Source: Flavobacteriaceae bacterium (GTDB lineage: Bacteria > Bacteroidota > Bacteroidia > Flavobacteriales > Flavobacteriaceae). Taken from it: a stretch of DNA of 64,000 bases. The notes under the pieces were generated by a model, which was not told where the DNA came from, searched no databases, and was given only the letters and a program-made list of their open reading frames with translations. The translations under genes were made by a program, and so were the position numbers. How positions within the stretch are numbered: position 1 is the stretch's first letter; every line of letters begins with the position of its first letter. Shown here piece by piece: positions 1 to 64,000 of the stretch. The stretch spans positions 740-64,739 of the forward strand of contig JAKITD010000005.1 of NCBI GenBank assembly GCA_021648265.1. Reading direction: 5' to 3'.

Positions 1-48
1 AATCATTCCTCGCCATTGTAACTCTTCGACAAAATTATTTAGTACCAT
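1..48 (-). CDS. tyrS: Tyrosine--tRNA ligase, 5' end only (runs off window); missed by ORF track
   Basis: Minus strand from ATG at 48 reads MVLNNFVEELQWRGMI, matching the N-terminal FVEELxWRGMI signature of Bacteroidota TyrS; TATCTTTG promoter box upstream. Confidence 0.8.
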   Translation of the reverse strand, partial: MVLNNFVEELQWRGMI

Positions 49-61
49 TTTATTAATTTTT

Positions 62-87
62 TTACCCTTCGCTAAAGCCTCGGGTAA
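62..87. repeat. Short palindromic repeat (CGCTAAAGC-core family) in tyrS 5' UTR
   Basis: ttaccc-ttcgctaaagcctc-gggtaa; same cgctaaagc core as 52597-52618. Confidence 0.5.
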
Positions 88-95
88 TTTTGAAG

Positions 96-103
96 CAAAG
101 ATA
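96..103 (-). promoter_or_regulatory. Bacteroidota -7 promoter box for tyrS
   Basis: Minus strand TATCTTTG = TAnnTTTG consensus, about 50 nt upstream of the tyrS ATG. Confidence 0.6.
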
Positions 104-171
104 TATTTCTATAATTTAAAATGAAATGATTATGGCTTTAATAATTTTTAGTAGCGTGAATAAAAATAACA

Positions 172-199
172 AAGGGCTAAAGTATAAATTTTAGCCCTT
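172..199 (-). terminator. Intrinsic terminator of the protease-LRR operon
   Basis: aagggctaaa / tttagccctt 10-bp stem followed by T-rich run on minus strand, just downstream of the 228 stop. Confidence 0.7.
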
Positions 200-227
200 C
201 ACGTTTTTTAAAACCAGTTATATTGTT

Positions 228-1115
228 TTACTCTTTCACAATTTTCTTAGTAACAGATCCTCTATCTGTTTCTATCTGTACAAATAATAATCCAGCAGAT
301 AAGTTAGAGACCTCTAGTAGGTTTGAAGGGTTGTTTTGCGCTAATACCAATCTACCAAATACATCAAAAACCTTAATTGAGTTAATAAAATAATCGGTTT
401 CAATATATATTGGTCCATTGGTAGGGTTAGGAGTAATAACAACTTGCGACTGTAAGTTATCTACTATACCTAAACTACAATCTTCTGAATAAAAGAAATC
501 TGCTCTTATAAACCAGCTTGAATAAGGAGGGTCGTCATTTGTTGCAGCATCTTCATCATCTACCATCACACAATTTAGTTCTGTTAGCACGCAAGGTTCT
601 CCCTCAAATTCACATGGTAACGTAACATTTAGTAATATGGAGTTGTTACCGTTTTTTAGGTCTAAGCTTTCTAAAAAAATTAAATTTTCACCATGAAGCA
701 CTTCCAAGTTTACATTATTACTAAGATCTAAAGAAGTAAAAAGCATACTAAACCCCGCAGCACTGCTATTGCAATAGAGTTCTTTTAACTGGATATTGTT
801 ACTCACATCAAGGATTGTTAAATCATTTCCGCCAACATCTAAAAACTCTAAAGCAGTAAAATCTTCAATACCAGTTATATCTTCAATACCTATATGATTA
901 AGATCAAGTGTTATTACAATCTCAATATCACTAGTAAGCACTTGCCCGTTTATAATACCGTCACTATCAATCCCAAAGTCAATAAGAGCTTGTTCAAAAA
1001 AGGGGTCAGGGATTGCTGTAGTTTGAGCACATAGTAAATTTGGTTGCAAGCCTTGATATATAAAAATAAATAATATTAAAAAGGTTTTGAATGATATAAT
1101 TTTTATTGTTTTCAT
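228..1115 (-). CDS. Leucine-rich-repeat (internalin-like) protein with T9SS C-terminal sorting domain
   Basis: Signal peptide, IPDPFFEQALID motif, LRR-like repeats (LEFLDVGGNDLTILDVSNN), C-terminal PNPTNG...IKVFDVFGRLV...KKIVKE. Confidence 0.8.
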   Translation of the reverse strand: MKTIKIISFKTFLILFIFIYQGLQPNLLCAQTTAIPDPFFEQALIDFGIDSDGIINGQVLTSDIEIVITLDLNHIGIEDITGIEDFTALEFLDVGGNDLTILDVSNNIQLKELYCNSSAAGFSMLFTSLDLSNNVNLEVLHGENLIFLESLDLKNGNNSILLNVTLPCEFEGEPCVLTELNCVMVDDEDAATNDDPPYSSWFIRADFFYSEDCSLGIVDNLQSQVVITPNPTNGPIYIETDYFINSIKVFDVFGRLVLAQNNPSNLLEVSNLSAGLLFVQIETDRGSVTKKIVKE

Positions 1116-1119
1116 AATA

Positions 1120-3744
1120 TTATTCTTTTAAAAGAGTTTTTGAATTTTGAACTACTCCATCACAAACTAATATAATATTGTATAAGCCTGTGGTATATGC
1201 TGAAACATTTATACTAATGCTAGTTTGTTGCGTATTAAGTATATAATTATCATTATTTCCTGTATTCATATTTACAATCATTACATAAGCAGAGGTTGCA
1301 TCTGTAGTAATGTAATTAATGTTTAATATATTATTTGCAGGATTAGGGTTTATAGTCTCAATTCTATAGGGTTTAATACTAACTTCAATTTCGTCATAAT
1401 CTTTAAACCCATCTATATTAGATACTATTTCTAATTTATAGGTTTTAGTTATGTCTGGGGAAATTGTAAGATCCGTTCCTGTATAAATAAGATTTCCCTC
1501 TGGATCGTACCAATTATAAGTTGCATCTTCATTTATTTCTCCTGCTGAAATAGTAATGCTTTCATTTTTTTCAATTTCCTTATCGTCTCCCGCATCGGCA
1601 TCAAAAACAGGTCGAGCTTGTTTACGAATCTCGAAGGTTTCGCCTCCTATTATTTTGTTGGTAACAGCATCTCTTTGAATTAAATGATAAATATACTTAG
1701 TTTTATTAGTTATTTCTTTTGTTAAAAAATTAAAATCTACAGATATCGTTCCAATTTCATTGGGTGCTAATTGAATATTTTCGATAATAGCATAGTTGTT
1801 TTCAACAATAATTTTTGTGCTATCTGCTGTGCTTTTGAAATTTGCTGAAATTTTCCCGCCATTATCCCAAGCATTATAAATAACATCATCTAAAGTAATA
1901 GATATTTCTGCTTCTTGGTAAATTGGTTTTCCAACTTCTTGTGTTTCTTTAAAAAACTCTAAAGTAAATTCTTTTGGTTCATTAAAAAAATTACCTACAG
2001 CAACAATACTACCAACAGTAGAGAGAGTACCTGGATCCATTTCTATTATTGATAAATTTTTCCAAGCTATATTGTTATTGTTTTTAACATTGTCTGTAAT
2101 AAAAGTTTCTTCGGGAAAGGTCATAGGATCATCGCTAGAGATTATTCGTGCTAAAAGACAAAAATGCCAAGGATTATCATTGTTAATATTCGTATAATCA
2201 TCTGGATTAGGAACTGGCCATTCAAATTCAAGTATGGCTGATTCCCCACTTGAAATAGAAGGAATATTGAGCGTTCCTATTTCATCGCCCATTAATACTT
2301 CTTGTCCTTCAGAATCTATAACTGTTAAATTTCCTTCCCAATGCAGTGGCCAAGATAGTGCTGTATTAGCCTTTGCCCAATATAGTTTTAACTGGTCATT
2401 ACTTGAAGAGGTATTACAAGATTTATTTTGTACCTTTACATAAGCATAATTAGGTTGATTAGGGTCATATACAGGGTTTTCGTGTTCTTGAATAACAGTA
2501 CCATCATTTTGATTTCTAACCCAAATATCCTCACTAGTCCAAAAAATGTTTGTATGAATATTTGGTTCTTGACCAGTATCTGTTTCTGTATCTTGCATAT
2601 ACAAGTCTATTTCTGTTTCTGATAATCTAGGGGTGAACTCTCCATATTTATCATATTCAATTGCCTCGTGTGCTCTAATACCTTGTCCTGTAGTAAATAA
2701 ATTTTTACAACTTGAAGCAAAATATGACATAGTATTGCGACAATCTGCCTCTGTAATTTGAAACGGTGCACCACCACAGTCTTTAAAAAATGGGGAGTTA
2801 GGGTCATTTATCCTACTATCAGGATTATAGCTGCAATTTAGAATATCTGTATAGGCTTGGTTTACAGCGGGGTTAAATTTTAAATGATTTATTTCAGCTT
2901 CTGTAAACCCATAATCAATAAGTGCCTGTTCAATAGCGGCTGCATTTAGTAAACTATTAAACCCGTTTTCATTAAGGGCAATTTGGTTTCTTGCTTCACT
3001 CCAAGTATAACCTATATCAGCTACTTCTACAGCATAAGCAACGTAAATGTGCTGTTCTCTAAAAAAATTAGGTACAGCATTAGTATCATGAACTTCATCT
3101 CCTTCAGAAAGAGCATTATATTCAGGATCTGTTTCAGTACGGGTTACCCTTTCACAGTTTACGGGATCTGGTCTATAACTGCCATTATCGAAAGTGTGGT
3201 ATAAATTAAAATTATGCCCTATCTCATGGATAATTGCATTACTGTATATATTAGCGTCATTTACAGCTAGATGTGCGCGGTTATATCTACCCTGCCCAGA
3301 CCCATTTGCTAAACGGTGGGGAACATAAATATTAAAAGCATTTTGTTTAGCATAGCCTTGTGATTCTGCATAGTTATGAATAAAAATCAAGCTAGACCCA
3401 GTATGATGTGTTGTTGAGTTAAATGAATCCATACCAATTAAATTAAAACAAATATTGAGACCTGAATATGCATCGTTGAGTACCTCAACACTTTGCAAAG
3501 CCTTTTGTGGCGTTAGAGGTGTGCCAGATGATGTATACGAACCATCACTTTTATTAATCCTCCAAAAAAAGATATTAAATGTTTTAGTAGAGAAGGTTGC
3601 TAAAGTATCAATATTCGCTAATTTGCTATAAACTCCAATAGGGTCAGGTTCAGTTTTTTCTGGTGTTGCACAAAAATCTTCTGTTTGTGAATAAGTAATA
3701 AATGTAAATGCTAAAAACATTAGGATAGTAAATTTTACTTTCAT
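1120..3744 (-). CDS. M43 (pappalysin/ulilysin-like) zinc metalloprotease with T9SS C-terminal domain
   Basis: HEIGHNFNLYH zinc motif, GDEVHDT, NTMSY Met-turn, Ig/PKD-like region, C-terminal PNPAN...SKTLLKE. Confidence 0.85.
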   Translation of the reverse strand: MKVKFTILMFLAFTFITYSQTEDFCATPEKTEPDPIGVYSKLANIDTLATFSTKTFNIFFWRINKSDGSYTSSGTPLTPQKALQSVEVLNDAYSGLNICFNLIGMDSFNSTTHHTGSSLIFIHNYAESQGYAKQNAFNIYVPHRLANGSGQGRYNRAHLAVNDANIYSNAIIHEIGHNFNLYHTFDNGSYRPDPVNCERVTRTETDPEYNALSEGDEVHDTNAVPNFFREQHIYVAYAVEVADIGYTWSEARNQIALNENGFNSLLNAAAIEQALIDYGFTEAEINHLKFNPAVNQAYTDILNCSYNPDSRINDPNSPFFKDCGGAPFQITEADCRNTMSYFASSCKNLFTTGQGIRAHEAIEYDKYGEFTPRLSETEIDLYMQDTETDTGQEPNIHTNIFWTSEDIWVRNQNDGTVIQEHENPVYDPNQPNYAYVKVQNKSCNTSSSNDQLKLYWAKANTALSWPLHWEGNLTVIDSEGQEVLMGDEIGTLNIPSISSGESAILEFEWPVPNPDDYTNINNDNPWHFCLLARIISSDDPMTFPEETFITDNVKNNNNIAWKNLSIIEMDPGTLSTVGSIVAVGNFFNEPKEFTLEFFKETQEVGKPIYQEAEISITLDDVIYNAWDNGGKISANFKSTADSTKIIVENNYAIIENIQLAPNEIGTISVDFNFLTKEITNKTKYIYHLIQRDAVTNKIIGGETFEIRKQARPVFDADAGDDKEIEKNESITISAGEINEDATYNWYDPEGNLIYTGTDLTISPDITKTYKLEIVSNIDGFKDYDEIEVSIKPYRIETINPNPANNILNINYITTDATSAYVMIVNMNTGNNDNYILNTQQTSISINVSAYTTGLYNIILVCDGVVQNSKTLLKE

Positions 3745-3824
3745 GATTTATGGTTTTAAAGTTAGTAAATATTGCTTTATTAAGCAAACAATAGTAGCAA
3801 AATTTGTGAGGAGTATAATTCAAA

Positions 3825-3848
3825 TATAGTGATTTATATATCACTATA
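3825..3848. promoter_or_regulatory. Putative operator palindrome overlapping the leftward -7 box
   Basis: tatagtgat-N6-atcactata perfect inverted repeat; minus-strand TATATTTG at 3821-3828 overlaps it. Confidence 0.55.
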
Positions 3849-3877
3849 AAAATTATTTTCATCATCATTTTTAATGA

Positions 3878-4102
3878 GTGTTAGAAAGTGGAGACAATAC
3901 TTTAATAAAATTTGGAGACAATCTTAGAAAACTAAGGGTTGCTCAATCTATATCTCAACAACAATTAGCTTTTGAGTCAGGCTTATCTAGGGAGTATATT
4001 AATCGAATAGAAAATGGAAATGTTAATATCTCATTAAAAAATATTGTAGCCATCGCCAATGTACTCAACATTGCTGTAAAAGATTTTTTTTTTAATTTTT
4101 AG
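3878..4102 (+). CDS. XRE/Cro-family helix-turn-helix regulator (controller-protein-like)
   Basis: LRKLR..SQQQLAFESGLSREYINRIENGNVNISL HTH_3 pattern. Confidence 0.85.
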   Translation: MLESGDNTLIKFGDNLRKLRVAQSISQQQLAFESGLSREYINRIENGNVNISLKNIVAIANVLNIAVKDFFFNF

Positions 4103-4129
4103 CCTTCATTTAATCATTACATTAGCTAA

Positions 4130-5140
4130 ATGATATTAGTAACAGGAGGAACCGGATTGGTAGGAGCACATTTATTGTATGCTTTAATAAATAATGATGA
4201 AAAAGTTCGTGCCATTCATAGAAAATCAAGCGATTTAGAGGCCGTAAAAAATGTATTTTCGTATTACACCAACGAGCCTGACTTATTATTTAATAAAATT
4301 GAATGGATGGTTGCAGATATTACCGATGTTCCTTCATTAGCGGAAGTTTTTAAAGGAATTGATTATGTGTATCATTGTGCAGCTTACATAAGTTTTAACC
4401 CACGACATCTACCCGTTTTAAAGAAAGTAAATGTAGAAGGAACGGCAAATATTGTAAATTTTTCTCTTTCTGAAGGCGTGAAAAAACTATGTTACATTAG
4501 CTCTATTGCTACCTTAGGAAACACAACAGATGGATCCTCTATTACCGAAGAAACCGAATTTAACCCCGAAGATAAAAACAGTGTCTATTCCATTACAAAA
4601 CACGATGCCGAAATGGAAGTCTGGCGAGGCACACAAGAAGGATTGGACGCCGTAATTGTACATCCAGGCGTTATTTTAGGCGAAGGAATTTGGAGCTCTG
4701 CAAGTGGCGGGATTTTAAGAACCGTTAATAAAGGTGTAAAATATTATACCACTGGTGGCGTAGGAATTGTAGATGTACAAGATGTTGCCAAAGCAATGAT
4801 TGCACTTTTAAAAAGTACTATTAAAAATGATCATTTTATTTTGGCAGGAGAAAATATTGGTTATCGTGAATTTCTAACAAAAATTGCTGAAAACCTTCAC
4901 AAAAAGCCACCCATTAAATCGATTGCTAAAGGAATGATGATGGCGTTTGCAAGTGTAGATTGGTTTTTAAACAAGCTATTTAAAACAAAACGAAAGCTAC
5001 TAAAAGCAACCGTAAGGTCTTTATATAATAGCCGATCTTATGATGCTTCAAAAATTGAAAAAAATCTCGATTTCACATTTACTCCTTATCAAAAAACCAT
5101 CGAAAGGGTTTGTAGAAATTATTTGAGAGATAAAAAATAA
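4130..5140 (+). CDS. NAD-dependent epimerase/dehydratase
   Basis: GGTGLVG Rossmann motif, YxxxK (YSITK). Confidence 0.85.
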   Translation: MILVTGGTGLVGAHLLYALINNDEKVRAIHRKSSDLEAVKNVFSYYTNEPDLLFNKIEWMVADITDVPSLAEVFKGIDYVYHCAAYISFNPRHLPVLKKVNVEGTANIVNFSLSEGVKKLCYISSIATLGNTTDGSSITEETEFNPEDKNSVYSITKHDAEMEVWRGTQEGLDAVIVHPGVILGEGIWSSASGGILRTVNKGVKYYTTGGVGIVDVQDVAKAMIALLKSTIKNDHFILAGENIGYREFLTKIAENLHKKPPIKSIAKGMMMAFASVDWFLNKLFKTKRKLLKATVRSLYNSRSYDASKIEKNLDFTFTPYQKTIERVCRNYLRDKK

Positions 5141-5632
5141 TTAGTTACTTTTTAATAATTTAATAGAATCAAAAACTTTAATTTTAAGCTTCTTATTTTT
5201 TGCCTTTAAAATAGAATCTTCTTTTTTAGCAATTTTATAAAGACTGTCTTTTTCTATTTTAAGTTTTTTTAATCTAGACTGTACATTGGTTAGTAATTTG
5301 CCATAGGTTTTTAAATTGGCACTATAAAACCCATTGCTTTCAACAAATTGGAGGCTATCAATTTCATATTTCGCATAAATTAACGAATCTAATTGAAGGC
5401 CTTTTTGTCGAATGAGTTTGTTATTTACATTTCTGGTAGCATTACTTATATAAACATCACTTAAAATATCGACCATTTTTTCTTTAGAAATAAGATTGGT
5501 AGGCATTTCAGGTTTCTTCACATCTTGACAAGACAGTAAAAACAATACCGAAATAAAACTTAAGGTAAATGTTACCGTCTTCAGTCTTCGGTCTTCAGTC
5601 TCTTCTCTCTTCTCTCTTCTCTTCCCTTTCAT
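5141..5632 (-). CDS. DUF4296-like lipoprotein with repeat-derived N-terminal extension
   Basis: Lipobox LLSC, KPEMPTNLISKEKMVDIL..KYEIDSLQF..SN.FY; ATG at 5632 overlaps the pyrC TGA (TGATG). Confidence 0.7.
   Translation of the reverse strand: MKGKRREKREETEDRRLKTVTFTLSFISVLFLLSCQDVKKPEMPTNLISKEKMVDILSDVYISNATRNVNNKLIRQKGLQLDSLIYAKYEIDSLQFVESNGFYSANLKTYGKLLTNVQSRLKKLKIEKDSLYKIAKKEDSILKAKNKKLKIKVFDSIKLLKSN
5577..5621. repeat. Two triplets of heptamer tandem repeats
   Basis: (gtcttca/gtcttcg)x3, gtc, (tcttctc)x3. Confidence 0.85.
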
Positions 5633-6975
5633 CACCCTCTATTAAATGTTAAACGTTCGCCAATAGTTCTGTTCGGAAATTTAAAGTTTTCATAGGCTAA
5701 AATTCCGTTGATAAAGGTATGTGTTATTCTGGATTTAAAGGTAGTTCCTTCAAAAGGAGACCAACCACATTTATAATAAATATTTTCTTTATTTACCGTC
5801 CAAGGGTTTACTAAATCTACCAAAACCAAATCGGCTTTATAACCTTCCCTTATATAACCTCTGTCTTTTATCTGAAATAATATTGCTGGATTATGAGCCG
5901 ATTTCTCCACTATTTTTTCTAATGAAATTACACCTTTATGATACATTTCTAACAAAGCCACAAGTGCGTGTTGTACTAAAGGACCGCCAGAAGGAGCTTT
6001 GGTATAAACATTGTTTTTTTCGGCTAAGGTATGTGGTGCGTGGTCGGTAGCTAACACGTCTAAACGGTCGTCTAATAATGCTTTCCATAAGGCGTTTTTA
6101 TCTTTTTGGCTTTTTACCGCAGGATTCCATTTAATTTTTGAGCCTTTAGTTTTATAATCTTCCTCGGTAAACCAAAGGTGATGAATACAAACTTCTGCAG
6201 TAATTTTTTTTTCTGAAAGAGGAATTTTATTAGTAAACAAATGTGTTTCAATTTCTGTTGAAAGGTGAAAAACATGCAATCTTGCTCCCGTTTTTTTAGC
6301 TAATTCAATTGCTTTTGAAGAAGATAAATAACAAGCCTCTGCGCTTCTTATTTTAGGGTGCATTTCTATTGGAATATCATCGCCATATTCTTCTAAATAT
6401 TTGGCTAAGTTATTCTGTATGGTTTTTTCATCTTCACAATGTACCGAAATAAGCAAATCTGTTTTACTAAATATTTCTTCCAAAACTTTAGGGTTATCTA
6501 CCAACATATTTCCGGTTGATGATCCTAAAAATAATTTTAATCCCGCTACTTTAGTCTTATCAACTTTTAAAATTTCGTCTAAATTATCGTTGGTGCCACC
6601 AAACATAAAGCTATAATTTGCCCAAGAGGTTTCTTTGGCTATATCAAATTTTTCTTCTAGTTTTTCAACGGTAGTAGCCTGCGGAACGGTGTTTGGCATT
6701 TCTATAAACGAGGTGATTCCGCCAGCAACTGCTGCTTTAGATTCGGTTTCGATGGTTGCTTTATGGGTAAGTCCTGGTTCTCTAAAATGAACTTGGTCGT
6801 CTATTAAACCTGGCAATAAATATTTGCCATTGGCTTCAATAATTTTAGTATCTGAAGTTTTTGCACTGATTCTTTCAGCGATTTCAGTAATGCGATCATT
6901 TTCTATAAAGACATCTCCTTTTACAATGGAGCCTTCATTTACAATTTTAGCATTTTTAATTAAAATTTTATTCAT
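5632..6975 (-). CDS. pyrC: Dihydroorotase
   Basis: PGLIDDQVHFREPG, EMPNT, HCED, ATDHAPH amidohydrolase motifs. Confidence 0.9.
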   Translation of the reverse strand: MNKILIKNAKIVNEGSIVKGDVFIENDRITEIAERISAKTSDTKIIEANGKYLLPGLIDDQVHFREPGLTHKATIETESKAAVAGGITSFIEMPNTVPQATTVEKLEEKFDIAKETSWANYSFMFGGTNDNLDEILKVDKTKVAGLKLFLGSSTGNMLVDNPKVLEEIFSKTDLLISVHCEDEKTIQNNLAKYLEEYGDDIPIEMHPKIRSAEACYLSSSKAIELAKKTGARLHVFHLSTEIETHLFTNKIPLSEKKITAEVCIHHLWFTEEDYKTKGSKIKWNPAVKSQKDKNALWKALLDDRLDVLATDHAPHTLAEKNNVYTKAPSGGPLVQHALVALLEMYHKGVISLEKIVEKSAHNPAILFQIKDRGYIREGYKADLVLVDLVNPWTVNKENIYYKCGWSPFEGTTFKSRITHTFINGILAYENFKFPNRTIGERLTFNRG

Positions 6976-7013
6976 TTTAAATTTTTATATTACTTGATAT
7001 TTGCTTTCGTACT

Positions 7014-7066
7014 CTGAGCGGAGTCGAAGAGTATCACATTTCTCAGAACCCTTCGGCTCCGCTCAG
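7014..7066. repeat. REP-like inverted repeat (CTTCG[A/G]CTCCGCTCAG family)
   Basis: ctgagcggagtcgaag (7014-7029) ... cttcggctccgctcag (7051-7066). Confidence 0.85.
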
Positions 7067-7077
7067 GGCACTTTATT

Positions 7078-7809
7078 TTAAATTTCATATTTAGTAAACA
7101 TACTTTTAAACTTCATGGAAATAACACCAAAAATTGCTTCCGAAATAATTCCTCCGCTCATTTTGGATTCTCCTTTGGTTCTATCGGTGAAGATTACGGG
7201 AACTTCAACAATAGTAAACTTGTGGAGATAGGCTTTAAATTTCATTTCTATCTGAAATGCATAGCCCACAAATTGGATTTTATCAAGGTTAATCTTCTCT
7301 AACACATTTCGTTTATAGCACACAAATCCTGCGGTAGTATCGCTGATATTCATACTGGTAATTAACCGAACGTATTTAGATGCCAGCCAAGAAAGCAATA
7401 CCCTGCTCATTGGCCAATTAACTACATTTACACCCGTTTTATAACGAGACCCAATTGCTAAGTCGGCTCCTTCAATTTCGCAAGCATCTTGTAATTTTAA
7501 TAAATCGTTTGGATTGTGAGAAAAATCTGCATCCATTTCAAAAATAAAATCATAGTCTTTTTGTAATGCCCATTTAAATCCGTGTATATAGGCAGTTCCT
7601 AATCCCAATTTCCCTAGTCTTTTTTCAATAAAAAGTTGCGATGAAAATTCTGTTTGTAGTTTTTCAACTGCTTCAGAAGTACCATCTGGCGAACCATCAT
7701 CTACCACTAACACATCATATTTTCTAGGCAAAGCAAACACAGCTCGGAGTATTTCGTCGATGTTTTCAATTTCATTATAAGTAGGTATAATCACCAATGC
7801 CTTGGGCAT
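7078..7809 (-). CDS. Polyprenol-phosphate mannose synthase-like GT2
   Basis: IIPTYNE, VDDGSPDGT, EMDADFSH; probable start MPKALVII at 7809. Confidence 0.85.
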   Translation of the reverse strand: MPKALVIIPTYNEIENIDEILRAVFALPRKYDVLVVDDGSPDGTSEAVEKLQTEFSSQLFIEKRLGKLGLGTAYIHGFKWALQKDYDFIFEMDADFSHNPNDLLKLQDACEIEGADLAIGSRYKTGVNVVNWPMSRVLLSWLASKYVRLITSMNISDTTAGFVCYKRNVLEKINLDKIQFVGYAFQIEMKFKAYLHKFTIVEVPVIFTDRTKGESKMSGGIISEAIFGVISMKFKSMFTKYEI

Positions 7810-7928
7810 ATTCTCAATTTTCAACAAATGTACCTTTTTTGAACGAATTAAATGTAAATGAAATTGTAAATGAACTCCTTTTTGTGAGTTAAAAAAGCAG
7901 TATTTTTATCCAATTAAAATACCTTAAA

Positions 7929-8570
7929 ATGCAATACTTAGAAAGAACAATATATTCCCTAGATTGGGTAATCTTACTTTTAGTAGGAAGTATTGCTATA
8001 ATTGCTATTTTAAAATCATTATATCCAAATAGGTTTGATGATTTTATAAAATTACCTTTTTCAAGCAACTATTTTTTGTTAAAAGGAAAGTCTGAAGAAA
8101 TAAAACATCCTTTTAGTTGGGTATTGTTTGGGGTTCAAATTATTTCAATATCCTTGTTTTTAAACCTTTTTTTTATTGAAGAAAACTTAGGGGATTCTAA
8201 GGTTTTTCTACAAATATTCTTAGGAATTTCTAGTTTTGTTATCATTAAATATAGTATAGAAAAAATTATTGGAATTGTATTCTCTATCGAAAACATTACC
8301 AACCAATATGCTTATCAAAAGCTTACTTATCGTAATTATTTAGCATTATTCTTGCTTATTGCTAATTTTATTTTTTACTTTTCAGTACAGGCAAATAAGC
8401 AAGTACTTCTTGTTTTTGCTGGAATTTTGATACTTATAAACTGTGTTGTTTTATATTATAGTTTCAAAAAATACAGAAATCTTTTATTTAGCAATTTCTT
8501 TTATTTTTTATTGTATCTTTGCACACTCGAAATTTCGCCCTATGTGTTACTGTACAAAGTACTTGTATAA
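7929..8570 (+). CDS. DUF4271-like membrane protein
   Basis: Multi-TM protein ending YFLLYLCTLEISP; position upstream of hemD. Confidence 0.7.
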   Translation: MQYLERTIYSLDWVILLLVGSIAIIAILKSLYPNRFDDFIKLPFSSNYFLLKGKSEEIKHPFSWVLFGVQIISISLFLNLFFIEENLGDSKVFLQIFLGISSFVIIKYSIEKIIGIVFSIENITNQYAYQKLTYRNYLALFLLIANFIFYFSVQANKQVLLVFAGILILINCVVLYYSFKKYRNLLFSNFFYFLLYLCTLEISPYVLLYKVLV

Positions 8571-8596
8571 AAAGGGTTAATTATTAAAAGTTCTAT

Positions 8597-9346
8597 ATGA
8601 AAGTGAAAACTATATTGGTTTCGCAACCAGAGCCTAAGGTTGAAAATTCTCCATATTTCGATTTGATTGATAGACAAAAAGTTAAGATCGATTTTAGATG
8701 TTTTATTCATGTAGAAGGCGTGTCTAGTAAAGAAGTTCGTGCTCAAAAAGTAGATCTATCAAAATTTACAGCTGTAATTTTAACTAGCAGAAATGCTGTA
8801 GATCATTATTTTAGAATTGCTGAAGAAATGCGTTTTAAAGTACCTGATTCTATGAAATATTTTTGTCAAAGTGAAGCGGTTGCGTACTATTTACAAAAAT
8901 ATGTAGTTTACCGAAAACGTAAAATTTATGTGGGTAAGAGAACATTTTCAGAGCTTACGCCCATTATTAAAAAATACAAAACCGAAACTTTTCTGTTACC
9001 ATCTTCAGACAAATTAAAACCTGAAGTTCCGAAACTAATGAATGAGTTAGGTGTTTCTTGGAAAGAAGCGACATTTTTCACAACAGTAGTAAGTGATCTT
9101 TCAGATTTAAAAGATGTTTATTACGATATTTTAGTGTTTTTTAGTCCAAGTGGAATCAAGTCTTTATATGAAAACTTTCCGAACTTTGAACAAAACGATA
9201 CGCGAATTGCCGTATTTGGAAACACAACAGTAAAAGCAGCAACAGAAAAAGGATTGCGAATAGATATTCAGGCACCAACACCTGAAACTCCATCAATGAC
9301 AATGGCTCTAGAAAAATACATAAAAGAAGCAAATAAGAAAAAGTAA
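8597..9346 (+). CDS. hemD: Uroporphyrinogen-III synthase
   Basis: MKVKTILVSQP, FFSPSGIKSL, AVFG; typical Bacteroidota HemD-family sequence. Confidence 0.8.
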   Translation: MKVKTILVSQPEPKVENSPYFDLIDRQKVKIDFRCFIHVEGVSSKEVRAQKVDLSKFTAVILTSRNAVDHYFRIAEEMRFKVPDSMKYFCQSEAVAYYLQKYVVYRKRKIYVGKRTFSELTPIIKKYKTETFLLPSSDKLKPEVPKLMNELGVSWKEATFFTTVVSDLSDLKDVYYDILVFFSPSGIKSLYENFPNFEQNDTRIAVFGNTTVKAATEKGLRIDIQAPTPETPSMTMALEKYIKEANKKK

Positions 9347-9366
9347 TTTTATTTTTATAAATTAAC

Positions 9367-9399
9367 AAAGTCCTTGCAGATTATTTCTGTAAGGACTTT
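9367..9399 (+). terminator. Intrinsic terminator after hemD
   Basis: aaagtccttgcaga / tctgtaaggacttt stem plus T-tract. Confidence 0.75.
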
Positions 9400-9420
9400 T
9401 CTTTTGGTTTTAAGTAAATA

Positions 9421-9458
9421 AAAAAGCGATTGTTTAAAAAATTAAATAATCGCTTTTT
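9421..9458 (-). terminator. Intrinsic terminator after pckA
   Basis: aaaaagcgattgttt / aaataatcgcttttt stem. Confidence 0.7.
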
Positions 9459-9475
9459 AAAATAACTTTTAGCAA

Positions 9476-11077
9476 TTAACCCGCTATTGGAGCTCCTGCT
9501 AAAATTTCTTCATTCGCATTGTCCTCGTATTTTTTAAAGTTCTTTTTAAAAGAGGTTGCTAATTCTAACGCTTTTGCATCATAAGCTTCTTTGTTGTCCC
9601 AAGTTGTTCTAGGATTTAGTACTTCAGATGGAACTTCATCACAAGTCTGAGGAATGTTCAGTCCGAAAATTACATGTTGCTTATATTCAACAGTATCTAA
9701 TTTCCCTTCCAAAGCTGCGGTGATCATAGCACGCGTATATTTCAGCTTCATTCTACTACCAATTCCGTAGGGACCTCCAGTCCAACCAGTATTTACCAAC
9801 CATACATTTACATTGGCATTTTTCATTTTTTCACTTAGCATTTCCGCATATTTTGTAGGATGCAAAGGCATAAATGGCGCTCCAAAGCAAGCTGAAAAAT
9901 TTGGTAATGGTTCGTTTATCCCTGCTTCTGTTCCTGCAACTTTTGCTGTATATCCACTAATAAAATGATAGGCAGCTTGCCCTGGCGTTAATTTAGAAAT
10001 GGGAGGAAGCACACCAAATGCATCAGCTGTTAAAAAGAAAATGTTTTTAGGATTCTTCCCAATTGAAGGTACTTGAATATTGTCAATATGATAAATAGGA
10101 TAACTAACTCTTGTGTTTTGTGTAATGGAAACGTCTTCAAAATCTACTTCACCGTTCTTATCCATAATTACATTTTCCAAAATTGCTCCAGACTTAATAG
10201 CTTTATAAATGTCAGGTTCTTTTTCAGCAGAAAGGTCTATTACTTTTGCGTAACATCCTCCTTCAAAATTGAAAATGGTGTTTTCAGAAGTCCAGCCATG
10301 TTCATCATCCCCAATCAATTTTCTTTTTGGATCTGCAGAAAGTGTTGTTTTTCCTGTTCCAGAAAGTCCGAAGAAAATAGCAGTTTCTCCATTTTCACCA
10401 ACATTAGCTGAACAATGCATTGGCATCGTGTTTTTAAATACCGGTAAAATAAAGTTTAATGCAGAAAAGATTCCTTTTTTTATTTCACCAGTATAACCGG
10501 TTCCACCAATTAAGGCAATTTTTCGTTCAAAATTTAAGATAGCAAAATTATGTTGGCGAGTTCCGTCTTCTTCAGGGTTTGCCATAAAACTTGGTGCATT
10601 TACGATTAACCATTCAGGATCAAAATTCTCTAATTCTGCTTCCGATGGTCGTAAAAACATATTATAAGCAAACATATTCATCCAAGGTTGTTCATTAATA
10701 ACACGGATGTTTAACTTATAATTTTCATCTGCACAAGCAAAACTATCCCGCACATATAATTCTTTTTCCGAAAGAAAATCAACTACCTTATTATATAAGG
10801 CATCAAATTTTTCTGGTGAAAAAGGGATATTAATATCGCCCCACCATACTTTATCTTTTGTTACTTCGTCTTTTACAATAAAACGATCTAAAGGCGATCT
10901 GCCGGTAAACTCTCCAGTATCAACAGCAAGCGCACCGCTATTAGCGACTTTACCTAATCCTTTTGATATTGTTTCGTTGTGTAATTCTTGTGAAGTAAGT
11001 TGGTAGTTAACTTTCGCATTTTTAATCCCATAACTATCTAATGAAATCATATTTGCAGTTTGGTTTTTGTTTACCAT
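9476..11077 (-). CDS. pckA: Phosphoenolpyruvate carboxykinase (ATP)
   Basis: GLSGTGKTTLS, IGDDEHGW, NFEGGCYAK motifs. Confidence 0.97.
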   Translation of the reverse strand: MVNKNQTANMISLDSYGIKNAKVNYQLTSQELHNETISKGLGKVANSGALAVDTGEFTGRSPLDRFIVKDEVTKDKVWWGDINIPFSPEKFDALYNKVVDFLSEKELYVRDSFACADENYKLNIRVINEQPWMNMFAYNMFLRPSEAELENFDPEWLIVNAPSFMANPEEDGTRQHNFAILNFERKIALIGGTGYTGEIKKGIFSALNFILPVFKNTMPMHCSANVGENGETAIFFGLSGTGKTTLSADPKRKLIGDDEHGWTSENTIFNFEGGCYAKVIDLSAEKEPDIYKAIKSGAILENVIMDKNGEVDFEDVSITQNTRVSYPIYHIDNIQVPSIGKNPKNIFFLTADAFGVLPPISKLTPGQAAYHFISGYTAKVAGTEAGINEPLPNFSACFGAPFMPLHPTKYAEMLSEKMKNANVNVWLVNTGWTGGPYGIGSRMKLKYTRAMITAALEGKLDTVEYKQHVIFGLNIPQTCDEVPSEVLNPRTTWDNKEAYDAKALELATSFKKNFKKYEDNANEEILAGAPIAG

Positions 11078-11154
11078 AACTATTTTTTGTTGTTGTGGAA
11101 TACAAAATTAATAATTCTATTTATACTGACCATTTATTATTGAAACTTTTGCAT

Positions 11155-11544
11155 TTATTTATTCACAATTACTCCATAAGCCAACCTTAACCAACCCATA
11201 ATAAAAAACAAACCTCCAATTGGCGTAATAAATCCAATAGATTTTGCATCAAAAACGAATAATTCGTTTAATGAAAGTAAATAGATTGATCCTGAAAAAA
11301 AGATAATGCCAATCATAAAAAATAAAGCTACCCATTTTTGTGTTGTTGAAGGGATTACAGAAGCAAAACCAACAATCAATAGTGCAAAAACATGATACAT
11401 TTGATAACGGACTCCTGTTTCGAAAGTTGCTAATGATTTTGCATCAATCAATTCTTTTAAACCGTGTGCTCCAAAGGCTCCAATTGCAATAGTTATGGCT
11501 CCTAAAATGGATGCAGTCGCAATAATTTTTTTATTAAAATTCAT
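11155..11544 (-). CDS. DUF423 family membrane protein
   Basis: GAFGAHGL, TGVRYQMYH, ITPIGG. Confidence 0.9.
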   Translation of the reverse strand: MNFNKKIIATASILGAITIAIGAFGAHGLKELIDAKSLATFETGVRYQMYHVFALLIVGFASVIPSTTQKWVALFFMIGIIFFSGSIYLLSLNELFVFDAKSIGFITPIGGLFFIMGWLRLAYGVIVNK

Positions 11545-11615
11545 CTTTATAAAGTTTATTATTTAGTAAATTCGCTAAGTTTAATTTTGGTTACAAATCT
11601 ACGAAAACACTTCGA

Positions 11616-12983
11616 ATGAGAAACATATTAATTATAGGAGCAGGAAGATCAGCAACATGCTTAATCCGTTATTTATTAGATAAATCTTCCGAAGAAAATA
11701 TCTTTATTACCATTGGAGATATTTCTTTAGAATCAGCTCAAAAATTCACCAAAAACCATCCCAATGCTAAGGGGATTCTACTCGATGTTTTTAACAAAGA
11801 ACAACGCGAAGAAGCGGTAAAAAGCTGTGATTTGGTAATTTCGATGCTTCCGGCACGTTTTCATATTGAAGTAGCAAAAGACTGTATTACTTTCAACAAA
11901 AACTTAGTAACGGCATCTTACATTAGTGATGAAATGCTTGCGTTAGATTCTGAAGCAAAAGAAAAAGGCTTGGTTTTTATGAACGAAATTGGAGTGGATC
12001 CAGGAATCGACCATATGAGTGCAATGCAAGTAATTGATGGTATTCGTGATAAGGGTGGAAAACTTTTATTATTCGAATCTTTCACCGGTGGATTAATCGC
12101 TCCTGAAAGTGACGATAATCTTTGGAATTATAAATTTACTTGGAACCCAAGAAATGTTGTTTTAGCTGGACAAGGTGGTGCTGCCGAATTTTTACAAGAA
12201 GGCAAATACAAATACATACCTTATAATAGACTCTTTAGACGTACCGAATTTATTAAAATTGAAGGCTACGGAAAGTTTGAAGTATATGCCAACCGAAACT
12301 CTTTAAAATACCACGATGTGTATGGGTTTAAAGATATTCTAACTTTATATCGCGGAACTATAAGACGTGTAGGTTTTAGTAGAGCTTGGAATGTTTTTGT
12401 GCAATTAGGAATGACAGAAGATGGATACACTATTCCAGATTCTGAAAATTTAACTTATCGCCAATATGTAAATTTATTTTTACCTTATTCTCCAAACGAT
12501 TCTGTTAAATTGAAATTTAGACACAGTTTAAAAATTGATCAAGACGATTTAATTTGGGAAAAATTAGAAGAAATAGACATCTTCAATAAAACAAAAACAT
12601 TAGGAATTAAAAATGCTACTCCGGCACAAGCACTTCAGAAAATATTAATGGACAAATGGACCTTAGCTGAAGAAGACAAAGATATGATCGTAATGTATCA
12701 TAAATTTGGTTACGAGCTCAACGGAAAAAACTACCAAATAGATAGTAGTATGGTAACTATTGGTGAAAACCAAACCTATACGGCAATGGCAAAAACCGTT
12801 GGTCTCCCAGTCGCAATTGCTTCTTTAAAAATACTGAATAAAGAAATTACAACACCTGGTGTTTTACGTCCAATTGCTAAAGAAGTGTACGAACCTATTT
12901 TAAAAGAATTAGAAACTTTCGGAGTTTATTTTACCGAAGAAAAGAAAAAATATTTGGGGTATAATCCTGATGATTTGGGGTAA
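11616..12983 (+). CDS. Saccharopine dehydrogenase family protein
   Basis: IIGAGRS, NEIGVDPGIDHM, YKFTWNPRNV, AMAKTVGLP. Confidence 0.9.
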   Translation: MRNILIIGAGRSATCLIRYLLDKSSEENIFITIGDISLESAQKFTKNHPNAKGILLDVFNKEQREEAVKSCDLVISMLPARFHIEVAKDCITFNKNLVTASYISDEMLALDSEAKEKGLVFMNEIGVDPGIDHMSAMQVIDGIRDKGGKLLLFESFTGGLIAPESDDNLWNYKFTWNPRNVVLAGQGGAAEFLQEGKYKYIPYNRLFRRTEFIKIEGYGKFEVYANRNSLKYHDVYGFKDILTLYRGTIRRVGFSRAWNVFVQLGMTEDGYTIPDSENLTYRQYVNLFLPYSPNDSVKLKFRHSLKIDQDDLIWEKLEEIDIFNKTKTLGIKNATPAQALQKILMDKWTLAEEDKDMIVMYHKFGYELNGKNYQIDSSMVTIGENQTYTAMAKTVGLPVAIASLKILNKEITTPGVLRPIAKEVYEPILKELETFGVYFTEEKKKYLGYNPDDLG

Positions 12984-12986
12984 TAA

Positions 12987-13004
12987 TTCCTGCTAAGGCA
13001 GGAA
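12987..13004. repeat. Short GC-rich palindrome
   Basis: ttcctgc-taag-gcaggaa immediately after the stop codon. Confidence 0.5.
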
Positions 13005-13025
13005 CTATTCAATACAAAACTAAAA

Positions 13026-13060
13026 GCCTCTATCAAAAAATTAAACTCTGATAGAGGCTA
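13026..13060. terminator. Likely bidirectional terminator between convergent genes
   Basis: agcctctatca ... tgatagaggct. Confidence 0.7.
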
Positions 13061-13092
13061 TTAAATCATGATATTCCTGTCTTCACAGGAAT

Positions 13093-13791
13093 TTATCGTC
13101 TCCCCATAAACATACTAATAAAATAAAGTAAGGTCGCTAAAGATCCTAAAGCGGCAACTACATAAGTTCTTGCTGCCCATTTTAATGCGTCTTTTGCTCC
13201 TGCATGTTCTTCTTGTGTTACCATACGACTGCTTTCTAGCCAAGCCAAAGCTCTGTTACTTGCGTCAAATTCTACTGGTAAGGTTATAAATGTAAAAAGT
13301 GTGGTTACTCCAAAAAGTGCAATTCCAGCTAAAAATAACATATCTCCAAAAGCATTACCAGAATACATTAAAATCAACCCTCCCATTATCACAAAATTAG
13401 AAATCTTACTTGAAAACCCCACCGCTGGAACAATTGCCGATCGCAATGTTAACCAAGAATAAGCTTGTACGTGTTGTACCGCATGACCACATTCGTGAGC
13501 TGCAACCGCTGCCGCTGCCGCATTGCGTTGTGAATATACCGATTCACTTAAATTTACGGTTTTGTTTACTGGATTGTAATGATCGGTTAACTGTCCCTTT
13601 ACAGAAACAACTTTTACATCGTAAATTCCGTTATCGTTGAGCATTTTTTCGGCAATTTCTTGACCACTCATTCCGTTTTTTAACTGAATTTTTGAGTATT
13701 TTTTAAACTTGCTTTTTAGTCGGTTGCTAACAAACATACTCACTAAAAAGATGACTCCTGCTAATAAATAATATCCTCCCATAATTATCAC
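13093..13791 (-). CDS. Neutral zinc metallopeptidase family membrane protein (Zn_peptidase_2)
   Basis: LTDHYNP, AHECGHAVQH, LPVEFDASNRA. Confidence 0.9.
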   Translation of the reverse strand: MIIMGGYYLLAGVIFLVSMFVSNRLKSKFKKYSKIQLKNGMSGQEIAEKMLNDNGIYDVKVVSVKGQLTDHYNPVNKTVNLSESVYSQRNAAAAAVAAHECGHAVQHVQAYSWLTLRSAIVPAVGFSSKISNFVIMGGLILMYSGNAFGDMLFLAGIALFGVTTLFTFITLPVEFDASNRALAWLESSRMVTQEEHAGAKDALKWAARTYVVAALGSLATLLYFISMFMGRR

Positions 13792-13912
13792 CCTTATATA
13801 GGTGTGTGTTTTAATTAAAATAATATTAGACTATAAATATAGCAAATATTGCGCAAAATATTTGGTATTAGCAAACCTACTAGGTTTATTATACTTTAAC
13901 TAGCATACAGGC

Positions 13913-16900
13913 TTACCCAACAATATTTACAATCTTCCCAGGAACCACAATTACTTTTTTAGGAGTTCTTCCCTCTAAATAATGAATGGTTTTTTCATGC
14001 GACATTACGGCAGCTTCTATTTCATCTTTTGATAAATCTAAAGGTAATTCCATCGTAAAACGCATTTTTCCGTTGAACGAAATTGGATATTTCTTCATAC
14101 TTTCTACCAAGAATTTCTCTTCAAATTTTGGAAAAGCTGCTGTTGAAATACTTTCTGAATACCCTAATTTATTCCAAAGCTCTTCAGCAATATGAGGTGC
14201 ATAAGGAGACAGTAACACTAATAAAGGTTCTAACACTTCTTTTGAAGTACACTTTTGAGCAGTCAATTCATTTACCGCAATCATAAAGGTAGAAACCGAA
14301 GTATTAAAACTGAAATTCTCAATATCCTCTTGTACTTTCTTGATGGTTTTGTGTAGGGTTTTTAAACTGTCTTTTGAAGCAGGGTTTTCTGAAATATTGA
14401 AAGTATTCTCCTCACTTTCACTTCGGCTCACTTCGGCTCCGCTCAGTGTCCGCCGCTCAGTGTCCGTTACTGGAGTATGGAACAATCGCCACATCTTCTT
14501 TAAGAAAGAATGTACTCCTGTTATTCCTGCGGTACTCCAAGGTTTTGCTTGTTCTAAAGGGCCTAAAAACATCTCGTACATCCGTAAGGTATCGGCTCCG
14601 TATTGATTGCAAATATCATCTGGATTTACTACGTTGTATTTAGATTTGGACATTTTTTCCACCTCCCGAGACACTTTAAAAGTTCCGTCTTCTTCGGTAA
14701 TAAATTCAGCATCTTTAAATTCTGGTCGCCAGTTTTTAAAAGCTTCGATATCTAATTCATTTGAAGTATTTACAAATGAAACATCTGCATGAGTTCTATA
14801 AAAATTATACTTACTCCCAATTAATGCAAAATCTAATCTAACTTTATCTAAAACACCTTGTTCTTCTAATTCAACTTTCAAAATGCTCATGTATTTATTT
14901 TCAACTTCTCTTCTATATTTTTCACTCTCGTCATTCCCGTCATTCCTCTTCTTAAAATGTTCTATCAATTCTGCTGAAAAAAACTTATCTTCTATAATAA
15001 CATATTTATCCTGAAGTTTAGAAAGTCCTCTTTTTTCTTCTATAGTAAGAATACTTGAGGCACCAAACATCGAAATAGTTTTGGTTTTATGTTTAGGGTT
15101 TTGGTTTATGTCCCAAAAAGTAATATTAAAACCTAATCTATGAACAAAAGCACTCTCTCCCAAAATCATTCCTTGGTTGATGAGCTTTTTAAATGGCTCG
15201 TCCACACTTAAAAATCCTCTATCGTGTAAAAACTTCACCCAAAAACGGGAGTATAATAAATGTCCCGTTGCGTGTTCGCTTCCGCCGATATATAAATCGA
15301 CGTTTACCCAATAATCCATTGCTTCTTTCGAGGCAAATTCGTCATTGTTTAAAGCATCCATATAACGGAACATATACCAAGAACTTCCTGCCCAACCTGG
15401 CATCGTGTTTAGTTCTAAAGGGTAAATTCCGTTGTCTTCATAGCCTTCAATTTCACTTTTAGAAACCAATTTATTACTAACAATGGTGTTGATATTAGTG
15501 TCCCAAGCCCAATTATCGGCACGACCTAAAGGTGGCTCGCCTGTTTCAGTTGGTAAGTATTTTTCAATTTCAGGAAGACGAATTGGCAAATATTTTGCAT
15601 CTATCATTTGAGGCAATCCGTTTTTGTAATATACTGGAAAAGGTTCTCCCCAATAACGTTGTCTTGAGAAAACAGCATCTCGTAAACGGTAATTTATTTC
15701 TTTTTTACCTCGATGGTTTTTTTCTAAAGCTTCAATCACTTTATCTGAAGCATCTTTATAAGAATAACCACTAATAAAATCGCTATTGGCAATAATAGTT
15801 CCTTCTTTATCTGAATGCGCTGCTTCCGAAATATCAACACCTTCAAAAATATTTTTAATCGGAATATCAAAATGCTTCGCAAAATCGTAATCTCGTTGAT
15901 CACCACAAGGCACTGCCATAACCGCTCCTGTTCCGTAGCTAGCCAATACATAATCACCAATCCAAATGGGTACTAACTCCTTTGTTAACGGGTGCTTTGC
16001 ATAAGCCCCTGTAAAAACTCCGGTGATGTTTTTTACATCTGCAAGACGTTCTCTTTCACTCTTTTTTGCAGTTTCGGTGATATATTTTGCAACTTCAATT
16101 CGTTGTTCTATCGTAGTGATTTTATCAACCAATTCATTTTCTGGAGCGATGGTTAAAAAGGTCACTCCGTAAATAGTATCGGGTCTTGTGGTGAATGTTT
16201 TGATGGCAATTCCTTGAAATTCTTCTTTTTCATTTACCACTCTAAATTCTACGGAAGCTCCTACCGATTTTCCAATCCAATTTCGTTGTGTTTCTTTTAA
16301 AGATTCACTCCAATCTAGATTTTCCAACCCTTGTAATAACCGTTCCGCAAAAACAGAAATTCGCATACTCCATTGGATCATTTTCTTTTTAATAACTGGA
16401 AAACCACCTCTTTCTGAAACACCATTTACAATTTCGTCGTTAGCCAAAACGGTTCCTAATTGCGGACACCAATTTACTTCGGTTTCCGCTAAATAAGTCA
16501 GTCGATAATTAAGTAATACTTTTTGCTTTTTTTCTTCGGAAAAGCTATTCCACATTTCAGCAGAAAATTCAGGTTGATTATTTCCACACTTAGCGTTTAA
16601 ACCCATATTTCCTTCCTCTTCAAAAATATCGATCAATTCAGAAATTGGAAAAGATTGTTCTAAAACATTGCAATACCAGGATTCAAATAATTGAATAAAA
16701 ATCCATTGTGTCCATTTATAATAGGAAGGATCTGAAGTACGAACTTCACGGCTCCAATCAAACGAAAATCCTATTCTATCTAGCTGCTCCCGATATCTAG
16801 CAATATTTTCTTTAGTGGTTTTTGCTGGATGCTGTCCCGTTTGAATTGCATATTGTTCTGCTGGTAAACCAAAAGAGTCATAGCCTTGAGGATGCAAAAC

Positions 16901-17116
16901 ATTAAAACCTTGATGCCTTTTATAACGCGCATAAATATCACTAGCGATATATCCTAATGGATGCCCAACATGAAGTCCCGCTCCTGAAGGATAAGGAAAC
17001 ATATCCAGTACATAATACTTAGGTTTTTCGCTATTGTTTTCGGCTTTAAAAGTTTGGTTTTCTGCCCAATATTTTTGCCATTTGGCTTCGATATTGTTGA
17101 AGTGATAATTGCTCAT
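13913..17116 (-). CDS. leuS: Leucine--tRNA ligase carrying two insertions
   Basis: [23 protein letters not shown]; probable start [14 protein letters not shown] at 17116 (the TTG at 17206 overlaps a -7 box). Confidence 0.97.
14419..14465. repeat. CTTCGGCTCCGCTCAG-family repeat inserted in-frame in leuS, with micro-duplications
   Basis: cacttcggctc x2, cttcggctccgctcagtgtcc at 14431-14451, ccgctcagtgtcc repeated at 14453-14465. Confidence 0.8.
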
Positions 17117-17325
17117 ATTAATTGCGGGTTCGGGAATTTTTAGCATTAATTCAAATAATCGATTTCTTTTAAAATCTGAATTTTTATCGAAATAATTTGG
17201 CTGCAAATTTAAGAGTATTGTACGAAAGACAAAAGTTTATACGTTATTATTCAAAATACAAAAAGACAAGTAATCAAAGCTCAAAAATATTTGTATTTTT
17301 ACTTTTTCAGAACTAACAAAAATTT

Positions 17326-18204
17326 ATGGCTTCATCTTTTGATAAATACCAAAAACGCAGATTGATTTCTTCGTATTTTTCCGTAGTGATAAGTATTTCG
17401 TTGGTACTGTTTTTATTGGGATTATTAGGATTATTGGTGTTGAATTCTAAACGAGTTGCCGATTATTTTAAGGAGCAAATTTCGGTGACAATATTTCTAA
17501 AAAACGATGCAAAAGAAGTTGAAGTTACCCAATTAAAACAGAGTTTGGCCTTGGCAGAATACACAAAATCTGCCGATTATATTTCAAAAGAACAGGCCGC
17601 AGAAGAACACAGCGAAACAATTGGTGAAAATTTTATAGATTATTTGGGTTACAATCCACTTCAAAATAGTATTGATGTTCATATGGTTGCCGATTTTGTA
17701 ACTCCTGAATTGATAGATGCCATTACTACAGAAATTAAAAGCAAGGATTTTGTGGACGATGTAGTTTATGACAAACCCTTGATTGCAAAACTGACCGAAA
17801 ACGTACAAAAAATCAGTTTTTGGATTTTGGTAGTGAGTAGTGTTTTCTTGTTTATTGCAGTGCTTTTAATTAATAGTTCTATCCGACTTTCGGTGTATGC
17901 CAAACGATTTACCATAAAAACAATGCAAATGGTGGGTGCCACCAAAACTTTTATTCGCCGTCCTTTTATTTGGAGAAGTGTTCGATTGGGGATTTTAGGG
18001 TCGGTGATAGCAATGATTGGAATGGCAGTGGCTTTATATTATTTAGATAAATCTTTTGCCGAGTTACAGCTTATGGAAAGCAAGGTTTTAATTGCTGCTT
18101 TATTCGGGTTTATATTTTTAATCGGAATATTTATCACTTGGATTAGCACTTATTTTGCAACCCAACGTTTCTTGAATTTACGAACCGATGAATTGTATTA
18201 TTAA
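17326..18204 (+). CDS. ftsX: Cell division permease FtsX
   Basis: TM1, periplasmic domain, INSSIRLSVYAKRFTIKTMQMVGAT..FIRRPF. Confidence 0.9.
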   Translation: MASSFDKYQKRRLISSYFSVVISISLVLFLLGLLGLLVLNSKRVADYFKEQISVTIFLKNDAKEVEVTQLKQSLALAEYTKSADYISKEQAAEEHSETIGENFIDYLGYNPLQNSIDVHMVADFVTPELIDAITTEIKSKDFVDDVVYDKPLIAKLTENVQKISFWILVVSSVFLFIAVLLINSSIRLSVYAKRFTIKTMQMVGATKTFIRRPFIWRSVRLGILGSVIAMIGMAVALYYLDKSFAELQLMESKVLIAALFGFIFLIGIFITWISTYFATQRFLNLRTDELYY

Positions 18205-18312
18205 TATGAAAAAAGTTATCTTGCGCCTTCCAAAATTTTGGGTAGGAACTTCTGAACATATAACGCAATTAACTGTAAATGATAAGATTATATTTACTGA
18301 ATTTAATTAAAA

Positions 18313-18576
18313 ATGGGAGAACAAAAAAGAAAAGAAATTAAGAAAAGTGAAAATCAGTTTGTTTTTCGTCGGAAGAATTATCAATTTATGGTGATTGGTA
18401 TCGTTTTTATCGCTTTAGGTTTTATACTTATGGCTGGTGGCGGAAGCGATGATCCAAACGTTTTTAATCCTGAAATTTATAGCTGGAGAAGAATACGTTT
18501 AGCACCCACTTTTATCCTTATTGGTTTTGCTATTGAGATGTATGCTATTTTATTAAACCCCAACAAGGAATCTTAA
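18313..18576 (+). CDS. DUF3098 family membrane protein
   Basis: GFILMAGGGSDDPNVFNPEIYSWRRIRLAP. Confidence 0.85.
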   Translation: MGEQKRKEIKKSENQFVFRRKNYQFMVIGIVFIALGFILMAGGGSDDPNVFNPEIYSWRRIRLAPTFILIGFAIEMYAILLNPNKES

Positions 18577-19368
18577 ATGAATAGTTTAGATGCTATTATC
18601 CTTGGTATTATTCAAGGGTTTACTGAGTTTTTACCTGTTTCCTCAAGCGGACATTTAGAAATAGGAAAAGCAATTTTAGGCGATCATTCATTGCCTGAAG
18701 ACAGTATGCTTTTTACAGTAGTGCTTCATTTTGCAACTGCACTAAGTACTATCGTGGTTTTTAGAAAAGATATTTGGGAAATAATTAGAGGCTTATTAAG
18801 TTTTTCTTGGAATGAAGAAACTAAATTTTCAGTAAAAATTATTATTTCAATGATTCCTGCCGTAATTGTCGGGCTATTTTTTGAAGAAAAGTTAGAATCC
18901 TTTTTTGGAGGTAATATTGCTTTTGTAGGCTTTATGCTTTTGATTACGGCAGTATTACTTTGGCTTGCCGATCGTTCTAAAAACACAGGTAAAAAAGTGT
19001 CTAACAGCAACGCATTGGTTATTGGAATCTCTCAAGCAATTGCAATGCTCCCAGGAATCTCGAGAAGCGGCGCCACTATTTCCACTTCCGTTTTATTAGG
19101 AAACGATAAAAGTAAAGCCGCGCGTTTTTCGTTTTTAATGGTCGTTCCGTTAATCTTCGGTAAAATTGCGAAGGACCTTTTAAGCGGCGAATTGTTTTCT
19201 GAATCTATCAATTACACACCTCTAGGATTGGGCTTTATATCGGCATTTGTTTGCGGATTAATTGCTTGTACTTGGATGATTAGTTTGGTTAAAAAAAGCA
19301 AGCTTTCCTATTTTGCTATTTACTGTTTAGTGGTTGGATTGATTGCTATTGGTTTTAGTTTTTATTAA
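18577..19368 (+). CDS. uppP: Undecaprenyl-diphosphate phosphatase
   Basis: QGFTEFLPVSSSGH, PGISRSGAT. Confidence 0.95.
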   Translation: MNSLDAIILGIIQGFTEFLPVSSSGHLEIGKAILGDHSLPEDSMLFTVVLHFATALSTIVVFRKDIWEIIRGLLSFSWNEETKFSVKIIISMIPAVIVGLFFEEKLESFFGGNIAFVGFMLLITAVLLWLADRSKNTGKKVSNSNALVIGISQAIAMLPGISRSGATISTSVLLGNDKSKAARFSFLMVVPLIFGKIAKDLLSGELFSESINYTPLGLGFISAFVCGLIACTWMISLVKKSKLSYFAIYCLVVGLIAIGFSFY

Positions 19369-19384
19369 AATTATAAAGTTATTT

Positions 19385-19422
19385 CACAGAGTCGCACAGA
19401 GAAACACAAAGGTTCACAAAGA
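19385..19422 (+). repeat. Solo four-unit CACA(A/G)AG array
   Basis: cacagagtcg cacagagaaa cacaaaggtt cacaaaga; 10-bp period; same unit as the flanks of the GxxExxY gene. Confidence 0.75.
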
Positions 19423-19441
19423 ATCATTAAATTTCAATATT

Positions 19442-20134
19442 ATGAATACTCTTGAAGATTTTAAAGAAGGAAAAGTACTACTCATAGACAAGCCCCTTAA
19501 TTGGACTTCCTTTCAAGTGGTCAATAAGATTCGTTGGTTAATCAAACAACAATTCGGGATTAAAAAAATAAAAGTGGGTCATGCAGGAACTTTAGATCCT
19601 TTGGCTACAGGATTGTTAATTTTATGTACTGGAAAATTTACAAAAAAAATAGAAACCTACCAAGCACAAGTTAAAGAATACACCGGAACTATCACTTTAG
19701 GCGGCACCACACCTAGTTATGATTTAGAATCTGAAATAGATCAAACTTTTGATTTTTCTACTATTTCTAAAGAAGAAGTACAGAACACAACACAACAATT
19801 TATTGGTGAAATACAACAACAACCACCCATTTTTTCAGCATTAAAAAAAGACGGAAAACGATTGTATGAATACGCTCGTGCTGGTGAAAAAGTGGAAATT
19901 CCAACGAGAACCATAACTATTTCAGAATTTGAAATCACCAATATAAAATTACCAAATATTGAATTTAGAGTAGTTTGCAGCAAAGGCACTTACATTCGTT
20001 CGTTGGCTCACGATTTTGGAAAAGCTTTGAATAATGGCGCACATCTTTCTGTTTTACGCAGAACTAAAATTGGTGATTTTTCTGTGGCGGATGCTGTTGG
20101 GATTTCAGAGTTTGAGGAAAAACTACATAGTTAG
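19442..20134 (+). CDS. truB: tRNA pseudouridine(55) synthase
   Basis: DKPLNWTSF, GHAGTLDPLATG, CSKGTYIRSLA; start MNTLEDF at 19442. Confidence 0.95.
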   Translation: MNTLEDFKEGKVLLIDKPLNWTSFQVVNKIRWLIKQQFGIKKIKVGHAGTLDPLATGLLILCTGKFTKKIETYQAQVKEYTGTITLGGTTPSYDLESEIDQTFDFSTISKEEVQNTTQQFIGEIQQQPPIFSALKKDGKRLYEYARAGEKVEIPTRTITISEFEITNIKLPNIEFRVVCSKGTYIRSLAHDFGKALNNGAHLSVLRRTKIGDFSVADAVGISEFEEKLHS

Positions 20135-20178
20135 TTTATATTAAAATATCTAAATTTTTATTTTGCTACTTTTGAACT

Positions 20179-20877
20179 ATGAATTTTAATTACTCCTATA
20201 AAGCATTTGTGATCACCTTGTTACTTGTAGGAAACCTATATTTAATTTTATACTTTACACAACTTCCTAGTTCTACGGATGTAATTGAGGATGAATACGA
20301 AATTGAATATATTCAGGAAGCTTTATTAGAAGAAAAATTAGCTTCTCTTTCTTCAGAAAAAATTAAAATTGAAACTCATATTGTAAATAATAAAGCGGAA
20401 AATTTTATAAAAGAACTTGAAAACGAAAGGCAAGAAAATCCTGAAACACTTGAAGAAAAACTTTCAGAAATAAACAATGCGATTAGCGATTCGGAAAACA
20501 ATCACGATGCTTATGAAACTACTAACAAAGAAAAATTAAAAAAAATTGACAACAAACCTTCATTTTCTGAAGAAGTAACCAAACATTCTAACAACAAAAA
20601 CACCACTAATAGTTATCGTCTTATCAACCGAAAAGCCACCTATTTTCCAAATCCCGTTTATACTTGTGATGCCTACGGAAAAGTTGTTTTACATATTGAA
20701 GTTAACGCTTTTGGAAAAGTGATATTAGCAACAATCAACGCCAATTCTTCTACAACAAATAATGCCTGTTTATTAGAAAGTGCCATAGATTACGCAAAAA
20801 AAGCTCGTTTTACAAAATCTGAAAACAAGCCTTCACAAATGGGAAGTATTACTTATGTTTTTCCTGGACAAAACTAA
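20179..20877 (+). CDS. TonB-like protein (N-terminal TM anchor, C-terminal TonB-type domain)
   Basis: One TM, charged linker, PNPVYTC..GKVVL.IEVN..GKV..A..C..AIDYA. Confidence 0.6.
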   Translation: MNFNYSYKAFVITLLLVGNLYLILYFTQLPSSTDVIEDEYEIEYIQEALLEEKLASLSSEKIKIETHIVNNKAENFIKELENERQENPETLEEKLSEINNAISDSENNHDAYETTNKEKLKKIDNKPSFSEEVTKHSNNKNTTNSYRLINRKATYFPNPVYTCDAYGKVVLHIEVNAFGKVILATINANSSTTNNACLLESAIDYAKKARFTKSENKPSQMGSITYVFPGQN

Positions 20878-20881
20878 AATT

Positions 20882-22036
20882 TTAATACCCAAAATCGCTT
20901 TTAATTTTATCGGCTTTATCTAGCATTAAATCAATGGTAATAAAATCTACTTCTTCTTTATCATAAGCTCCCTGAAAAATTCGCATTGCTTTTTTAGGCT
21001 CCCCAACTTCTTCATAATATCGCCCTAAATAATAATCGCCTAAAACGGTATCTGGATATTGTTTTTTTGCCATGGTAGCAATTTCTCTAAGAGATTCCCA
21101 TTGTTTCTTTTTTTCAGCAGCTTTGCAAGTTGCAATAAAATCATTCTCCCTAATTGGATTTGTTAACCCAAAAAGATCTTCAATGGTATTATATTTATCT
21201 ATTAAATACTGAGATATTGGTGTTTTTAATTTCAACAGAACATTGGTATATTCCTCTTTACTAATTGGTCGATATATGGAAAACATTTTTTCTAAAGCTG
21301 AAGGAATTGCTCTAGCGACTAAAGAATAATGTGTTGCTCCTTCAAAATTATCGAAATTATAATCGAAGTTATCACTTTTTAATCCTTTTAAGGAAGCATC
21401 AAGCATTTCAGATATTTCTCTCAAATCTTCTATATCATCAGATCCTGTTGCCAAATAATAAAATATTTTTGTTTGAATATGAGGGATTCTTTCAGGAAGT
21501 CGTTCGTCCATAAGTGGTGCTAAATCTGGACTTAACGAGATGTAACCATTAAACAATGGCGGATCTTTAAACATATAATAGTTTATAAAATTTGCAGTAA
21601 AATCATGACCAACGGCTATGGTGAATTTTGCAGTTCGGTAATTTTCATCTATATAAGGGATGAGTTCTAAACCAACAAATTCAAAAAAATCGGCTCCAGA
21701 ATCTGCGGGCATAAAATTAATATCATCATAATTACAATCGTCATAACGGCTATCTCCTTGCATAATTCCAACAACTATAGATTCTGGCATATCTTCCCAA
21801 TAACTAAAATAATCAACATTTCCTGCTACGGGTTCAAAAAGATAATTGGCATCAAAAACCACAACTATCGGATACACTTTTTCTGTGTTTTCTTCATAAT
21901 CTCGAGGGAGCTGAATTTTTAATCTTCTATAAGCATCTAACTTAAAGGATTGAAATTCTTCATAAATTACTTTTGATTGCGCTATAGTACTAAAACTAAA
22001 TAGTAAACAAAATACAGTGACAACAAATTTATTCAT
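20882..22036 (-). CDS. Alpha/beta-hydrolase (esterase-fold) protein with C-terminal TPR-like region
   Basis: LPRDY..YPIVVVFD, GHD elbow, YISLSP, ATHYS; helical C-terminus. Confidence 0.75.
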   Translation of the reverse strand: MNKFVVTVFCLLFSFSTIAQSKVIYEEFQSFKLDAYRRLKIQLPRDYEENTEKVYPIVVVFDANYLFEPVAGNVDYFSYWEDMPESIVVGIMQGDSRYDDCNYDDINFMPADSGADFFEFVGLELIPYIDENYRTAKFTIAVGHDFTANFINYYMFKDPPLFNGYISLSPDLAPLMDERLPERIPHIQTKIFYYLATGSDDIEDLREISEMLDASLKGLKSDNFDYNFDNFEGATHYSLVARAIPSALEKMFSIYRPISKEEYTNVLLKLKTPISQYLIDKYNTIEDLFGLTNPIRENDFIATCKAAEKKKQWESLREIATMAKKQYPDTVLGDYYLGRYYEEVGEPKKAMRIFQGAYDKEEVDFITIDLMLDKADKIKSDFGY

Positions 22037-22104
22037 AGGTTATATATTTATTTCTGAAAGATAACGTTTTTAAAAAATTTATATTTTCAAAAATATAAAA
22101 ATAG

Positions 22105-23067
22105 TTATTTTTCTTTGTTATAAAAAGGAAGCAATAACAATGAGAGTCCACCAAAAAAGATGATTGATGCAATGTTTGATGTCCAAACAATCCAACCAAA
22201 AGCAGTACCTACTGTTTCTGAAATACTAAAAACTGCTAAAATTCCAGCAACGAAAAACGGGTACGATCCAAAACCACTATTGGTAAATGCAAACGAAAAA
22301 CTCCCAACAACAAAAGTAATAATTAGAACTGAAAATGTTATGGAAGACGTTTCCTCCAATGCAAAAGTTGCTATATAAAATGAAAGCAAATACAATCCCC
22401 AAATTAAGAATGACTGAATAATAAACGGAATTTTATTTTCCATAATTGCCACACTTAAAATCCCTTCTTTAAGTCCTGAAACAAATGTTTTAATTTTTTT
22501 AGATATTGAAGATTTAGAATACTTTAAAAAAACTAAAAATAGCAGAAACAATAGCAAAGCAATTCCTACTAAACTATATAGTTTTGAAAGTGGTAGTTTG
22601 TTTAATAAAAACTCAGAGAGCTTATCAAACTGAAGTGATAACGCTACTGCTGTAAACACAAATAGAAAAAGTAAATCTACGATTCTTTCAGAAATTATGG
22701 TTCCGAAAGCCTTATCAAATGGCACCTTTTCATATTTATTAATAATCACCGCTCTAGAAATTTCACCGCTTTTAGGAATAAAAAGGTTCATAATATAAGC
22801 AACATAAACTGCCATAAAATTATTGGCTATTTTGGGTTGAAAACCTAAAGGAGCTAACATATAGTTCCATCGATATGCCCTAAAAAAATGACTTAATAAG
22901 CTAAAGAAAACGGAAAGAGCAACAATTTTATAATCCGCTTTTTTAAAATAAAAAGAGATTTCTTCTAATTGATTTGGGCTAAATTTTGAGTAGGAATAAT
23001 AAATTAAAAAAAAACCAAGACCAAGAGGAATCGCTATTTTCAGAAATTTTATAAATGACTTGTTCAA
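22105..23067 (-). CDS. Lysylphosphatidylglycerol-synthase TM region / UPF0104 flippase-like protein
   Basis: RAYRW, PKSGEISRA, GTIISERIVD, multi-TM. Confidence 0.8.
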   Translation of the reverse strand: MNKSFIKFLKIAIPLGLGFFLIYYSYSKFSPNQLEEISFYFKKADYKIVALSVFFSLLSHFFRAYRWNYMLAPLGFQPKIANNFMAVYVAYIMNLFIPKSGEISRAVIINKYEKVPFDKAFGTIISERIVDLLFLFVFTAVALSLQFDKLSEFLLNKLPLSKLYSLVGIALLLFLLFLVFLKYSKSSISKKIKTFVSGLKEGILSVAIMENKIPFIIQSFLIWGLYLLSFYIATFALEETSSITFSVLIITFVVGSFSFAFTNSGFGSYPFFVAGILAVFSISETVGTAFGWIVWTSNIASIIFFGGLSLLLLPFYNKEK

Positions 23068-23068
23068 A

Positions 23069-23419
23069 CTAAATAAGTAAGTTATTATCTTCGTTAGGAA
23101 ATACTAATGACGGTTTAAAGTTTTTTGCATCATCAATATACATTATTGCATATGTAATTAAAATTAACACATCGCCAAGTGCAACTTTTCTGGCAGCCGC
23201 GCCATTTAATGTAATTTCTCCACTAGCACGAGGTCCTGGAATTGCGTAGGTTTCTAACCGTTCGCCATTATTATTGTTTACAATTTGAACTTTCTCTCCT
23301 TCAATAATATTTGCAGCATCCATTAAATCCTCATCAATGGTAATACTACCTATGTAATTAAGGTCGGCACCTGTTACTTTTACTCTGTGAATTTTTGATT
23401 TTACTACGTGAATTTGCAT
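23069..23419 (-). CDS. panD: Aspartate 1-decarboxylase
   Basis: [14 protein letters not shown] self-cleavage site, NGAAAR. Confidence 0.97.
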
Positions 23420-23431
23420 TGGCCAAAGGTA

Positions 23432-24280
23432 TTAATTTAATGCCATATTATCTATTAATCGAACACCATCTATAAAGCTTGCAATAAAAGCACGATATTT
23501 TGTGTTTTTCTTTTTGTCTAAAGCTGTTTTAAGTGTTGAAACATCTGCAATTTCAAAATATTCAAGCGATAATACATCGTTGTTATTGAATTTATTTTTA
23601 ACTAATAAATTTAATTCTGAAATAGATAGTTTCTGAAATTTAACTTTCACTTCAGACAATGTTTTATAAATCAAGGTTGCTTCATTCAAGGCTTCAATAT
23701 CCAACCGTTTGTTCCTTGAGCTCATTGCAAGTCCACTGGCTTCTCTCACAATAGGGCATCCAATAATTTTTACTGGTAAATTTTCAATTTCTACAAGCTT
23801 TTTTACAATTTGTAATTGCTGAAAATCTTTTTCTCCAAAATAAGCTTTATTAGGCTTAACTGTTCTAAAAAAAATATTTAAAACGGTTCCAACACCATCA
23901 AAATGACCTTGACGATGCTTGCCTTCCATCTCATTTTCAATACCAGAAAAATCATATTTTTTAGAAATTATTTGATCTTGATATAAGTCGGAAGCATTGG
24001 GTAAAAAAACAAAGATGTTTCCTTTTACATTTTTTAAAAGAGCAATATCTCCTTCTATAGTTCTAGGGTATTTTTCTAAATCTTTAGCATTATTAAACTG
24101 TGTTGGGTTCACAAAAATACTCACTACTACACATTCATTTTCTTTACAAGCCTGTTCAACTAAGGATACATGACCTTTATGTAAAGCTCCCATAGTTGGC
24201 ACAAAACCAATACTTTTACAGTCTTTTAAAAAAGGTAAAAGTTCTTTTTGTAACGACTCAATTGAATTATGAATTTTCAT
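23432..24280 (-). CDS. panC: Pantoate--beta-alanine ligase
   Basis: PTMGALHKGH, FVNPTQF, FGEKDFQQ, GLAMSSRN. Confidence 0.97.
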   Translation of the reverse strand: MKIHNSIESLQKELLPFLKDCKSIGFVPTMGALHKGHVSLVEQACKENECVVVSIFVNPTQFNNAKDLEKYPRTIEGDIALLKNVKGNIFVFLPNASDLYQDQIISKKYDFSGIENEMEGKHRQGHFDGVGTVLNIFFRTVKPNKAYFGEKDFQQLQIVKKLVEIENLPVKIIGCPIVREASGLAMSSRNKRLDIEALNEATLIYKTLSEVKVKFQKLSISELNLLVKNKFNNNDVLSLEYFEIADVSTLKTALDKKKNTKYRAFIASFIDGVRLIDNMALN

Positions 24281-24339
24281 TAAAAATTATTTTAAGGCAG
24301 TAAAAATAATATATTAAAGTTAGTCTGCATAAATTTTCG

Positions 24340-24347
24340 TAATTTTG
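24340..24347 (+). promoter_or_regulatory. -7 promoter box upstream of the GT5-like/DUF4270/glmS operon
   Basis: TAATTTTG about 33 nt upstream of the ATG. Confidence 0.5.
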
Positions 24348-24379
24348 CATGTTTTTAAGCATCACGAAAAGTATAATTT

Positions 24380-25189
24380 ATGAAAGATAAGAGAGTCTTA
24401 TATGTGTCTTCAGAAGTAATTCCTTATTTACCTGAGACCGAGATTTCTTCAATGTCGTTTGAAGCGCCTCGAATGGTTAATAGTAAAAAGGGGCAAATTA
24501 GAATATTTATGCCTCGTTTTGGAAACATAAACGAACGCAGACACCAACTTCACGAAGTAATTCGCCTATCTGGTATGAACTTGGTTATTAACGACATGGA
24601 TATGCCTCTTATTATAAAGGTAGCTTCCATACCCAAAGAACGGATGCAGGTTTATTTTATTGATAATGAAGAGTATTTTAAACGAAAAGCAACCTATGCT
24701 GACGAAAACGGAAACTTTTTTAAAGATAATGATGAAAGAGCAATTTTCTTTGCAAAAGGTGTTATCGAAACTGTAAAAAAACTAAACTGGTCTCCAGACA
24801 TTATTCATGTACACGGTTGGCTTGCTTCTTTCTTACCATTATATCTTAGAACATATTACGATAAAGATCCTCTTTTTGAAAACAGTAAAATCATTACTTC
24901 CGTTTACAAACAAGGGTTTGAAGGTCAATTAAATAAAAAGGTGATTGACAAACTAACTTTTGACGGAATAGCCAAAGAACATCTTAATGAGTTAAAAGAT
25001 CCCAACTATACCAATTTAATGAAGTTGGCAATAAAATATTCAGACGCTATAATTATTGGTTCTGAAGATATTCCTGAAGATTTACAAGATTATCTTAATG
25101 AACTCGAAATACCAATGTTAAAGTATCATAAAAAAGAAGGAGTTTCTCCTGCTTATTTAGATTTTTACCTTTCAAAAGTATTATCATAA
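24380..25189 (+). CDS. Glycogen/starch-synthase-like protein, N-terminal GT5 domain only
   Basis: RVLYVSSEVIPY, RIFMPRFG, YFIDN, PDIIHVHGW, AIKYSDAII; 269 aa. Confidence 0.8.
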   Translation: MKDKRVLYVSSEVIPYLPETEISSMSFEAPRMVNSKKGQIRIFMPRFGNINERRHQLHEVIRLSGMNLVINDMDMPLIIKVASIPKERMQVYFIDNEEYFKRKATYADENGNFFKDNDERAIFFAKGVIETVKKLNWSPDIIHVHGWLASFLPLYLRTYYDKDPLFENSKIITSVYKQGFEGQLNKKVIDKLTFDGIAKEHLNELKDPNYTNLMKLAIKYSDAIIIGSEDIPEDLQDYLNELEIPMLKYHKKEGVSPAYLDFYLSKVLS

Positions 25190-25211
25190 ATACACACATT
25201 TTTATTTTATT

Positions 25212-26834
25212 ATGAAAACACAAAGTACTTTGCCTAAAATAATGGCAATATTATTTTTTATTATAGCTATCGCCTCTTGCGATGAAGATTTCAATACCAT
25301 CGGAACAGATATTATTGGTAATGAAAACCTTCTAACACAATTAGATGACACTCAAAAAGTTATTTCTTATAGTCAAAAACTAGATCCTGTTCAAACAAAT
25401 CTAATATCTGTATATCAATTAGGAATATACAATGACCCAGTTTACGGAAAATCTTCTGTAAATTTTATTACACAATTACTTTTAGAAGAAACCGACCCAA
25501 CATTTGGAGATACTTTAGGACAACCACTAGACCTTACAAGTGTTATATTGTACTTGCCTTATTTTAGCGAAGCAACCCTAGGAGAAGACGAAACTACTTA
25601 TGAATTAGATTCGATATTTGGAGATACCCCAATTAAAATAACAATATACGAATCCAATTTTTTTTTAAGAGATTTCGACCCGAATTCAAATTTTGAAGAC
25701 CCACAACTTTATTATTCCAATCAAGGTCCAAATTTTGAAAGTTTTTTAGGGGAAGAATTAATAGTCTTAGAAGATTTTAAACCAAGTAATGAAGGGTTTG
25801 TTCTTATTGACGGAGAAGGTGACGAAGAAGTAAAAACTTTAATCGCACCAGGAATACGTGTAGAACTTCCCATCGATTTTTTTAAAGAAAAAATATTAGA
25901 CAAAGAAGGAAGCCCAGAAATTAATAACAATAATAATTTTAAAGAATATTTTAGAGGAATCTATTTTAAGGTTGAATCAACCAACAACGATGGAAATATT
26001 TTTATTTTTAGTCCAGAAGAAGCCAATATTACCCTTAATTACAATTATGACAGGCTTAAAGTAAATGACCAAGGAGATCCAATATTAGACGATAATGGAG
26101 ATGAAATTATTGATGTAATTGAAGACGAATACATACTTAATATTGGCGGTGTTAAACTAAACACTTTCACTAACGAATTAACACCAAATATAATTTCAGA
26201 ACTTGAAAATCCAAACACCATAGACGGGGAGGATTTATTATACGTAAGAGGTGGTGACGGAATTATTACAGTTATCAACTTATTTGGCGACGATCTTGAT
26301 AATGACGGCGTTGCAGATGATCTTGAAGATTTGCGAGAAAAAAAATGGATTATCAACGATGCTAACTTAGTGTTTTACGTTAACCAAAACATGGTTTCAG
26401 GAGGAAATTCAGAACCAGAGAGACTTATAATTTACAATCTTGACAATAATAAAGTTTTAGCAGATTACTTTTTAGACCCTACTTTAGGTAACCCACCAAA
26501 TGATGCACTAACAACCCATCTTGGCAAACTTAAAAGAAACAGTGATGGCAATGGAGAATACTACAAAATAAGAATAACAAGCCACTTAAGTAATGTTATT
26601 AACAAAGACTCTATCAACGCTCCTTTAGGTTTAATAGTTTCTCAAAATGTGCTATTAAGTGGATTTCAAGCAATTGATAGCTTAACAAACCCTAATGCCA
26701 CTTTACCTAGAATAAAAGTTGTTCCGGGAAGTAGCTTAATCTCTCCAAAAGGAACTGTTTTGTACGGTAACAACACGGTTAATCAAGACAAAAAACTTAA
26801 ATTAGAAATACATTATATAGACCCTAATAACTAA
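25212..26834 (+). CDS. DUF4270-like lipoprotein
   Basis: Lipobox IASC, LGIYNDPVYG, FRGIYFK, KLKLEIHY; between GT5-like gene and glmS. Confidence 0.75.
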   Translation: MKTQSTLPKIMAILFFIIAIASCDEDFNTIGTDIIGNENLLTQLDDTQKVISYSQKLDPVQTNLISVYQLGIYNDPVYGKSSVNFITQLLLEETDPTFGDTLGQPLDLTSVILYLPYFSEATLGEDETTYELDSIFGDTPIKITIYESNFFLRDFDPNSNFEDPQLYYSNQGPNFESFLGEELIVLEDFKPSNEGFVLIDGEGDEEVKTLIAPGIRVELPIDFFKEKILDKEGSPEINNNNNFKEYFRGIYFKVESTNNDGNIFIFSPEEANITLNYNYDRLKVNDQGDPILDDNGDEIIDVIEDEYILNIGGVKLNTFTNELTPNIISELENPNTIDGEDLLYVRGGDGIITVINLFGDDLDNDGVADDLEDLREKKWIINDANLVFYVNQNMVSGGNSEPERLIIYNLDNNKVLADYFLDPTLGNPPNDALTTHLGKLKRNSDGNGEYYKIRITSHLSNVINKDSINAPLGLIVSQNVLLSGFQAIDSLTNPNATLPRIKVVPGSSLISPKGTVLYGNNTVNQDKKLKLEIHYIDPNN

Positions 26835-26844
26835 AAATATCCTT

Positions 26845-28692
26845 ATGTGTGGAATCGTTGGCTATATTGGCAAAAGAGATGCTTATCCTATAATATTAAA
26901 CGGATTAAAACGCCTAGAATACAGAGGTTACGATAGTGCTGGAATTGCCTTGTATGATGGCTCAGAAATTCAACTTTGCAAAACAAAAGGTAAAGTTGCT
27001 GATTTAGAAGCAAAAGTTTCTAAAGAAATGCCTACCAAAGGTAATTTAGGAATTGGTCATACCCGTTGGGCAACACATGGAATTCCAAACGATGTTAATT
27101 CGCATCCACATTTTTCTAATAGTGGCAATTTAGTAATAATTCATAACGGAATTATAGAAAACTACACTTCTATTAAAAAAGAATTAATTAATCGTGGTTA
27201 TATTTTTTATTCAGATACTGATACTGAGGTTCTAGTAAACCTTATTGAAGACGTAAAGAAAAATGAAAATGTAAAACTTGGAAAAGCTGTTCAAATTGCT
27301 TTAAATCAAGTTGTAGGAGCGTATGCAATTGCAGTTTATGATAAAAACAAACCCGACGAAATAGTGGTTGCAAAATTAGGTAGTCCACTAGCTATTGGTA
27401 TTGGCGATGACGAGTTTTTTATAGCGAGTGATGCTTCTCCTTTTATTGAATTCACTAATAATGCTATTTATTTAGAAGATGAAGAAATGGCAATTATTCG
27501 TTTAGGACGAGAAATTAATATAAGAAAAATTAAAGATGATAGTCTAGTTGCTCCTTACATACAAGAACTTCAATTAAACCTTGAACAAATTGAAAAAGGT
27601 GGTTACGATCACTTTATGTTGAAAGAAATTTACGAACAACCGTCTGTTATTCAAGATACATTCCGAGGAAGACTACTTGCAGACAAAGGTATTATTCGTC
27701 TAGGTGGACTTGAAGATTATATAGAAAAATTTGTAAATGCAGATAGAATAATAATTGTTGCATGCGGAACCTCATGGCACGCAGGATTAGTAGCAGAATA
27801 TATTTTTGAAGATTGGGCAAGAATTCCTGTAGAAGTAGAATATGCCTCAGAATTTAGATATCGAAATCCTGTAATTACAGAAAAAGATGTTGTTATTGCA
27901 ATTTCGCAAAGTGGTGAAACAGCAGATACTCTTGCCGCTGTAAAACTTGCAAAAGAAAAAGGTGCATTTGTTTATGGAATCTGTAATGTGGTTGGCTCAA
28001 CAATTTCAAGAGCAACCCATAGTGGCACTTATACTCACGCTGGACCAGAAATTGGTGTTGCTTCAACCAAAGCATTTACTACACAAATTACGGTACTAAC
28101 CATGATTGCCTTAAAATTAGCAAAAGTAAAAGGCACTATTTCACAAAGTGACTATATGTTACATTTAAGAGAATTAGATTTAATTCCTTCAAAGGTAAGT
28201 ACAGCATTAGATAAAAATGATTCCATAATAGAAATTGCAAAAATATTTAAAGATGCTACTAATTTCCTTTATTTAGGAAGGGGTTATAACTTTCCAGTAG
28301 CACTTGAGGGCGCATTAAAACTAAAAGAAATATCATACATTCACGCAGAAGGGTATCCAGCTGCCGAAATGAAACACGGACCAATTGCCCTAATAGACGA
28401 ACAAATGCCAATAGTAGTAATTGCAGTAAACAGCAATCATTACGACAAAGTAGTAAGTAATATTCAAGAAATTAAATCTAGAAAAGGTAAAATTATTGCA
28501 GTTGTCACCGAAGGCGATACAATTGTAAGAGAATTGGCAGATTATATAATGGAAGTTCCTTACACTCCCGAAACCCTATCCCCTTTAGTAACAACAATCC
28601 CCTTACAACTATTGTCTTATCACATTGCATTAATGTTAAAAAGAAATGTAGACCAACCTAGAAACCTAGCAAAAGCAGTTACAGTAGAATAA
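26845..28692 (+). CDS. glmS: Glutamine--fructose-6-phosphate aminotransferase
   Basis: MCGIVG, EYRGYDSAG, GHTRWATHG, PRNLAKAVTVE. Confidence 0.98.
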   Translation: MCGIVGYIGKRDAYPIILNGLKRLEYRGYDSAGIALYDGSEIQLCKTKGKVADLEAKVSKEMPTKGNLGIGHTRWATHGIPNDVNSHPHFSNSGNLVIIHNGIIENYTSIKKELINRGYIFYSDTDTEVLVNLIEDVKKNENVKLGKAVQIALNQVVGAYAIAVYDKNKPDEIVVAKLGSPLAIGIGDDEFFIASDASPFIEFTNNAIYLEDEEMAIIRLGREINIRKIKDDSLVAPYIQELQLNLEQIEKGGYDHFMLKEIYEQPSVIQDTFRGRLLADKGIIRLGGLEDYIEKFVNADRIIIVACGTSWHAGLVAEYIFEDWARIPVEVEYASEFRYRNPVITEKDVVIAISQSGETADTLAAVKLAKEKGAFVYGICNVVGSTISRATHSGTYTHAGPEIGVASTKAFTTQITVLTMIALKLAKVKGTISQSDYMLHLRELDLIPSKVSTALDKNDSIIEIAKIFKDATNFLYLGRGYNFPVALEGALKLKEISYIHAEGYPAAEMKHGPIALIDEQMPIVVIAVNSNHYDKVVSNIQEIKSRKGKIIAVVTEGDTIVRELADYIMEVPYTPETLSPLVTTIPLQLLSYHIALMLKRNVDQPRNLAKAVTVE

Positions 28693-28798
28693 TATACTAA
28701 GACTAAATAATATTTTAATCTTCATTTTTTTTTGTCAAGCCTTTTATTAAAGTTAAATTTCCGTATATTTCGGCTTTAAAACCAATTCAAATATAAAT

Positions 28799-31567
28799 AT
28801 GAAAACTATTATTACAATTTTTTGTTTGTGTTTTAGCGTCCTAGCTTTTTCACAAACTACTGTAACAGGAAATGTTGTAGATCAAAATTCAGTACCAATT
28901 GTAGGGACCAATGTTATTGTTGTTGGAACATCAATAGGAACGGCAACTGATTTCGATGGAAAATTTACACTAACTGTAGAACAAGCCCCACCATTTTCAG
29001 TGGAATTTAGTAGTATTGGGTATCAATCATTTACTCAAGAAATTACAGAAAACAACCAAACATTCTCAATTACCTTAAATGAAGGTGACGAATTAGACGA
29101 AATTGTTGTTTCTGCATCTAGAACCCCTGAAAGTGTTCGAGAATCTCCAGTTACTATTGAACGCTTAGATGCTAGAGATATTAAAAACTCATCATCTCCA
29201 AACTTTTATGCAAGTTTAGAAAACCTAAAAGGTGTAGATGTAAATAGAGGAAGTTTAACCTTTAACTCTGTAAACACAAGAGGTTTTGCAACTTTCGCAA
29301 ACACTCGTTTTGTGCAATTAGTGGATGGTATGGATAACTCTTCACCAGCATTAAACTTTGTTATGGGTAACTTTTTAGGAATGAACGAGCTAGATGTTAA
29401 TAGCATTGAACTATTACCAGGTGCTTCTTCTGCCCTTTATGGTGCAAATGCATTCAACGGAATTTTATTTATGACAAGTAAAAGCCCATTTGACCATGAA
29501 GGAATTAGTACTTACATAAAAACAGGAGTTACTTCACAAGCAGCAGCAGGTGATAACAATTTTTACGATTTTGGAGTAAGAGCAGCTCATAAATTTAGTG
29601 ATAAATTTGCCGCAAAAGCATCTTTCTCATATCTAAGAGGTACAGAATGGTTTGCAACCGATACAAACCAATATACTTTAAGGACACCTGGACTACCAGA
29701 TGAAGTGACAGCCTATGATAACCAACCCGCTTTTGATGGTTTAAATATATATGGAGACGAAGTTTCATTAGGAGCATTAGGAACAGACCTTAATGGTGTT
29801 GCGCAATCTTTAGAAGCACAAGGTTTAATCCCTGCTGGTTCAAGCAGTTTAATCCCTGCAGACAATGTTTCTAGAACAGGGTATAGAGAACAAGATCTAA
29901 CAGATTATACTGCCGCTACTGGGAAAGCAGATTTCTCTTTAAATTACAGACCAACAGGTGGTGATTTAGAAATTATTTGGAATTCGAAAGTTGGTTTTGG
30001 TAGAACAATTTATCAAGGAGCAAACCGATATCAGTTAGACAATTTTATTATGCAACAGCATAAATTGGAAATAAAAAGCAAAGATTTTTTTGTAAGAGCA
30101 TACACAACCAATGAAAATGCTGGAAATTCGTATGATATGCGTTTTACAGGTATTAATATGAGTAAAATTGGCGCTCAAGAGTGGTTTGGAACTTATACAG
30201 GTGCATATTTGCAAGCTGTCTTAGGCGGATCAACTAGCGAACAAGCTCACGCTGCTGCTAGAATTTTTGCAGATGACAATATTACTTTACAACCTGGAAC
30301 ACCAGAATTTATCGCAGCTTATGAAAGCGTAATCTCGGAACCAGATGTTTCTAGAGGATCAAAATTTATAGACAAGTCTAAGTCTCATGTAGCCGAAGGA
30401 AATTATAACTTTAAAAGCTTATTAAATGATTACATGGATCTTCAAGTTGGAGGGTCATTTAAACAATTTTCATTAAATTCTGAAGGAACCATATTTACAG
30501 ATTATGATGGTCCAATTACTTATAGCGAATACGCAGCTTATACCCAAGCTTCAAAAAAGTTTTTAGATGAAGATAGAATGAAGGTAACGGCGTCTATACG
30601 TTACGATAAAAATGAATTTTTTGATGGTAGATTTTCTCCAAGAGTTTCCCTAACTTATTCGGCAGGAGAAAGAAAACAACATAACTTTAGGGGATCTTTT
30701 CAAACAGGATTTAGAAATCCAGATACCCAATCTTTATTTATAGGTTTTAATGTAGGAAGAGCTCTATTGGTAGGGTCTGCTCCAGATAATTTAGACAGAA
30801 CATTGCCAGGGACATCTTTAACAGGACGTGATGCTTACTTTGACTCTTATACTTTAGAATCTGTTCGAGCCTTTGCAGCAACAGGAGATCCTTCTTCATT
30901 AGTGTCCGTACAAACAGCATTGGTTGAACAAGAAAAAGTTCAAGCCTTCGATCTTGGGTATCGTGGAAAAATAGGTAAAATTAATATTGACGCAAATGTT
31001 TATTATAATATTTATGAAGGCTTTATTAGTAACCGTTTAGTAGTAACACCAACAAACGGAAGCACCTCTGACGCTACAGGTGTAGCAGATATTGTAAACG
31101 GAGATACTCAAGTATTTCAACTATATACAAATTCATTGGCAGATGTAACATCTTATGGAGCCGTAATTGGAGTCTCAACAAAATTCGCAAAAAATTATAG
31201 AGTTGGATTAAATTACACCTATGCAGAGTTCGACTTTGATCAAGCTTCAGATCCGGGATTTCAGGCTGGTTTTAACACCCCTAACCATCAGGTAAAACTT
31301 TCTATTGGAAACCCAGAATTATTTAAAAGCTTTGGATTTAATGTTGATGGTCGTTACAAAGGAGAATACTTATGGCAATCTAGTTTAGCTAATGCTGTAA
31401 TGCCAGAAATCTTTGTATTAGATGCCCAGATAAACTACTCAATCCCTTCATTAAGGTCTATGATTAAAGTTGGTGGAACCAACTTAACAGGTAACGAGTT
31501 CCAGAGTGCAGTTGGTACAGGTAATATTGGTTCTCAATATTATATATCTTGGACTTTTAATAATTAA
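28799..31567 (+). CDS. TonB-dependent receptor with N-terminal carboxypeptidase-regulatory-like domain
   Basis: TVTGNVVD..GTATDFDG, LDEIVVSASR, plug motifs (SIELLPGASSALYGANA), beta-barrel. Confidence 0.9.
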   Translation: MKTIITIFCLCFSVLAFSQTTVTGNVVDQNSVPIVGTNVIVVGTSIGTATDFDGKFTLTVEQAPPFSVEFSSIGYQSFTQEITENNQTFSITLNEGDELDEIVVSASRTPESVRESPVTIERLDARDIKNSSSPNFYASLENLKGVDVNRGSLTFNSVNTRGFATFANTRFVQLVDGMDNSSPALNFVMGNFLGMNELDVNSIELLPGASSALYGANAFNGILFMTSKSPFDHEGISTYIKTGVTSQAAAGDNNFYDFGVRAAHKFSDKFAAKASFSYLRGTEWFATDTNQYTLRTPGLPDEVTAYDNQPAFDGLNIYGDEVSLGALGTDLNGVAQSLEAQGLIPAGSSSLIPADNVSRTGYREQDLTDYTAATGKADFSLNYRPTGGDLEIIWNSKVGFGRTIYQGANRYQLDNFIMQQHKLEIKSKDFFVRAYTTNENAGNSYDMRFTGINMSKIGAQEWFGTYTGAYLQAVLGGSTSEQAHAAARIFADDNITLQPGTPEFIAAYESVISEPDVSRGSKFIDKSKSHVAEGNYNFKSLLNDYMDLQVGGSFKQFSLNSEGTIFTDYDGPITYSEYAAYTQASKKFLDEDRMKVTASIRYDKNEFFDGRFSPRVSLTYSAGERKQHNFRGSFQTGFRNPDTQSLFIGFNVGRALLVGSAPDNLDRTLPGTSLTGRDAYFDSYTLESVRAFAATGDPSSLVSVQTALVEQEKVQAFDLGYRGKIGKINIDANVYYNIYEGFISNRLVVTPTNGSTSDATGVADIVNGDTQVFQLYTNSLADVTSYGAVIGVSTKFAKNYRVGLNYTYAEFDFDQASDPGFQAGFNTPNHQVKLSIGNPELFKSFGFNVDGRYKGEYLWQSSLANAVMPEIFVLDAQINYSIPSLRSMIKVGGTNLTGNEFQSAVGTGNIGSQYYISWTFNN

Positions 31568-31587
31568 TAAAACTAAAACAATATAAA

Positions 31588-33087
31588 ATGATGATATTTA
31601 ATAAATACAAAAACTTTTGGCTAATGGCTTTTGCTATTACCTTAGTAGTTTCGTGTAGTGAAGAAGAATATGATATCCCTGTAGAAGAAGTAATACCGCT
31701 AACAGCTGGATCTGCAGATTTTTCAAAATTCGTAGCAGTAGGAGCATCTTTTTCTGCTGGATTTACAGACGGAGCATTGTTTCAAGCAAGTCAGTCTAAT
31801 TCATTCCCAAATCTTCTAGCAGGAGCCTTTGCAAATGCTGGAGGTGGAGAATTTACACAACCTTTAACAAACGATAATATAGGAGGCTTACTTTTAGGAG
31901 GTGTTCAAATTCAAAACCCAAGACTTTATTTTGATGGAGCAGGGATTTCTATGTTAGATGCAACACCCACAAATGAAGTTTCTAATGTAATTCCTGGTCC
32001 CTACAATAATATGGGAGTGCCTGGAGCAAAAAGTTTTCATTTATTAGCAAATGGCTATGGAAATGTAGCCGGTGTTCCTGCGGGATTAGCTAATCCTTAT
32101 TTTGCAAGAATGGCTTCTAGCTCAAACGCATCTATGTTAGAAGATGCTGCTTCACAAGCTGGCACCTTTTTTACATTATCTGAAATTGGAGGGAATGATG
32201 TTTTAAGTTTTGCATTGTCCGGAGGTTCTGGAGTTGATCAAACAGGAAATTTCGATCCAACGACTTACGGATCAACTGATATAACTGACCCTAATGTTTT
32301 TGCACAAGTTTTTGTAACTATAGCAGATGCATTAACTGCAAATGGTGCTAAAGGAATCGTTTCTAATGTTCCTTATATTACAAGTTTGTCGCATTTTACA
32401 ACGGTACCTTATAACCCAGTACCTTTAGACGCTGCAACTGCCGCACAATTAAATGGTGCATTTGCTCCATATAATGGAGGATTACTACAAGCTGAAGCTG
32501 CTGGTTTAATCTCTTCAGAAGAAAGAGCAGCAAGAACTATAAATTTCGTTGCTGGTCAAAATGCTGTTACTATGGTTGATGAAGATTTAACAGATATAAC
32601 AGCGTTGGGATTACCATCCTATAGGCACGCAACATCAGATGATTTACTAGTACTACCAAGTTCTAGCTTTATAGGAACGGTAGTTGGAGGAAATCCTCAA
32701 TTAATTAATGGAGTTTCTGTGCCATTAGAAGATAAATGGGTGTTAACGCCTCAAGAACAACAAGCAATATCCACAGCTACCGATGCTTACAACACGACTA
32801 TTGAAGCCGTAGCATCTGCTAAAGGATTGGCGTTTGTAGATTTTAAATCATTATTAATTGAAGCTTCAAATGGAGGGTTGTTATTCGACAACTTTAATAT
32901 GACAACTCAATTGGTATTTGGAGGATTGGTAAGTTTAGATGGTGTTCACCTTACAACTAGAGGATATGCATTAATGGCTAACAGAATGCTGGAAGCTATT
33001 GACGCAACTTATGGCTCAAACTTTCAAGCATCAGGATCATTGCTAAAAGCAGATGATTACACGACGATGTATCCAGAAGGGCTATAG
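31588..33087 (+). CDS. SGNH/GDSL-family lipolytic lipoprotein
   Basis: Lipobox VVSC, GAS(F) block I, GGNDV block III, SLDGVH block V. Confidence 0.85.
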   Translation: MMIFNKYKNFWLMAFAITLVVSCSEEEYDIPVEEVIPLTAGSADFSKFVAVGASFSAGFTDGALFQASQSNSFPNLLAGAFANAGGGEFTQPLTNDNIGGLLLGGVQIQNPRLYFDGAGISMLDATPTNEVSNVIPGPYNNMGVPGAKSFHLLANGYGNVAGVPAGLANPYFARMASSSNASMLEDAASQAGTFFTLSEIGGNDVLSFALSGGSGVDQTGNFDPTTYGSTDITDPNVFAQVFVTIADALTANGAKGIVSNVPYITSLSHFTTVPYNPVPLDAATAAQLNGAFAPYNGGLLQAEAAGLISSEERAARTINFVAGQNAVTMVDEDLTDITALGLPSYRHATSDDLLVLPSSSFIGTVVGGNPQLINGVSVPLEDKWVLTPQEQQAISTATDAYNTTIEAVASAKGLAFVDFKSLLIEASNGGLLFDNFNMTTQLVFGGLVSLDGVHLTTRGYALMANRMLEAIDATYGSNFQASGSLLKADDYTTMYPEGL

Positions 33088-33108
33088 TAAATAAGAAAAT
33101 TATTATTG

Positions 33109-33138
33109 AAAACCGAAGTTAACAGCTTCGGTTTTTTT
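33109..33138 (+). terminator. Intrinsic terminator
   Basis: aaaaccgaagtt / agcttcggtttt plus T-tract. Confidence 0.8.
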
Positions 33139-33175
33139 ATGCTTACTAATTTGATACTTGTCCTTGTCAATCTAG

Positions 33176-34795
<1,620 letters not shown>

Positions 34796-34800
34796 ACTTG

Positions 34801-34828
34801 CTTAAAGCATAAAGCTTAAAGCCTAAAG
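34801..34828. repeat. Heptamer tandem array between atpD and atpC
   Basis: cttaaag cataaag cttaaag cctaaag. Confidence 0.75.
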
Positions 34829-34837
34829 CAGAAAAAC

Positions 34838-35116
34838 ATGTATTTAGAAATAGTAACCCCAGAAGCTTCTTTAGTAAGCGGTGAAGTAGAATCGGTTTCG
34901 GTTCCAGGTGTAGATGGTGAATTTCAGATGCTGAATAACCACGCAGCTATCGTTTCCTCTTTACAAAAAGGAAAAGTATTATTTAAGGGAGACCCTGAAT
35001 TTACGGAAGGATTTGAAGATAAATTCTCAAAAGATAAAGACGGAAGATGGTCACTTGAAATTAATAGTGGAACTCTTGAAATGCAAGATAACAAAGCAAT
35101 TATTTTAGCTGACTAG
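34838..35116 (+). CDS. atpC: ATP synthase subunit epsilon (short Bacteroidota form)
   Basis: MYLEIVTPE, VPG..GEFQMLNNHA; directly after atpD. Confidence 0.9.
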   Translation: MYLEIVTPEASLVSGEVESVSVPGVDGEFQMLNNHAAIVSSLQKGKVLFKGDPEFTEGFEDKFSKDKDGRWSLEINSGTLEMQDNKAIILAD

Positions 35117-35139
35117 GCTAAAGTAAATTCCAAAATATA

Positions 35140-35174
35140 AATCCCGAATTCCATATTGGAATTCGGGTTTTTTT
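35140..35174. terminator. Bidirectional terminator
   Basis: cccgaattcca-tat-tggaattcggg plus T-tract. Confidence 0.8.
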
Positions 35175-36118
35175 TATCCATAAATTAAAACATCGTTTTC
35201 ACCATTAGAAGTCCTAACACCTCGATACATCCCTTCAGTATTAAAAGGCAAGGCAATATTTCCTTGAGCATCTACCGCAATTAATCCGCCATCGCCTCCA
35301 ATTTTTAAAATACGATTATTGATTACTTCATCTGAAGCTTCTTCCAAAGAAAGCCCTTTATATTCCATTAAACAAGAAACGTCATACGCCACAACTCCTC
35401 GTATAAAAAACTCGCCGCTTCCTGTACAAGAAACAGCACAAGTTTTATTATTGGCGTAATTTCCTGCTCCAATCATTGGACTGTCGCCTACTCTTCCGTA
35501 ACGTTTATTGGTCATTCCTCCAGTGGAAGTTGCCGCAGCGATATTTCCGTTTTTGTCGCAAGCCACTGCTCCAACGGTTCCGAATTTAGAGTCTTTTTGG
35601 CTGCTGGGCTTAGTCGAGGTATGATCCAATTGAAAACCATCAGTACCCTTAATACCCAACCATTGTTGATGGCGTAATTCATCGTAAAAATATTCAGCAT
35701 TTTCCAATTGATAATCGTTTGCTTTTGCAAATTGCATCGCACCTTCACCTGCTAAAAAAACGTGTTCGCTTTTTTCCATTACATCCCGAGCAAGAGAAAT
35801 AGGGTTTTTAATTCCAGTTATTAAGGATACTGCTCCTGCTTCTAAAGTTTTTCCGTCCATAATAGACGCATCCATTTCATGGGTTTCGGTAGCAGTAAAA
35901 ACAGCTCCTTTACCAGCGTTGAACAAATATGAATCTTCCAATGCCTTTACGGCTACTTCCACCGCATTTACAGCAGATCCGCCGTTTTTCAAAATTACAT
36001 ATCCACTGTCTAAAGCTTTTTGTAAAGCTTGTTTGTAGGCGGTTTCTTTTTCAGGAGTCATCATTCCTTTTACGAGTGTTCCTGCTCCTCCGTGTATGGC
36101 GATTGAATAGTTGTTCAT
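35174..36118 (-). CDS. iaaA: Isoaspartyl peptidase / L-asparaginase (Ntn hydrolase)
   Basis: IAIHGGAG, FNAGKG, GTVGAVA nucleophile, GRVGDSP. Confidence 0.9.
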   Translation of the reverse strand: MNNYSIAIHGGAGTLVKGMMTPEKETAYKQALQKALDSGYVILKNGGSAVNAVEVAVKALEDSYLFNAGKGAVFTATETHEMDASIMDGKTLEAGAVSLITGIKNPISLARDVMEKSEHVFLAGEGAMQFAKANDYQLENAEYFYDELRHQQWLGIKGTDGFQLDHTSTKPSSQKDSKFGTVGAVACDKNGNIAAATSTGGMTNKRYGRVGDSPMIGAGNYANNKTCAVSCTGSGEFFIRGVVAYDVSCLMEYKGLSLEEASDEVINNRILKIGGDGGLIAVDAQGNIALPFNTEGMYRGVRTSNGENDVLIYG

Positions 36119-36216
36119 TTTATAATTGTTAAATAGTTTTCAAAAATACACTTAGATTTTTATTGAATATCTTTTTACTGTTTTTATTTTTGAAAGAATT
36201 ATAAATTAGTTTCTTT

Positions 36217-36243
36217 CCTACAAGGTTTTAAAAACCTTGTAGG
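36217..36243. repeat. REP-like palindrome (CCTACAAGGTTTT family)
   Basis: cctacaaggtttt-a-aaaaccttgtagg; related copies at 43691 and 43741. Confidence 0.8.
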
Positions 36244-36304
36244 TATTGACTATTAAATCTTCTTTTCCTATAATTATAGGTTTCAAGAAAATAACCCAAT
36301 AACT

Positions 36305-39184
36305 ATGTCAGACAAAAAACGCCTTTTCCTTGTTGATGCCTACGCTTTAATTTTTCGAGGCTATTATGCATTTATTAAAAACCCTCGAATTAACTCAAAA
36401 GGACTCGATACCTCCGCCATTATGGGTTTTATGAATTCACTTTTGGATGTTATAAAACGAGAACGCCCCGATCATTTGGCGGTTTGTTTTGATAAAGGCG
36501 GCAGCGTTGCCAGAAAAGAAGCCTTCCCAGAATACAAAGCAAATCGAGATGTAACTCCCGATGCTATAAGAATTGCGATACCTTATATATATGAAATTCT
36601 GAAAGCCATGCACATTCCAATTATGGTCAAAGAAGGCTTTGAAGCAGATGATGTGATTGGAACGCTTTCCAAAAAAGCTGAAAAACAAGGCTATCAAACC
36701 TTTATGGTAACACCAGATAAGGATTTTGCGCAGTTGGTTTCGGAAAACATTTTTATGTACCGACCTATGTTTGGCGGTGGTTATGAAACTTGGGGAATCC
36801 CAGAGGTGCAAAAGAAATTTGAAGTAGAAGATCCGTTACAAGTGATAGATTACCTCGGAATGATGGGTGATGCCAGCGACAATATTCCTGGACTTCCAGG
36901 TGTAGGAGATAAAACTGCCAAAAAATTTATTAAAGCCTATGGAAGTATGGAAGGCCTTTTAGAAAACACTCACGAGCTTAAAGGAAAGATGAAAGAAAAG
37001 GTGGAAGCTGCCAAAGAGTTGGGCATTCTTTCTAAACAATTAGCGACGATAATGTTGGATGTTCCAGTTGAATTTCACGAAGAAGATTTTGAAATGTCGC
37101 AACCCGATTTAGAAAAAGTAACACAACTTTTTGAAGAATTAGAATTTCGTAGAATGATTGTTAATTTTAGGAATACTTTTTCTTTGGAATTAAAAACTAA
37201 TTCAAAAGATACATCAAATAAATCTGAACAAGATAAAGGAACAAAGAAGAATGTCACTTCTCCCGAATTACTCGGGACGCTCAGTGACCAGAAAACTTCC
37301 GCCGGTCAAGGTCAATTCTCCCTATTCGGAGGCGATAATGAGCCTTCCGAAAACACTCCTTACAGTTCTAGAAAAACGATTGAAAACACCGAACATTTCT
37401 ATCAATCTGTTCAAGCAGGAATGGGAACCAAATTGTTTCTTCAGAATTTATTGAAACAGAAATCAGTATGTTTTGATACGGAAACCACAGGATTGAATCC
37501 TATTACAGCCGAGTTAGTAGGAATTGCATTTTCTTGGGAAGTAGGTAAAGGATTTTATCTGCCTTTTCCAATAGATAAAACTGAAGTACAAGAACTTATC
37601 GAGCTAATTCGTCCATTTTTTGAAGGGGAGAGCATTCAGAAAATTGGTCAGAATTTAAAATACGATATCAAGGTTTTAAAGAAATACGGAATCTCGGTAA
37701 AAGGAAAACTGTTCGATACGATGTTGGCACATTACCTCATAAATCCTGATATGCGTCATAATATGGACGTACTTGCCGAAACTTATTTGAATTATACGCC
37801 TGTTTCCATCACCGAACTCATTGGAAAAAAAGGAAAAAATCAACTTTCAATGCGAGAAATTCCTTTGGATAAAATTACCGAATATGCGGTGGAAGATACA
37901 GATATTACGCTTCAGTTAAAAGAACATTTTGAGAAAGAACTTTCCGAAGCAGATACACAAAAATTATTTGATGATATTGAAATTCCGTTGCTTCGTGTTT
38001 TAGCATCTATGGAATTGGAGGGAATTAACCTCGATGTTCCATTTTTAGAAAGTCTAACTTCAGATTTAGATAAGGACATTGCTCATCTGGTTTCAAAAAT
38101 ATTTGAAGCTGCAGGAGAGGAATTCAATATTGCTTCACCTAAACAATTAGGAGTGGTGCTTTTTGAAAAAATGAAGTTGGTGGAAAAGCCTAAAAAGACA
38201 AAAACGGGTCAGTATTCTACTGCCGAAGATGTACTTTCTTATTTAGCAAAAGACCACGAAATCATCAACGATATTTTAGAATATCGAGGACTTGCTAAAT
38301 TGAAAAGCACTTATATAGATACACTTCCGAAGCAAGTAGAACCTACAACAGGGAGAGTTCATACCGATTATATGCAGACGGTTGCTGCCACAGGAAGACT
38401 GAGTAGTAACAATCCGAATTTACAAAATATTCCTATTCGTACTGAGCGTGGTCGTCAAGTGAGAAAGGCTTTTGTTCCTAGAAACAAAGACTATATTTTA
38501 CTAGCAGCAGATTATTCACAAATAGAATTGCGTATTATCGCAGCTTTAAGCGAAGAAGAGAATATGATTAATGCTTTTAAAAACGGGGAAGATATTCACG
38601 CTTCAACTGCTGCAAAAGTTTTTAATGTTCCCTTGGATGAAGTAACCAAAGAGCAACGTAGCAATGCGAAAACGGTGAACTTCGGAATTATTTACGGGGT
38701 TTCAGCATTCGGATTAAGTAATCAAACAGATTTATCTCGTTCTGAAGCAAAAGAACTGATAGAAACCTATTATGAAAGCTACCCAAAACTAAAAGATTTT
38801 ATAAACAAACAAATTAATTTTGCTCGTGAACACGGCTATGTACAAACCGTTTTAGGAAGACGGCGTTACTTAAACTCAATTAATGCGTCTAATGCAATAG
38901 TGCGAGGAGCAGCTGAAAGAAATGCAGTAAATGCACCGATTCAGGGTTCGGCAGCAGATATTATTAAAATTGCGATGATTAATCTGTATCAGAAACTTGA
39001 AGAAGGAAATTATAAAAGTAAGATGTTGCTTCAGGTACACGATGAATTGGTTTTTGATATTTACAAACCCGAATTGGAAGAACTAAAACCCATTATTAAA
39101 TCTGAAATGGAAAATGCTTTCAAACTTTCTGTGAATTTAGATGTCGAATTGGGATTGGGCGATAATTGGTTGGAAGCACATTAA
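36305..39184 (+). CDS. polA: DNA polymerase I
   Basis: 5'-3' exonuclease (DAYALIFR, EADD), 3'-5' exonuclease (FDTET), polymerase motifs (DYSQIELR, AKTVNFGIIYG, QVHDE). Confidence 0.98.
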   Translation: MSDKKRLFLVDAYALIFRGYYAFIKNPRINSKGLDTSAIMGFMNSLLDVIKRERPDHLAVCFDKGGSVARKEAFPEYKANRDVTPDAIRIAIPYIYEILKAMHIPIMVKEGFEADDVIGTLSKKAEKQGYQTFMVTPDKDFAQLVSENIFMYRPMFGGGYETWGIPEVQKKFEVEDPLQVIDYLGMMGDASDNIPGLPGVGDKTAKKFIKAYGSMEGLLENTHELKGKMKEKVEAAKELGILSKQLATIMLDVPVEFHEEDFEMSQPDLEKVTQLFEELEFRRMIVNFRNTFSLELKTNSKDTSNKSEQDKGTKKNVTSPELLGTLSDQKTSAGQGQFSLFGGDNEPSENTPYSSRKTIENTEHFYQSVQAGMGTKLFLQNLLKQKSVCFDTETTGLNPITAELVGIAFSWEVGKGFYLPFPIDKTEVQELIELIRPFFEGESIQKIGQNLKYDIKVLKKYGISVKGKLFDTMLAHYLINPDMRHNMDVLAETYLNYTPVSITELIGKKGKNQLSMREIPLDKITEYAVEDTDITLQLKEHFEKELSEADTQKLFDDIEIPLLRVLASMELEGINLDVPFLESLTSDLDKDIAHLVSKIFEAAGEEFNIASPKQLGVVLFEKMKLVEKPKKTKTGQYSTAEDVLSYLAKDHEIINDILEYRGLAKLKSTYIDTLPKQVEPTTGRVHTDYMQTVAATGRLSSNNPNLQNIPIRTERGRQVRKAFVPRNKDYILLAADYSQIELRIIAALSEEENMINAFKNGEDIHASTAAKVFNVPLDEVTKEQRSNAKTVNFGIIYGVSAFGLSNQTDLSRSEAKELIETYYESYPKLKDFINKQINFAREHGYVQTVLGRRRYLNSINASNAIVRGAAERNAVNAPIQGSAADIIKIAMINLYQKLEEGNYKSKMLLQVHDELVFDIYKPELEELKPIIKSEMENAFKLSVNLDVELGLGDNWLEAH
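37253..37288. repeat. Nested palindrome inserted in-frame in the polA linker
   Basis: gtcact-tc-tcccga-attac-tcggga-cgctc-agtgac; near copy at 55483-55504. Confidence 0.7.
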
Positions 39185-39225
39185 GCATTAATTTTTTCTG
39201 TACATTTGTTAAAAATAAAAAAACT

Positions 39226-39804
39226 ATGAAAAAAATTATCTTATTAGTTGCTTTAACCGCAACCATTGCCTTACAATCTCAAACAACATTCGACTTAGAT
39301 TGGGCTATCGGGATTAACGGAGAAGCGGCAAGTTTAACTATTGAACCTGGAGATACCGTTCGTTGGACTTGGACAGATGCCATGCCTCATAATGTAGTTA
39401 ATAAACCCGGAAGTCAAGAAATTTTTGATAGCGGTACTCTTATTGGAATTGGCGAACAATATTCTTTTACTTTTACCGAAGTTGGTATTAATGATTATGA
39501 ATGCACATTTCATACAGGAAGCATGTTTGGAACCATTACTGTAGAAGAAGAATTATCTATTGAAGATAAATTTTTAAAAAATATTATATTCTATCCAAAC
39601 CCTGTTAAAAACATATTTACACTATCTTCTTTGTTTGAGTTAGATAGCTTTAAGATATATAACACATTAGGAAGTTTAGTTTACGAAAAAACAGGAAACA
39701 ATCGTGTTATTGAGTATGATATGTCACACTTACAATCTGGCGTTTATATTCTTGTGGTAGCATCTAACAGCTTAAAAAAGACATTTAAGATTGTAAAAAA
39801 TTAA
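39226..39804 (+). CDS. Secreted plastocyanin-like cupredoxin with T9SS C-terminal domain
   Basis: Type-1 Cu ligands PHNV ... YECTFH...M; YPNPV..KTFKIVKN; start MKKII at 39226; TACATTTG box at 39201. Confidence 0.85.
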   Translation: MKKIILLVALTATIALQSQTTFDLDWAIGINGEAASLTIEPGDTVRWTWTDAMPHNVVNKPGSQEIFDSGTLIGIGEQYSFTFTEVGINDYECTFHTGSMFGTITVEEELSIEDKFLKNIIFYPNPVKNIFTLSSLFELDSFKIYNTLGSLVYEKTGNNRVIEYDMSHLQSGVYILVVASNSLKKTFKIVKN

Positions 39805-39822
39805 TGCTTTTTACAAAATATT

Positions 39823-39860
39823 AAAAATAAGGATACTGATTTACTATCCTTATTTTTTTT
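39823..39860 (+). terminator. Intrinsic terminator
   Basis: aaaaataaggata / tatccttattttt plus T-tract. Confidence 0.75.
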
Positions 39861-40077
39861 TAATTTTCGGTAAACTTAAATATTGAATTGGGATTGGCGA
39901 AAATTGGTTAAAGGCGCATTAAAACCACTTATAACAAGAATCCATTATAACTTAGGGATAAAGTTCTCATAACTGTTATATAATTGACAGGGTTTATATT
40001 TATTTTTGAAAAAAAAGTCCCATTGAGCATCAAAATGCCTTCAGCCTTTTTTGTTGGTCAAGTAAGAAAGAACTTAA

Positions 40078-40989
40078 ATGAAACTTTTAAAACCTTTATT
40101 GTATTTCTCTCTATTTCAGTATCCACTTACTGAAGAGGAAATTTATACTTTTTCTGAAACCACTTCCAAAGAGCAAATAAACGCATCCTTAGAAAAATTG
40201 GTTAGAGAAAAAGTGATTTTTAAAATTGATGAATTCTATCTTTTTGAAGATGATAAGTCCTTGGTAAAAAGAAGACTTTCTGGAAACCAAATGGCAAAAG
40301 ATATACAAGATAAAGCTGATAAGGTTTCAAAATTTATTTCAAAATTTCCTTATGTGGAAGGAGTTGGAATTTCAGGTTCGCTATCAAAAGGATATTATGA
40401 TGATGATGATGGCGATATCGATTTCTTCATTATTACTTCACCCAAAAGATTGTGGATTGCCAGAACATTTCTCATTCTTTATAAAAAAATATTCTTACTG
40501 AATTCCAAAAAATATTTCTGTGTCAATTACTTTATCAGTACCAATTCATTAGAAATTGAAGAAAAAAATCGTTTCACAGCAACTGAACTTACAACAATGT
40601 TACCAATGTATGGCAACGGAAGTTTTCATGACTTTTACGAACAGAATAAATGGGTAAATTCCTTCTTGCCAAATAAAACTATTGCTGAAGGATTATCAAA
40701 ACTGAATCCTGTTGAAAAACCAATTCTATCTAAAGCTATTGAAGGTGTTTTAGATACTAAATTAGGTGATTGGCTGGATTCATTATTCTTGAAAATCACT
40801 TATAAAAAATGGAAAATAAAGTTTAATAAATTAGAAGACAAACATTTTAATGTAGCTTTAAAATCTACCCAGAATGTTTCCAAACATCATCCTTTAAATT
40901 TTCAAAAAAAAGTAATCGAACGCCTTAACGGGAAGTATGACGAGTTACAAGAAAAACACAATATATATTTAGAAAAAGAGCATGCTTGA
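40078..40989 (+). CDS. Pol-beta-superfamily nucleotidyltransferase-domain protein with N-terminal helical/wHTH-like region
   Basis: GISGSLS...GDIDFFII (GS/DxD motif), FCVNY, C-terminal KHHP. Confidence 0.75.
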   Translation: MKLLKPLLYFSLFQYPLTEEEIYTFSETTSKEQINASLEKLVREKVIFKIDEFYLFEDDKSLVKRRLSGNQMAKDIQDKADKVSKFISKFPYVEGVGISGSLSKGYYDDDDGDIDFFIITSPKRLWIARTFLILYKKIFLLNSKKYFCVNYFISTNSLEIEEKNRFTATELTTMLPMYGNGSFHDFYEQNKWVNSFLPNKTIAEGLSKLNPVEKPILSKAIEGVLDTKLGDWLDSLFLKITYKKWKIKFNKLEDKHFNVALKSTQNVSKHHPLNFQKKVIERLNGKYDELQEKHNIYLEKEHA

Positions 40990-42442
40990 TATTCTTTTTT
41001 CGCATTCGTATTATTACCCATTAGATAAAAAACAATGGGAAAACAAAACGCCTTATCCGCCATTGGGAACCATTTATGCAGCTTCATTAATGCGTAAAAA
41101 CGGATATTCGGTATCCTTATTTGACACCAATTTACGAAGTAGTTCTTTCGAAATTGAAATTGAAATACAAGAACAAAAACCTTCCTTTTTGGTCATTTAT
41201 GATGATGGCTTTAACTACCTCACCAAAATGTGTTTAACAAATATGCGGGAGGCTGCTTTTGAAATGATTTCCATCGGAAAAAAATACAATTGTACGGTCA
41301 TTGTAAATAGCTCAGACAGTACCGATCATTATCAAAAATACTTAGATTCTGGCGCTGATTTTATCATTCTCGGAGAAGGAGAATTGACTTTAAAAGAATT
41401 GGTTTTTAAAATAAAAAACAACGAATCTACAACAGATTTAAAGGGAATTGTTTATAAAAATAATACTGAATTTATCACCACTCCAAAACGAGAAGTTTTA
41501 AGAGATCTGGACGAATTACCAATGCCTGCTTGGGATTTGGTCGATGTTGACGCTTATAAAAAAGTTTGGGCAGAACGCAATAAAAAATTCACGTTGAATA
41601 TGGCAACAACACGAGGTTGTCCATATAAATGTAATTGGTGCGCCAAGCCAATTTATGGGGTTCGGTATAACTCGCATTCACCAGCATATATCACCAAACA
41701 CATTTCCTATTTAAAAGAAAATTATGGCGTTACCAACTTTTGGATGTGTGATGATATTTTTGGGTTGAAACCAAATTGGGTTCAGAATTTTAATTTAGAA
41801 TTGAAAAAAGCTGACTTAACGATTGAGTATATAATTCAAAGTCGGGTAGATTTATTATTAAAAGAAGATACTATTGATGCCTTGGCAGAAAGCGGATTAA
41901 AAGAAGTTTGGGTAGGTGCCGAAAGTGGATCGCAAAAGATTTTGGATGCGATGGATAAAGGAACACAGCTTTCACAAATCTATGATGCCACTCGATTATT
42001 AAAACAAAAAAACATACAAGTTGCCTTTTTTATTCAGTTTGGTTATTTGGGTGAAACCAAAGAAGATATTGCCAAAACTATTTCAATGATAAAAGAACTG
42101 CAACCCGATAATATTGGCATTTCGGTTTCGTATCCTTTACCAGGAACCAAGTTTTACGAAATGGTAAAAGATGATTTTAAAGGAAAAGTAAATTGGACAG
42201 ATTCCGATGATTTGGCGATGATGTTTCAAGGGACATTCAATTCAGAATATTATAAAAAACTACATCGCTATGTCCATAAAGAATATAGAAAGAGTCAAGC
42301 AATAGCTAATTATAAACAGTTTTTTAAGAATCCGTTGTCAATTTCAGGAAGTAAATTACGATTGATGCTTTTGTATTTTTATTATATGCCTAGTTCGATG
42401 ATGGATCGAGTGATTTTGAATAAAATGGAACATAAAACTTAA
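40982..42442 (+). CDS. B12-binding radical SAM enzyme (1)
   Basis: PYPPLGTIYAA cobalamin-binding N-terminus, RGCPYKCNWC, DD.F, GAESGSQ.ILD.M.KG. Confidence 0.92.
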   Translation: MLDILFSHSYYYPLDKKQWENKTPYPPLGTIYAASLMRKNGYSVSLFDTNLRSSSFEIEIEIQEQKPSFLVIYDDGFNYLTKMCLTNMREAAFEMISIGKKYNCTVIVNSSDSTDHYQKYLDSGADFIILGEGELTLKELVFKIKNNESTTDLKGIVYKNNTEFITTPKREVLRDLDELPMPAWDLVDVDAYKKVWAERNKKFTLNMATTRGCPYKCNWCAKPIYGVRYNSHSPAYITKHISYLKENYGVTNFWMCDDIFGLKPNWVQNFNLELKKADLTIEYIIQSRVDLLLKEDTIDALAESGLKEVWVGAESGSQKILDAMDKGTQLSQIYDATRLLKQKNIQVAFFIQFGYLGETKEDIAKTISMIKELQPDNIGISVSYPLPGTKFYEMVKDDFKGKVNWTDSDDLAMMFQGTFNSEYYKKLHRYVHKEYRKSQAIANYKQFFKNPLSISGSKLRLMLLYFYYMPSSMMDRVILNKMEHKT

Positions 42443-42898
42443 CCACAAAGAACACCAAGAAGGCACAAAGAGCACAGAGAATTATGACTGAAAATGAAAT
42501 AGCAAAAAAGGTAATTGGATTAGCAATAGAGGTACATAAAGCACTTGGTCTTGGGTTGTTAGAAAGTGCTTATCAAGAATGCCTATTTTACAAAATTAAA
42601 AAAGAAGGTTTAATAGTAATAAAAGAAAAACCAATGCCTTTGGTTTTTGAAGAAGTGAAACTTGATTGTGGTTATAGAATTGACCTGTTAATAGAAAACA
42701 AGTTAGTCATAGAATTAAAAAGTGTTGAAACTTTAAATGATATTCATATGGCTCAAACTCTTACTTATATGAAATTAGGTAATTATAAGCTTGGATTGCT
42801 AATAAATTTTAATGTAACACTTTTAAAACACGGTATAAAACGAATCATAAATGGCTCTTTGTGAGCTTTGTGAAAAACTCTGTGCCGTTTGTGGTTAA
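42439..42898 (+). mobile_element. GxxExxY nuclease cassette with TTAA ends, 11-bp terminal inverted repeats and inverted CACA(A/G)AG arrays
   Basis: ttaaccacaaa (42439-42449) / tttgtggttaa (42888-42898); four repeat units per side; sits exactly between a stop and a start codon. Confidence 0.65.
42484..42864 (+). CDS. GxxExxY protein (PD-(D/E)XK nuclease fold)
   Basis: GLLESAY, RIDL..VIELKS, AQTLTY, GLLINF. Confidence 0.92.
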   Translation: MTENEIAKKVIGLAIEVHKALGLGLLESAYQECLFYKIKKEGLIVIKEKPMPLVFEEVKLDCGYRIDLLIENKLVIELKSVETLNDIHMAQTLTYMKLGNYKLGLLINFNVTLLKHGIKRIINGSL

Positions 42899-42903
42899 AT
42901 AAT

Positions 42904-43686
42904 ATGTCTGAAAATTTCGATAAACACGCAAATAACTACGATGCTGTTTTTACCTATTCAGAAATAGGAAAAGCACAACGCAGTCGTGTCTATCATTTTC
43001 TAAATAAACACTTACTTTCAGAAAAAAACCTTTCAATTTTAGAGCTTAATTGCGGGACGGGAGAAGATGCTAATTATCTTTCTAAGCTAGGACATACAGT
43101 TTTAGCTACCGATATTTCTTCTGAAATGATAAACGTTGCTAGAGCAAAACACCAACATAAAAACTTGAAGTTTCAAGAATTGGATATTACTAAAATTACT
43201 TCAGAAACTTTTACTGAAAAATTCGATTTGATATTCTCCAACTTTGGAGGTTTTAACTGTTTATCTAAAAATGAGATTGCTAACTTTTTTTCTGTTTCTG
43301 AAAACTTATTAAATCCTTTAGGGAAAATAGCATTGGTAATTATGCCAAAACATTGTTTGTTGGAACAGTTTTACTTTTCCATAAAAGGAGATTTCAAAAA
43401 AGCAAAAAGACGTAACACCAACGAATTTGTGTATGCAAATGTAGAAGGCGTGCAAGTGCCGACTTGGTATTATAATCCGGAAGAATTGGTATCTTTAGCT
43501 TCTAATAATTACAAAACAATAGTAACAAAACCTATTGGGATTGCGATTCCTCCTTCTTATTTGGAGCCTTTTTTTAGAAATAAAAAGTGGTGGTTAAATT
43601 TATTAATTTGGAAAGAAAAATGGTTGTCAAATAGTTTTTGGGCTAAATATGCGGATCATTTTTTGATTATCTTTCAGAAAACATGA
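42904..43686 (+). CDS. Class I SAM-dependent methyltransferase (1)
   Basis: LELNCGTGED, TDIS, FDLIFSNFGGFN; start MSENF at 42904. Confidence 0.88.
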   Translation: MSENFDKHANNYDAVFTYSEIGKAQRSRVYHFLNKHLLSEKNLSILELNCGTGEDANYLSKLGHTVLATDISSEMINVARAKHQHKNLKFQELDITKITSETFTEKFDLIFSNFGGFNCLSKNEIANFFSVSENLLNPLGKIALVIMPKHCLLEQFYFSIKGDFKKAKRRNTNEFVYANVEGVQVPTWYYNPEELVSLASNNYKTIVTKPIGIAIPPSYLEPFFRNKKWWLNLLIWKEKWLSNSFWAKYADHFLIIFQKT

Positions 43687-43787
43687 GTATCCTGCAAGGT
43701 CTTGAATACCTTGTAGGTATAATAAAATATAAAATAATAAAACCTGTAAGGTTTCTAAAACCTATTTCAAAATAAATAAATGAGTAT
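43683..43787. repeat. REP doublet bounded by an 8-bp direct repeat (atgagtat)
   Basis: atgagtat at 43683-43690 and 43780-43787; cctgcaaggt-cttgaat-accttgtagg at 43691-43717; degraded copy at 43741-43763. Confidence 0.75.
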
Positions 43788-45156
43788 AATTTTAACCCAC
43801 GCATATTATTTACACGAAGATCCGTTAGAGGCAAAAATAATGAAGCCTTATGCTCCGCTGGGATTATTATACATTTCGGGATATTTAAACGAGCAAAAAA
43901 TAGTGAACCATTTGTTTGATGCTACTTTTTCAAACCAAGAAAAACAATTGGATTTTATTGCTTCAAAAAAACCAAAAGCAGTTGCTATTTACACCAATTT
44001 GATGACCAAAATAAACGTCATTAAGTTGATTAAAATATTAATTTCTGAAAAAAAATATGGCTTTCCAAAAGTAATTATTGGAGGTCCAGATATTACTTTT
44101 AACCTTGAAAATTATCTAAAAACGGGGGTTCATTATTTAGTGATTGGTGAAGGAGAACAAACAATGACCGAGCTATATAATGCAATTGTTGATACTACTG
44201 AAATATCGGAAGTTTCAGGAATTGCCTATTTAAAAAATGGCGAGGTTGTAAAAACTGCTCCTCGCAAAAAAATAAAAGATTTAAGTACGTTACCTTTACC
44301 TAATCGTGAAGGAATTGCCATCAAAAAATATTTGGAAACCTGGAAAACGCATCACGGAAAAAGTTCGATGACCATTAGTACACAGCGAGGTTGTCCTTAT
44401 ACTTGCAAATGGTGTAGCACGGCAGTTTATGGGCAAAGTTATCGCAGAAGACCTGCAAAATTGGTGGTTGAAGAAATGGCGATGCTTCAAAAAAAATACA
44501 ACCCAGATAGTATTTGGTTTGTGGACGATGTTTTTACGGTGAGCCATAAATGGATTCGGGAATTTCACGAAGAAACACAGCTTCAGAAAGTAAAAATTCC
44601 GTTTGAGTGTATCACGAGAGCCGAACGATTAAATGACGAAATTCTTCAGCTTTTAAAAGAGGCAGGATGTTTTAGAATTTGGATTGGTGCAGAAAGTGGT
44701 TCGCAAAAAATCATCGATAAAATGGATAGACGTGTTGATGTAAATGTGGTAAAAGATGCTATAATTAAAACCAATGCTTTAGGAATTGAAACAGGAACTT
44801 TCATTATGTTAGGCTATCCTGGAGAAGATGAAAATGATATTAACGAAACGATTTCCTATTTAAAAAAGGCAAATCCTACTTATTATACTATTACGATTGC
44901 TTACCCGATTAAAGGAACTTCCTTATATTCGGAAATTGAAAAAGATATTATCGTACAACCTAATTGGGAAACCTCTACCGATCGAGAAATAGATTTTAAG
45001 AGGACTTATTCGAGAAAATATTATGATTATGCGGTACGAAGAGTGGTAAATGAGGTGGAAGCTTATAAATCAAGTTCGATTCCTGAAAAAATAAAACTTA
45101 AAACTAAAAGTATTGTATTCTTCTTATTTATGAAATTTTTTAAAATTGTTTTCTAA
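43780..45156 (+). CDS. B12-binding radical SAM enzyme (2), paralog of 40982
   Basis: PYAPLGLLYIS, GGP, RGCPYTCKWC, FVDDVF, GAESGSQ. Confidence 0.92.
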   Translation: MSIILTHAYYLHEDPLEAKIMKPYAPLGLLYISGYLNEQKIVNHLFDATFSNQEKQLDFIASKKPKAVAIYTNLMTKINVIKLIKILISEKKYGFPKVIIGGPDITFNLENYLKTGVHYLVIGEGEQTMTELYNAIVDTTEISEVSGIAYLKNGEVVKTAPRKKIKDLSTLPLPNREGIAIKKYLETWKTHHGKSSMTISTQRGCPYTCKWCSTAVYGQSYRRRPAKLVVEEMAMLQKKYNPDSIWFVDDVFTVSHKWIREFHEETQLQKVKIPFECITRAERLNDEILQLLKEAGCFRIWIGAESGSQKIIDKMDRRVDVNVVKDAIIKTNALGIETGTFIMLGYPGEDENDINETISYLKKANPTYYTITIAYPIKGTSLYSEIEKDIIVQPNWETSTDREIDFKRTYSRKYYDYAVRRVVNEVEAYKSSSIPEKIKLKTKSIVFFLFMKFFKIVF

Positions 45157-45157
45157 A

Positions 45158-45904
45158 ATGAAACAAAAACCAAACAACATAAATGGAGTTTTGTACTTAA
45201 CAGAAAAGAGAACCTTTTTTTCTGCTAACTATATTTCGGTAAGAGAAAAAGAAGGTAGAATCTTGAGTGACCAAGAAGTTTATAATCTTCCAAACCCTTT
45301 AAAGAGCAATAAAAACTTTAAGGAATGGCAACTCCGAAAAAAGTCAAGTAATCGTTTTGTTTCGTATTTAAAAAACAAAGATAAACCTTTAAATATATTG
45401 GACATTGGTAGCGGAAATGGATGGTTTTCTAACGCCTTAGCTATTATTGAAAAAACAACAGTAGACGCTATAGATATTAATACAGAAGAATTAGAACAAG
45501 CGGCACGGGTTTTTAATAAAGAAAACTTATCTTTTATTTATGTTGATATTTTTGAGTCTTTACCTGCTTTCAAAAACAAATATGACATCATTACATTAAA
45601 TGCAAGTATTCAATATTTCGACAACTTAGAAAAGCTTCTAAAAACTTTAAAATCCTTTTTAAAACCAAATGGAGAAATTCATATATTAGACAGTCCTTTT
45701 TATCAGGATTCGGAAATTGAGGCAGCTAAAAAAAGAACAAAAGATTATTATAAAAAACTAGGTGCTTCGGGTATGGACACCTATTATTTTCATCACTCAG
45801 ATTCTATATTAAAAAAATCAACGATATTATATTCCCCTAAAAGAGGTGTTTTTAAGAAATTATTTTTTTTGAAAGACATTCCGTTTTATTGGGTGAAATT
45901 TTGA
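45158..45904 (+). CDS. Class I SAM-dependent methyltransferase (2)
   Basis: LDIGSGNGW, AIDIN, YDIITLNASIQY; start MKQKP at 45158. Confidence 0.88.
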   Translation: MKQKPNNINGVLYLTEKRTFFSANYISVREKEGRILSDQEVYNLPNPLKSNKNFKEWQLRKKSSNRFVSYLKNKDKPLNILDIGSGNGWFSNALAIIEKTTVDAIDINTEELEQAARVFNKENLSFIYVDIFESLPAFKNKYDIITLNASIQYFDNLEKLLKTLKSFLKPNGEIHILDSPFYQDSEIEAAKKRTKDYYKKLGASGMDTYYFHHSDSILKKSTILYSPKRGVFKKLFFLKDIPFYWVKF

Positions 45905-45917
45905 TTAAAAATAGCCT

Positions 45918-47603
45918 ATGATAAAACTTGCTTTATCCATATTACCTTCTGTAAAAAAAAGAAAATTATTTTCTTTTTTTTACAAGACTATATTTTTAAA
46001 TATTCTAGATTTAATTTCAGTAGCATACCTTATTCCTGCTATAATTCTTCTTTTGGATAAAGAAAAGCTATATGCTATCATCAATAAAATTGGGATTGAT
46101 TCAAGCTATATAAAGGACGAAAACATCAAACTATTTATAGCTTTACTTTTACTATTTTATATTCTAAAAAACTTAATACAGGTTAAATTCAATAAAAACT
46201 TGTTTGACTTTTTATACCAGTTATCAAGTGATATGTCAGAAAAAATAATTCAAAATTTTCTCTCGAAAGATTATCTTTCTTATCAAAAAAAAGAAAAAGG
46301 AAAAATGATAAATATCGTGCTAATGGCAACTAATGATTTTTGTTGTAAATATTTACACGCCTACGTACTTTTATTTTCCGAAGTTTTTATTTTAACTATA
46401 ATCTCTTGTGTTCTTTTTTATTTCTATCCTTTTCTTACTCTTGGCTCTTTGTTGGTGTTAATTTGTTTTAGTGGCTTTATTTATTACAAAAAAAAGTCTG
46501 ACTTTAAACTCATAGATTCTACATTTAAAACCGCTCAATCTTCTACAAACTCAAAATTAATTAATATTTTGGAAGGTTATTTAGAGATAAAAAGTTCACA
46601 AAACGAAAATCATTTTATCGATACTTTTAATACAGATAATAAAAAATTAAATAGGGTTACTTCAAAATTAGTAAGCACTAATTTTAACTATTCAAAATAC
46701 TTAGAATTAACACTAATTATATGCTTGGGTGTTGTCATCTACTTTAATTTGAAATTTCCCCAAAACAATGTATTATTAATTGCAACTCTTGGGGCTTTAG
46801 GCTTTAGGCTTATTCCTTCATTAAGTAAAATATTAACTGCAACTACTAATATAAAAACCCATTCCTATACGATAAAATTACTTCATGACATTCTCAATGA
46901 AACAATACAGAAAAAAACAAATACGATAACACGTTTTTCCTCTGAAATAATAATAGATAAGGTCTCTTTTGAATATCAAAAAAACAATATAATTGTAGAG
47001 GATATTGAATTCTCAATAAAACGAGGTGATTTTTTTGGGATTTCTGGGGTTTCAGGAATTGGAAAGACAACGCTTTTACACCTTATTATAGGATTAATAA
47101 AACCTACTAAAGGACAGATTATTATTGACAATAAACAAATGAAAAACACCAGTTTTCTTTCCTTTATAAAATATGTTCCTCAACAACCCTATCTTTTAAA
47201 TTGTACTTTATTAGAAAACTTAACCATGTATAGTACAGACAAAAATATTGACTATGAGTATTTAAATTATTTATGTAATCGGCTTGATTTAAGCTCTATG
47301 ATTGAAGGACTAAAAGATAATTACAATACCGTAATACAACATGATAGCCTTCGGTTTTCTGGAGGACAGAAACAACGTATTTCTTTAGTTAGAGCATTAT
47401 ATGGAAAACCTGATTTGTTGATTTTAGACGAAGCGACCAATCAACAAAACAAACAATTAGAAATTCAAATTTTCGACTTTTTAAAAGAGCTATCTTCTAA
47501 AAACAAAATGGCTGTTATTGCCGTTTCTCATAACGAATCATTGTCTTCATATTATGATAAATCTTATATTTTAAAAAATAAAAAACTACTATTTATTGTC
47601 TAA
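45918..47603 (+). CDS. ABC exporter (fused TMD-NBD), PglK/MsbA-like
   Basis: N-terminal TM helices, GVSGIGKT, FSGGQKQR, LILDEAT. Confidence 0.88.
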   Translation: MIKLALSILPSVKKRKLFSFFYKTIFLNILDLISVAYLIPAIILLLDKEKLYAIINKIGIDSSYIKDENIKLFIALLLLFYILKNLIQVKFNKNLFDFLYQLSSDMSEKIIQNFLSKDYLSYQKKEKGKMINIVLMATNDFCCKYLHAYVLLFSEVFILTIISCVLFYFYPFLTLGSLLVLICFSGFIYYKKKSDFKLIDSTFKTAQSSTNSKLINILEGYLEIKSSQNENHFIDTFNTDNKKLNRVTSKLVSTNFNYSKYLELTLIICLGVVIYFNLKFPQNNVLLIATLGALGFRLIPSLSKILTATTNIKTHSYTIKLLHDILNETIQKKTNTITRFSSEIIIDKVSFEYQKNNIIVEDIEFSIKRGDFFGISGVSGIGKTTLLHLIIGLIKPTKGQIIIDNKQMKNTSFLSFIKYVPQQPYLLNCTLLENLTMYSTDKNIDYEYLNYLCNRLDLSSMIEGLKDNYNTVIQHDSLRFSGGQKQRISLVRALYGKPDLLILDEATNQQNKQLEIQIFDFLKELSSKNKMAVIAVSHNESLSSYYDKSYILKNKKLLFIV

Positions 47604-48651
47604 AAAAAGTCTCATATTCATCCTCCCAGCTTTTCCTTCTCCAGATGAGTCGGATAGTTTTATGGTCCCTTTTATTCAACAATTTATTGTTGGTTTTAAA
47701 GATAATTATCCAAATACTACCCTAATTATATACACTTTATACAGTCCAGAAAGCAATCCCTATTTATGGAGGAATATCCAAGTTATTCCATTAAATTTTA
47801 AAAAAGGAAAATCTTTCTTAAAGCTGTTTTATTTAACAAATTCAATCCTAAAAATTTCAAAAAAAATAAAAAAAAACAATGTTGTTGGGATTTTAAGTTT
47901 TTGGCACACAGAAACAGCAATGATTGGAAACATTGTTGGTTTTTTAAAATCCATAAAACAGTATACTTGGCTTCAAGGGCAGGATGTAAAAAGGTCAAAT
48001 AAATATATGCTCTTTTTCCCTCCTAATCCAAACAAGTTAATTGCTCTTTCTAATTTTCAGAATGAGTATTTATATAAAGAATTTGGGTTTTACGCTTCGA
48101 AAGTAAATACTATTAGCGTAAACAGTTCTTTTTTTCCTGAACTAAACACTTCTTCAAGAACCATCGATATTATAGGTATTGGTTCATTTATTCCGCTCAA
48201 AAATTTTCAGTTATTTTTGAATGTTATTTTAAAACTTAAAAAAAAGAATCCTAAAATTCGAGTTGTAATAGTAGGCAATGGTCCTTTAGAAAGTAAATTA
48301 AAAACTTTTTGCATTTCAAATAAATTAGAAAAAAATGTAACTTTTACTGGATTAATATCACATAAACAGTCTTTAGATTATATAAATAATTCTAAAATAT
48401 TACTACATACTTCTAATTTTGAAGGAGGAGGGGCAGTTGTTCATGAGGCTTTGTATTTAGGATGTCAAGTTATTGGTAGAATTCCTATAATAGAACAACG
48501 CAATGCCTCATTTTATTGTTGTAATTCTTTAGATGAGATCACTCATAAAGCTACTGAATTACTTCAAAACCCTAAACCTATAAAATCGTTTGTAGCTTAT
48601 GACATGAAGCAATCTACAAAAACTATTTACAACCTGTTTTCAGAATTTTAA
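47596..48651 (+). CDS. Glycosyltransferase family 4 (GT-B)
   Basis: IVGNGPL, FTGLISH, SNFEGGG..VHEALYLG. Confidence 0.8.
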   Translation: MSKKSLIFILPAFPSPDESDSFMVPFIQQFIVGFKDNYPNTTLIIYTLYSPESNPYLWRNIQVIPLNFKKGKSFLKLFYLTNSILKISKKIKKNNVVGILSFWHTETAMIGNIVGFLKSIKQYTWLQGQDVKRSNKYMLFFPPNPNKLIALSNFQNEYLYKEFGFYASKVNTISVNSSFFPELNTSSRTIDIIGIGSFIPLKNFQLFLNVILKLKKKNPKIRVVIVGNGPLESKLKTFCISNKLEKNVTFTGLISHKQSLDYINNSKILLHTSNFEGGGAVVHEALYLGCQVIGRIPIIEQRNASFYCCNSLDEITHKATELLQNPKPIKSFVAYDMKQSTKTIYNLFSEF

Positions 48652-49666
48652 TACTTTTATATTTCTTCTGTAACACTAATTTTAAAATAGCGTTTGAAGT
48701 TTTCCATGGCAGAATACGAGGTAATTCAATTAGTCTTACTAAAATATTTTTCTTAAAAGTTAATTGTATTCCCTTTTTTTTATAGTACTCTTTATATTTA
48801 GAAATATATTCCAAAAACAATTTTCGAACATTTTCTAATTTCACAATGCTAGTGCGATCAATATATAATAAGAAAAAAGCAGTTACTAAAACATCTAAAT
48901 GATGATAAACAATAATTTCAGAAAGCGCTAAGGAAGCTTTATTTTGCTCAACAATATCCATCTCGTATTCAAAAATTATATGATGATCTATAATTCTTTT
49001 AGGTTCCACAATTCTTCTAGAAACTGAATCACTTCTAGCGTATATTTTTAATAACGATTTTTCGACAAAGGAAACTTTATTTGATTTTAATAAATAACTC
49101 AGTAAATAAGGTCGATCTTCAAACCATAAACCTTCTGGAAACATTATGGATTTAGCAAGGGCTGCTTTATACAATTTTGCCCAAACTGTAGATGCTATAT
49201 TATGAGTGTACATTCCAATACACGCTTCTGTTTTTAAAATATCTCCTGTAGCATTATATTTAAACCCTTGCGAAGAAATGAACTGGTTATTTGCATCAAT
49301 CAAATCAAATTTACAAATAACAATGTCCGATTTTGCAAGCATCATAGCATCTAACATTGTTTCAACCATTTCAGGAAGTAACACATCATCTGCGTCTAAA
49401 AAAGTAAGGTATCTTCCTTTTGCTACACTTAAACCCTTATTTCTTGCAGCTCCAATATTTTCACTTAAAGAATGTACACATAAAATATTGGAATATTGTT
49501 TTTCAAATTTCTCTGAAATTTCTTTTGATGAATCTGTAGATCCATCATTTACTAAAATAATTTCAATTAAATCATAACTTTGGTCTAGAACAGAATTAAT
49601 AGCTCTTGACAAATATTTTTCTTCATTAAAAAACGGAATAATAATACTAACTAATATTGAATCCAT
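48623..49666 (-). CDS. Glycosyltransferase family 2
   Basis: VSIIIPFFN, VNDGSTD, ARNKGL, FLDADD, WAKLY, FED. Confidence 0.9.
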   Translation of the reverse strand: MDSILVSIIIPFFNEEKYLSRAINSVLDQSYDLIEIILVNDGSTDSSKEISEKFEKQYSNILCVHSLSENIGAARNKGLSVAKGRYLTFLDADDVLLPEMVETMLDAMMLAKSDIVICKFDLIDANNQFISSQGFKYNATGDILKTEACIGMYTHNIASTVWAKLYKAALAKSIMFPEGLWFEDRPYLLSYLLKSNKVSFVEKSLLKIYARSDSVSRRIVEPKRIIDHHIIFEYEMDIVEQNKASLALSEIIVYHHLDVLVTAFFLLYIDRTSIVKLENVRKLFLEYISKYKEYYKKKGIQLTFKKNILVRLIELPRILPWKTSNAILKLVLQKKYKSIKILKTGCK

Positions 49667-49669
49667 CCT

Positions 49670-50413
49670 TTATAGTTTTAAAAGTTTATTAACCAATTCT
49701 TGCTGAGTTTTAAGTATTTTATCTATATCTTTTGGTGCATTCCATTGTAAAGAATACAAACTATCAGCTCCAATTAAGATAGAAACTGATGGGACTTTAT
49801 AGAATTGTGAAAAAGCATACAACCCTGCGGTTTCCATTTCTACCAAAGCACATTTTTTTGAAGAGTAATTTTCTATTAATTGTTTTGTTTCTCTAAACGG
49901 ACAATCTGTACTCCAAGATGTTTTGGATTTTAACCCACAATGATCTTTTACTTTTTCGAACCAAATTTTATCGTAACTTATAATATTCTCTTCTTTTGAA
50001 TAAAAAAAAGAGCTTCCTGCAGAAGAATAAACATTAGAAATTATATATGCATTATTTTCCACGATTAAATGATCAAGGATTCCAGCAACTCCAATAAAAA
50101 CAAACTGTTTAACTCCTAATTCCTTTAATTCTTCCAATAATGTAATCATTCCAGACGAACCCATTCCAAATTCGGAACTCAACAAAAACTTGGATTTAAA
50201 ATTATAATGTAAACCGTTAATTCCTTTTATTTTTTTTGTGAAAGAAGAAACTTTTTTTGAGAAAACACTTTTATTTATAGATATAATTGCAATAGGAGGA
50301 AGTGCTTCAAAATTATATATATTTCGTTCTCTTTTCCATGAAACAATATCTGAAATTTTTAAAACTGATTTTTCGCTATAAAAAGAAGTGTTGTTATTTT
50401 TAAAAAATGACAT
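49670..50413 (-). CDS. Nucleoside phosphorylase family protein (PNP/UDP_1 fold)
   Basis: GMGSS..LEEL.ELG, FIGVAG, STDCPFRET, VEMETAG. Confidence 0.8.
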   Translation of the reverse strand: MSFFKNNNTSFYSEKSVLKISDIVSWKRERNIYNFEALPPIAIISINKSVFSKKVSSFTKKIKGINGLHYNFKSKFLLSSEFGMGSSGMITLLEELKELGVKQFVFIGVAGILDHLIVENNAYIISNVYSSAGSSFFYSKEENIISYDKIWFEKVKDHCGLKSKTSWSTDCPFRETKQLIENYSSKKCALVEMETAGLYAFSQFYKVPSVSILIGADSLYSLQWNAPKDIDKILKTQQELVNKLLKL

Positions 50414-50733
50414 CTAATACTGTTTTTTTTGTAAAAATAATAAAATCGTTTGAATAAGTTTTCAAAACTAAAAATAATAGTAAAAACAACAGTATTATTA
50501 CTTCCTTACGAAGGAAAAATTAAATAATCTTTCTTATTAGCTAAACACCTCTTTTATAAAACAAATCGATAAGTCGCCTTAATCAAGAACGTATTTTCTG
50601 GTTGCTGATAAATATCCTCAATACACATAGATTTTCGGGTTTTTCACTCTTTCTTTTTCCCTTTATCATCGTTAAAATTTTAAACCGTAACTAAGACTAT
50701 GCTTGAATATTTTGCCTCGATAAAGAAAAAAAT

Positions 50734-50759
50734 AAACCTGCCTGCCGGCAGGCAGGTTT
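50734..50759. repeat. Perfect 26-bp palindrome
   Basis: aaacctgcctgcc|ggcaggcaggttt. Confidence 0.9.
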
Positions 50760-50760
50760 G

Positions 50761-51300
50761 TCAAAATTCCCGAAAAGCTAAATCCATTGAGTATATCTGA
50801 TTATCGATAATGATATTAAAATCGTTAAGAGCATCACCAAATTCTGTAATCCTTTGTGACCAAACAAAGAAAATTTCGGAACCTGGAATGTATTTCCAAC
50901 GCAGTACTAAGTTAGATCGATATTGAACAAAAGCAAAATTAGGATCTCCAAACGAATAATCGGTAGTGCCATCTTGATTCTCGTCTACGCTATACAAACC
51001 ATCTTCAAAATTAATTTGATTGTCATTATACCATGTAACCCGATTGTTTAAATCTTCGGCAGTTGCATCATTTACATAATTAAAGTTGGAATATTTCCCT
51101 CTTGCAATAAAGGCTGACCGTAATACTGTAGTGTTAAATTAGGACTAAACATAATTAACTCGAAGTGTTGCCCTTAAAGTCTCTTGATCTATTCCACTTA
51201 AAACATATCGCGTTGTGCCAGCAAAATCTTGTTGTGTTACGTATTGTGTTTTGTTTGGATTGCTTTCATATTCCGTAGAAATCGATAGACTAAAAAAGGA
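50761..51300 (-). pseudogene. Frameshifted C-terminal remnant of a DUF5916-like outer-membrane protein
   Basis: Minus-strand fragments in different frames: QYVTQQDFAGTTRYVLSGIDQETLRATLRVNY / SPNLTLQYYGQP / FIARGKYSNF...QYRSNLVLRWKYIPGSEIFFVWSQ; no 5' part. Confidence 0.7.
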
Positions 51301-51458
51301 ATAAAAAGGGCAAATTTATTCATTAGAATTGATGATTTCTTAAAGAGACCTAAAGTTCGGGGAAATGATACAGTTAAACGTGTTTTTCAGACAAAATTAA
51401 TATTGAAAGATTTAATAAATTTAATTCCGTTTTAATTAAGAAAAATAAAACTGCAAAG

Positions 51459-51489
51459 TTTGTAATTCTATTTAATAGTAGTACATTTG
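51459..51489 (+). promoter_or_regulatory. rplM operon promoter (-33 TTTG / -7 TACATTTG)
   Basis: tttg 51459-51462, 19-nt spacer, tacatttg 51482-51489. Confidence 0.75.
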
Positions 51490-51579
51490 CACCCCTCAAA
51501 ACAGCAATTATTTGCTATTTGGGACAAAGCTCTTAGCTGGGCAAAACAATGATTTATTAACAATAAGACAAAGAACTAA

Positions 51580-52035
51580 ATGGACACATTAAGTTACAAA
51601 ACAGTATCTGCTAACAAAAACACTGTAAATAAAGAGTGGTTATTAGTAGATGCGGACGGGCAAGCATTGGGTCGTCTTGCTAGTGAAGTAGCAAAATTAC
51701 TTCGTGGCAAACACAAACCAAATTTCACTCCTCACGTAGATTGTGGAGACAATGTAGTAATTATTAACGCTGAGAAAATTACTTTATCAGGAAACAAATG
51801 GGAAAACAAGTCTTACATAAGACACACTGGTTACCCAGGAGGACAACGAAGCTTGACTTCAAGAGAGTTGTTTGATAAAGATCCTACAAGACTTGTGGAA
51901 AAATCTGTAAAAGGAATGTTACCTAAAAATAAATTAGGTGCAGCTTTATTCAGAAATTTGAAAGTATATGTTGGTACAGAGCACGGACAAGTAGCTCAAA
52001 AACCAAGAAGCATTAACCTTAACAACAACAAGTAA
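51580..52035 (+). CDS. rplM: 50S ribosomal protein L13
   Basis: [27 protein letters not shown]. Confidence 0.98.
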
Positions 52036-52421
52036 TGGAAGTTTTACATAAAATAGGTAGAAGAAAAAATGCTGTTGCACGTGTGTATTTAGCAAAAGGT
52101 AAAGGGAAAATCACTATTAATAAACGTGAATTTGAAAACTACTTTACTACAGGGACGTTACAATATAAAGTATTGCAACCGTTAACGTTAACAGATAACT
52201 TAAAAACTTTTGACATTACTGTAAATGTACACGGTGGTGGAACAACTGGACAAGCAGAAGCGATTCGTTTAGCAATTTCTCGTGCAATGTGCGAGTTAAA
52301 CGATGAAAACAGAGGAATACTTAAACCAGAAGGATTATTAACAAGAGATCCAAGAATGGTGGAACGTAAAAAATTCGGTCAGAAGAAAGCACGTAAGAAA
52401 TTCCAATTCTCGAAACGTTAG
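52035..52421 (+). CDS. rpsI: 30S ribosomal protein S9
   Basis: [22 protein letters not shown]. Confidence 0.98.
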
Positions 52422-52453
52422 TACTTCGGCTAGGCTTAGCAACAACATATATT

Positions 52454-52670
52454 ACTTGATTGGGTATTAAATAAATATCCAATCAAGTTTATTTTAAGTT
52501 CATATAAATCCGTCGAATTTTCGACAAACAATTATAATACCGCTGTTACTCCGAAAGACGGAGAATTAGTTTAGCATCTAAACCCAACACAATACACTCT
52601 TACGCTAAAGCTACAGAGTAAGTATGTAGAGAAGGTTGCTATCTATAATAACACAAGAACGTAAACTATT
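52454..52670 (+). ncRNA. Structured rpsB 5' leader (putative S2 autoregulatory element)
   Basis: 15-bp hairpin 52454-52488; long-range tagttta (52567) / taaacta (52662) pairing enclosing hairpins, ending 8 nt before the ATG. Confidence 0.5.
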
Positions 52671-52676
52671 ACAAAA

Positions 52677-53513
52677 ATGGCAAACAACAACGAACAAGTA
52701 AAACAGTTACTTGACGCAGGTGTACACTTTGGTCACCTAACAAGAAAATGGAATCCTAACATGGCACCCTATATCTATATGGAGCGTAACGGAATCCACA
52801 TTATCAACCTTTATAAAACTGCTGCAAAATTAGAAGAAGCGAACGAAGCTTTGAAAAAAATTGCTGCTAGTGGTCGAAAAATCCTTTTCGTAGCTACTAA
52901 AAAACAAGCAAAAGACATCGTAGCAGAAAAAGCAGGAAATGCTAATATGCCTTACATTACTGAAAGATGGCCTGGCGGAATGCTAACCAACTTCATAACT
53001 ATTCGTAAAGCGGTTAAAAAAATGTCTTTAATTGACCGTTCTAAAGAAGACGGTACTTTTAACGCATTATCTAAAAAAGAACGTTTAGCAGTAGATCGTA
53101 CTCGTGCTAAATTAGAAAAAAACTTAGGTTCTATTTCAGATATGACACGACTTCCCGGAGCATTATTTGTTGTAGATACTACTCGTGAGCACATTGCAGT
53201 AAAAGAAGCTTTAAAATTAAAGATTCCTATTTTCGCGATGGTAGATACCAACTGTGATCCTAATGTAATTGATTTTGTAATTCCATCTAACGATGATGCT
53301 TCAAAATCAATCGACAAAATTATGTCTAGTGTATCTGAAGCTATTATTGAAGGTCTTTCTGATAGAAAAAACGGAAAAGATAAGCAAGCTACTGAAGAAA
53401 CAACAACTGCTGCTGCTCCAACTGAAAAGAAAACTTCTCGTAAAAGAGTATCTGCTGTAGAAAAACCTGCTGCTCCTGCTAAAAAAGCAAAAGCAACAAA
53501 AGAAGAAGAATAA
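52677..53513 (+). CDS. rpsB: 30S ribosomal protein S2
   Basis: AGVHFGH, RWPGGMLTN, VDTNCDP, NDDA. Confidence 0.98.
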   Translation: MANNNEQVKQLLDAGVHFGHLTRKWNPNMAPYIYMERNGIHIINLYKTAAKLEEANEALKKIAASGRKILFVATKKQAKDIVAEKAGNANMPYITERWPGGMLTNFITIRKAVKKMSLIDRSKEDGTFNALSKKERLAVDRTRAKLEKNLGSISDMTRLPGALFVVDTTREHIAVKEALKLKIPIFAMVDTNCDPNVIDFVIPSNDDASKSIDKIMSSVSEAIIEGLSDRKNGKDKQATEETTTAAAPTEKKTSRKRVSAVEKPAAPAKKAKATKEEE

Positions 53514-53532
53514 ATTAAAGTAAATTTCATAC

Positions 53533-53661
53533 AAAAGTCATTTTAGTTTAAGACAAAGTAAGTTAAACTGAGAGATCCCTTTGGTAAAGCGGGATTAGTT
53601 CAACTAACTAAAAAAAAATGAAAATATTTTTTTAGAGTCTCACTTAAATTTAACGACTTTT
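53533..53661 (+). other. Multi-branch stem-loop between rpsB and tsf
   Basis: aaaagtc/gactttt, gttaaa/tttaac and tgaga/tctca close three inner hairpins. Confidence 0.5.
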
Positions 53662-53687
53662 ATTTTTAATACAACAAATTATATATT

Positions 53688-54650
53688 ATGGCAAAAATAA
53701 CAGCCGCAGACGTAAAAAAATTAAGAGATGCTACCGGTGCAGGAATGATGGATTGTAAAAATGCATTAGTGGAAGCAGAAGGTAACTACGACGAAGCAGT
53801 AAGTATTCTTCGAAAAAAAGGACAAAAAGTTGCTGATAAAAGAGCCGACAGAGATTCTAGTGAAGGTGTAGCTACCTTAAAAATTAACGAGGATAAAACT
53901 AGAGGTGTTGCCATAGTTTTAGCTTGTGAAACTGATTTTGTTGGTATAAATGACGATTTTAAAGCACTTGCAAGCCAATTTGTAACTATTGCTTTCAATC
54001 ACGACAGCAAAGAATCTTTCCTTAATGCTGACTTTGAAGGAATGACTGTATCTGAAAAATTAATCGAGCAAACAGGAGTGATTGGTGAAAAAATACAAAT
54101 CAACGATTTTAAAGTAATAGAAGCTCCATTTGTAGGGTCTTATATTCACGGTAACAAAATTGCTGCTTTAGTTGGCTTGGCTAACGGAGATGGTAATGCT
54201 GAAACTGTTGCAAAAGACGTAGCTATGCAAGTAGCTTCTATGGGAGCAACCACTCTTTCTTACAAGGATTTTGATGCTGCTTATGTAGCTTCAGAAACCG
54301 AAGCAAGAATTGCAGTAATCGAAAAAGATAATATCGAAAGAGGACGTTTAGGGAAACACCTTATCAACGTACCAACTTATATTTCAAGAGCACAATTAAC
54401 CGATGAGGTAATTGAAGCTGCTAAAACACGATTGCAAGAAGAGTTAAAAGCTGAAGGTAAACCAGAGCAAATCTGGGACAGAATCCTCCCTGGAAAATTA
54501 GAACGTTTTATCTCTGATAATACAACTTTGGATCAAGAACAATGTTTGTTGGATCAGAACTTTATTAAAGACGAAAAACAAAGTGTTGCTGAATATGTAG
54601 CTTCTCAAAACAACGAAGTAGTTTCGTTTGCTAGAGTTACTTTGGGGTAA
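53688..54650 (+). CDS. tsf: Elongation factor Ts
   Basis: LRDATGAGMMDCK, ETDFV. Confidence 0.98.
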   Translation: MAKITAADVKKLRDATGAGMMDCKNALVEAEGNYDEAVSILRKKGQKVADKRADRDSSEGVATLKINEDKTRGVAIVLACETDFVGINDDFKALASQFVTIAFNHDSKESFLNADFEGMTVSEKLIEQTGVIGEKIQINDFKVIEAPFVGSYIHGNKIAALVGLANGDGNAETVAKDVAMQVASMGATTLSYKDFDAAYVASETEARIAVIEKDNIERGRLGKHLINVPTYISRAQLTDEVIEAAKTRLQEELKAEGKPEQIWDRILPGKLERFISDNTTLDQEQCLLDQNFIKDEKQSVAEYVASQNNEVVSFARVTLG

Positions 54651-54672
54651 ACATACTTTCCTTATAAATTAC

Positions 54673-54708
54673 AAACCGTTTCAATGTATTTTGAAACGGT
54701 TTTTTTAT
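54673..54708 (+). terminator. Intrinsic terminator after tsf
   Basis: aaaccgtttcaa / ttgaaacggttt plus T-tract. Confidence 0.85.
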
Positions 54709-54770
54709 TCCCAATTTCCTCCTATTTTCCTTCATTTTTTTTCATTATTTTTGCATAAGAAAACTCTGCT

Positions 54771-55475
54771 ATGCAATACAAAAGAATACTTTTAAAATTA
54801 TCTGGCGAAGCCTTAATGGGAAATCGTCAATATGGTATCGATCCAGATCGTTTACAAGAATATGCGCAAGATATTAAACAACTTATAGATAAAGGCGTGG
54901 AAATTGCCATTGTGATAGGTGGTGGTAATATTTTTAGAGGAGTAGCAGGAGCAAGTAGAGGAATGGATCGTGTACAAGGCGACCATATGGGAATGTTAGC
55001 AACCGTAATTAACGGGCTCGCATTACAAAGTGCTTTGGAAGATGAAGGAGTACCAACTCGTTTGCAAAGTGCTATTAAAATTAATGAAGTAGCAGAACCA
55101 TTTATTAGACGAAGAGCCTTACGTCATTTAGAAAAAGGTCGGGTAGTAATTTTTGGTGGCGGAACAGGAAATCCTTATTTTACGACAGATTCGGCAGCCG
55201 TTTTAAGAGCTATTGAAATAAAAGCAGATGTTATTTTAAAAGGAACCCGTGTAGATGGTATTTATACAAGTGATCCTGAAAAAGATAGTACTGCAACAAA
55301 ATTCGATTTTATAAGCTTTGAAGATGTGCTAAAAAAAGGATTGAAAGTAATGGATACCACTGCTTTCACTTTAAGTCAAGAAAATCATTTGCCAATTGTA
55401 GTTTTTGATATGAATACCAGAGGAAACTTAATGAAAGTAGTTTCTGGAGAAAACATAGGAACAAGAGTAAATTAG
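54771..55475 (+). CDS. pyrH: UMP kinase
   Basis: [24 protein letters not shown]. Confidence 0.98.
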
Positions 55476-55482
55476 ATGTTAC

Positions 55483-55608
55483 TCCCGAACAATCGGGACG
55501 CTCAACAACCATTAAAGACATATTTAGTTATATATATTTGGCTACTGAGCGGAACCGAAGTGACAAAATAAAGATAAAGTTTAATTTAATAACACCCGAA
55601 TTCACGGG
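55483..55608. repeat. Composite repeat cluster between pyrH and frr
   Basis: tcccgaacaatcgggacgctca (55483-55504), ctgagcggaaccgaagtg (55545-55562), cccgaattcacggg (55595-55608). Confidence 0.75.
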
Positions 55609-55615
55609 CAACACC

Positions 55616-56170
55616 ATGAACGAAGAAGTACAATTTATTATCGACAGCACCAAAGAAGCAATGGGTAACGCTATTAAGCACCTTGTAAAAAAGTTTGTTA
55701 ACATTAGAGCTGGAAAAGCATCTCCGGCTATGATTTCTAGTGTGATGGTAGATTACTACGGAACTCCAACTCCTATAAGTCAAGTAGCCAACGTTTCTAC
55801 TCCAGATGGAATGACTATTACAATTCAGCCTTGGGAAAAATCTTTAATTCCTGAAATTGAAAAAGGAATTCATCTAGCAAATATTGGTTTCAACCCAATG
55901 AGTAATGGTGAAAGTGTAATTATCAACGTTCCACCATTAACTGAAGAACGAAGAATTGAATTGGTTAAACAAGCAAAAGCGGAAGGGGAAGACACAAAAG
56001 TAGGAATCCGAAATGACCGTAAACACGCCAATAATGAAATTAAAAAAGCTGATCTTTCTGAAGACTTAACAAAAAACCTAGAATTAGATATTCAGAAAAT
56101 GACCGATGAACACATTCAACGTATTGACGCAGCATTAGTTTTAAAAGAAAAAGAAATAATGACCGTTTAA
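55616..56170 (+). CDS. frr: Ribosome recycling factor
   Basis: IRAGKAS, VDYYG.PTP, PPLTEERR; start MNEEV at 55616. Confidence 0.96.
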   Translation: MNEEVQFIIDSTKEAMGNAIKHLVKKFVNIRAGKASPAMISSVMVDYYGTPTPISQVANVSTPDGMTITIQPWEKSLIPEIEKGIHLANIGFNPMSNGESVIINVPPLTEERRIELVKQAKAEGEDTKVGIRNDRKHANNEIKKADLSEDLTKNLELDIQKMTDEHIQRIDAALVLKEKEIMTV

Positions 56171-56197
56171 TATGAAAACCTATTAACAAAACATATA

Positions 56198-56226
56198 ATA
56201 TAGCGGCTTTTGGTCGCTATATTTTT
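56198..56226 (+). terminator. Intrinsic terminator after frr
   Basis: tatagcggc / gtcgctata stem plus T-tract. Confidence 0.65.
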
Positions 56227-56252
56227 ATACACTAATCAAACCTTTTACTCTT

Positions 56253-57500
56253 TTGAATAAGTACTTCTCTTTATTTTATTTCTTGTTTTTTACAAGTTTT
56301 TTGGGCTATTCTCAAGTCCCGAAACAAAAAAAAGAACAAGGTTTTATAGAAAAAGTGAATCCACTTGAGTCTGGTTTTTACCCTATTTGGATTTTCGATA
56401 TTGATTTGCGTTCAGTAATAAAATATAATGATCACGAAGGTTTGCGAATAGGTATTGGCGGAATTACCAACGAAAAACTTTTTAAAAAATATAAATTTGG
56501 AGGTTATTTTGCCTACGGATTAAATGACCATGAATATAAATATAGTGTTGGATCCAGTATACGGCTTAATAAATCTGATAAATTGTGGCTAGATTTATAT
56601 TACACGGACGATATTCGAGAATTTGGTGATTACACCCTTTTAACAGATAAATTGGTTTTCTCAATTATTGAGCCGCGTTTATTAAACATTACTCAATTTT
56701 ACAAACATATTTCTTGGAGGTCTTCATTAAATTATAAGTTTAACAATACACTGATTTCCGAAGTACAAATAGCAAAACGGAATATTAGTCAGATTGATAG
56801 TTACCAATATGTAAATAACGGAATTACCTATAAAGAATATACCCTTTCTGAAGCAAGCCTAAGTATTCGTTATGGAGTAAACAATAAAAAACCTTCTTCA
56901 ATTGAGTATTATGGTGGCGGAATGCCAAGTGTTAGTTTACAAATAACACAAGGATTTAAAAATGTATTCGGAAGTGATTTTAGTTACACAAAATTTGGAT
57001 TAAAAGCCGATTATTTTATAAAACGTGAAAAACTTTCTTCAACTAATTTTTTACTGATAAGTTCCTTAGCATTAGGTGATCTTCCCTTAACTCATTTATT
57101 TCATTCATCACCAAATAGCCCTACAAAAACTGCCATTTTAAAAAGATTTTCTGTTGCAGGTAGAAGCAGTTTTGAAACCATGTATTTTGGTGAATTCTTT
57201 TCAGATAAATATGCAGCATTACACGTAAAACACAGTTTGTTTCGGATACATATTTCAGAAAAAATACAACCAGAAGCTATTGTATTTACAAGACACGCAA
57301 TCGGAAATTTAAAAAACAAAGCAGCACACCTTGGTGTTGATTTTAAAACCTTAGATCAGTTTTACTCAGAATCTGGAATTGAACTTAACCGAATCTTTTT
57401 TGGCTTCGGATTGAGTTTTGCATATCGTTATGGTTATTATAACCTTCCAAATTTTGACGACAATATTGCTCTAAAGTTCACTTTTTATCTAAAATTATAA
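56253..57500 (+). CDS. Outer-membrane beta-barrel-like protein resembling the C-terminal half of DUF5686 proteins
   Basis: Signal peptide, KYNDHEGLRIG, amphipathic strands, YRYGYY..KFTFYLKL C-terminus. Confidence 0.55.
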   Translation: MNKYFSLFYFLFFTSFLGYSQVPKQKKEQGFIEKVNPLESGFYPIWIFDIDLRSVIKYNDHEGLRIGIGGITNEKLFKKYKFGGYFAYGLNDHEYKYSVGSSIRLNKSDKLWLDLYYTDDIREFGDYTLLTDKLVFSIIEPRLLNITQFYKHISWRSSLNYKFNNTLISEVQIAKRNISQIDSYQYVNNGITYKEYTLSEASLSIRYGVNNKKPSSIEYYGGGMPSVSLQITQGFKNVFGSDFSYTKFGLKADYFIKREKLSSTNFLLISSLALGDLPLTHLFHSSPNSPTKTAILKRFSVAGRSSFETMYFGEFFSDKYAALHVKHSLFRIHISEKIQPEAIVFTRHAIGNLKNKAAHLGVDFKTLDQFYSESGIELNRIFFGFGLSFAYRYGYYNLPNFDDNIALKFTFYLKL

Positions 57501-57608
57501 GGTATTTATTTCACTTTTAAACAGCATAAACCTATATAGTTACACCTATTTTAATACCTTTGCGCCCATTCCGTTTTAAATATGGGGTTGAAATAATTAC
57601 AATTCATT

Positions 57609-60059
57609 TTGAATAAACTATTTAGCATAGGATTTTGGAGCGCCTTAGCGCGTTTTATATTAAGAAATCGCATCTTTCTATTAATTGTTATTGCAGGAAT
57701 TACCGTTCTTTTGGCTTTGCAATGGAAAAACATGCGATTTTCTACAACCGAAGCAAATTTACTTCCAGACGATCACGAGATAAATTTAGAGTACAAGGAG
57801 TTTTTAAAACATTTTGGCGAAGAAGGAAATGTAATCGTTATCGGTGTTAAAGACTCAACCCTTTTTACACCCAAAAACTTTGTTGCCTGGAATAATCTTT
57901 CAAAAAAAATACAGCAATACAAAGAAATAGACTTTACAATTTCAGTAGGCAATCTATTAAAACTTGAAAAAAGAGAAGACACCACTGCTTTTAGATTGGT
58001 TCCTTTTATTAGTGATACCATCTTTACAAACGAGTCTCTCAGCAAATACAAAGACGAACTTTTTAATAAACTCCCTATTTATGAAGGCTTGATTTATAGC
58101 CCAAATAAAAAGTCGATTCGTACTGCCATTTATATGAATAAGGGTATTATTAACACCCCTATAAGACCTGCTTTTGTAATTAACAACTTAATACCATTAA
58201 TAGAAGAATTTGAAAAAGAAACAGGTATAAAAGTCCACGCCTCTGGTATGCCATACATCCGTACGCTTAATGCTAAAAGTATTATCGACGAAATAGGTAT
58301 GTTTATTGGTGCTGCATTATTAGTAACATCATTATTGTTTTATTTCTTTTTTAGATCTTTTAGAGCCACATTAATTTCAATGTTTACCGTAATTATTGGT
58401 GTAATGTGGGCATTTGGTATTTTAGGATTGCTACAGTATGAAATTACCGTACTTACCGCTTTAATTCCCCCTTTAATTATTGTTATTGGTATTCCTAATT
58501 GTATATTTCTTATCAATAAATACCAGCAAGAAATTAAGCTTCACGGTAATAAAGCAAAGTCGCTACAGCGAGTTATTGCAAAGGTCGGGAACGCAACTTT
58601 AATGACCAATTTAACAACGGCTTCTGGCTTTGCAACTTTTATTTTAACCAATAGCAAACTGTTATCTGAATTTGGTGTGGTAGCTTCCATTAACATTATT
58701 GCTATATTTTTATTAAGCCTTTTTATTATTCCGATTATTTATAGTTTTATGCCTCCCCCTAAGGAAAAACATTTAAAACATTTAGGTAAAAAGTGGATAA
58801 CTTCGTTTGTAGATTGGACAGAACGAATGGTGAAAAACCATCGAGTTGGCATTTATATAACCTCTGTAGCCTTACTTTGTGTTAGTATTATTGGAATGTA
58901 TAATATTGGAATTTCAGGAAGTATTATTGAAGACATGCCTAAGAAAACTGGTTTTTTTGAAGATATAAAATTCTTTGAAAAAGAGTTTGAAGGTATTATG
59001 CCTTTAGAAGTAATGATAGATACCAAACGCAAAAAAGGAGTAATGAGTCTTGCTACATTGAAACGAATGGATAAGTTACAGAACTTTATGCACGAAATTC
59101 CGGAGCTATCAAAACCTTTATCGGTAGTTGAATTGGTGAAATTTTCGAAACAAGCTTATTATAATAACAATCCAGAATACTACCAATTACCCAATAGTCA
59201 AGAACGTACTTTTTTACTTTCGTATGCTAAAAATAGTGTAAACAATACTCGTTTTTTAGATAATTATGTAGATAGTACAGGACAATACGCACGAATCACC
59301 ACTTTTATAAAAGACACAGACACCAAACGATTTGATAGAATAGAAGACGATATAAAGACTGAAATTAATAAAATATTTCCGCCCGAAAGATATACTGTTT
59401 TACTTACTGGAAAGGCATTAACATTTCAAAAAGGAACTCGATATTTGGTTAATAATTTAGTTTTGTCTTTATCTCTAGCCATATTTTTAATCGCTCTTTT
59501 TATGGCTTGGATGTTCCGAAGTTTTAAAATGATATTAATTTCGTTGATTCCAAATTTACTTCCGTTAATAATCACAGCAGGACTTATGGGCTTTATGGGA
59601 GTTCCTATAAAACCATCAACGATATTGGTATTTAGTATAGCCTTCGGAATATCGGTAGATGACACCATACACTTTTTAGCAAAATACCGACAAGAATTAA
59701 TAGCTAATCATTGGAAGATTAGAAAGTCCGTTTACGCCGCATTAAGAGAAACAGGAGTAAGTATGTTTTATACTTCTATCGTGTTATTTTTTGGATTTTC
59801 GGTGTTTTCAATTTCAAGTTTTGGCGGAACGGTAGCCTTAGGAATTTTAGTTTCCATTACCTTATTATTTGCAATGTTATCTAATTTACTATTACTTCCT
59901 TCCTTATTATTATCGCTAGAACGAAGTATTGCAAATAAAGAAACCTTAAAAAAACCAACCTTACAAATATTATCAGATACAGAAATTGAAGAAGAAGAAG
60001 AAGAAGAAGAAGAAGAAGAAGATAATGATGATGATGATGACAAAGAGAGGAAAAATTAA
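57609..60059 (+). CDS. MMPL/RND-family transporter with poly-acidic tail
   Basis: Two TM bundles, IGIPNCIF, FGISVDDTIHF, periplasmic loops; TACCTTTG box at 57555. Confidence 0.85.
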   Translation: MNKLFSIGFWSALARFILRNRIFLLIVIAGITVLLALQWKNMRFSTTEANLLPDDHEINLEYKEFLKHFGEEGNVIVIGVKDSTLFTPKNFVAWNNLSKKIQQYKEIDFTISVGNLLKLEKREDTTAFRLVPFISDTIFTNESLSKYKDELFNKLPIYEGLIYSPNKKSIRTAIYMNKGIINTPIRPAFVINNLIPLIEEFEKETGIKVHASGMPYIRTLNAKSIIDEIGMFIGAALLVTSLLFYFFFRSFRATLISMFTVIIGVMWAFGILGLLQYEITVLTALIPPLIIVIGIPNCIFLINKYQQEIKLHGNKAKSLQRVIAKVGNATLMTNLTTASGFATFILTNSKLLSEFGVVASINIIAIFLLSLFIIPIIYSFMPPPKEKHLKHLGKKWITSFVDWTERMVKNHRVGIYITSVALLCVSIIGMYNIGISGSIIEDMPKKTGFFEDIKFFEKEFEGIMPLEVMIDTKRKKGVMSLATLKRMDKLQNFMHEIPELSKPLSVVELVKFSKQAYYNNNPEYYQLPNSQERTFLLSYAKNSVNNTRFLDNYVDSTGQYARITTFIKDTDTKRFDRIEDDIKTEINKIFPPERYTVLLTGKALTFQKGTRYLVNNLVLSLSLAIFLIALFMAWMFRSFKMILISLIPNLLPLIITAGLMGFMGVPIKPSTILVFSIAFGISVDDTIHFLAKYRQELIANHWKIRKSVYAALRETGVSMFYTSIVLFFGFSVFSISSFGGTVALGILVSITLLFAMLSNLLLLPSLLLSLERSIANKETLKKPTLQILSDTEIEEEEEEEEEEEDNDDDDDKERKN
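59988..60041 (+). repeat. (GAA)11 plus GAT-rich microsatellite encoding E11-DNDDDDD
   Basis: gaa x11 at 59988-60020, then gat aat gat gat gat gat gac. Confidence 0.95.
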
Positions 60060-60116
60060 AATCCTTCCCTTTGGCTTTTATAGACTAAAAAGTATTTTTT
60101 ATCAATCAAAAAAACA

Positions 60117-61562
60117 ATGATGCAACAAAACAGAATTATAGATTTATTAGAAACCAAGCCCTCTCCTATCGAAATTAGTATAAAAGGATGGGTTCGTGCT
60201 TTTAGAAGCAACCGCTTTATCGCTTTAAATGATGGTTCTACTATTAAAAATTTACAATGTGTAGTGGATTTTGAAAACTTTGAAGAAACCCTTCTAAAAA
60301 AAATTACAGTGGGTGCGGCCATTCATGTATTTGGTAATTTAGTAGAAAGCCAAGGACAAGGACAAAAAGTTGAAATACAAGTTTCAAAAGTTGAAATTCT
60401 TGGGGAAGCAGATCCAGAAGAAGTGAAATTAACTATCATTTCACCAAAACGTCATAGTCTTGAAAAATTAAGAGAAGAAGCACATTTACGTATTAGAACC
60501 AACACTTTTAGTGCTGTGATGCGAACGCGTTCTAAACTATCTTTTGCTGTACATAAATACTTTCAGGAAAACGGATTTAATTATATGCACACACCAATTA
60601 TTACGGGTAGTGATGCAGAAGGCGCTGGCGAAATGTTTCGTGTTTCAGCCTTAGATCCAAAAAATCCACCATTAGACGAAAACGGAAATATAGATTACAA
60701 ACAGGATTTCTTCGAAAAAGAAACCAATCTTACCGTTAGTGGGCAATTAGAAGGTGAAACCTACGCAATGGCATTGGGTAAAATTTACACTTTTGGACCT
60801 ACTTTTAGAGCCGAAAACTCAAATACCTCTCGTCATCTAGCAGAATTTTGGATGATTGAACCAGAGGTGGCATTCAATAACCTAGATCAGAATATGGATT
60901 TAGCCGAAGACTTTATCAAGTATGTAATTAAATACGCATTGGATAACTGTAAAGACGACTTAGAATTTCTTGAAAACAGACTATTACAAGAAGAAAAGAG
61001 CAAACCTCAAGCCGAACGTAGCGAAATGCCATTACGTGATAAATTGGAATTTATAGGTGAAAATAATTTTAAGCGTGTTAGTTATACCGAAGCAATTGAT
61101 ATTCTTAGAAATTGTAAACCGAATAAAAAGAAGAAATTCAAATACCTTATCAACGAATGGGGAGTAGATTTACAGAGTGAACACGAACGTTTTTTAGTCG
61201 AAAAACACTTTAAATGTCCAGTTATATTATTTGATTATCCAGCAAATATTAAAGCATTTTATATGCGCCTAAACGACGACGGAAAAACCGTTAGAGCAAT
61301 GGATGTATTGTTTCCTGGTATTGGCGAAATAGTTGGAGGGTCTGAACGAGAAGAACGGTATAATGTGCTAAAACAAAAAATGGCAGCTTTAGATATAGAC
61401 GAAAAAGAATTATATTGGTACTTAGATTTGCGGAAATTTGGAACCGCTACTCATAGTGGTTTCGGGCTTGGTTTTGAGCGTTTGGTGCAATTTGTTACAG
61501 GAATGGGGAATATTAGAGATGTAATACCTTATCCTAGAACTCCAGGAAATGCAAGTTTTTAA
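60117..61562 (+). CDS. asnS: Asparagine--tRNA ligase
   Basis: [43 protein letters not shown]. Confidence 0.97.
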
Positions 61563-61747
61563 AATAATTTGCGTTATACATATATAGATTGTTTTTTTTA
61601 GAACATTCTAACAACTAAAATGATTAATTTATCCCAAGATTAATCATTTTTTTTATACATTTCTGAAAAAGAAAAGAATAAAGTATTCTACTCAAATAGT
61701 GATAAAATGTAGATTGTTTTTTTTATTTTTATATAATTAAAATTTTT

Positions 61748-63202
61748 ATGCTAAAACAACAACTTAATTTTAAGCTTTCGCAAAAACTTTCTCCTCAACA
61801 AATACAGCTGATGAAGTTAATACAGCTTCCTACTCAAGCTTTTGAGCAACGTATCTCACAAGAAATTGAAGAAAACCCTGCTCTTGAAGGAGGTAAAGAA
61901 GAAAGTGATGAGCTTGATGATGAATTTAGCAATGAAGACGATTACACTGATGACAGCGAACACATAGAAACCGAAATTAATATTGATGAATATTTAAGTG
62001 ATGACGAGACACCAAGCTATAAATTATCTGCCAATAATAGTAGCCCAGACGATGATGACAAACAAATACCCTATGCTTCTGGCACCTCGTTTAACCAATT
62101 TTTACTGCAACAATTAAGTACGTATCGTCTTAATGAAGAGGAAAAAGAGATTGCACGTTTTTTAGTAGGTAGTGTAGATGATGGAGGTTATATACGAAGA
62201 AATTTATTAGACATTGTTGATGATTTAGCTTTTACTCAAAATATTTTTACTTCAGAAGAAAAAGTGAAAAAAGTACTTAAACTTGTTCAGGAATTAGATC
62301 CTGTTGGTGTGGGTTCAAAAAACCTTCAAGAGTGTTTATTGCTTCAGTTGAAACGTAAAAAATCTACCGAATCTGTTTCAATAGCCATTCAGATAATTGA
62401 AAATTCCTTTGAACAATTTTCAAAAAAACATTATAAAAAATTACTTGTTAAACATTCTATTTCCGAAGACCAATTAAGAGCGGCTATTCACGAAATTGAA
62501 GGATTAAACCCTAGGCCTGGAGGTTCGTACTCAGGAAACACTAAAATAATAGAGCATATTGTTCCTGATTTTGCTATTAAAATTATCGAGGGAGAATTAG
62601 AACTTACCTTAAACGGAAGAAATGCTCCAGACCTCCATGTTTCTAGAGATTATAGTGAGATGTTAAAGGGTTATAAAGTTACCAAACAAAAAACGCAATC
62701 CCAAAAAGATGCAGTTCAATTTATTAAGCAAAAATTAGATGCTGCAAAATGGTTTATTGATGCTATAAAACAGCGTCAACAAACTTTATTTGTTACGATG
62801 AATTCTATTATGCACTATCAAAAAGAATATTTTTTAACAGGCGATGAGCAAAAGCTTAAACCTATGATTTTAAAAAATATTGCAGATGAAATCAACATGG
62901 ATATTTCAACGGTTTCACGAGTTGCTAACAGCAAATATGTAGATACTCCCTACGGAACAAAGTTAATTAAAGAGTTTTTTAGTGAATCAATGAAAAACGA
63001 TAAAGGAGAAGATGTTTCAACTAAAGAAATTAAAAGTATTTTAGAAATTATTGTTTCTGAAGAAGACAAAAAGAAACCATTAACAGACGACAAACTTGCC
63101 GATTTTTTGAAAGAAAAAGGATACCCTATAGCTCGTAGAACAATTGCAAAATATCGGGAACAATTAGGTATTCCTGTGGCTAGGCTTAGAAAAAAAATAT
63201 AA
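61748..63202 (+). CDS. rpoN: RNA polymerase sigma-54 factor
   Basis: Q/L-rich N-terminus, DISTVSRV, RpoN box ARRTIAKYRE. Confidence 0.97.
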   Translation: MLKQQLNFKLSQKLSPQQIQLMKLIQLPTQAFEQRISQEIEENPALEGGKEESDELDDEFSNEDDYTDDSEHIETEINIDEYLSDDETPSYKLSANNSSPDDDDKQIPYASGTSFNQFLLQQLSTYRLNEEEKEIARFLVGSVDDGGYIRRNLLDIVDDLAFTQNIFTSEEKVKKVLKLVQELDPVGVGSKNLQECLLLQLKRKKSTESVSIAIQIIENSFEQFSKKHYKKLLVKHSISEDQLRAAIHEIEGLNPRPGGSYSGNTKIIEHIVPDFAIKIIEGELELTLNGRNAPDLHVSRDYSEMLKGYKVTKQKTQSQKDAVQFIKQKLDAAKWFIDAIKQRQQTLFVTMNSIMHYQKEYFLTGDEQKLKPMILKNIADEINMDISTVSRVANSKYVDTPYGTKLIKEFFSESMKNDKGEDVSTKEIKSILEIIVSEEDKKKPLTDDKLADFLKEKGYPIARRTIAKYREQLGIPVARLRKKI

Positions 63203-63807
63203 TGAGGTTTTTCTTACGTATTGCTTCGTATTTATTTCATCCCTTATTAATTTCATTATTTGGGCTTATGTTTTATTATCTAATTACTCCACGTTATTTT
63301 GAACCTGAATTAATTAGAGCCAAATGCTATGCCGTCATTATTATTACCATTCTAATCCCATTAATTACTTTTTTTTTATTAAAAAATCTAAGAGTCGTTT
63401 CTAGTATTCATTTAAGGGAAGTAGGAGAGCGAAAATTTCCATTAATGATTCAAACATTATTGCTACTGGTAATTATTAAAATGGTGTTTAACTCATATTA
63501 TTCTCCCGAATTGTATTATTTTTTTGTGTCCGTTTTGTTTTCAACTATTGCCGCATTATTATTGGTTATTTTTGGATTTAAAGTGAGTTTACATCAAATG
63601 GGGATTGCAGGCTTAACAATGTTTGTAATTGCACTTAGCGTGCATTTTAATAAAAACATTCTTATTGAAATTGGTTTTTTGTTTTTTGCAAATGGTTGGG
63701 TAGCATCTTCTAGATTAGAAACTAAATCACATACCATTCCTGAATTAATTATTGGTTTATTTTTAGGTGTAATACCACAACTAGTTATGCTTAACTTTTG
63801 GTTATAA
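63202..63807 (+). CDS. Conserved multi-TM membrane protein (PAP2-like C-terminus)
   Basis: HPLL, KVSLHQMG, SSRLETKSHT..ELIIG. Confidence 0.7.
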   Translation: MRFFLRIASYLFHPLLISLFGLMFYYLITPRYFEPELIRAKCYAVIIITILIPLITFFLLKNLRVVSSIHLREVGERKFPLMIQTLLLLVIIKMVFNSYYSPELYYFFVSVLFSTIAALLLVIFGFKVSLHQMGIAGLTMFVIALSVHFNKNILIEIGFLFFANGWVASSRLETKSHTIPELIIGLFLGVIPQLVMLNFWL

Positions 63808-64000
63808 AATGTAGAAAATTAGCCCTAAGTTGATTCCGTTAAAATTTACTTGTTCACCTCCCTCTGTTATGGCATCTTCATTAAAATAAGGGTTTAAGTT
63901 ATACTTTACAAAAAGATTAAACTTACTATAACCTACACTTAAAGTTGTACTAAATCTTAAATTTTCAAACTCATTGATACTAGTATTAGTGATTTTTGTC
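63802..64000 (-). CDS. C-terminus of an outer-membrane beta-barrel (PorT/porin-like) protein, partial; missed by ORF track
   Basis: Open frame from the window end: ...FSTTLSVGYSKFNLFVKYNLNPYF...NLGLIFYIL*; its stop shares the palindrome ttataa with the convergent gene. Confidence 0.65.
   Translation of the reverse strand, partial: TKITNTSINEFENLRFSTTLSVGYSKFNLFVKYNLNPYFNEDAITEGGEQVNFNGINLGLIFYIL

Follow-up and report, generated by a model that had tools for sequence, protein, structure and literature searches.

The window, the 64,000-nucleotide stretch of DNA analysed here, carries on its forward strand a row of genes that begins with a Pol-beta-type nucleotidyltransferase (NT, 40078..40989; NTP_transf_2, 21.3 bits, just at the cut-off). 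It continues with a radical SAM gene (rSAM1, 40982..42442; Radical_SAM 69.8 bits, B12-binding 27.2 bits and so below the cut-off of 32.1), a class I SAM methyltransferase (MT1, 42889..43686; Pfam Methyltransf_25/31/11), another radical SAM gene (rSAM2, 43780..45156; Radical_SAM 83.4 bits, B12-binding 43.1 bits and above the cut-off) and another class I methyltransferase (MT2, 45146..45904; assigned by Pfam). An ABC half-transporter with six hydrophobic, transmembrane segments and a nucleotide-binding domain (ABC, 45918..47603; Pfam ABC_tran and ABC_membrane) and a GT-B-type glycosyltransferase (GT4, 47596..48651; Glycos_transf_1, 72.2 bits) follow. The reverse strand encodes a GT-A-type glycosyltransferase (GT2, 48623..49666; Glycos_transf_2, 127.5 bits) and a protein of the NP-I family (PNP, 49670..50413; PNP_UDP_1, PF01048, 54.4 bits). 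ORF calls and Pfam/NCBIfam scans found every gene described in the initial annotation in its place and intact. The tight coupling that it had described holds for NT and rSAM1 (8-nt overlap), rSAM2 and MT2 (11-nt overlap) and ABC and GT4 (8-nt overlap), but not for MT1 and rSAM2, which are 93 nt apart, nor for rSAM1 and MT1, which are separated by a forward-strand GxxExxY/PD-(D/E)XK_3 ORF (42484..42864; PF13366 136.7 bits, TIGR04256 139.5 bits). Both of these pairs overlap in relatives, unlike in the window locus. The GxxExxY ORF has no counterpart at the same position in related loci and is an insertion that breaks up the operon and lies outside the pathway.

GT2 and GT4 are convergent and overlap by 29 nt. 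Upstream, a hairpin and T-run 3' of a cupredoxin gene are followed by a candidate Bacteroidetes-type -7 promoter box on the forward strand (TATTTTTG, matching TAnnTTTG in a motif search; 40001..40008), 70 nt ahead of the NT start. We give this box little weight, since such motifs occur often in AT-rich DNA; a scan for sigma-70 gave 64 matches where 60.9 were expected and was uninformative. The housekeeping synteny around the locus (polA ... rplM) is conserved, and the accessory arm of the locus is a mosaic of lower GC, as in glycan-diversity loci. The head enzymes are all predicted to be soluble, and no initiating phosphoglycosyltransferase, polymerase or ligase is found at the window locus. 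The organism encodes further B12-binding enzymes.

Properties of the encoded enzymes

NT, the cassette's founding gene, represents a new family of Pol-beta-fold nucleotidyltransferase, which starts with a winged-helix domain at the N-terminus and continues with a long helix, the NTase core and, at the C-terminus, a helical domain, with S99-G100 and D113-x-D115 invariant in the core. In Pfam, NTP_transf_2 matches 33/33 and Polbeta 31/33 family members, and there is no NCBIfam match. A Foldseek search of the PDB with the AF2 model (pLDDT 87) gave no match at E<=1e-3; the best matches, namely MNT antitoxins, ANT(4'), AadA and ANT(9), and also Hailong HalB, are weak (E>=0.018, query-normalised TM<=0.25). 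NT is therefore best described as Pol-beta/aminoglycoside-ANT-like and not as a sugar-1-phosphate nucleotidylyltransferase. For this reason the nucleotidyltransferase fold of the "activating NTase" in the initial annotation stands, while its activating role is something that we infer.

Both radical SAM proteins contain the CxxxCxxC motif (CPYKCNWC at 213 in rSAM1, CPYTCKWC at 205 in rSAM2) and, having only 5-6 cysteines in total, would lack auxiliary clusters. rSAM1 is predicted to be a class-B-type radical SAM enzyme and the obligate partner of NT; members of its conserved orthogroup are found in Bacteroidota, Ignavibacteriota and Kryptoniota (clade support 99/97), with BchE as its top NCBIfam score (151 bits vs a cut-off of 481) and MgmA (9ccb, 62 bits) as its top PDB match by sequence. 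rSAM2 would be a second class-B enzyme of a separate ancient orthogroup (clade support 100/100), with homologues 70-87% identical across many Flavobacteriaceae genera. Two related enzymes are thus present, as had been noted, but at ~30% identity they are not recent paralogues. Public annotations name them BchE, yet neither reaches any curated NCBIfam cut-off. Class-B enzymes are known to catalyse non-methylating reactions as well as methylations.

The two methyltransferases differ in their conservation, MT1 being present in 59 of the 62 loci with enough flanking sequence and MT2 being optional (8/62). MT1 reaches at most 57 bits in NCBIfam (CpaM, cut-off 180), MT2 shares 54% identity with the N-terminal half of an MT2-like/MT1-like two-domain fusion found in other loci, and both weakly match RNA methyltransferase families in Pfam. 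The proposal that each radical SAM enzyme has its own methyltransferase therefore reflects the gene order of this genome only; in relatives other genes usually follow rSAM2.

The ABC protein scores far below the NCBIfam cut-offs for PglK (172 bits, cut-off 1000) and MsbA (156 bits), but is probably an exporter of the MsbA/PglK type that would flip or export a lipid-linked product. GT2 has one hydrophobic segment (residues 251-269) and matches PRK10073 at 139 bits (NCBIfam cut-off 423). PNP, whose top PDB match is a Sulfolobus 5'-methylthioadenosine phosphorylase (29 bits), is predicted to be a divergent NP-I family nucleoside phosphorylase or nucleosidase specific to the cassette; a canonical DeoD is encoded separately in the same genome.

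A conserved nucleus with interchangeable modules

We compared about 108 related loci, of which 96 served for adjacency and 62 had enough flank for neighbour counts. Among the genomes sampled, 23 of 301 from Flavobacteriaceae (22/300 genera) and 50 of 401 from the phylum (40/179 genera) encode NT homologues, and a species-level genome collection holds 491 relatives; among the carriers are Ignavibacterium album JCM 16511, Flavisolibacter ginsenosidimutans and MAGs of Ignavibacteria and Kryptoniota. An rSAM1 orthologue lies directly 3' of NT on the same strand in 90/96 loci, with an 8-nt overlap in 64, an arrangement far beyond chance, and in at least four cases the two form fusion proteins (814, 816, 801 and 703 aa; 46-73% mutual identity). 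Four genomes encode GT4-NT fusions, one of them with an ABC gene and no rSAM nearby. The order NT-rSAM1-MT1-rSAM2 is kept in most of 80 Flavobacteriaceae loci. Co-occurrence in other genomes, which the initial annotation had proposed as a check, is thus widespread, but the unit that recurs is not the five-gene core it had named: the conserved nucleus is NT and rSAM1, joined by MT1 and, in Flavobacteriaceae, by rSAM2.

The downstream genes are interchangeable glycan-assembly and export modules, and a recognised glycosyltransferase lies within 10 kb in 55/62 loci. One type of module, that of the window locus, consists of ABC and GT4 with or without GT2 and PNP; ABC accompanies GT4 in 14 of 18 GT4-bearing loci, and all 11 PNP-bearing loci have a GT2 partner. 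The other type brings together a GT87-type GT-C enzyme, a small GT2, Wzx-fold flippases and sulfotransferases. The GT-C-type loci contain an unannotated membrane family of 380-390 aa with the MOP flippase fold (best matches WzxE, TM 0.71, and MurJ, TM 0.72-0.75; E 6e-6). PMT_2-like GT-C enzymes, NKWYS, polysaccharide deacetylase and FkbM genes are also found in modules, and one genome has a heptose pathway with GT9. ABC (17 loci) and Wzx-fold genes (20 loci) never occur together (0/62; Fisher p=5e-4), and the strong PNP homologues in 301 Flavobacteriaceae genomes all lie 4.5-5.3 kb from NT (5/5; Fisher p=2e-6), p-values that overstate independence because the compared loci are phylogenetically related. 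A literature search found no description of the cassette, and no curated family or pathway matches it, in keeping with the original impression that it fits no nameable pathway.

Proposed function and rival explanations

Our best reading is that the locus represents one self-contained copy of an uncharacterised but widespread cassette for cell-envelope glycoconjugates. Since the head recurs beside interchangeable sugar-transfer and lipid-flipping genes, its product is most likely an unusually modified envelope sugar unit, and on balance we favour a course in which the enzymes of the head modify a sugar-type unit in the cytoplasm before it is assembled on a lipid carrier and flipped to the outside. 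NT would nucleotidylylate a sugar-type substrate, either on a hydroxyl, as aminoglycoside ANTs do, or on a phospho-group to give an NDP-linked unit, the nucleotide serving as handle or activation. rSAM1 and then rSAM2 would carry out radical chemistry at unactivated carbons, C-methylation being the most likely reaction, and MT1 and MT2 would add O- or N-methyl groups. GT4 and GT2 could use the modified unit to assemble a glycan or glycolipid that is attached to a lipid carrier on the cytoplasmic side of the membrane, from where the MsbA/PglK-type transporter would flip it to the outer face. The cassette-specific PNP-like enzyme may remove the base from an adenosine-type species, perhaps the 5'-deoxyadenosine that the radical SAM enzymes form as a by-product, or perhaps the nucleotide handle itself. 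A surface glycan or glycolipid, as initially suggested, fits the neighbourhoods with their glycosyltransferases, GT-C enzymes and flippases; the modified nucleoside metabolite offered beside it is the weaker option. The flippase fold in the GT-C-type loci points to a lipid-linked intermediate, and the soluble head enzymes, the further B12-binding enzymes of the organism and the mosaic accessory arm of lower GC lend additional support. Against our reading count the weak structural relatives of NT, the sub-threshold B12 domain of the putative rSAM1 enzyme, the lack of an initiating phosphoglycosyltransferase, polymerase or ligase at the window locus, the non-methylating reactions of which class-B enzymes are capable, and the fact that exporters of the MsbA/PglK fold also export soluble compounds.

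It is possible, though unlikely, that in the same envelope context the radical SAM enzymes rearrange, ring-contract or deoxygenate the sugar without methylating it, as do HpnJ, calditol synthase and AprD4. NT would then supply a nucleotidyl leaving group, comparable to GenP phosphorylation before deoxygenation in gentamicin biosynthesis, and the methyltransferases would cap a carbocyclic or deoxy head group. The best sub-threshold NCBIfam matches include HpnJ (124-138 bits), BchE (151-154 bits) and AprD4 (69-87 bits), and AprD4 also ranks second among solved structures in sequence similarity to both enzymes. rSAM1 has a weak B12 domain (27 bits), and in some loci a deacetylase adjoins a glycosyltransferase, reminiscent of the HpnI/HpnK pair. 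BchE itself, according to recent work, is a non-methylating cobalamin radical SAM enzyme. However, none of these matches comes near its family cut-off, class-B enzymes most commonly methylate, each locus has one to four additional SAM methyltransferases, and the window contains no AprD3-like reductase partner. We doubt somewhat more that the product is an exported soluble metabolite, pseudo-oligosaccharide, aminoglycoside-like or nucleoside-like, tailored by the B12 radical SAM enzymes and methyltransferases, with ABC as efflux pump and the ANT-like NT as tailoring or self-resistance enzyme. Aminoglycoside nucleotidyltransferases are the best, if weak, full-length structural matches of NT, aminoglycoside pathways include the B12 radical SAM enzymes GenK and GenD1, and the glycosyltransferases of the window variant are all soluble and stand beside an ABC exporter and a gene resembling nucleoside phosphorylases, with no lipid-carrier enzymes. 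Yet the partners of the head in most relatives are GT-C enzymes, Wzx-fold flippases, sulfotransferases and a small GT2 that may be a polyprenyl-phosphate sugar synthase, all of which act on lipid-linked or periplasmic glycans. The mutual exclusion of ABC and Wzx-fold genes, the housekeeping synteny, and a window without typical aminocyclitol, aminotransferase or dehydrogenase genes also argue against a soluble product.

Modification of a peptide or protein, whether to make something RiPP-like or as a dedicated change to a surface glycoprotein, and with the winged helix of NT as recognition element, seems very unlikely. That N-terminal winged helix, the scores of rSAM2 against the RiPP enzyme ApyD (137 bits) and RiPP C-methyltransferases (86-93 bits), and the protein substrate of MgmA would fit it, but no conserved small ORF lies beside the core in 108 loci, no peptidase or cyclodehydratase was found, and GT4-NT fusions and glycan modules point to carbohydrate; neither NRPS/PKS genes nor a precursor peptide, both reported missing at the outset, appeared in the scans. 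An RNA-modification or anti-phage conflict system, less probable still, would draw on the frequency of Pol-beta NTases in defence, the Foldseek matches to MNT and HalB, the RNA methyltransferase likeness of MT1 and MT2, and matches of the GT4 domains in the fusion proteins to PF20706 'GT4-conflict' (30-42 bits). These domains match the general Glycos_transf_1 more strongly, however, PADLOC gave generic domain-level matches only and none for NT, GT4, GT2 or PNP, and the chromosomal position is stable among glycan neighbours. We see hardly any chance that the locus belongs to a known pathway, be it hopanoid side-chain tailoring (HpnG/HpnI/HpnJ), phosphonate (Fom1/Fom3, PhpK) or bacteriochlorophyll (BchE) biosynthesis. 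PNP, GT2 and a B12 radical SAM enzyme do form the enzyme set of HpnG/HpnI/HpnJ, and PhpK and BchE are among the top sub-threshold matches, the latter also giving the public annotation, but every equivalog cut-off is missed at least 3-fold. When the hopanoid and phosphonate pathways were tested in 10 NT-positive genomes, no squalene-hopene cyclase scored above cut-off, and PEP mutase gave partial matches only (~280-aa ORFs in 10/10 genomes, covering the first ~110 of 240 profile positions, at or below cut-off). In line with the initial remark on PEP mutase and terpene cyclase, the genome has no real PEP mutase and no squalene-hopene cyclase.

Comparison with known systems

The envelope cassette that we favour shares parts with several known systems. 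The closest solved structure for both radical SAM enzymes (62-66 bits) is MgmA, the methyl-coenzyme M reductase glutamine C-methyltransferase (PDB 9CCB), which has the same compact ~450-aa class-B architecture but acts on a protein in methanogens and in an entirely different genomic context; the cassette enzymes reach 96-113 bits against the TIGR04014 cut-off of 360. The hopanoid enzymes HpnG, HpnI, HpnK and HpnJ, together with archaeal calditol synthase, also combine PNP_UDP_1, GT2 and B12-type radical SAM enzymes around a lipid-linked sugar head group. However, HpnJ has a cut-off of 578 bits that the cassette enzymes do not approach, the cassette contains no HpnH, and its NT and methyltransferases have no known counterpart in the hopanoid pathway.

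Export by PglK or Wzx is paralleled by the combination of a PglK/MsbA-type transporter with cytoplasmic glycosyltransferases, and ArnC/ArnT and Gtr-type pairs of GT2 and GT-C enzymes by the small GT2 that relatives encode with GT87/PMT_2-like GT-C enzymes and a Wzx-fold flippase, although neither Pol-beta NTases nor cobalamin-type radical SAM enzymes are known from any of these systems. In aminoglycoside biosynthesis, B12-type or B12-like radical SAM enzymes (GenK, GenD1, Fms7, AprD4) act on unactivated sugar carbons, and resistance-type enzymes (GenP, ANT-type) activate sugar hydroxyls, as the weak matches of NT to ANT(4'), AadA and ANT(9) recall. This similarity is at the superfamily level only, and the cassette has no aminocyclitol genes and is tied instead to envelope GT-C enzymes, Wzx-fold flippases or an ABC transporter. 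The Fom1/Fom3 pair of fosfomycin biosynthesis differs in that NT has the Pol-beta and not the Fom1-type cytidylyltransferase fold, that the context here is glycan assembly and not phosphonate, and that the cassette radical SAM enzymes score 123-149 bits against the 600-bit cut-off of the Fom3/PhpK-type NCBIfam model. Nevertheless, Fom1/Fom3 shows how a nucleotidyltransferase can work directly with a cobalamin-type radical SAM enzyme, the nucleotide being a handle on the substrate, and NT and rSAM1 resemble this pair in being translationally coupled and sometimes fused.

Layout of the locus in the window

ORF calls and family scans recovered every gene of the locus where the initial annotation had placed it. 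The head lies on the plus strand and comprises a Pol-beta-type nucleotidyltransferase (NT, 40078-40989), a class-B-type radical SAM enzyme (rSAM1, 40982-42442), a class I methyltransferase (MT1, 42889-43686), a second radical SAM enzyme (rSAM2, 43780-45156) and a second methyltransferase (MT2, 45146-45904). The arm continues on the same strand with an exporter-type ABC half-transporter (45918-47603) and a GT-B glycosyltransferase (GT4, 47596-48651), met from the minus strand by a PNP_UDP_1-family gene (PNP, 50413-49670) followed by a GT-A glycosyltransferase (GT2, 49666-48623); the 3' ends of the convergent GT4 and GT2 genes share 29 nt (48623-48651). The flanks are polA with a T9SS cupredoxin gene upstream (36305-39804) and rplM-rpsI-rpsB-tsf downstream (from 51580). 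The small cupredoxin itself (39166-39804) is plastocyanin/azurin-like, carries a T9SS C-terminal sorting domain and overlaps polA, upstream of it, by 19 nt. Between PNP and rplM lies a decayed minus-strand gene remnant (50734-51300), with a 78-aa ORF (50761-50997) and a frame-broken continuation upstream, after which a strong GC-rich hairpin and T-run are found (50759-50734).

The genes had been described as tightly coupled, and this stands in part. All pathway ORFs are intact and match their orthologues in length, but the operon is broken by a GxxExxY ORF (PD-(D/E)XK_3, PDDEXK_3; 42484-42864) and by a 93-nt gap before rSAM2. The GxxExxY gene sits exactly at the rSAM1/MT1 junction (42439-42898), which is an 8-nt overlap in relatives, leaves the flanking genes intact and looks like a small mobile cassette. 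In place of the gap between MT1 and rSAM2 (43687-43779), two compared loci (L001 and L002) have a 4-nt overlap. Solubility is predicted for every cassette protein other than ABC, with six hydrophobic segments, and GT2, with one. The window is Flavobacteriaceae DNA, with a T9SS sorting domain, a GxxExxY gene and a GC content of about 32% (0.325). Its source assembly (2.83 Mb, 92% complete) contains neither a second cassette copy nor genes of the GT-C-type module found in other carriers, so the locus is self-contained.

A conserved head of nucleotidyltransferase and radical SAM enzymes

We compared 80 loci collected by NT alignment and two collected through rSAM2 homologues, along with 26 regions in genomes that are more distantly related, and clustered their ORFs. 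An rSAM1 orthologue lies directly 3' of NT on the same strand in 90 of 96 loci, and an identical 8-nt NT/rSAM1 overlap is present in 64 of those 90. Within Flavobacteriaceae the order of the head is NT-rSAM1-MT1-rSAM2, with the rSAM1/MT1 and MT1/rSAM2 pairs overlapping in relatives. Among the 62 loci with enough flanking sequence, MT1 occurs in 59 and two radical SAM genes in 48. The idea that each radical SAM enzyme has a methyltransferase of its own holds for the window genome only, as MT2 is found in just 8 of the 62 loci and, in other loci, MT2-like and MT1-like domains are joined in one protein. A separate pair, consisting of a third radical SAM orthogroup (c45) and a methyltransferase (c55), also recurs among the compared loci.

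Of the 301 Flavobacteriaceae genomes sampled, 23 (about 8%; 22 of 300 genera) encode an NT homologue. Sampling across the GTDB phylum gave 50 positive genomes out of 401, from 40 of 179 genera (about 22%), and a protein collection contains 4,015 homologues at E<=1e-3. Exact-sequence look-up identified as carriers Ignavibacterium album JCM 16511 (IALB_2767), Flavisolibacter ginsenosidimutans, a Chitinophagaceae MAG, and Ignavibacteria and Candidatus Kryptoniota MAGs. Within the FCB group, to which the search was confined, the carriers thus cover three phyla of the NCBI taxonomy, Bacteroidota, Ignavibacteriota and Kryptoniota. Co-occurrence of the genes in other genomes, which the initial annotation's reading of the locus presupposed, is borne out by this spread together with the NT-rSAM1 adjacency. 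A 7.1-kb contig binned as Arenicella sp. of the Gammaproteobacteria (L053, JBLHIE010000079.1) carries a typical Flavobacteriaceae-like NT-rSAM-MT1 head (NT 53% identical); this is probably a binning error rather than cross-phylum transfer.

NT and rSAM1 are also found as single proteins of 814, 816, 801 and 703 aa, which share only 46-73% identity and hence do not stem from one assembly error; HWP82027.1 is an example of such a natural fusion. In four genomes NT stands behind a GT4 domain in fusion proteins of 656-704 aa, one of which adjoins an ABC exporter with no radical SAM gene nearby. Given both kinds of fusion, GT4, NT and rSAM1 would be expected to share a substrate or to handle successive intermediates; the substrate is presumably carbohydrate-related.

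The catalytic motif of NT, S99-G100 and D113-x-D115, is invariant in 33 sequences and corresponds to the Pol-beta signature hG[GS] ... DxD. PF01909 matches all 33 family members and PF18765 matches 31, the Pfam match of the window protein to Pol-beta nucleotidyltransferases being at threshold level. A confident AF2 model of NT (pLDDT 87) consists of a winged helix, a long helix, a nucleotidyltransferase core with a visible beta-alpha-beta fold and a helical C-terminal domain. The NCBIfam scan of NT returned no match, and a Foldseek search of the PDB with the model returned none at E<=1e-3; its weak best matches were MNT antitoxins and the aminoglycoside nucleotidyltransferases ANT(4'), AadA and ANT(9). 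A sugar-1-phosphate nucleotidylyltransferase, the usual "activating" type, is not indicated, as Pfam and NCBIfam give no PF00483-type NTP_transferase match; a LicD or Tam41-type enzyme likewise lacks a Pfam match, with Tam41 appearing only at Foldseek rank 47 (TM 0.25). Because it has no NCBIfam match and no PDB match at E<=1e-3, and combines invariant GS and DxD motifs with a Pol-beta match in all 33 members, NT represents a new family of probably active Pol-beta nucleotidyltransferases, distinct from the sugar-1-phosphate nucleotidylyltransferases.

Both radical SAM enzymes match the core domain PF04055 (rSAM1, 69.8 bits; rSAM2, 83.4 bits). The CxxxCxxC motif reads CPYKCNWC in rSAM1 (residue 213) and CPYTCKWC in rSAM2 (residue 205), and each protein has only five to six cysteines. 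The B12-binding domain PF02310 (cut-off 32.1) is matched by rSAM2 with 43.1 bits and by rSAM1 with 27.2 bits, under the cut-off; the source genome encodes further B12-binding enzymes, and cobalamin is therefore in use. In a maximum-likelihood tree the radical SAM proteins form three orthogroups (support 99/97 for rSAM1, 100/100 for rSAM2 and 100/99 for c45), each spanning several families; the identity between rSAM1 and rSAM2 is only about 30%. That these enzymes lie outside characterised families agrees with the NCBIfam scan, in which neither reached a family cut-off (ApyD, for example, scored up to 137 bits against 750). Compared by sequence with solved structures, both enzymes come nearest to MgmA (9CCB, 62-66 bits) and then to AprD4, CysS, TokK and OxsB; all of these matches are at the superfamily level only and identify neither enzyme. 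In public records many of these proteins are labelled [quoted passage not shown] or "YgiQ". The two window enzymes score 151 and 153.8 bits with the BchE model TIGR02026 (cut-off 481.35), and the locus has no photosynthesis genes. Judged by model scores of about 150 bits against a cut-off of 481, the BchE naming is a propagated misannotation.

Exchangeable glycan modules and a divergent nucleoside phosphorylase-like gene

The genes 3' of the head vary even among close relatives. The nearest loci, with NT 77-79% identical, occupy the same polA...rplM site. They have either NT-rSAM1-MT1, after which come a convergent Polysacc_synt-like gene, GT2 and PNP, or a very different gene set that includes a sulfotransferase, FkbM and a third radical SAM gene. 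A recognised glycosyltransferase lies within 10 kb in 55 of 62 loci. One type of module, that of the window, contains ABC and GT4 with or without GT2 and PNP; the other contains GT87 or PMT_2-like GT-C enzymes, a 248-aa GT2, U375, sulfotransferases, NKWYS, a deacetylase and GNAT, and in one genome with this module a complete heptose pathway and GT9 are present. U375 is a 375-aa secreted CxxCH protein with no Pfam or NCBIfam match (e.g. L058:15995-17122, and 31 other loci); it follows rSAM2 in 32 of 62 loci, has GT-C enzymes alongside in 28 of these 32 and is absent from the source genome.

Loci of the GT-C type also encode polytopic membrane proteins of 380-390 aa (clusters c26, c57 and c69; L068:18054-19196 and 14 other loci) that gave no match in Pfam and NCBIfam scans and, by hhalign, showed no relation to the Polysacc_synt-like cluster c40. 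Their predicted fold (pLDDT 90) is that of a MOP flippase, with WzxE (TM 0.71) and MurJ (TM 0.72-0.75) as best PDB matches (E ~6e-6), and the family appears to be an unannotated Wzx subfamily. These genes occur in 20 of the 62 loci, ABC in 17 and both together in none (Fisher p=5e-4, a guide only because the loci are related). The window ABC protein has a six-TM exporter domain fused to a nucleotide-binding domain, and its equivalog scores are 172 bits for PglK (cut-off 1000) and 156 bits for MsbA (cut-off 602). From this mutual exclusivity, which is the best evidence on the point, we infer that ABC would fill the role of a flippase and that the pathway would run via a lipid-linked intermediate. 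The arm (45918-50413) has a GC content of 0.27, against 0.31 for the head, and the window PNP is 62% identical to that of locus L030 (NT 58%) and only 41% to that of L005 (NT 79%). This lower GC content and the differing phylogenetic affinities suggest that the ABC-GT4-GT2-PNP arm is a mosaic, acquired through module exchange by recombination.

By sequence, the window PNP is a divergent member of the NP-I family: it scores 54.4 bits with PF01048 (cut-off 25.1), meets no NCBIfam equivalog cut-off and finds as its best PDB match the Sulfolobus methylthioadenosine phosphorylase (29 bits). A canonical DeoD is encoded separately in the source genome. The 301 family genomes contain five strong PNP homologues, each 4.5-5.3 kb from NT, and none occurs in the 278 NT-negative genomes; GT2 adjoins PNP in every PNP-bearing locus. 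The phylum-wide PNP profile contained DeoD and MtnN rows, so that only full-length high-scoring matches were usable, and the two that qualified, from genomes G482 and G612, are both on the same contig as NT. The putative phosphorylase is thus cassette-specific. M193-E194 (ribose-binding) and D217 (catalytic) of PNP align with DeoD and MtnN residues, and the position of the phosphate-binding R87 of DeoD is I, V or L in the PNP alignment, both correspondences being leads only, as identity to the references is only 14-16%. The well-known NP-I enzymes that work alongside radical SAM chemistry, namely the MTA/SAH/5'-deoxyadenosine nucleosidases, HpnG and MqnB, to our knowledge all use 5'-substituted adenosines. 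By analogy with them, PNP may strip the base from a 5'-deoxyadenosine by-product or from a nucleotide handle.

Known pathways and the proposed reading

The initial annotation could assign the locus to no known pathway, and the candidates that we considered leave that verdict in place. The hopanoid side-chain pathway (HpnG/HpnI/HpnJ) would bring together a nucleosidase and a B12 radical SAM enzyme, but the window enzymes score 124-138 bits with the HpnJ model TIGR03471 against a cut-off of 577.6, and ten NT-positive genomes including the source genome hold nothing above the cut-off for squalene-hopene cyclase (PF13243). For the phosphonate pathway (Fom3/PhpK), scores with TIGR04479 reach 123-149 bits against 600. 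The absence of a PEP mutase, claimed from the sequence, was upheld: PF13714 matches in the ten NT-positive genomes are partial (profile positions 3-109 of 240, 20-32 bits), at or below the cut-off, and located in ORFs of about 280 aa common to all ten. The claim that there is no precursor peptide fared likewise, since a comparison of 108 loci showed no conserved small ORF (20-90 aa) adjoining the core, which argues against a RiPP cluster. As for known anti-phage defence, the PADLOC matches are confined to generic radical SAM, methyltransferase and ABC-ATPase domains; NT, GT4, GT2 and PNP have none. Full-text literature searches and a review from 2026 on B12 radical SAM enzymes gave no description of such a cassette, and a text search of the review found none of the words polysaccharide, glycan and lipid.

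We lean slightly towards the reading that the head tailors a sugar-type unit, which is built onto a lipid carrier and flipped outwards. NT would nucleotidylylate a sugar-type substrate; rSAM1 and rSAM2 would then C-methylate the tagged substrate by radical chemistry, or transform it in another radical reaction, and MT1 and MT2 would methylate heteroatoms. GT4 and GT2 would use the unit to build a lipid-linked glycan or glycolipid, ABC would flip the lipid-linked product outwards, and PNP would handle adenosine-type species. Much less confidence attaches to any single one of these chemical steps than to the reading as a whole.

Few large enzyme classes are as poorly characterised as the cobalamin-dependent radical SAM enzymes, and we know of no B12 radical SAM enzyme that has been shown to act in bacterial envelope-glycan assembly. 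Many carriers of the cassette are abundant marine Flavobacteriaceae that depend on B12 import. If the reading given above is right, a new surface structure of ecologically dominant bacteria would be defined by the cassette, and B12 supply would be tied to envelope composition; a new nucleotidyltransferase family and three radical SAM orthogroups would also gain a function, and the widespread "BchE" misannotation would be corrected. Non-pathogenic carriers are in culture, among them Flavobacterium soli DSM 19725, Flavobacterium sp. CF136, Winogradskyella flava KCTC 52348, Aureisphaera galaxeae NBRC 110018, Flavisolibacter ginsenosidimutans and Ignavibacterium album JCM 16511, so the question can be put to a direct test. 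A bolder proposal, which we consider improbable, is that the cassette represents new envelope-glycan chemistry across the FCB group, in Bacteroidota, Ignavibacteriota and Kryptoniota. The Pol-beta NT would furnish a sugar, or a lipid-linked sugar, with a nucleotide handle, and the ancient cobalamin enzymes rSAM1, rSAM2 and c45 would dock on this handle and install C-methyl groups or rearranged carbons made by no known surface-glycan pathway. In the ABC/GT2 variant of the cassette, according to this bolder proposal, a nucleosidase would clip the base and leave a ribosyl-phosphate-type substituent, and such base clipping by the cassette-specific PNP would resemble the action of HpnG and MqnB, which process adenosylated intermediates.

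Follow-up and report, generated by a model that had tools for sequence, protein, structure and literature searches.

The 460-bp unit between rSAM1 and the neighbouring methyltransferase gene is probably a resident, anciently inserted GxxExxY cassette, a compact module in which the gene of a minimal Cas4/RecB-like PD-(D/E)XK nuclease sits between arrays of a 7-nt motif in inverted orientation. We put the probability of this reading, which is drawn from sequence comparisons, at about 0.6. The unit lies in a window of 64,000 nucleotides, the whole stretch of DNA that was analysed, from a Flavobacteriaceae genome (Table 1). For this locus the practical message is modest: the GxxExxY gene has no part in the rSAM/methyltransferase pathway and is best left out of any list of the cluster's members.

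Structure of the cassette

The unit is bounded by TTAA at 42439-42442 and 42895-42898 and has an 11-bp terminal inverted repeat (TTAACCACAAA / TTTGTGGTTAA), all of which agrees with the preliminary description of this DNA. The four units reported on each side are also present, but the even period of about 10 bp is not, the spacing being 9/11/9 bp in the left arm. The left arm matches the arm model (nhmmer E 5.6e-5; model R1 E 6.8e-8). A double-unit pattern has four matches in the window, every one of them in these two arms, against 0.05 expected. The units are conserved and the spacers are not, although the identity at unit positions is partly circular, since the units are pattern-defined.

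Table 1. Positions of the host genes, the parts of the cassette and the solo array in the window
Feature	Position	Strand	Description
Solo array	19385..19421	+	CACAGAG x2, CACAAAG x2; exact 10-bp period; without TTAACC end
rSAM1 (upstream host gene)	40982..42442	+	B12-binding radical SAM enzyme
Left arm	42439..42481	+	TTAACC end, then four heptamer units, spacing 9/11/9
Left-arm units	42444-50; 42453-59; 42464-70; 42473-79		CACAAAG; CACCAAG; CACAAAG; CACAGAG
GxxExxY gene	42484..42864	+	126 aa, predicted minimal PD-(D/E)XK nuclease fold
Right arm	42854..42898	-	Four inverted units, terminus GGTTAA; also matches arm model
Right-arm units	42857-63; 42866-72; 42878-84; 42887-93	complement	
Methyltransferase (downstream host gene)	42904..43686	+	SAM-dependent

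The cassette is closely fitted to its neighbours. The rSAM1 stop TAA (42440-42442) is contained in the left TTAA, and the nuclease stop TGA (42862-42864) falls inside the innermost right-arm unit, both as previously placed. The nuclease reading frame stays open through the left arm, and 5 nt separate the end of the right arm from the methyltransferase ATG. The ORF list has no further + strand ORF of at least 40 aa between the arms, and no DDE, HUH, serine or tyrosine recombinase was found between or adjacent to them; the sole ORF between the arms is PF13366, which upholds the earlier statement that the unit has no DDE, HUH or recombinase gene. A promoter/terminator scan of the cassette gave no signal above chance, nor did searches of Rfam, PADLOC and PHROGs, and there was no match in the defence library.

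The GxxExxY protein

The protein scores 139.5 bits against TIGR04256 (cut-off 35), over profile positions 2-116 of 116, and 136.7 bits against PF13366 (PDDEXK_3; cut-off 22). The motif G24-L-L-E27-S-A-Y30 is present, and alignment places D67, E77 and K79 on invariant or near-invariant columns, confirming that the D...ExK residues are intact. Position 23 is Leu, where at least 90% of relatives have Pro. The AlphaFold2 model has a pLDDT of 95.5, and a fold search with it gave weak matches only, to lambda-exonuclease, LHK-Exo and Cas4 SSO0001 (E about 5e-3, TM 0.46-0.52); a PDB sequence search found no relative. Pfam and NCBIfam give only PDDEXK_3 / GxxExxY, the GIY-YIG domain (cd10448) being absent, and there is no HUH Y1 transposase-like domain by Pfam.

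GxxExxY / PDDEXK_3 proteins are very numerous, our family search returning at least 8000 candidates, all with E <= 1e-10. A survey of PD-(D/E)XK proteins lists its function as unknown (PMC3424549). Our literature search found no publication on the genomic habit of GxxExxY genes and no description in print of their gene-plus-repeat design, which is widespread.

History of the insertion

In distant relatives the methyltransferase ATG overlaps the end of rSAM1 in an ATG..TAA overlap without a TTAA, and the last two codons and the stop of rSAM1 in the window deviate from this ancestral overlapping end. None of about 20 species-level relatives has a GxxExxY gene at this junction. The gene is thus no constant part of the cluster, and the proposal that it was inserted between cluster genes is borne out. 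The 460-bp unit is evidently a derived insertion into a once-overlapping rSAM1/methyltransferase junction. The suggestion that collapsing the two TTAAs restores the original junction is not supported, the ancestral junction having been an ATG..TAA overlap with no TTAA.

In metagenomic relatives this junction is occupied by the same cassette, its protein being 90% identical. Same-site orthologues are intact in L048-50 and a pseudogene in L121 (one MAG), and in three related species (L008, L010, L013) a gene-less right arm precedes the methyltransferase ATG. Comparison of the nuclease gene with its same-site orthologue gave a dN/dS of 0.048 at a dS of about 0.9. The co-divergence of this copy with its flanks (dS about 0.9, dN/dS 0.05) means that it shows no sign of recent mobility. 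By these comparisons the insertion is old and has since been inherited vertically under strong purifying selection at this locus, and in sister lineages it has decayed to a pseudogene or to gene-less arms.

Other junctions and the question of transposition

A second, formerly compact junction, between map (methionine aminopeptidase) and a methyltransferase gene, has the gene with its arms in three members of the genus, against 20 empty sites. It has been filled by two different cassette families, and about 20 nt of the target are replaced there, not duplicated. The map gene is missing from the assembly of the window genome, and this comparison is made among other members of the genus. Homologues of the GxxExxY gene also occur in a type III restriction-modification locus, between nuoK and nuoL, and between DUF1015 and YggS. 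The neighbours on both sides are co-directional in 40 of 69 loci, which is not clearly unlike ordinary genes. The earlier idea of operon-junction targeting is retained as a plausible preference, because the three sites examined were all compact junctions and each holds different motif families or array types in different species. The upstream gene repeatedly takes its stop codon from the left end of the module.

The preliminary description took TTAA to be a duplicated target. TTTAACC is, however, part of the arm-family consensus, solo arms included, and the left end of the same-site orthologue is TCTAACC. No direct repeat brackets the arms here. The predicted empty site with a single TTAA was not found, exact-pattern scans of metagenome contigs giving no match for the empty allele and none for the filled one. 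Proteins P0083 and P0075, each on at least 24 contigs, have one genomic context each, and no near-identical copies at different sites were seen, either in these contexts or among the arms of the genome, which are about 78% alike. Three marks of an insertion sequence or MITE, namely a recombinase, a target-site duplication and near-identical copies, were thus looked for and not found, nor were those of a piggyBac-like TTAA element, there being no TTAA duplication and no TTAA in the ancestral junction. The sequences give no indication that this cassette moves now or has moved recently, or that it is excised.

These results bear on the possibility of an active cut-and-paste element that targets and duplicates TTAA at operon junctions and is moved by its own PD-(D/E)XK nuclease. 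The TTAA at both ends, the 11-bp terminal inverted repeat, the insertion at compact junctions at three sites and the lack of any other encoded enzyme are all consistent with such an element. We nevertheless regard it as very unlikely, given a terminal motif that belongs to the arm itself and varies at the orthologous site, ancestral junctions without TTAA, no direct repeat flanking the cassette, the replacement of target at the map site, and neither recent copies nor an empty allele.

Paralogues, homologues and horizontal spread

This genome has five GxxExxY genes, and every one is flanked by inverted repeats built on a different short motif (CACAAAG, CGCAAAG, CGCAGAT, ATTAAG and AGGATT). Paralogous proteins are 34-63% identical. 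Copies across the genus show the same flank-repeat pattern, and the family is patchy, being present in 11 of 28 genomes of the genus. Among close homologues, 65 of 74 have at least two C[AG]C.[AG]AG units on one side or the other, whereas the rate in 1460 control windows is 0.5%. Inverted arrays are therefore found around other GxxExxY genes, as had been anticipated. The possibility that the gene is an ordinary member of the rSAM/methyltransferase pathway and its flanking repeats are meaningless can draw on its co-directional, tightly packed position in the cluster. We consider it hardly credible: about 20 related species lack the gene at this junction, the same design surrounds homologues in unrelated contexts, and chance repeats beside a cluster gene are refuted by the pattern excess (4 matches against 0.05 expected) together with this absence and the 65 of 74 flanked homologues.

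The heptamer variant is correlated between left and right arms (r = 0.92). On the protein tree of the close clade the CAC/CGC variant clusters weakly, with 15 changes where shuffles average 20, in part because many arrays mix both variants. This signal does not serve as proof that specificity has coevolved within the close clade.

GxxExxY proteins are 78-83% identical across orders in which PolA is 52-56% identical, and their tree is discordant with taxonomy. That a protein should be near 80% identical where PolA is about 53% identical argues for horizontal spread, and the module has evidently spread horizontally across the orders of the Bacteroidota. Stable same-site inheritance is suggested in Aequorivita, by shared upstream sequence, and in Flavobacterium, by a single protein clade.

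Dispersed arms

About 24 arms of the same family are scattered in the genome, most of them gene-less, with 2 cognate genes; the columns of the arm alignment are on average 78% identical. Most arms are solo, and fold-back doublets occur at G000 C8:12382-12490 and C61:54147-54241. Four related genomes (G023, G018, G015 and G006) have 12-26 arms and no intact cognate-type gene was found in them. In two of these, G018 and G015, whose assemblies are incomplete, 13-15 arms are present and no GxxExxY gene was detected, which suggests that a resident gene is not needed for arms to persist. About 10 of 17 mappable arm sites are common to two species. Clean empty sites for gene-less arms were sought between G023 and G000, where the intergenic DNA is too diverged. 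At several arm sites in this comparison the other genome has a fold-back of a different motif family. Adoption of the resident cassette's motif variant by solo arrays was considered and rejected, the motif composition of TTAACC-type arms being similar in four genomes.

In the window, a solo footprint had been proposed at 19385. The four-unit array there is real, but comparison with relatives places it in an insertion of roughly 70 bp that separates two adjacent genes, an upstream ORF and a truB-like gene, and it is not a demonstrated excision footprint. The insertion is missing from most members of the genus, and a possible ATTAT direct repeat was seen at the site.

The solo arms are relevant to an RNA-level explanation, in which the arms would pair in the operon transcript and loop out the ORF, and the stem would be processed or mask translation, insulating the host operon. 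RNase III stems around 23S rRNA intervening sequences are an analogue. The pairing of the arms in the mRNA that had been suggested is indeed predicted by folding, the minimum-free-energy structure joining the arms end to end (z = -3.4); the cassette is co-directional inside the operon with no promoter/terminator signal above chance, and the motif variant co-varies between arms. A pure RNA-stem function is nonetheless improbable. The inter-unit spacers of the two arms are not mutually complementary (35% identity), which would leave only 7-bp helices, pairing alone does not require one motif in all units of a cassette, most genomic arms have no partner, and no Rfam family matches.

The number of arms also invites comparison with a domesticated, trans-acting system. 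By analogy with SsnA at NTS repeats (PMC11893778), a host-beneficial GxxExxY nuclease might act on dispersed heptamer arrays, for example in single-strand-specific restriction or recombination control, and the flanking arms might mark the origin of the gene or regulate it. This possibility is doubtful, though we rate it next after the inserted cassette. Strong purifying selection through long vertical inheritance, the same-site inheritance suggested in Aequorivita and Flavobacterium, the excess of arms (about 24) over cognate genes (2) and the sharing of about 10 of 17 mappable arm sites between two species would all fit a useful host function. A patchy family found in 11 of 28 genomes, recurrent pseudogenisation and loss, horizontal spread, genomes with 13-15 arms and no gene, and the failure of the defence library to give a match do not.

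A model for the GxxExxY cassette

Our preferred explanation remains that of a resident, anciently inserted cassette. The gene and its arms arrive jointly where co-directional genes meet in a compact junction. Being rich in stops, the ends of the module terminate the upstream gene, and its right end abuts the next start, so that both operon frames stay intact. The heptamers are putative binding and/or cleavage sites of the encoded nuclease, as is suggested by conserved units, spacers that are not conserved and a motif variant that co-varies between arms. Spread may involve the action of the nuclease at the arrays, followed by host repair or recombination, with single-stranded or fold-back DNA as a possible substrate. 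The logic of such a module would be nearer to that of NTS-ssnA-NTS and REP-RAYT than to that of a cut-and-paste TTAA transposon.

The Leu at a near-invariant Pro, the lack of near-identical copies, the persistence of arms without the gene, the weak CAC/CGC tree signal and the partly circular identity at unit positions count against the cassette explanation, and a 126-aa nuclease by itself is not known to perform transposition.

A wider and distinctly speculative proposal, which we think rather unlikely, is that GxxExxY cassettes make up a class of minimal selfish DNA that has escaped recognition and is widespread at least in the Bacteroidota. The one protein they encode, a Cas4/RecB-like PD-(D/E)XK nuclease of ~125 aa, would read phased heptamer arrays at its own ends, and the cassettes would settle preferentially in compact or overlapping co-transcribed junctions. 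Arms without a gene would be derived from them by decay or as non-autonomous forms. The stop-rich termini and arms would keep the neighbours expressed and the nuclease gene would ride the host operon transcript. The inverted phased short-motif arrays that travel with the gene (a 7-nt unit in this clade) are in any case a concrete candidate substrate of the nuclease. Should it read its own arms, the family would be a source of many natural pairs of protein and sequence specificity, as Ssn is for ssDNA, and would account for one kind of short repeat dispersed in Bacteroidota genomes and for odd 'hypothetical' inserts within operons such as nuo and restriction-modification loci.

Comparison with known systems

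Like insertion sequences and MITEs with multi-site ends and like piggyBac-type elements, the cassette has inverted repeats at its termini, repeated units in sub-terminal positions and derivatives that lack the gene. Unlike them, it encodes no recombinase of the DDE, HUH, serine or tyrosine type, neither a target-site duplication nor near-identical copies could be shown, and in contrast to piggyBac-type elements its TTAA belongs to the arm consensus. Homing endonuclease genes resemble it in being free-standing small nuclease genes with sporadic distribution and horizontal spread, in hitting the same host site repeatedly, and in passing through pseudogene and remnant stages. The cassette differs from them in lying outside any intron or intein and carrying its own repeat arrays, in having no recognition site identified in an empty allele, and in the long-term purifying selection on a fixed copy.

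The REP/REPIN-RAYT system is similar in more respects. In both, a gene of low copy number stands between members of an extragenic repeat family that is dispersed in the genome, and intergenic regions contain singlets and fold-back doublets without the gene, most copies of the cassette family being solo. Both look partly domesticated, with vertical inheritance. The RAYT is an HUH Y1 protein, whereas the cassette protein has no HUH/Y1 domain; REPs are palindromic hairpins numbering in the hundreds, whereas the arms here are phased heptamer arrays and number about 24.

The closest published analogue is the NTS-ssnA-NTS (Ssn) module. Ssn proteins are GIY-YIG single-strand-specific nucleases, and NTS repeats frame ssnA (Chenal et al. 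2025, PMC11893778); its authors note the insertion-sequence-like architecture of NTS-ssnA-NTS (PMC11893778). The fold and catalytic chemistry differ, being GIY-YIG there and PD-(D/E)XK here. The Ssn repeat has a single 20-50-nt hairpin (SRM), whereas in a cassette arm four phased 7-nt units are separated by free spacers and the arm by itself has no hairpin, and activity on ssDNA is established for Ssn, while the cassette is known here from its sequence. The two designs are alike in their main features. In each, the gene of a small single-domain nuclease has short repeats of its own to the left and right, these repeats are also dispersed genome-wide and outnumber the gene copies, and different homologues are paired with different repeat variants.

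Anatomy of the cassette

The 460-bp unit at 42439-42898 has the structure given in the preliminary description, with the ORF, the ends, the inverted four-unit arms and the stop codons all positioned as described. The encoded nuclease matches TIGR04256 'GxxExxY protein' with 139.5 bits (cut-off 35) and Pfam PF13366 PDDEXK_3 with 136.7 bits. The outermost 11 bp of the cassette form a perfect inverted repeat. The stop codon of the upstream gene, rSAM1, lies inside the left TTAA, that of the nuclease inside the innermost right-arm unit, and the ATG of the downstream methyltransferase gene is 5 nt beyond the right end. The units are spaced 9/11/9, rather than at an even period of about 10 bp. All four occurrences of the double-unit pattern in the 64-kb window are in the cassette arms, versus 0.05 expected. 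The suggestion that the arms pair in the mRNA agrees with RNA folding (z = -3.4), but any inverted repeat would do likewise; an Rfam search of the cassette gave no match. The surrounding genes form a compact single-strand cluster, perhaps a small one for biosynthesis or modification.

In an alignment of 74 sequences the G24xxE27xxY30 motif and the catalytic residues D67, E77 and K79 fall on invariant or near-invariant columns. Position 23 is Leu in the window copy (codon 42550-42552) and Pro in at least 90% of the 74 relatives, the same-site orthologue included, possibly an early hint that constraint on this copy has relaxed. The AlphaFold2 model is confident (pLDDT 95.5) and shows a PD-(D/E)XK core together with two helices at the N-terminus. 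Its Foldseek matches in the PDB are weak (E about 5e-3, TM 0.46-0.52), the top ones being LHK-Exo, lambda exonuclease and the Cas4 protein SSO0001. No solved relative was found by sequence search, and the nuclease cassette had no match in PADLOC or PHROGs.

Coordinates of the cassette and related features (G000, genome of the window; C, contig; L, individual loci)
Feature	Position	Strand	Description
GxxExxY nuclease ORF, 126 aa	42484-42864	+	sole ORF inside 42439-42898; repeat motif CACAAAG
Left-arm units	CACAAAG 42444, CACCAAG 42453, CACAAAG 42464, CACAGAG 42473 (starts)	+	preceded by TTAACC
Right-arm units	42857-63, 42866-72, 42878-84, 42887-93	-	inverted units, then GGTTAA
Solo array	19385-19421		four heptamer units, exact 10-bp period, within ~70-bp insert 19368-19438
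Host cluster	40078-47603	one strand	nucleotidyltransferase-like, two B12-binding radical SAM, two SAM-dependent methyltransferases, ABC transporter-like
GxxExxY paralogue	G000 C77:6093-6561		CGCAAAG, TTAACC ends as in window copy
GxxExxY paralogue	G000 C39:1991-2471		CGCAGAT
GxxExxY paralogue	G000 C98:25116-25445		ATTAAG
GxxExxY paralogue	G000 C3:2684-3022		AGGATT
Homologues in nuoK|nuoL and type III restriction-modification contexts	L163-L172 (metagenome contigs); L051, L153-L162		

Insertion, persistence and decay at the rSAM1-methyltransferase junction

A GxxExxY gene is missing from all 22 orthologous junctions collected from the genus and one neighbouring genus, so it is not a fixed member of the cluster and insertion stands. 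The two host genes overlap in more distant species (e.g. ...CATACAAATGGAAACTAA), and the compact junction is therefore ancestral. In closer species this very junction is occupied by short inserts that lack the gene. Three loci (L008, L010, L013) retain the right arm of the window type without the gene (...CTCTGTGGTTAAA(T)AAAATG), L007 and L009 have a mini-hairpin from another motif family (ACCATTAAG), and L011 and L012 have CACAGAT/ACTGAT-type fold-backs. Several species have, at intergenic sites that also take heptamer arms, a second family of small palindromic repeats (CCTGCAAGG-loop-CCTTGCAGG type, and GATTCCGTGTCAAGCACGGAAT); it was located at L008 and L010 (the junction in genomes G023 and G013) and near 33900 of G000 C97.

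Three metagenomic contigs (L048-L050) carry an intact cassette at the same junction as the window, with identities of 90% for the nuclease, 85% for rSAM1 and 70% for the methyltransferase. In L121, a MAG labelled Dokdonia sp. (rSAM1 79%), the cassette at this junction has intact arms, but its nuclease is a pseudogene, disrupted by a frameshift and by a TAA in frame. Comparison of the window with L048 gives a dN/dS of 0.048 and a dS of 0.93 for the nuclease, and a dS of 1.1-2.0 for the flanks. The cassette has therefore long been co-inherited with its neighbours under purifying selection, with several losses or degradations in sister lineages.

Compact junctions and the TTAA ends

Our survey of the junction between methionine aminopeptidase (map) and a downstream methyltransferase-like gene in genomes of the genus found it empty in 20 genomes. 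In these the two genes are about 8-46 nt apart, in most cases no more than 33 nt, and one pair has a TAATG overlap. Two genomes have a CACAGAG/CGCTGAG cassette there, and the cassette of one more belongs to another GxxExxY clade and has CACGAAT arms; gene and arms arrive together at compact junctions. All three of these cassettes (L207-L209, in G013, G001 and G005) begin after the same map codon and provide its new stop. The site was either hit twice at an identical position or had one cassette replaced by another.

The TTAA had been proposed to be a duplicated target. TTTAACC belongs to the arm consensus, solo arms included; the left end of the same-site orthologue is TCTAACC, and its rSAM1 runs on to a TAA within the first unit; the ancestral rSAM1-methyltransferase and map junctions contain no TTAA; and insertion at the map site replaced target sequence (about 20 nt) and did not duplicate it. 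Target duplication is therefore not supported. Likewise, the predicted cassette-free compact junction agrees with the compact or overlapping ancestor, but its collapsed single TTAA does not, the ancestral junctions being TTAA-free.

All three junctions studied in the genus are compact ones between co-directional genes, and each has more than one kind of insert or motif family among species. This is consistent with the proposed preference for operon junctions, but selection for expression by read-through explains the location equally well. Elsewhere, identical or near-identical homologues are found at nuoK|nuoL in the NADH dehydrogenase operon, in a type III restriction-modification-like operon and at DUF1015|yggS. 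The close homologues at the first two sites are 83-85% identical; in the restriction-modification-like operon they lie between methylase and helicase-nuclease genes, at a locus with a second PDDEXK_3 gene.

A recurrent association of gene and arms

The preliminary description proposed a check for inverted arrays beside other GxxExxY genes, and such arrays recur. Each of the five GxxExxY genes in the window's genome lies between inverted repeats of its own short motif. Of 21 copies inspected across the genus (23 matches), most share this layout, and similar motifs go with closely related proteins. Three of the four paralogues outside the window have a whole fold-back upstream and a third arm downstream. 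We also examined close homologues of 64-85% identity, 74 of them and all intact, in named genomes of Flavobacteriales, Chitinophagales, Sphingobacteriales, Cytophagales, Marinilabiliales, Saprospirales and others. A flank with two or more C[AG]C.[AG]AG units occurs in 65 of them; among 1460 control windows taken from these loci the rate is 0.5%. The canonical layout of forward units upstream and reverse units downstream occurs in 33 of the 74. Within a cassette, the choice of A or G at unit position 2 is correlated from one arm to the other (r = 0.92), and the inter-unit spacers are 35% identical between arms, versus 91% at unit positions, a value partly forced by the unit definition. The co-varying motif and the low spacer identity thus indicate arrays of a conserved short site, not simple inverted repeats. 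At L039 (G019 C1) at least nine tandem TTTCACA[G/A]AT units of 10-bp period, seven perfect and two with A for G, follow the GxxExxY gene at 1440766-1441110 and extend to the edge of the stretch read; an upstream arm is not obvious.

Gene-less arms

The arm profile (consensus TTTAACC-ACAAAG-nn-CACAAAG-nTTTT-CACAAAG-GT-CACAAAG) has about 24-27 copies in the 2.8-Mb genome of the window, where only two arm pairs enclose a gene. Besides solo arms, the remainder comprises two fold-backs that face outward, two pairs set back to back and one CACAAAG-type arm nested inside a hairpin of the ATTAAG/ACCATTAAG family (G000 C32:6320-6400). Related genomes have 8-26 arms, and in two of them, both incomplete assemblies, no GxxExxY gene was detected. 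About 10 of the 17 mappable arm sites of G023 are common to the window's genome. Where a site is not shared, the other genome in several cases has a fold-back from a different motif family.

The array at 19385, put forward as a solo footprint, is a genuine four-unit array, but its insert does not show excision. The insert has an ORF upstream and a truB-like gene on its other side; the two are adjacent or overlap in most members of the genus. The array is also present in one close relative and degenerate in a third genome; in the closest relative 7 of 28 unit positions differ, in surrounding DNA that is 88% identical. Arrays can thus occupy gene junctions without a gene.

Horizontal spread

In orders whose PolA is 52-56% identical, the GxxExxY protein of those genomes reaches 78-83% identity; in an acidobacterial MAG with a PolA of 42% it reaches 68%. 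Its constraint is ordinary (dN/dS 0.05, like rSAM1), so such identity indicates that the gene passed from lineage to lineage. Taxonomy is not reflected in the protein tree, which also points to horizontal spread of the cassette. The sequences give no sign of current or recent mobility. Arms within the window's genome are about 78% alike, the window protein shares 34-63% identity with its four paralogues, and two proteins found on dozens of contigs have a single genomic context each. Metagenome contigs scanned for this locus yielded neither an empty nor a filled allele.

Possible mechanism and relation to known systems

The cassette is most likely a module of a nuclease with its cognate repeats. 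The heptamer arrays would be the sites that the nuclease binds or cuts, possibly as single-stranded or fold-back DNA, and the remaining steps would be left to host repair or recombination; we infer both the recognition of the heptamers and any part of the nuclease in cassette spread. The module may be selfish, domesticated or both: its patchy distribution and repeated decay favour selfishness, whereas fixed copies have long been under strong purifying selection, which favours a function.

A PD-(D/E)XK survey gives the function of the GxxExxY/PDDEXK_3 family as unknown (PMC3424549), and the full-text literature searched does not describe the cassette habit of GxxExxY/PDDEXK_3/PF13366/TIGR04256. 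We place the cassette outside all known mobile-element families and group it with small nuclease genes that have cognate, dispersed repeats on either side. REP/RAYT is one comparable system. The closest published analogue is NTS-ssnA-NTS, in which a small GIY-YIG nuclease gene likewise lies between its own repeats, at which the nuclease cleaves ssDNA (PMC11893778).
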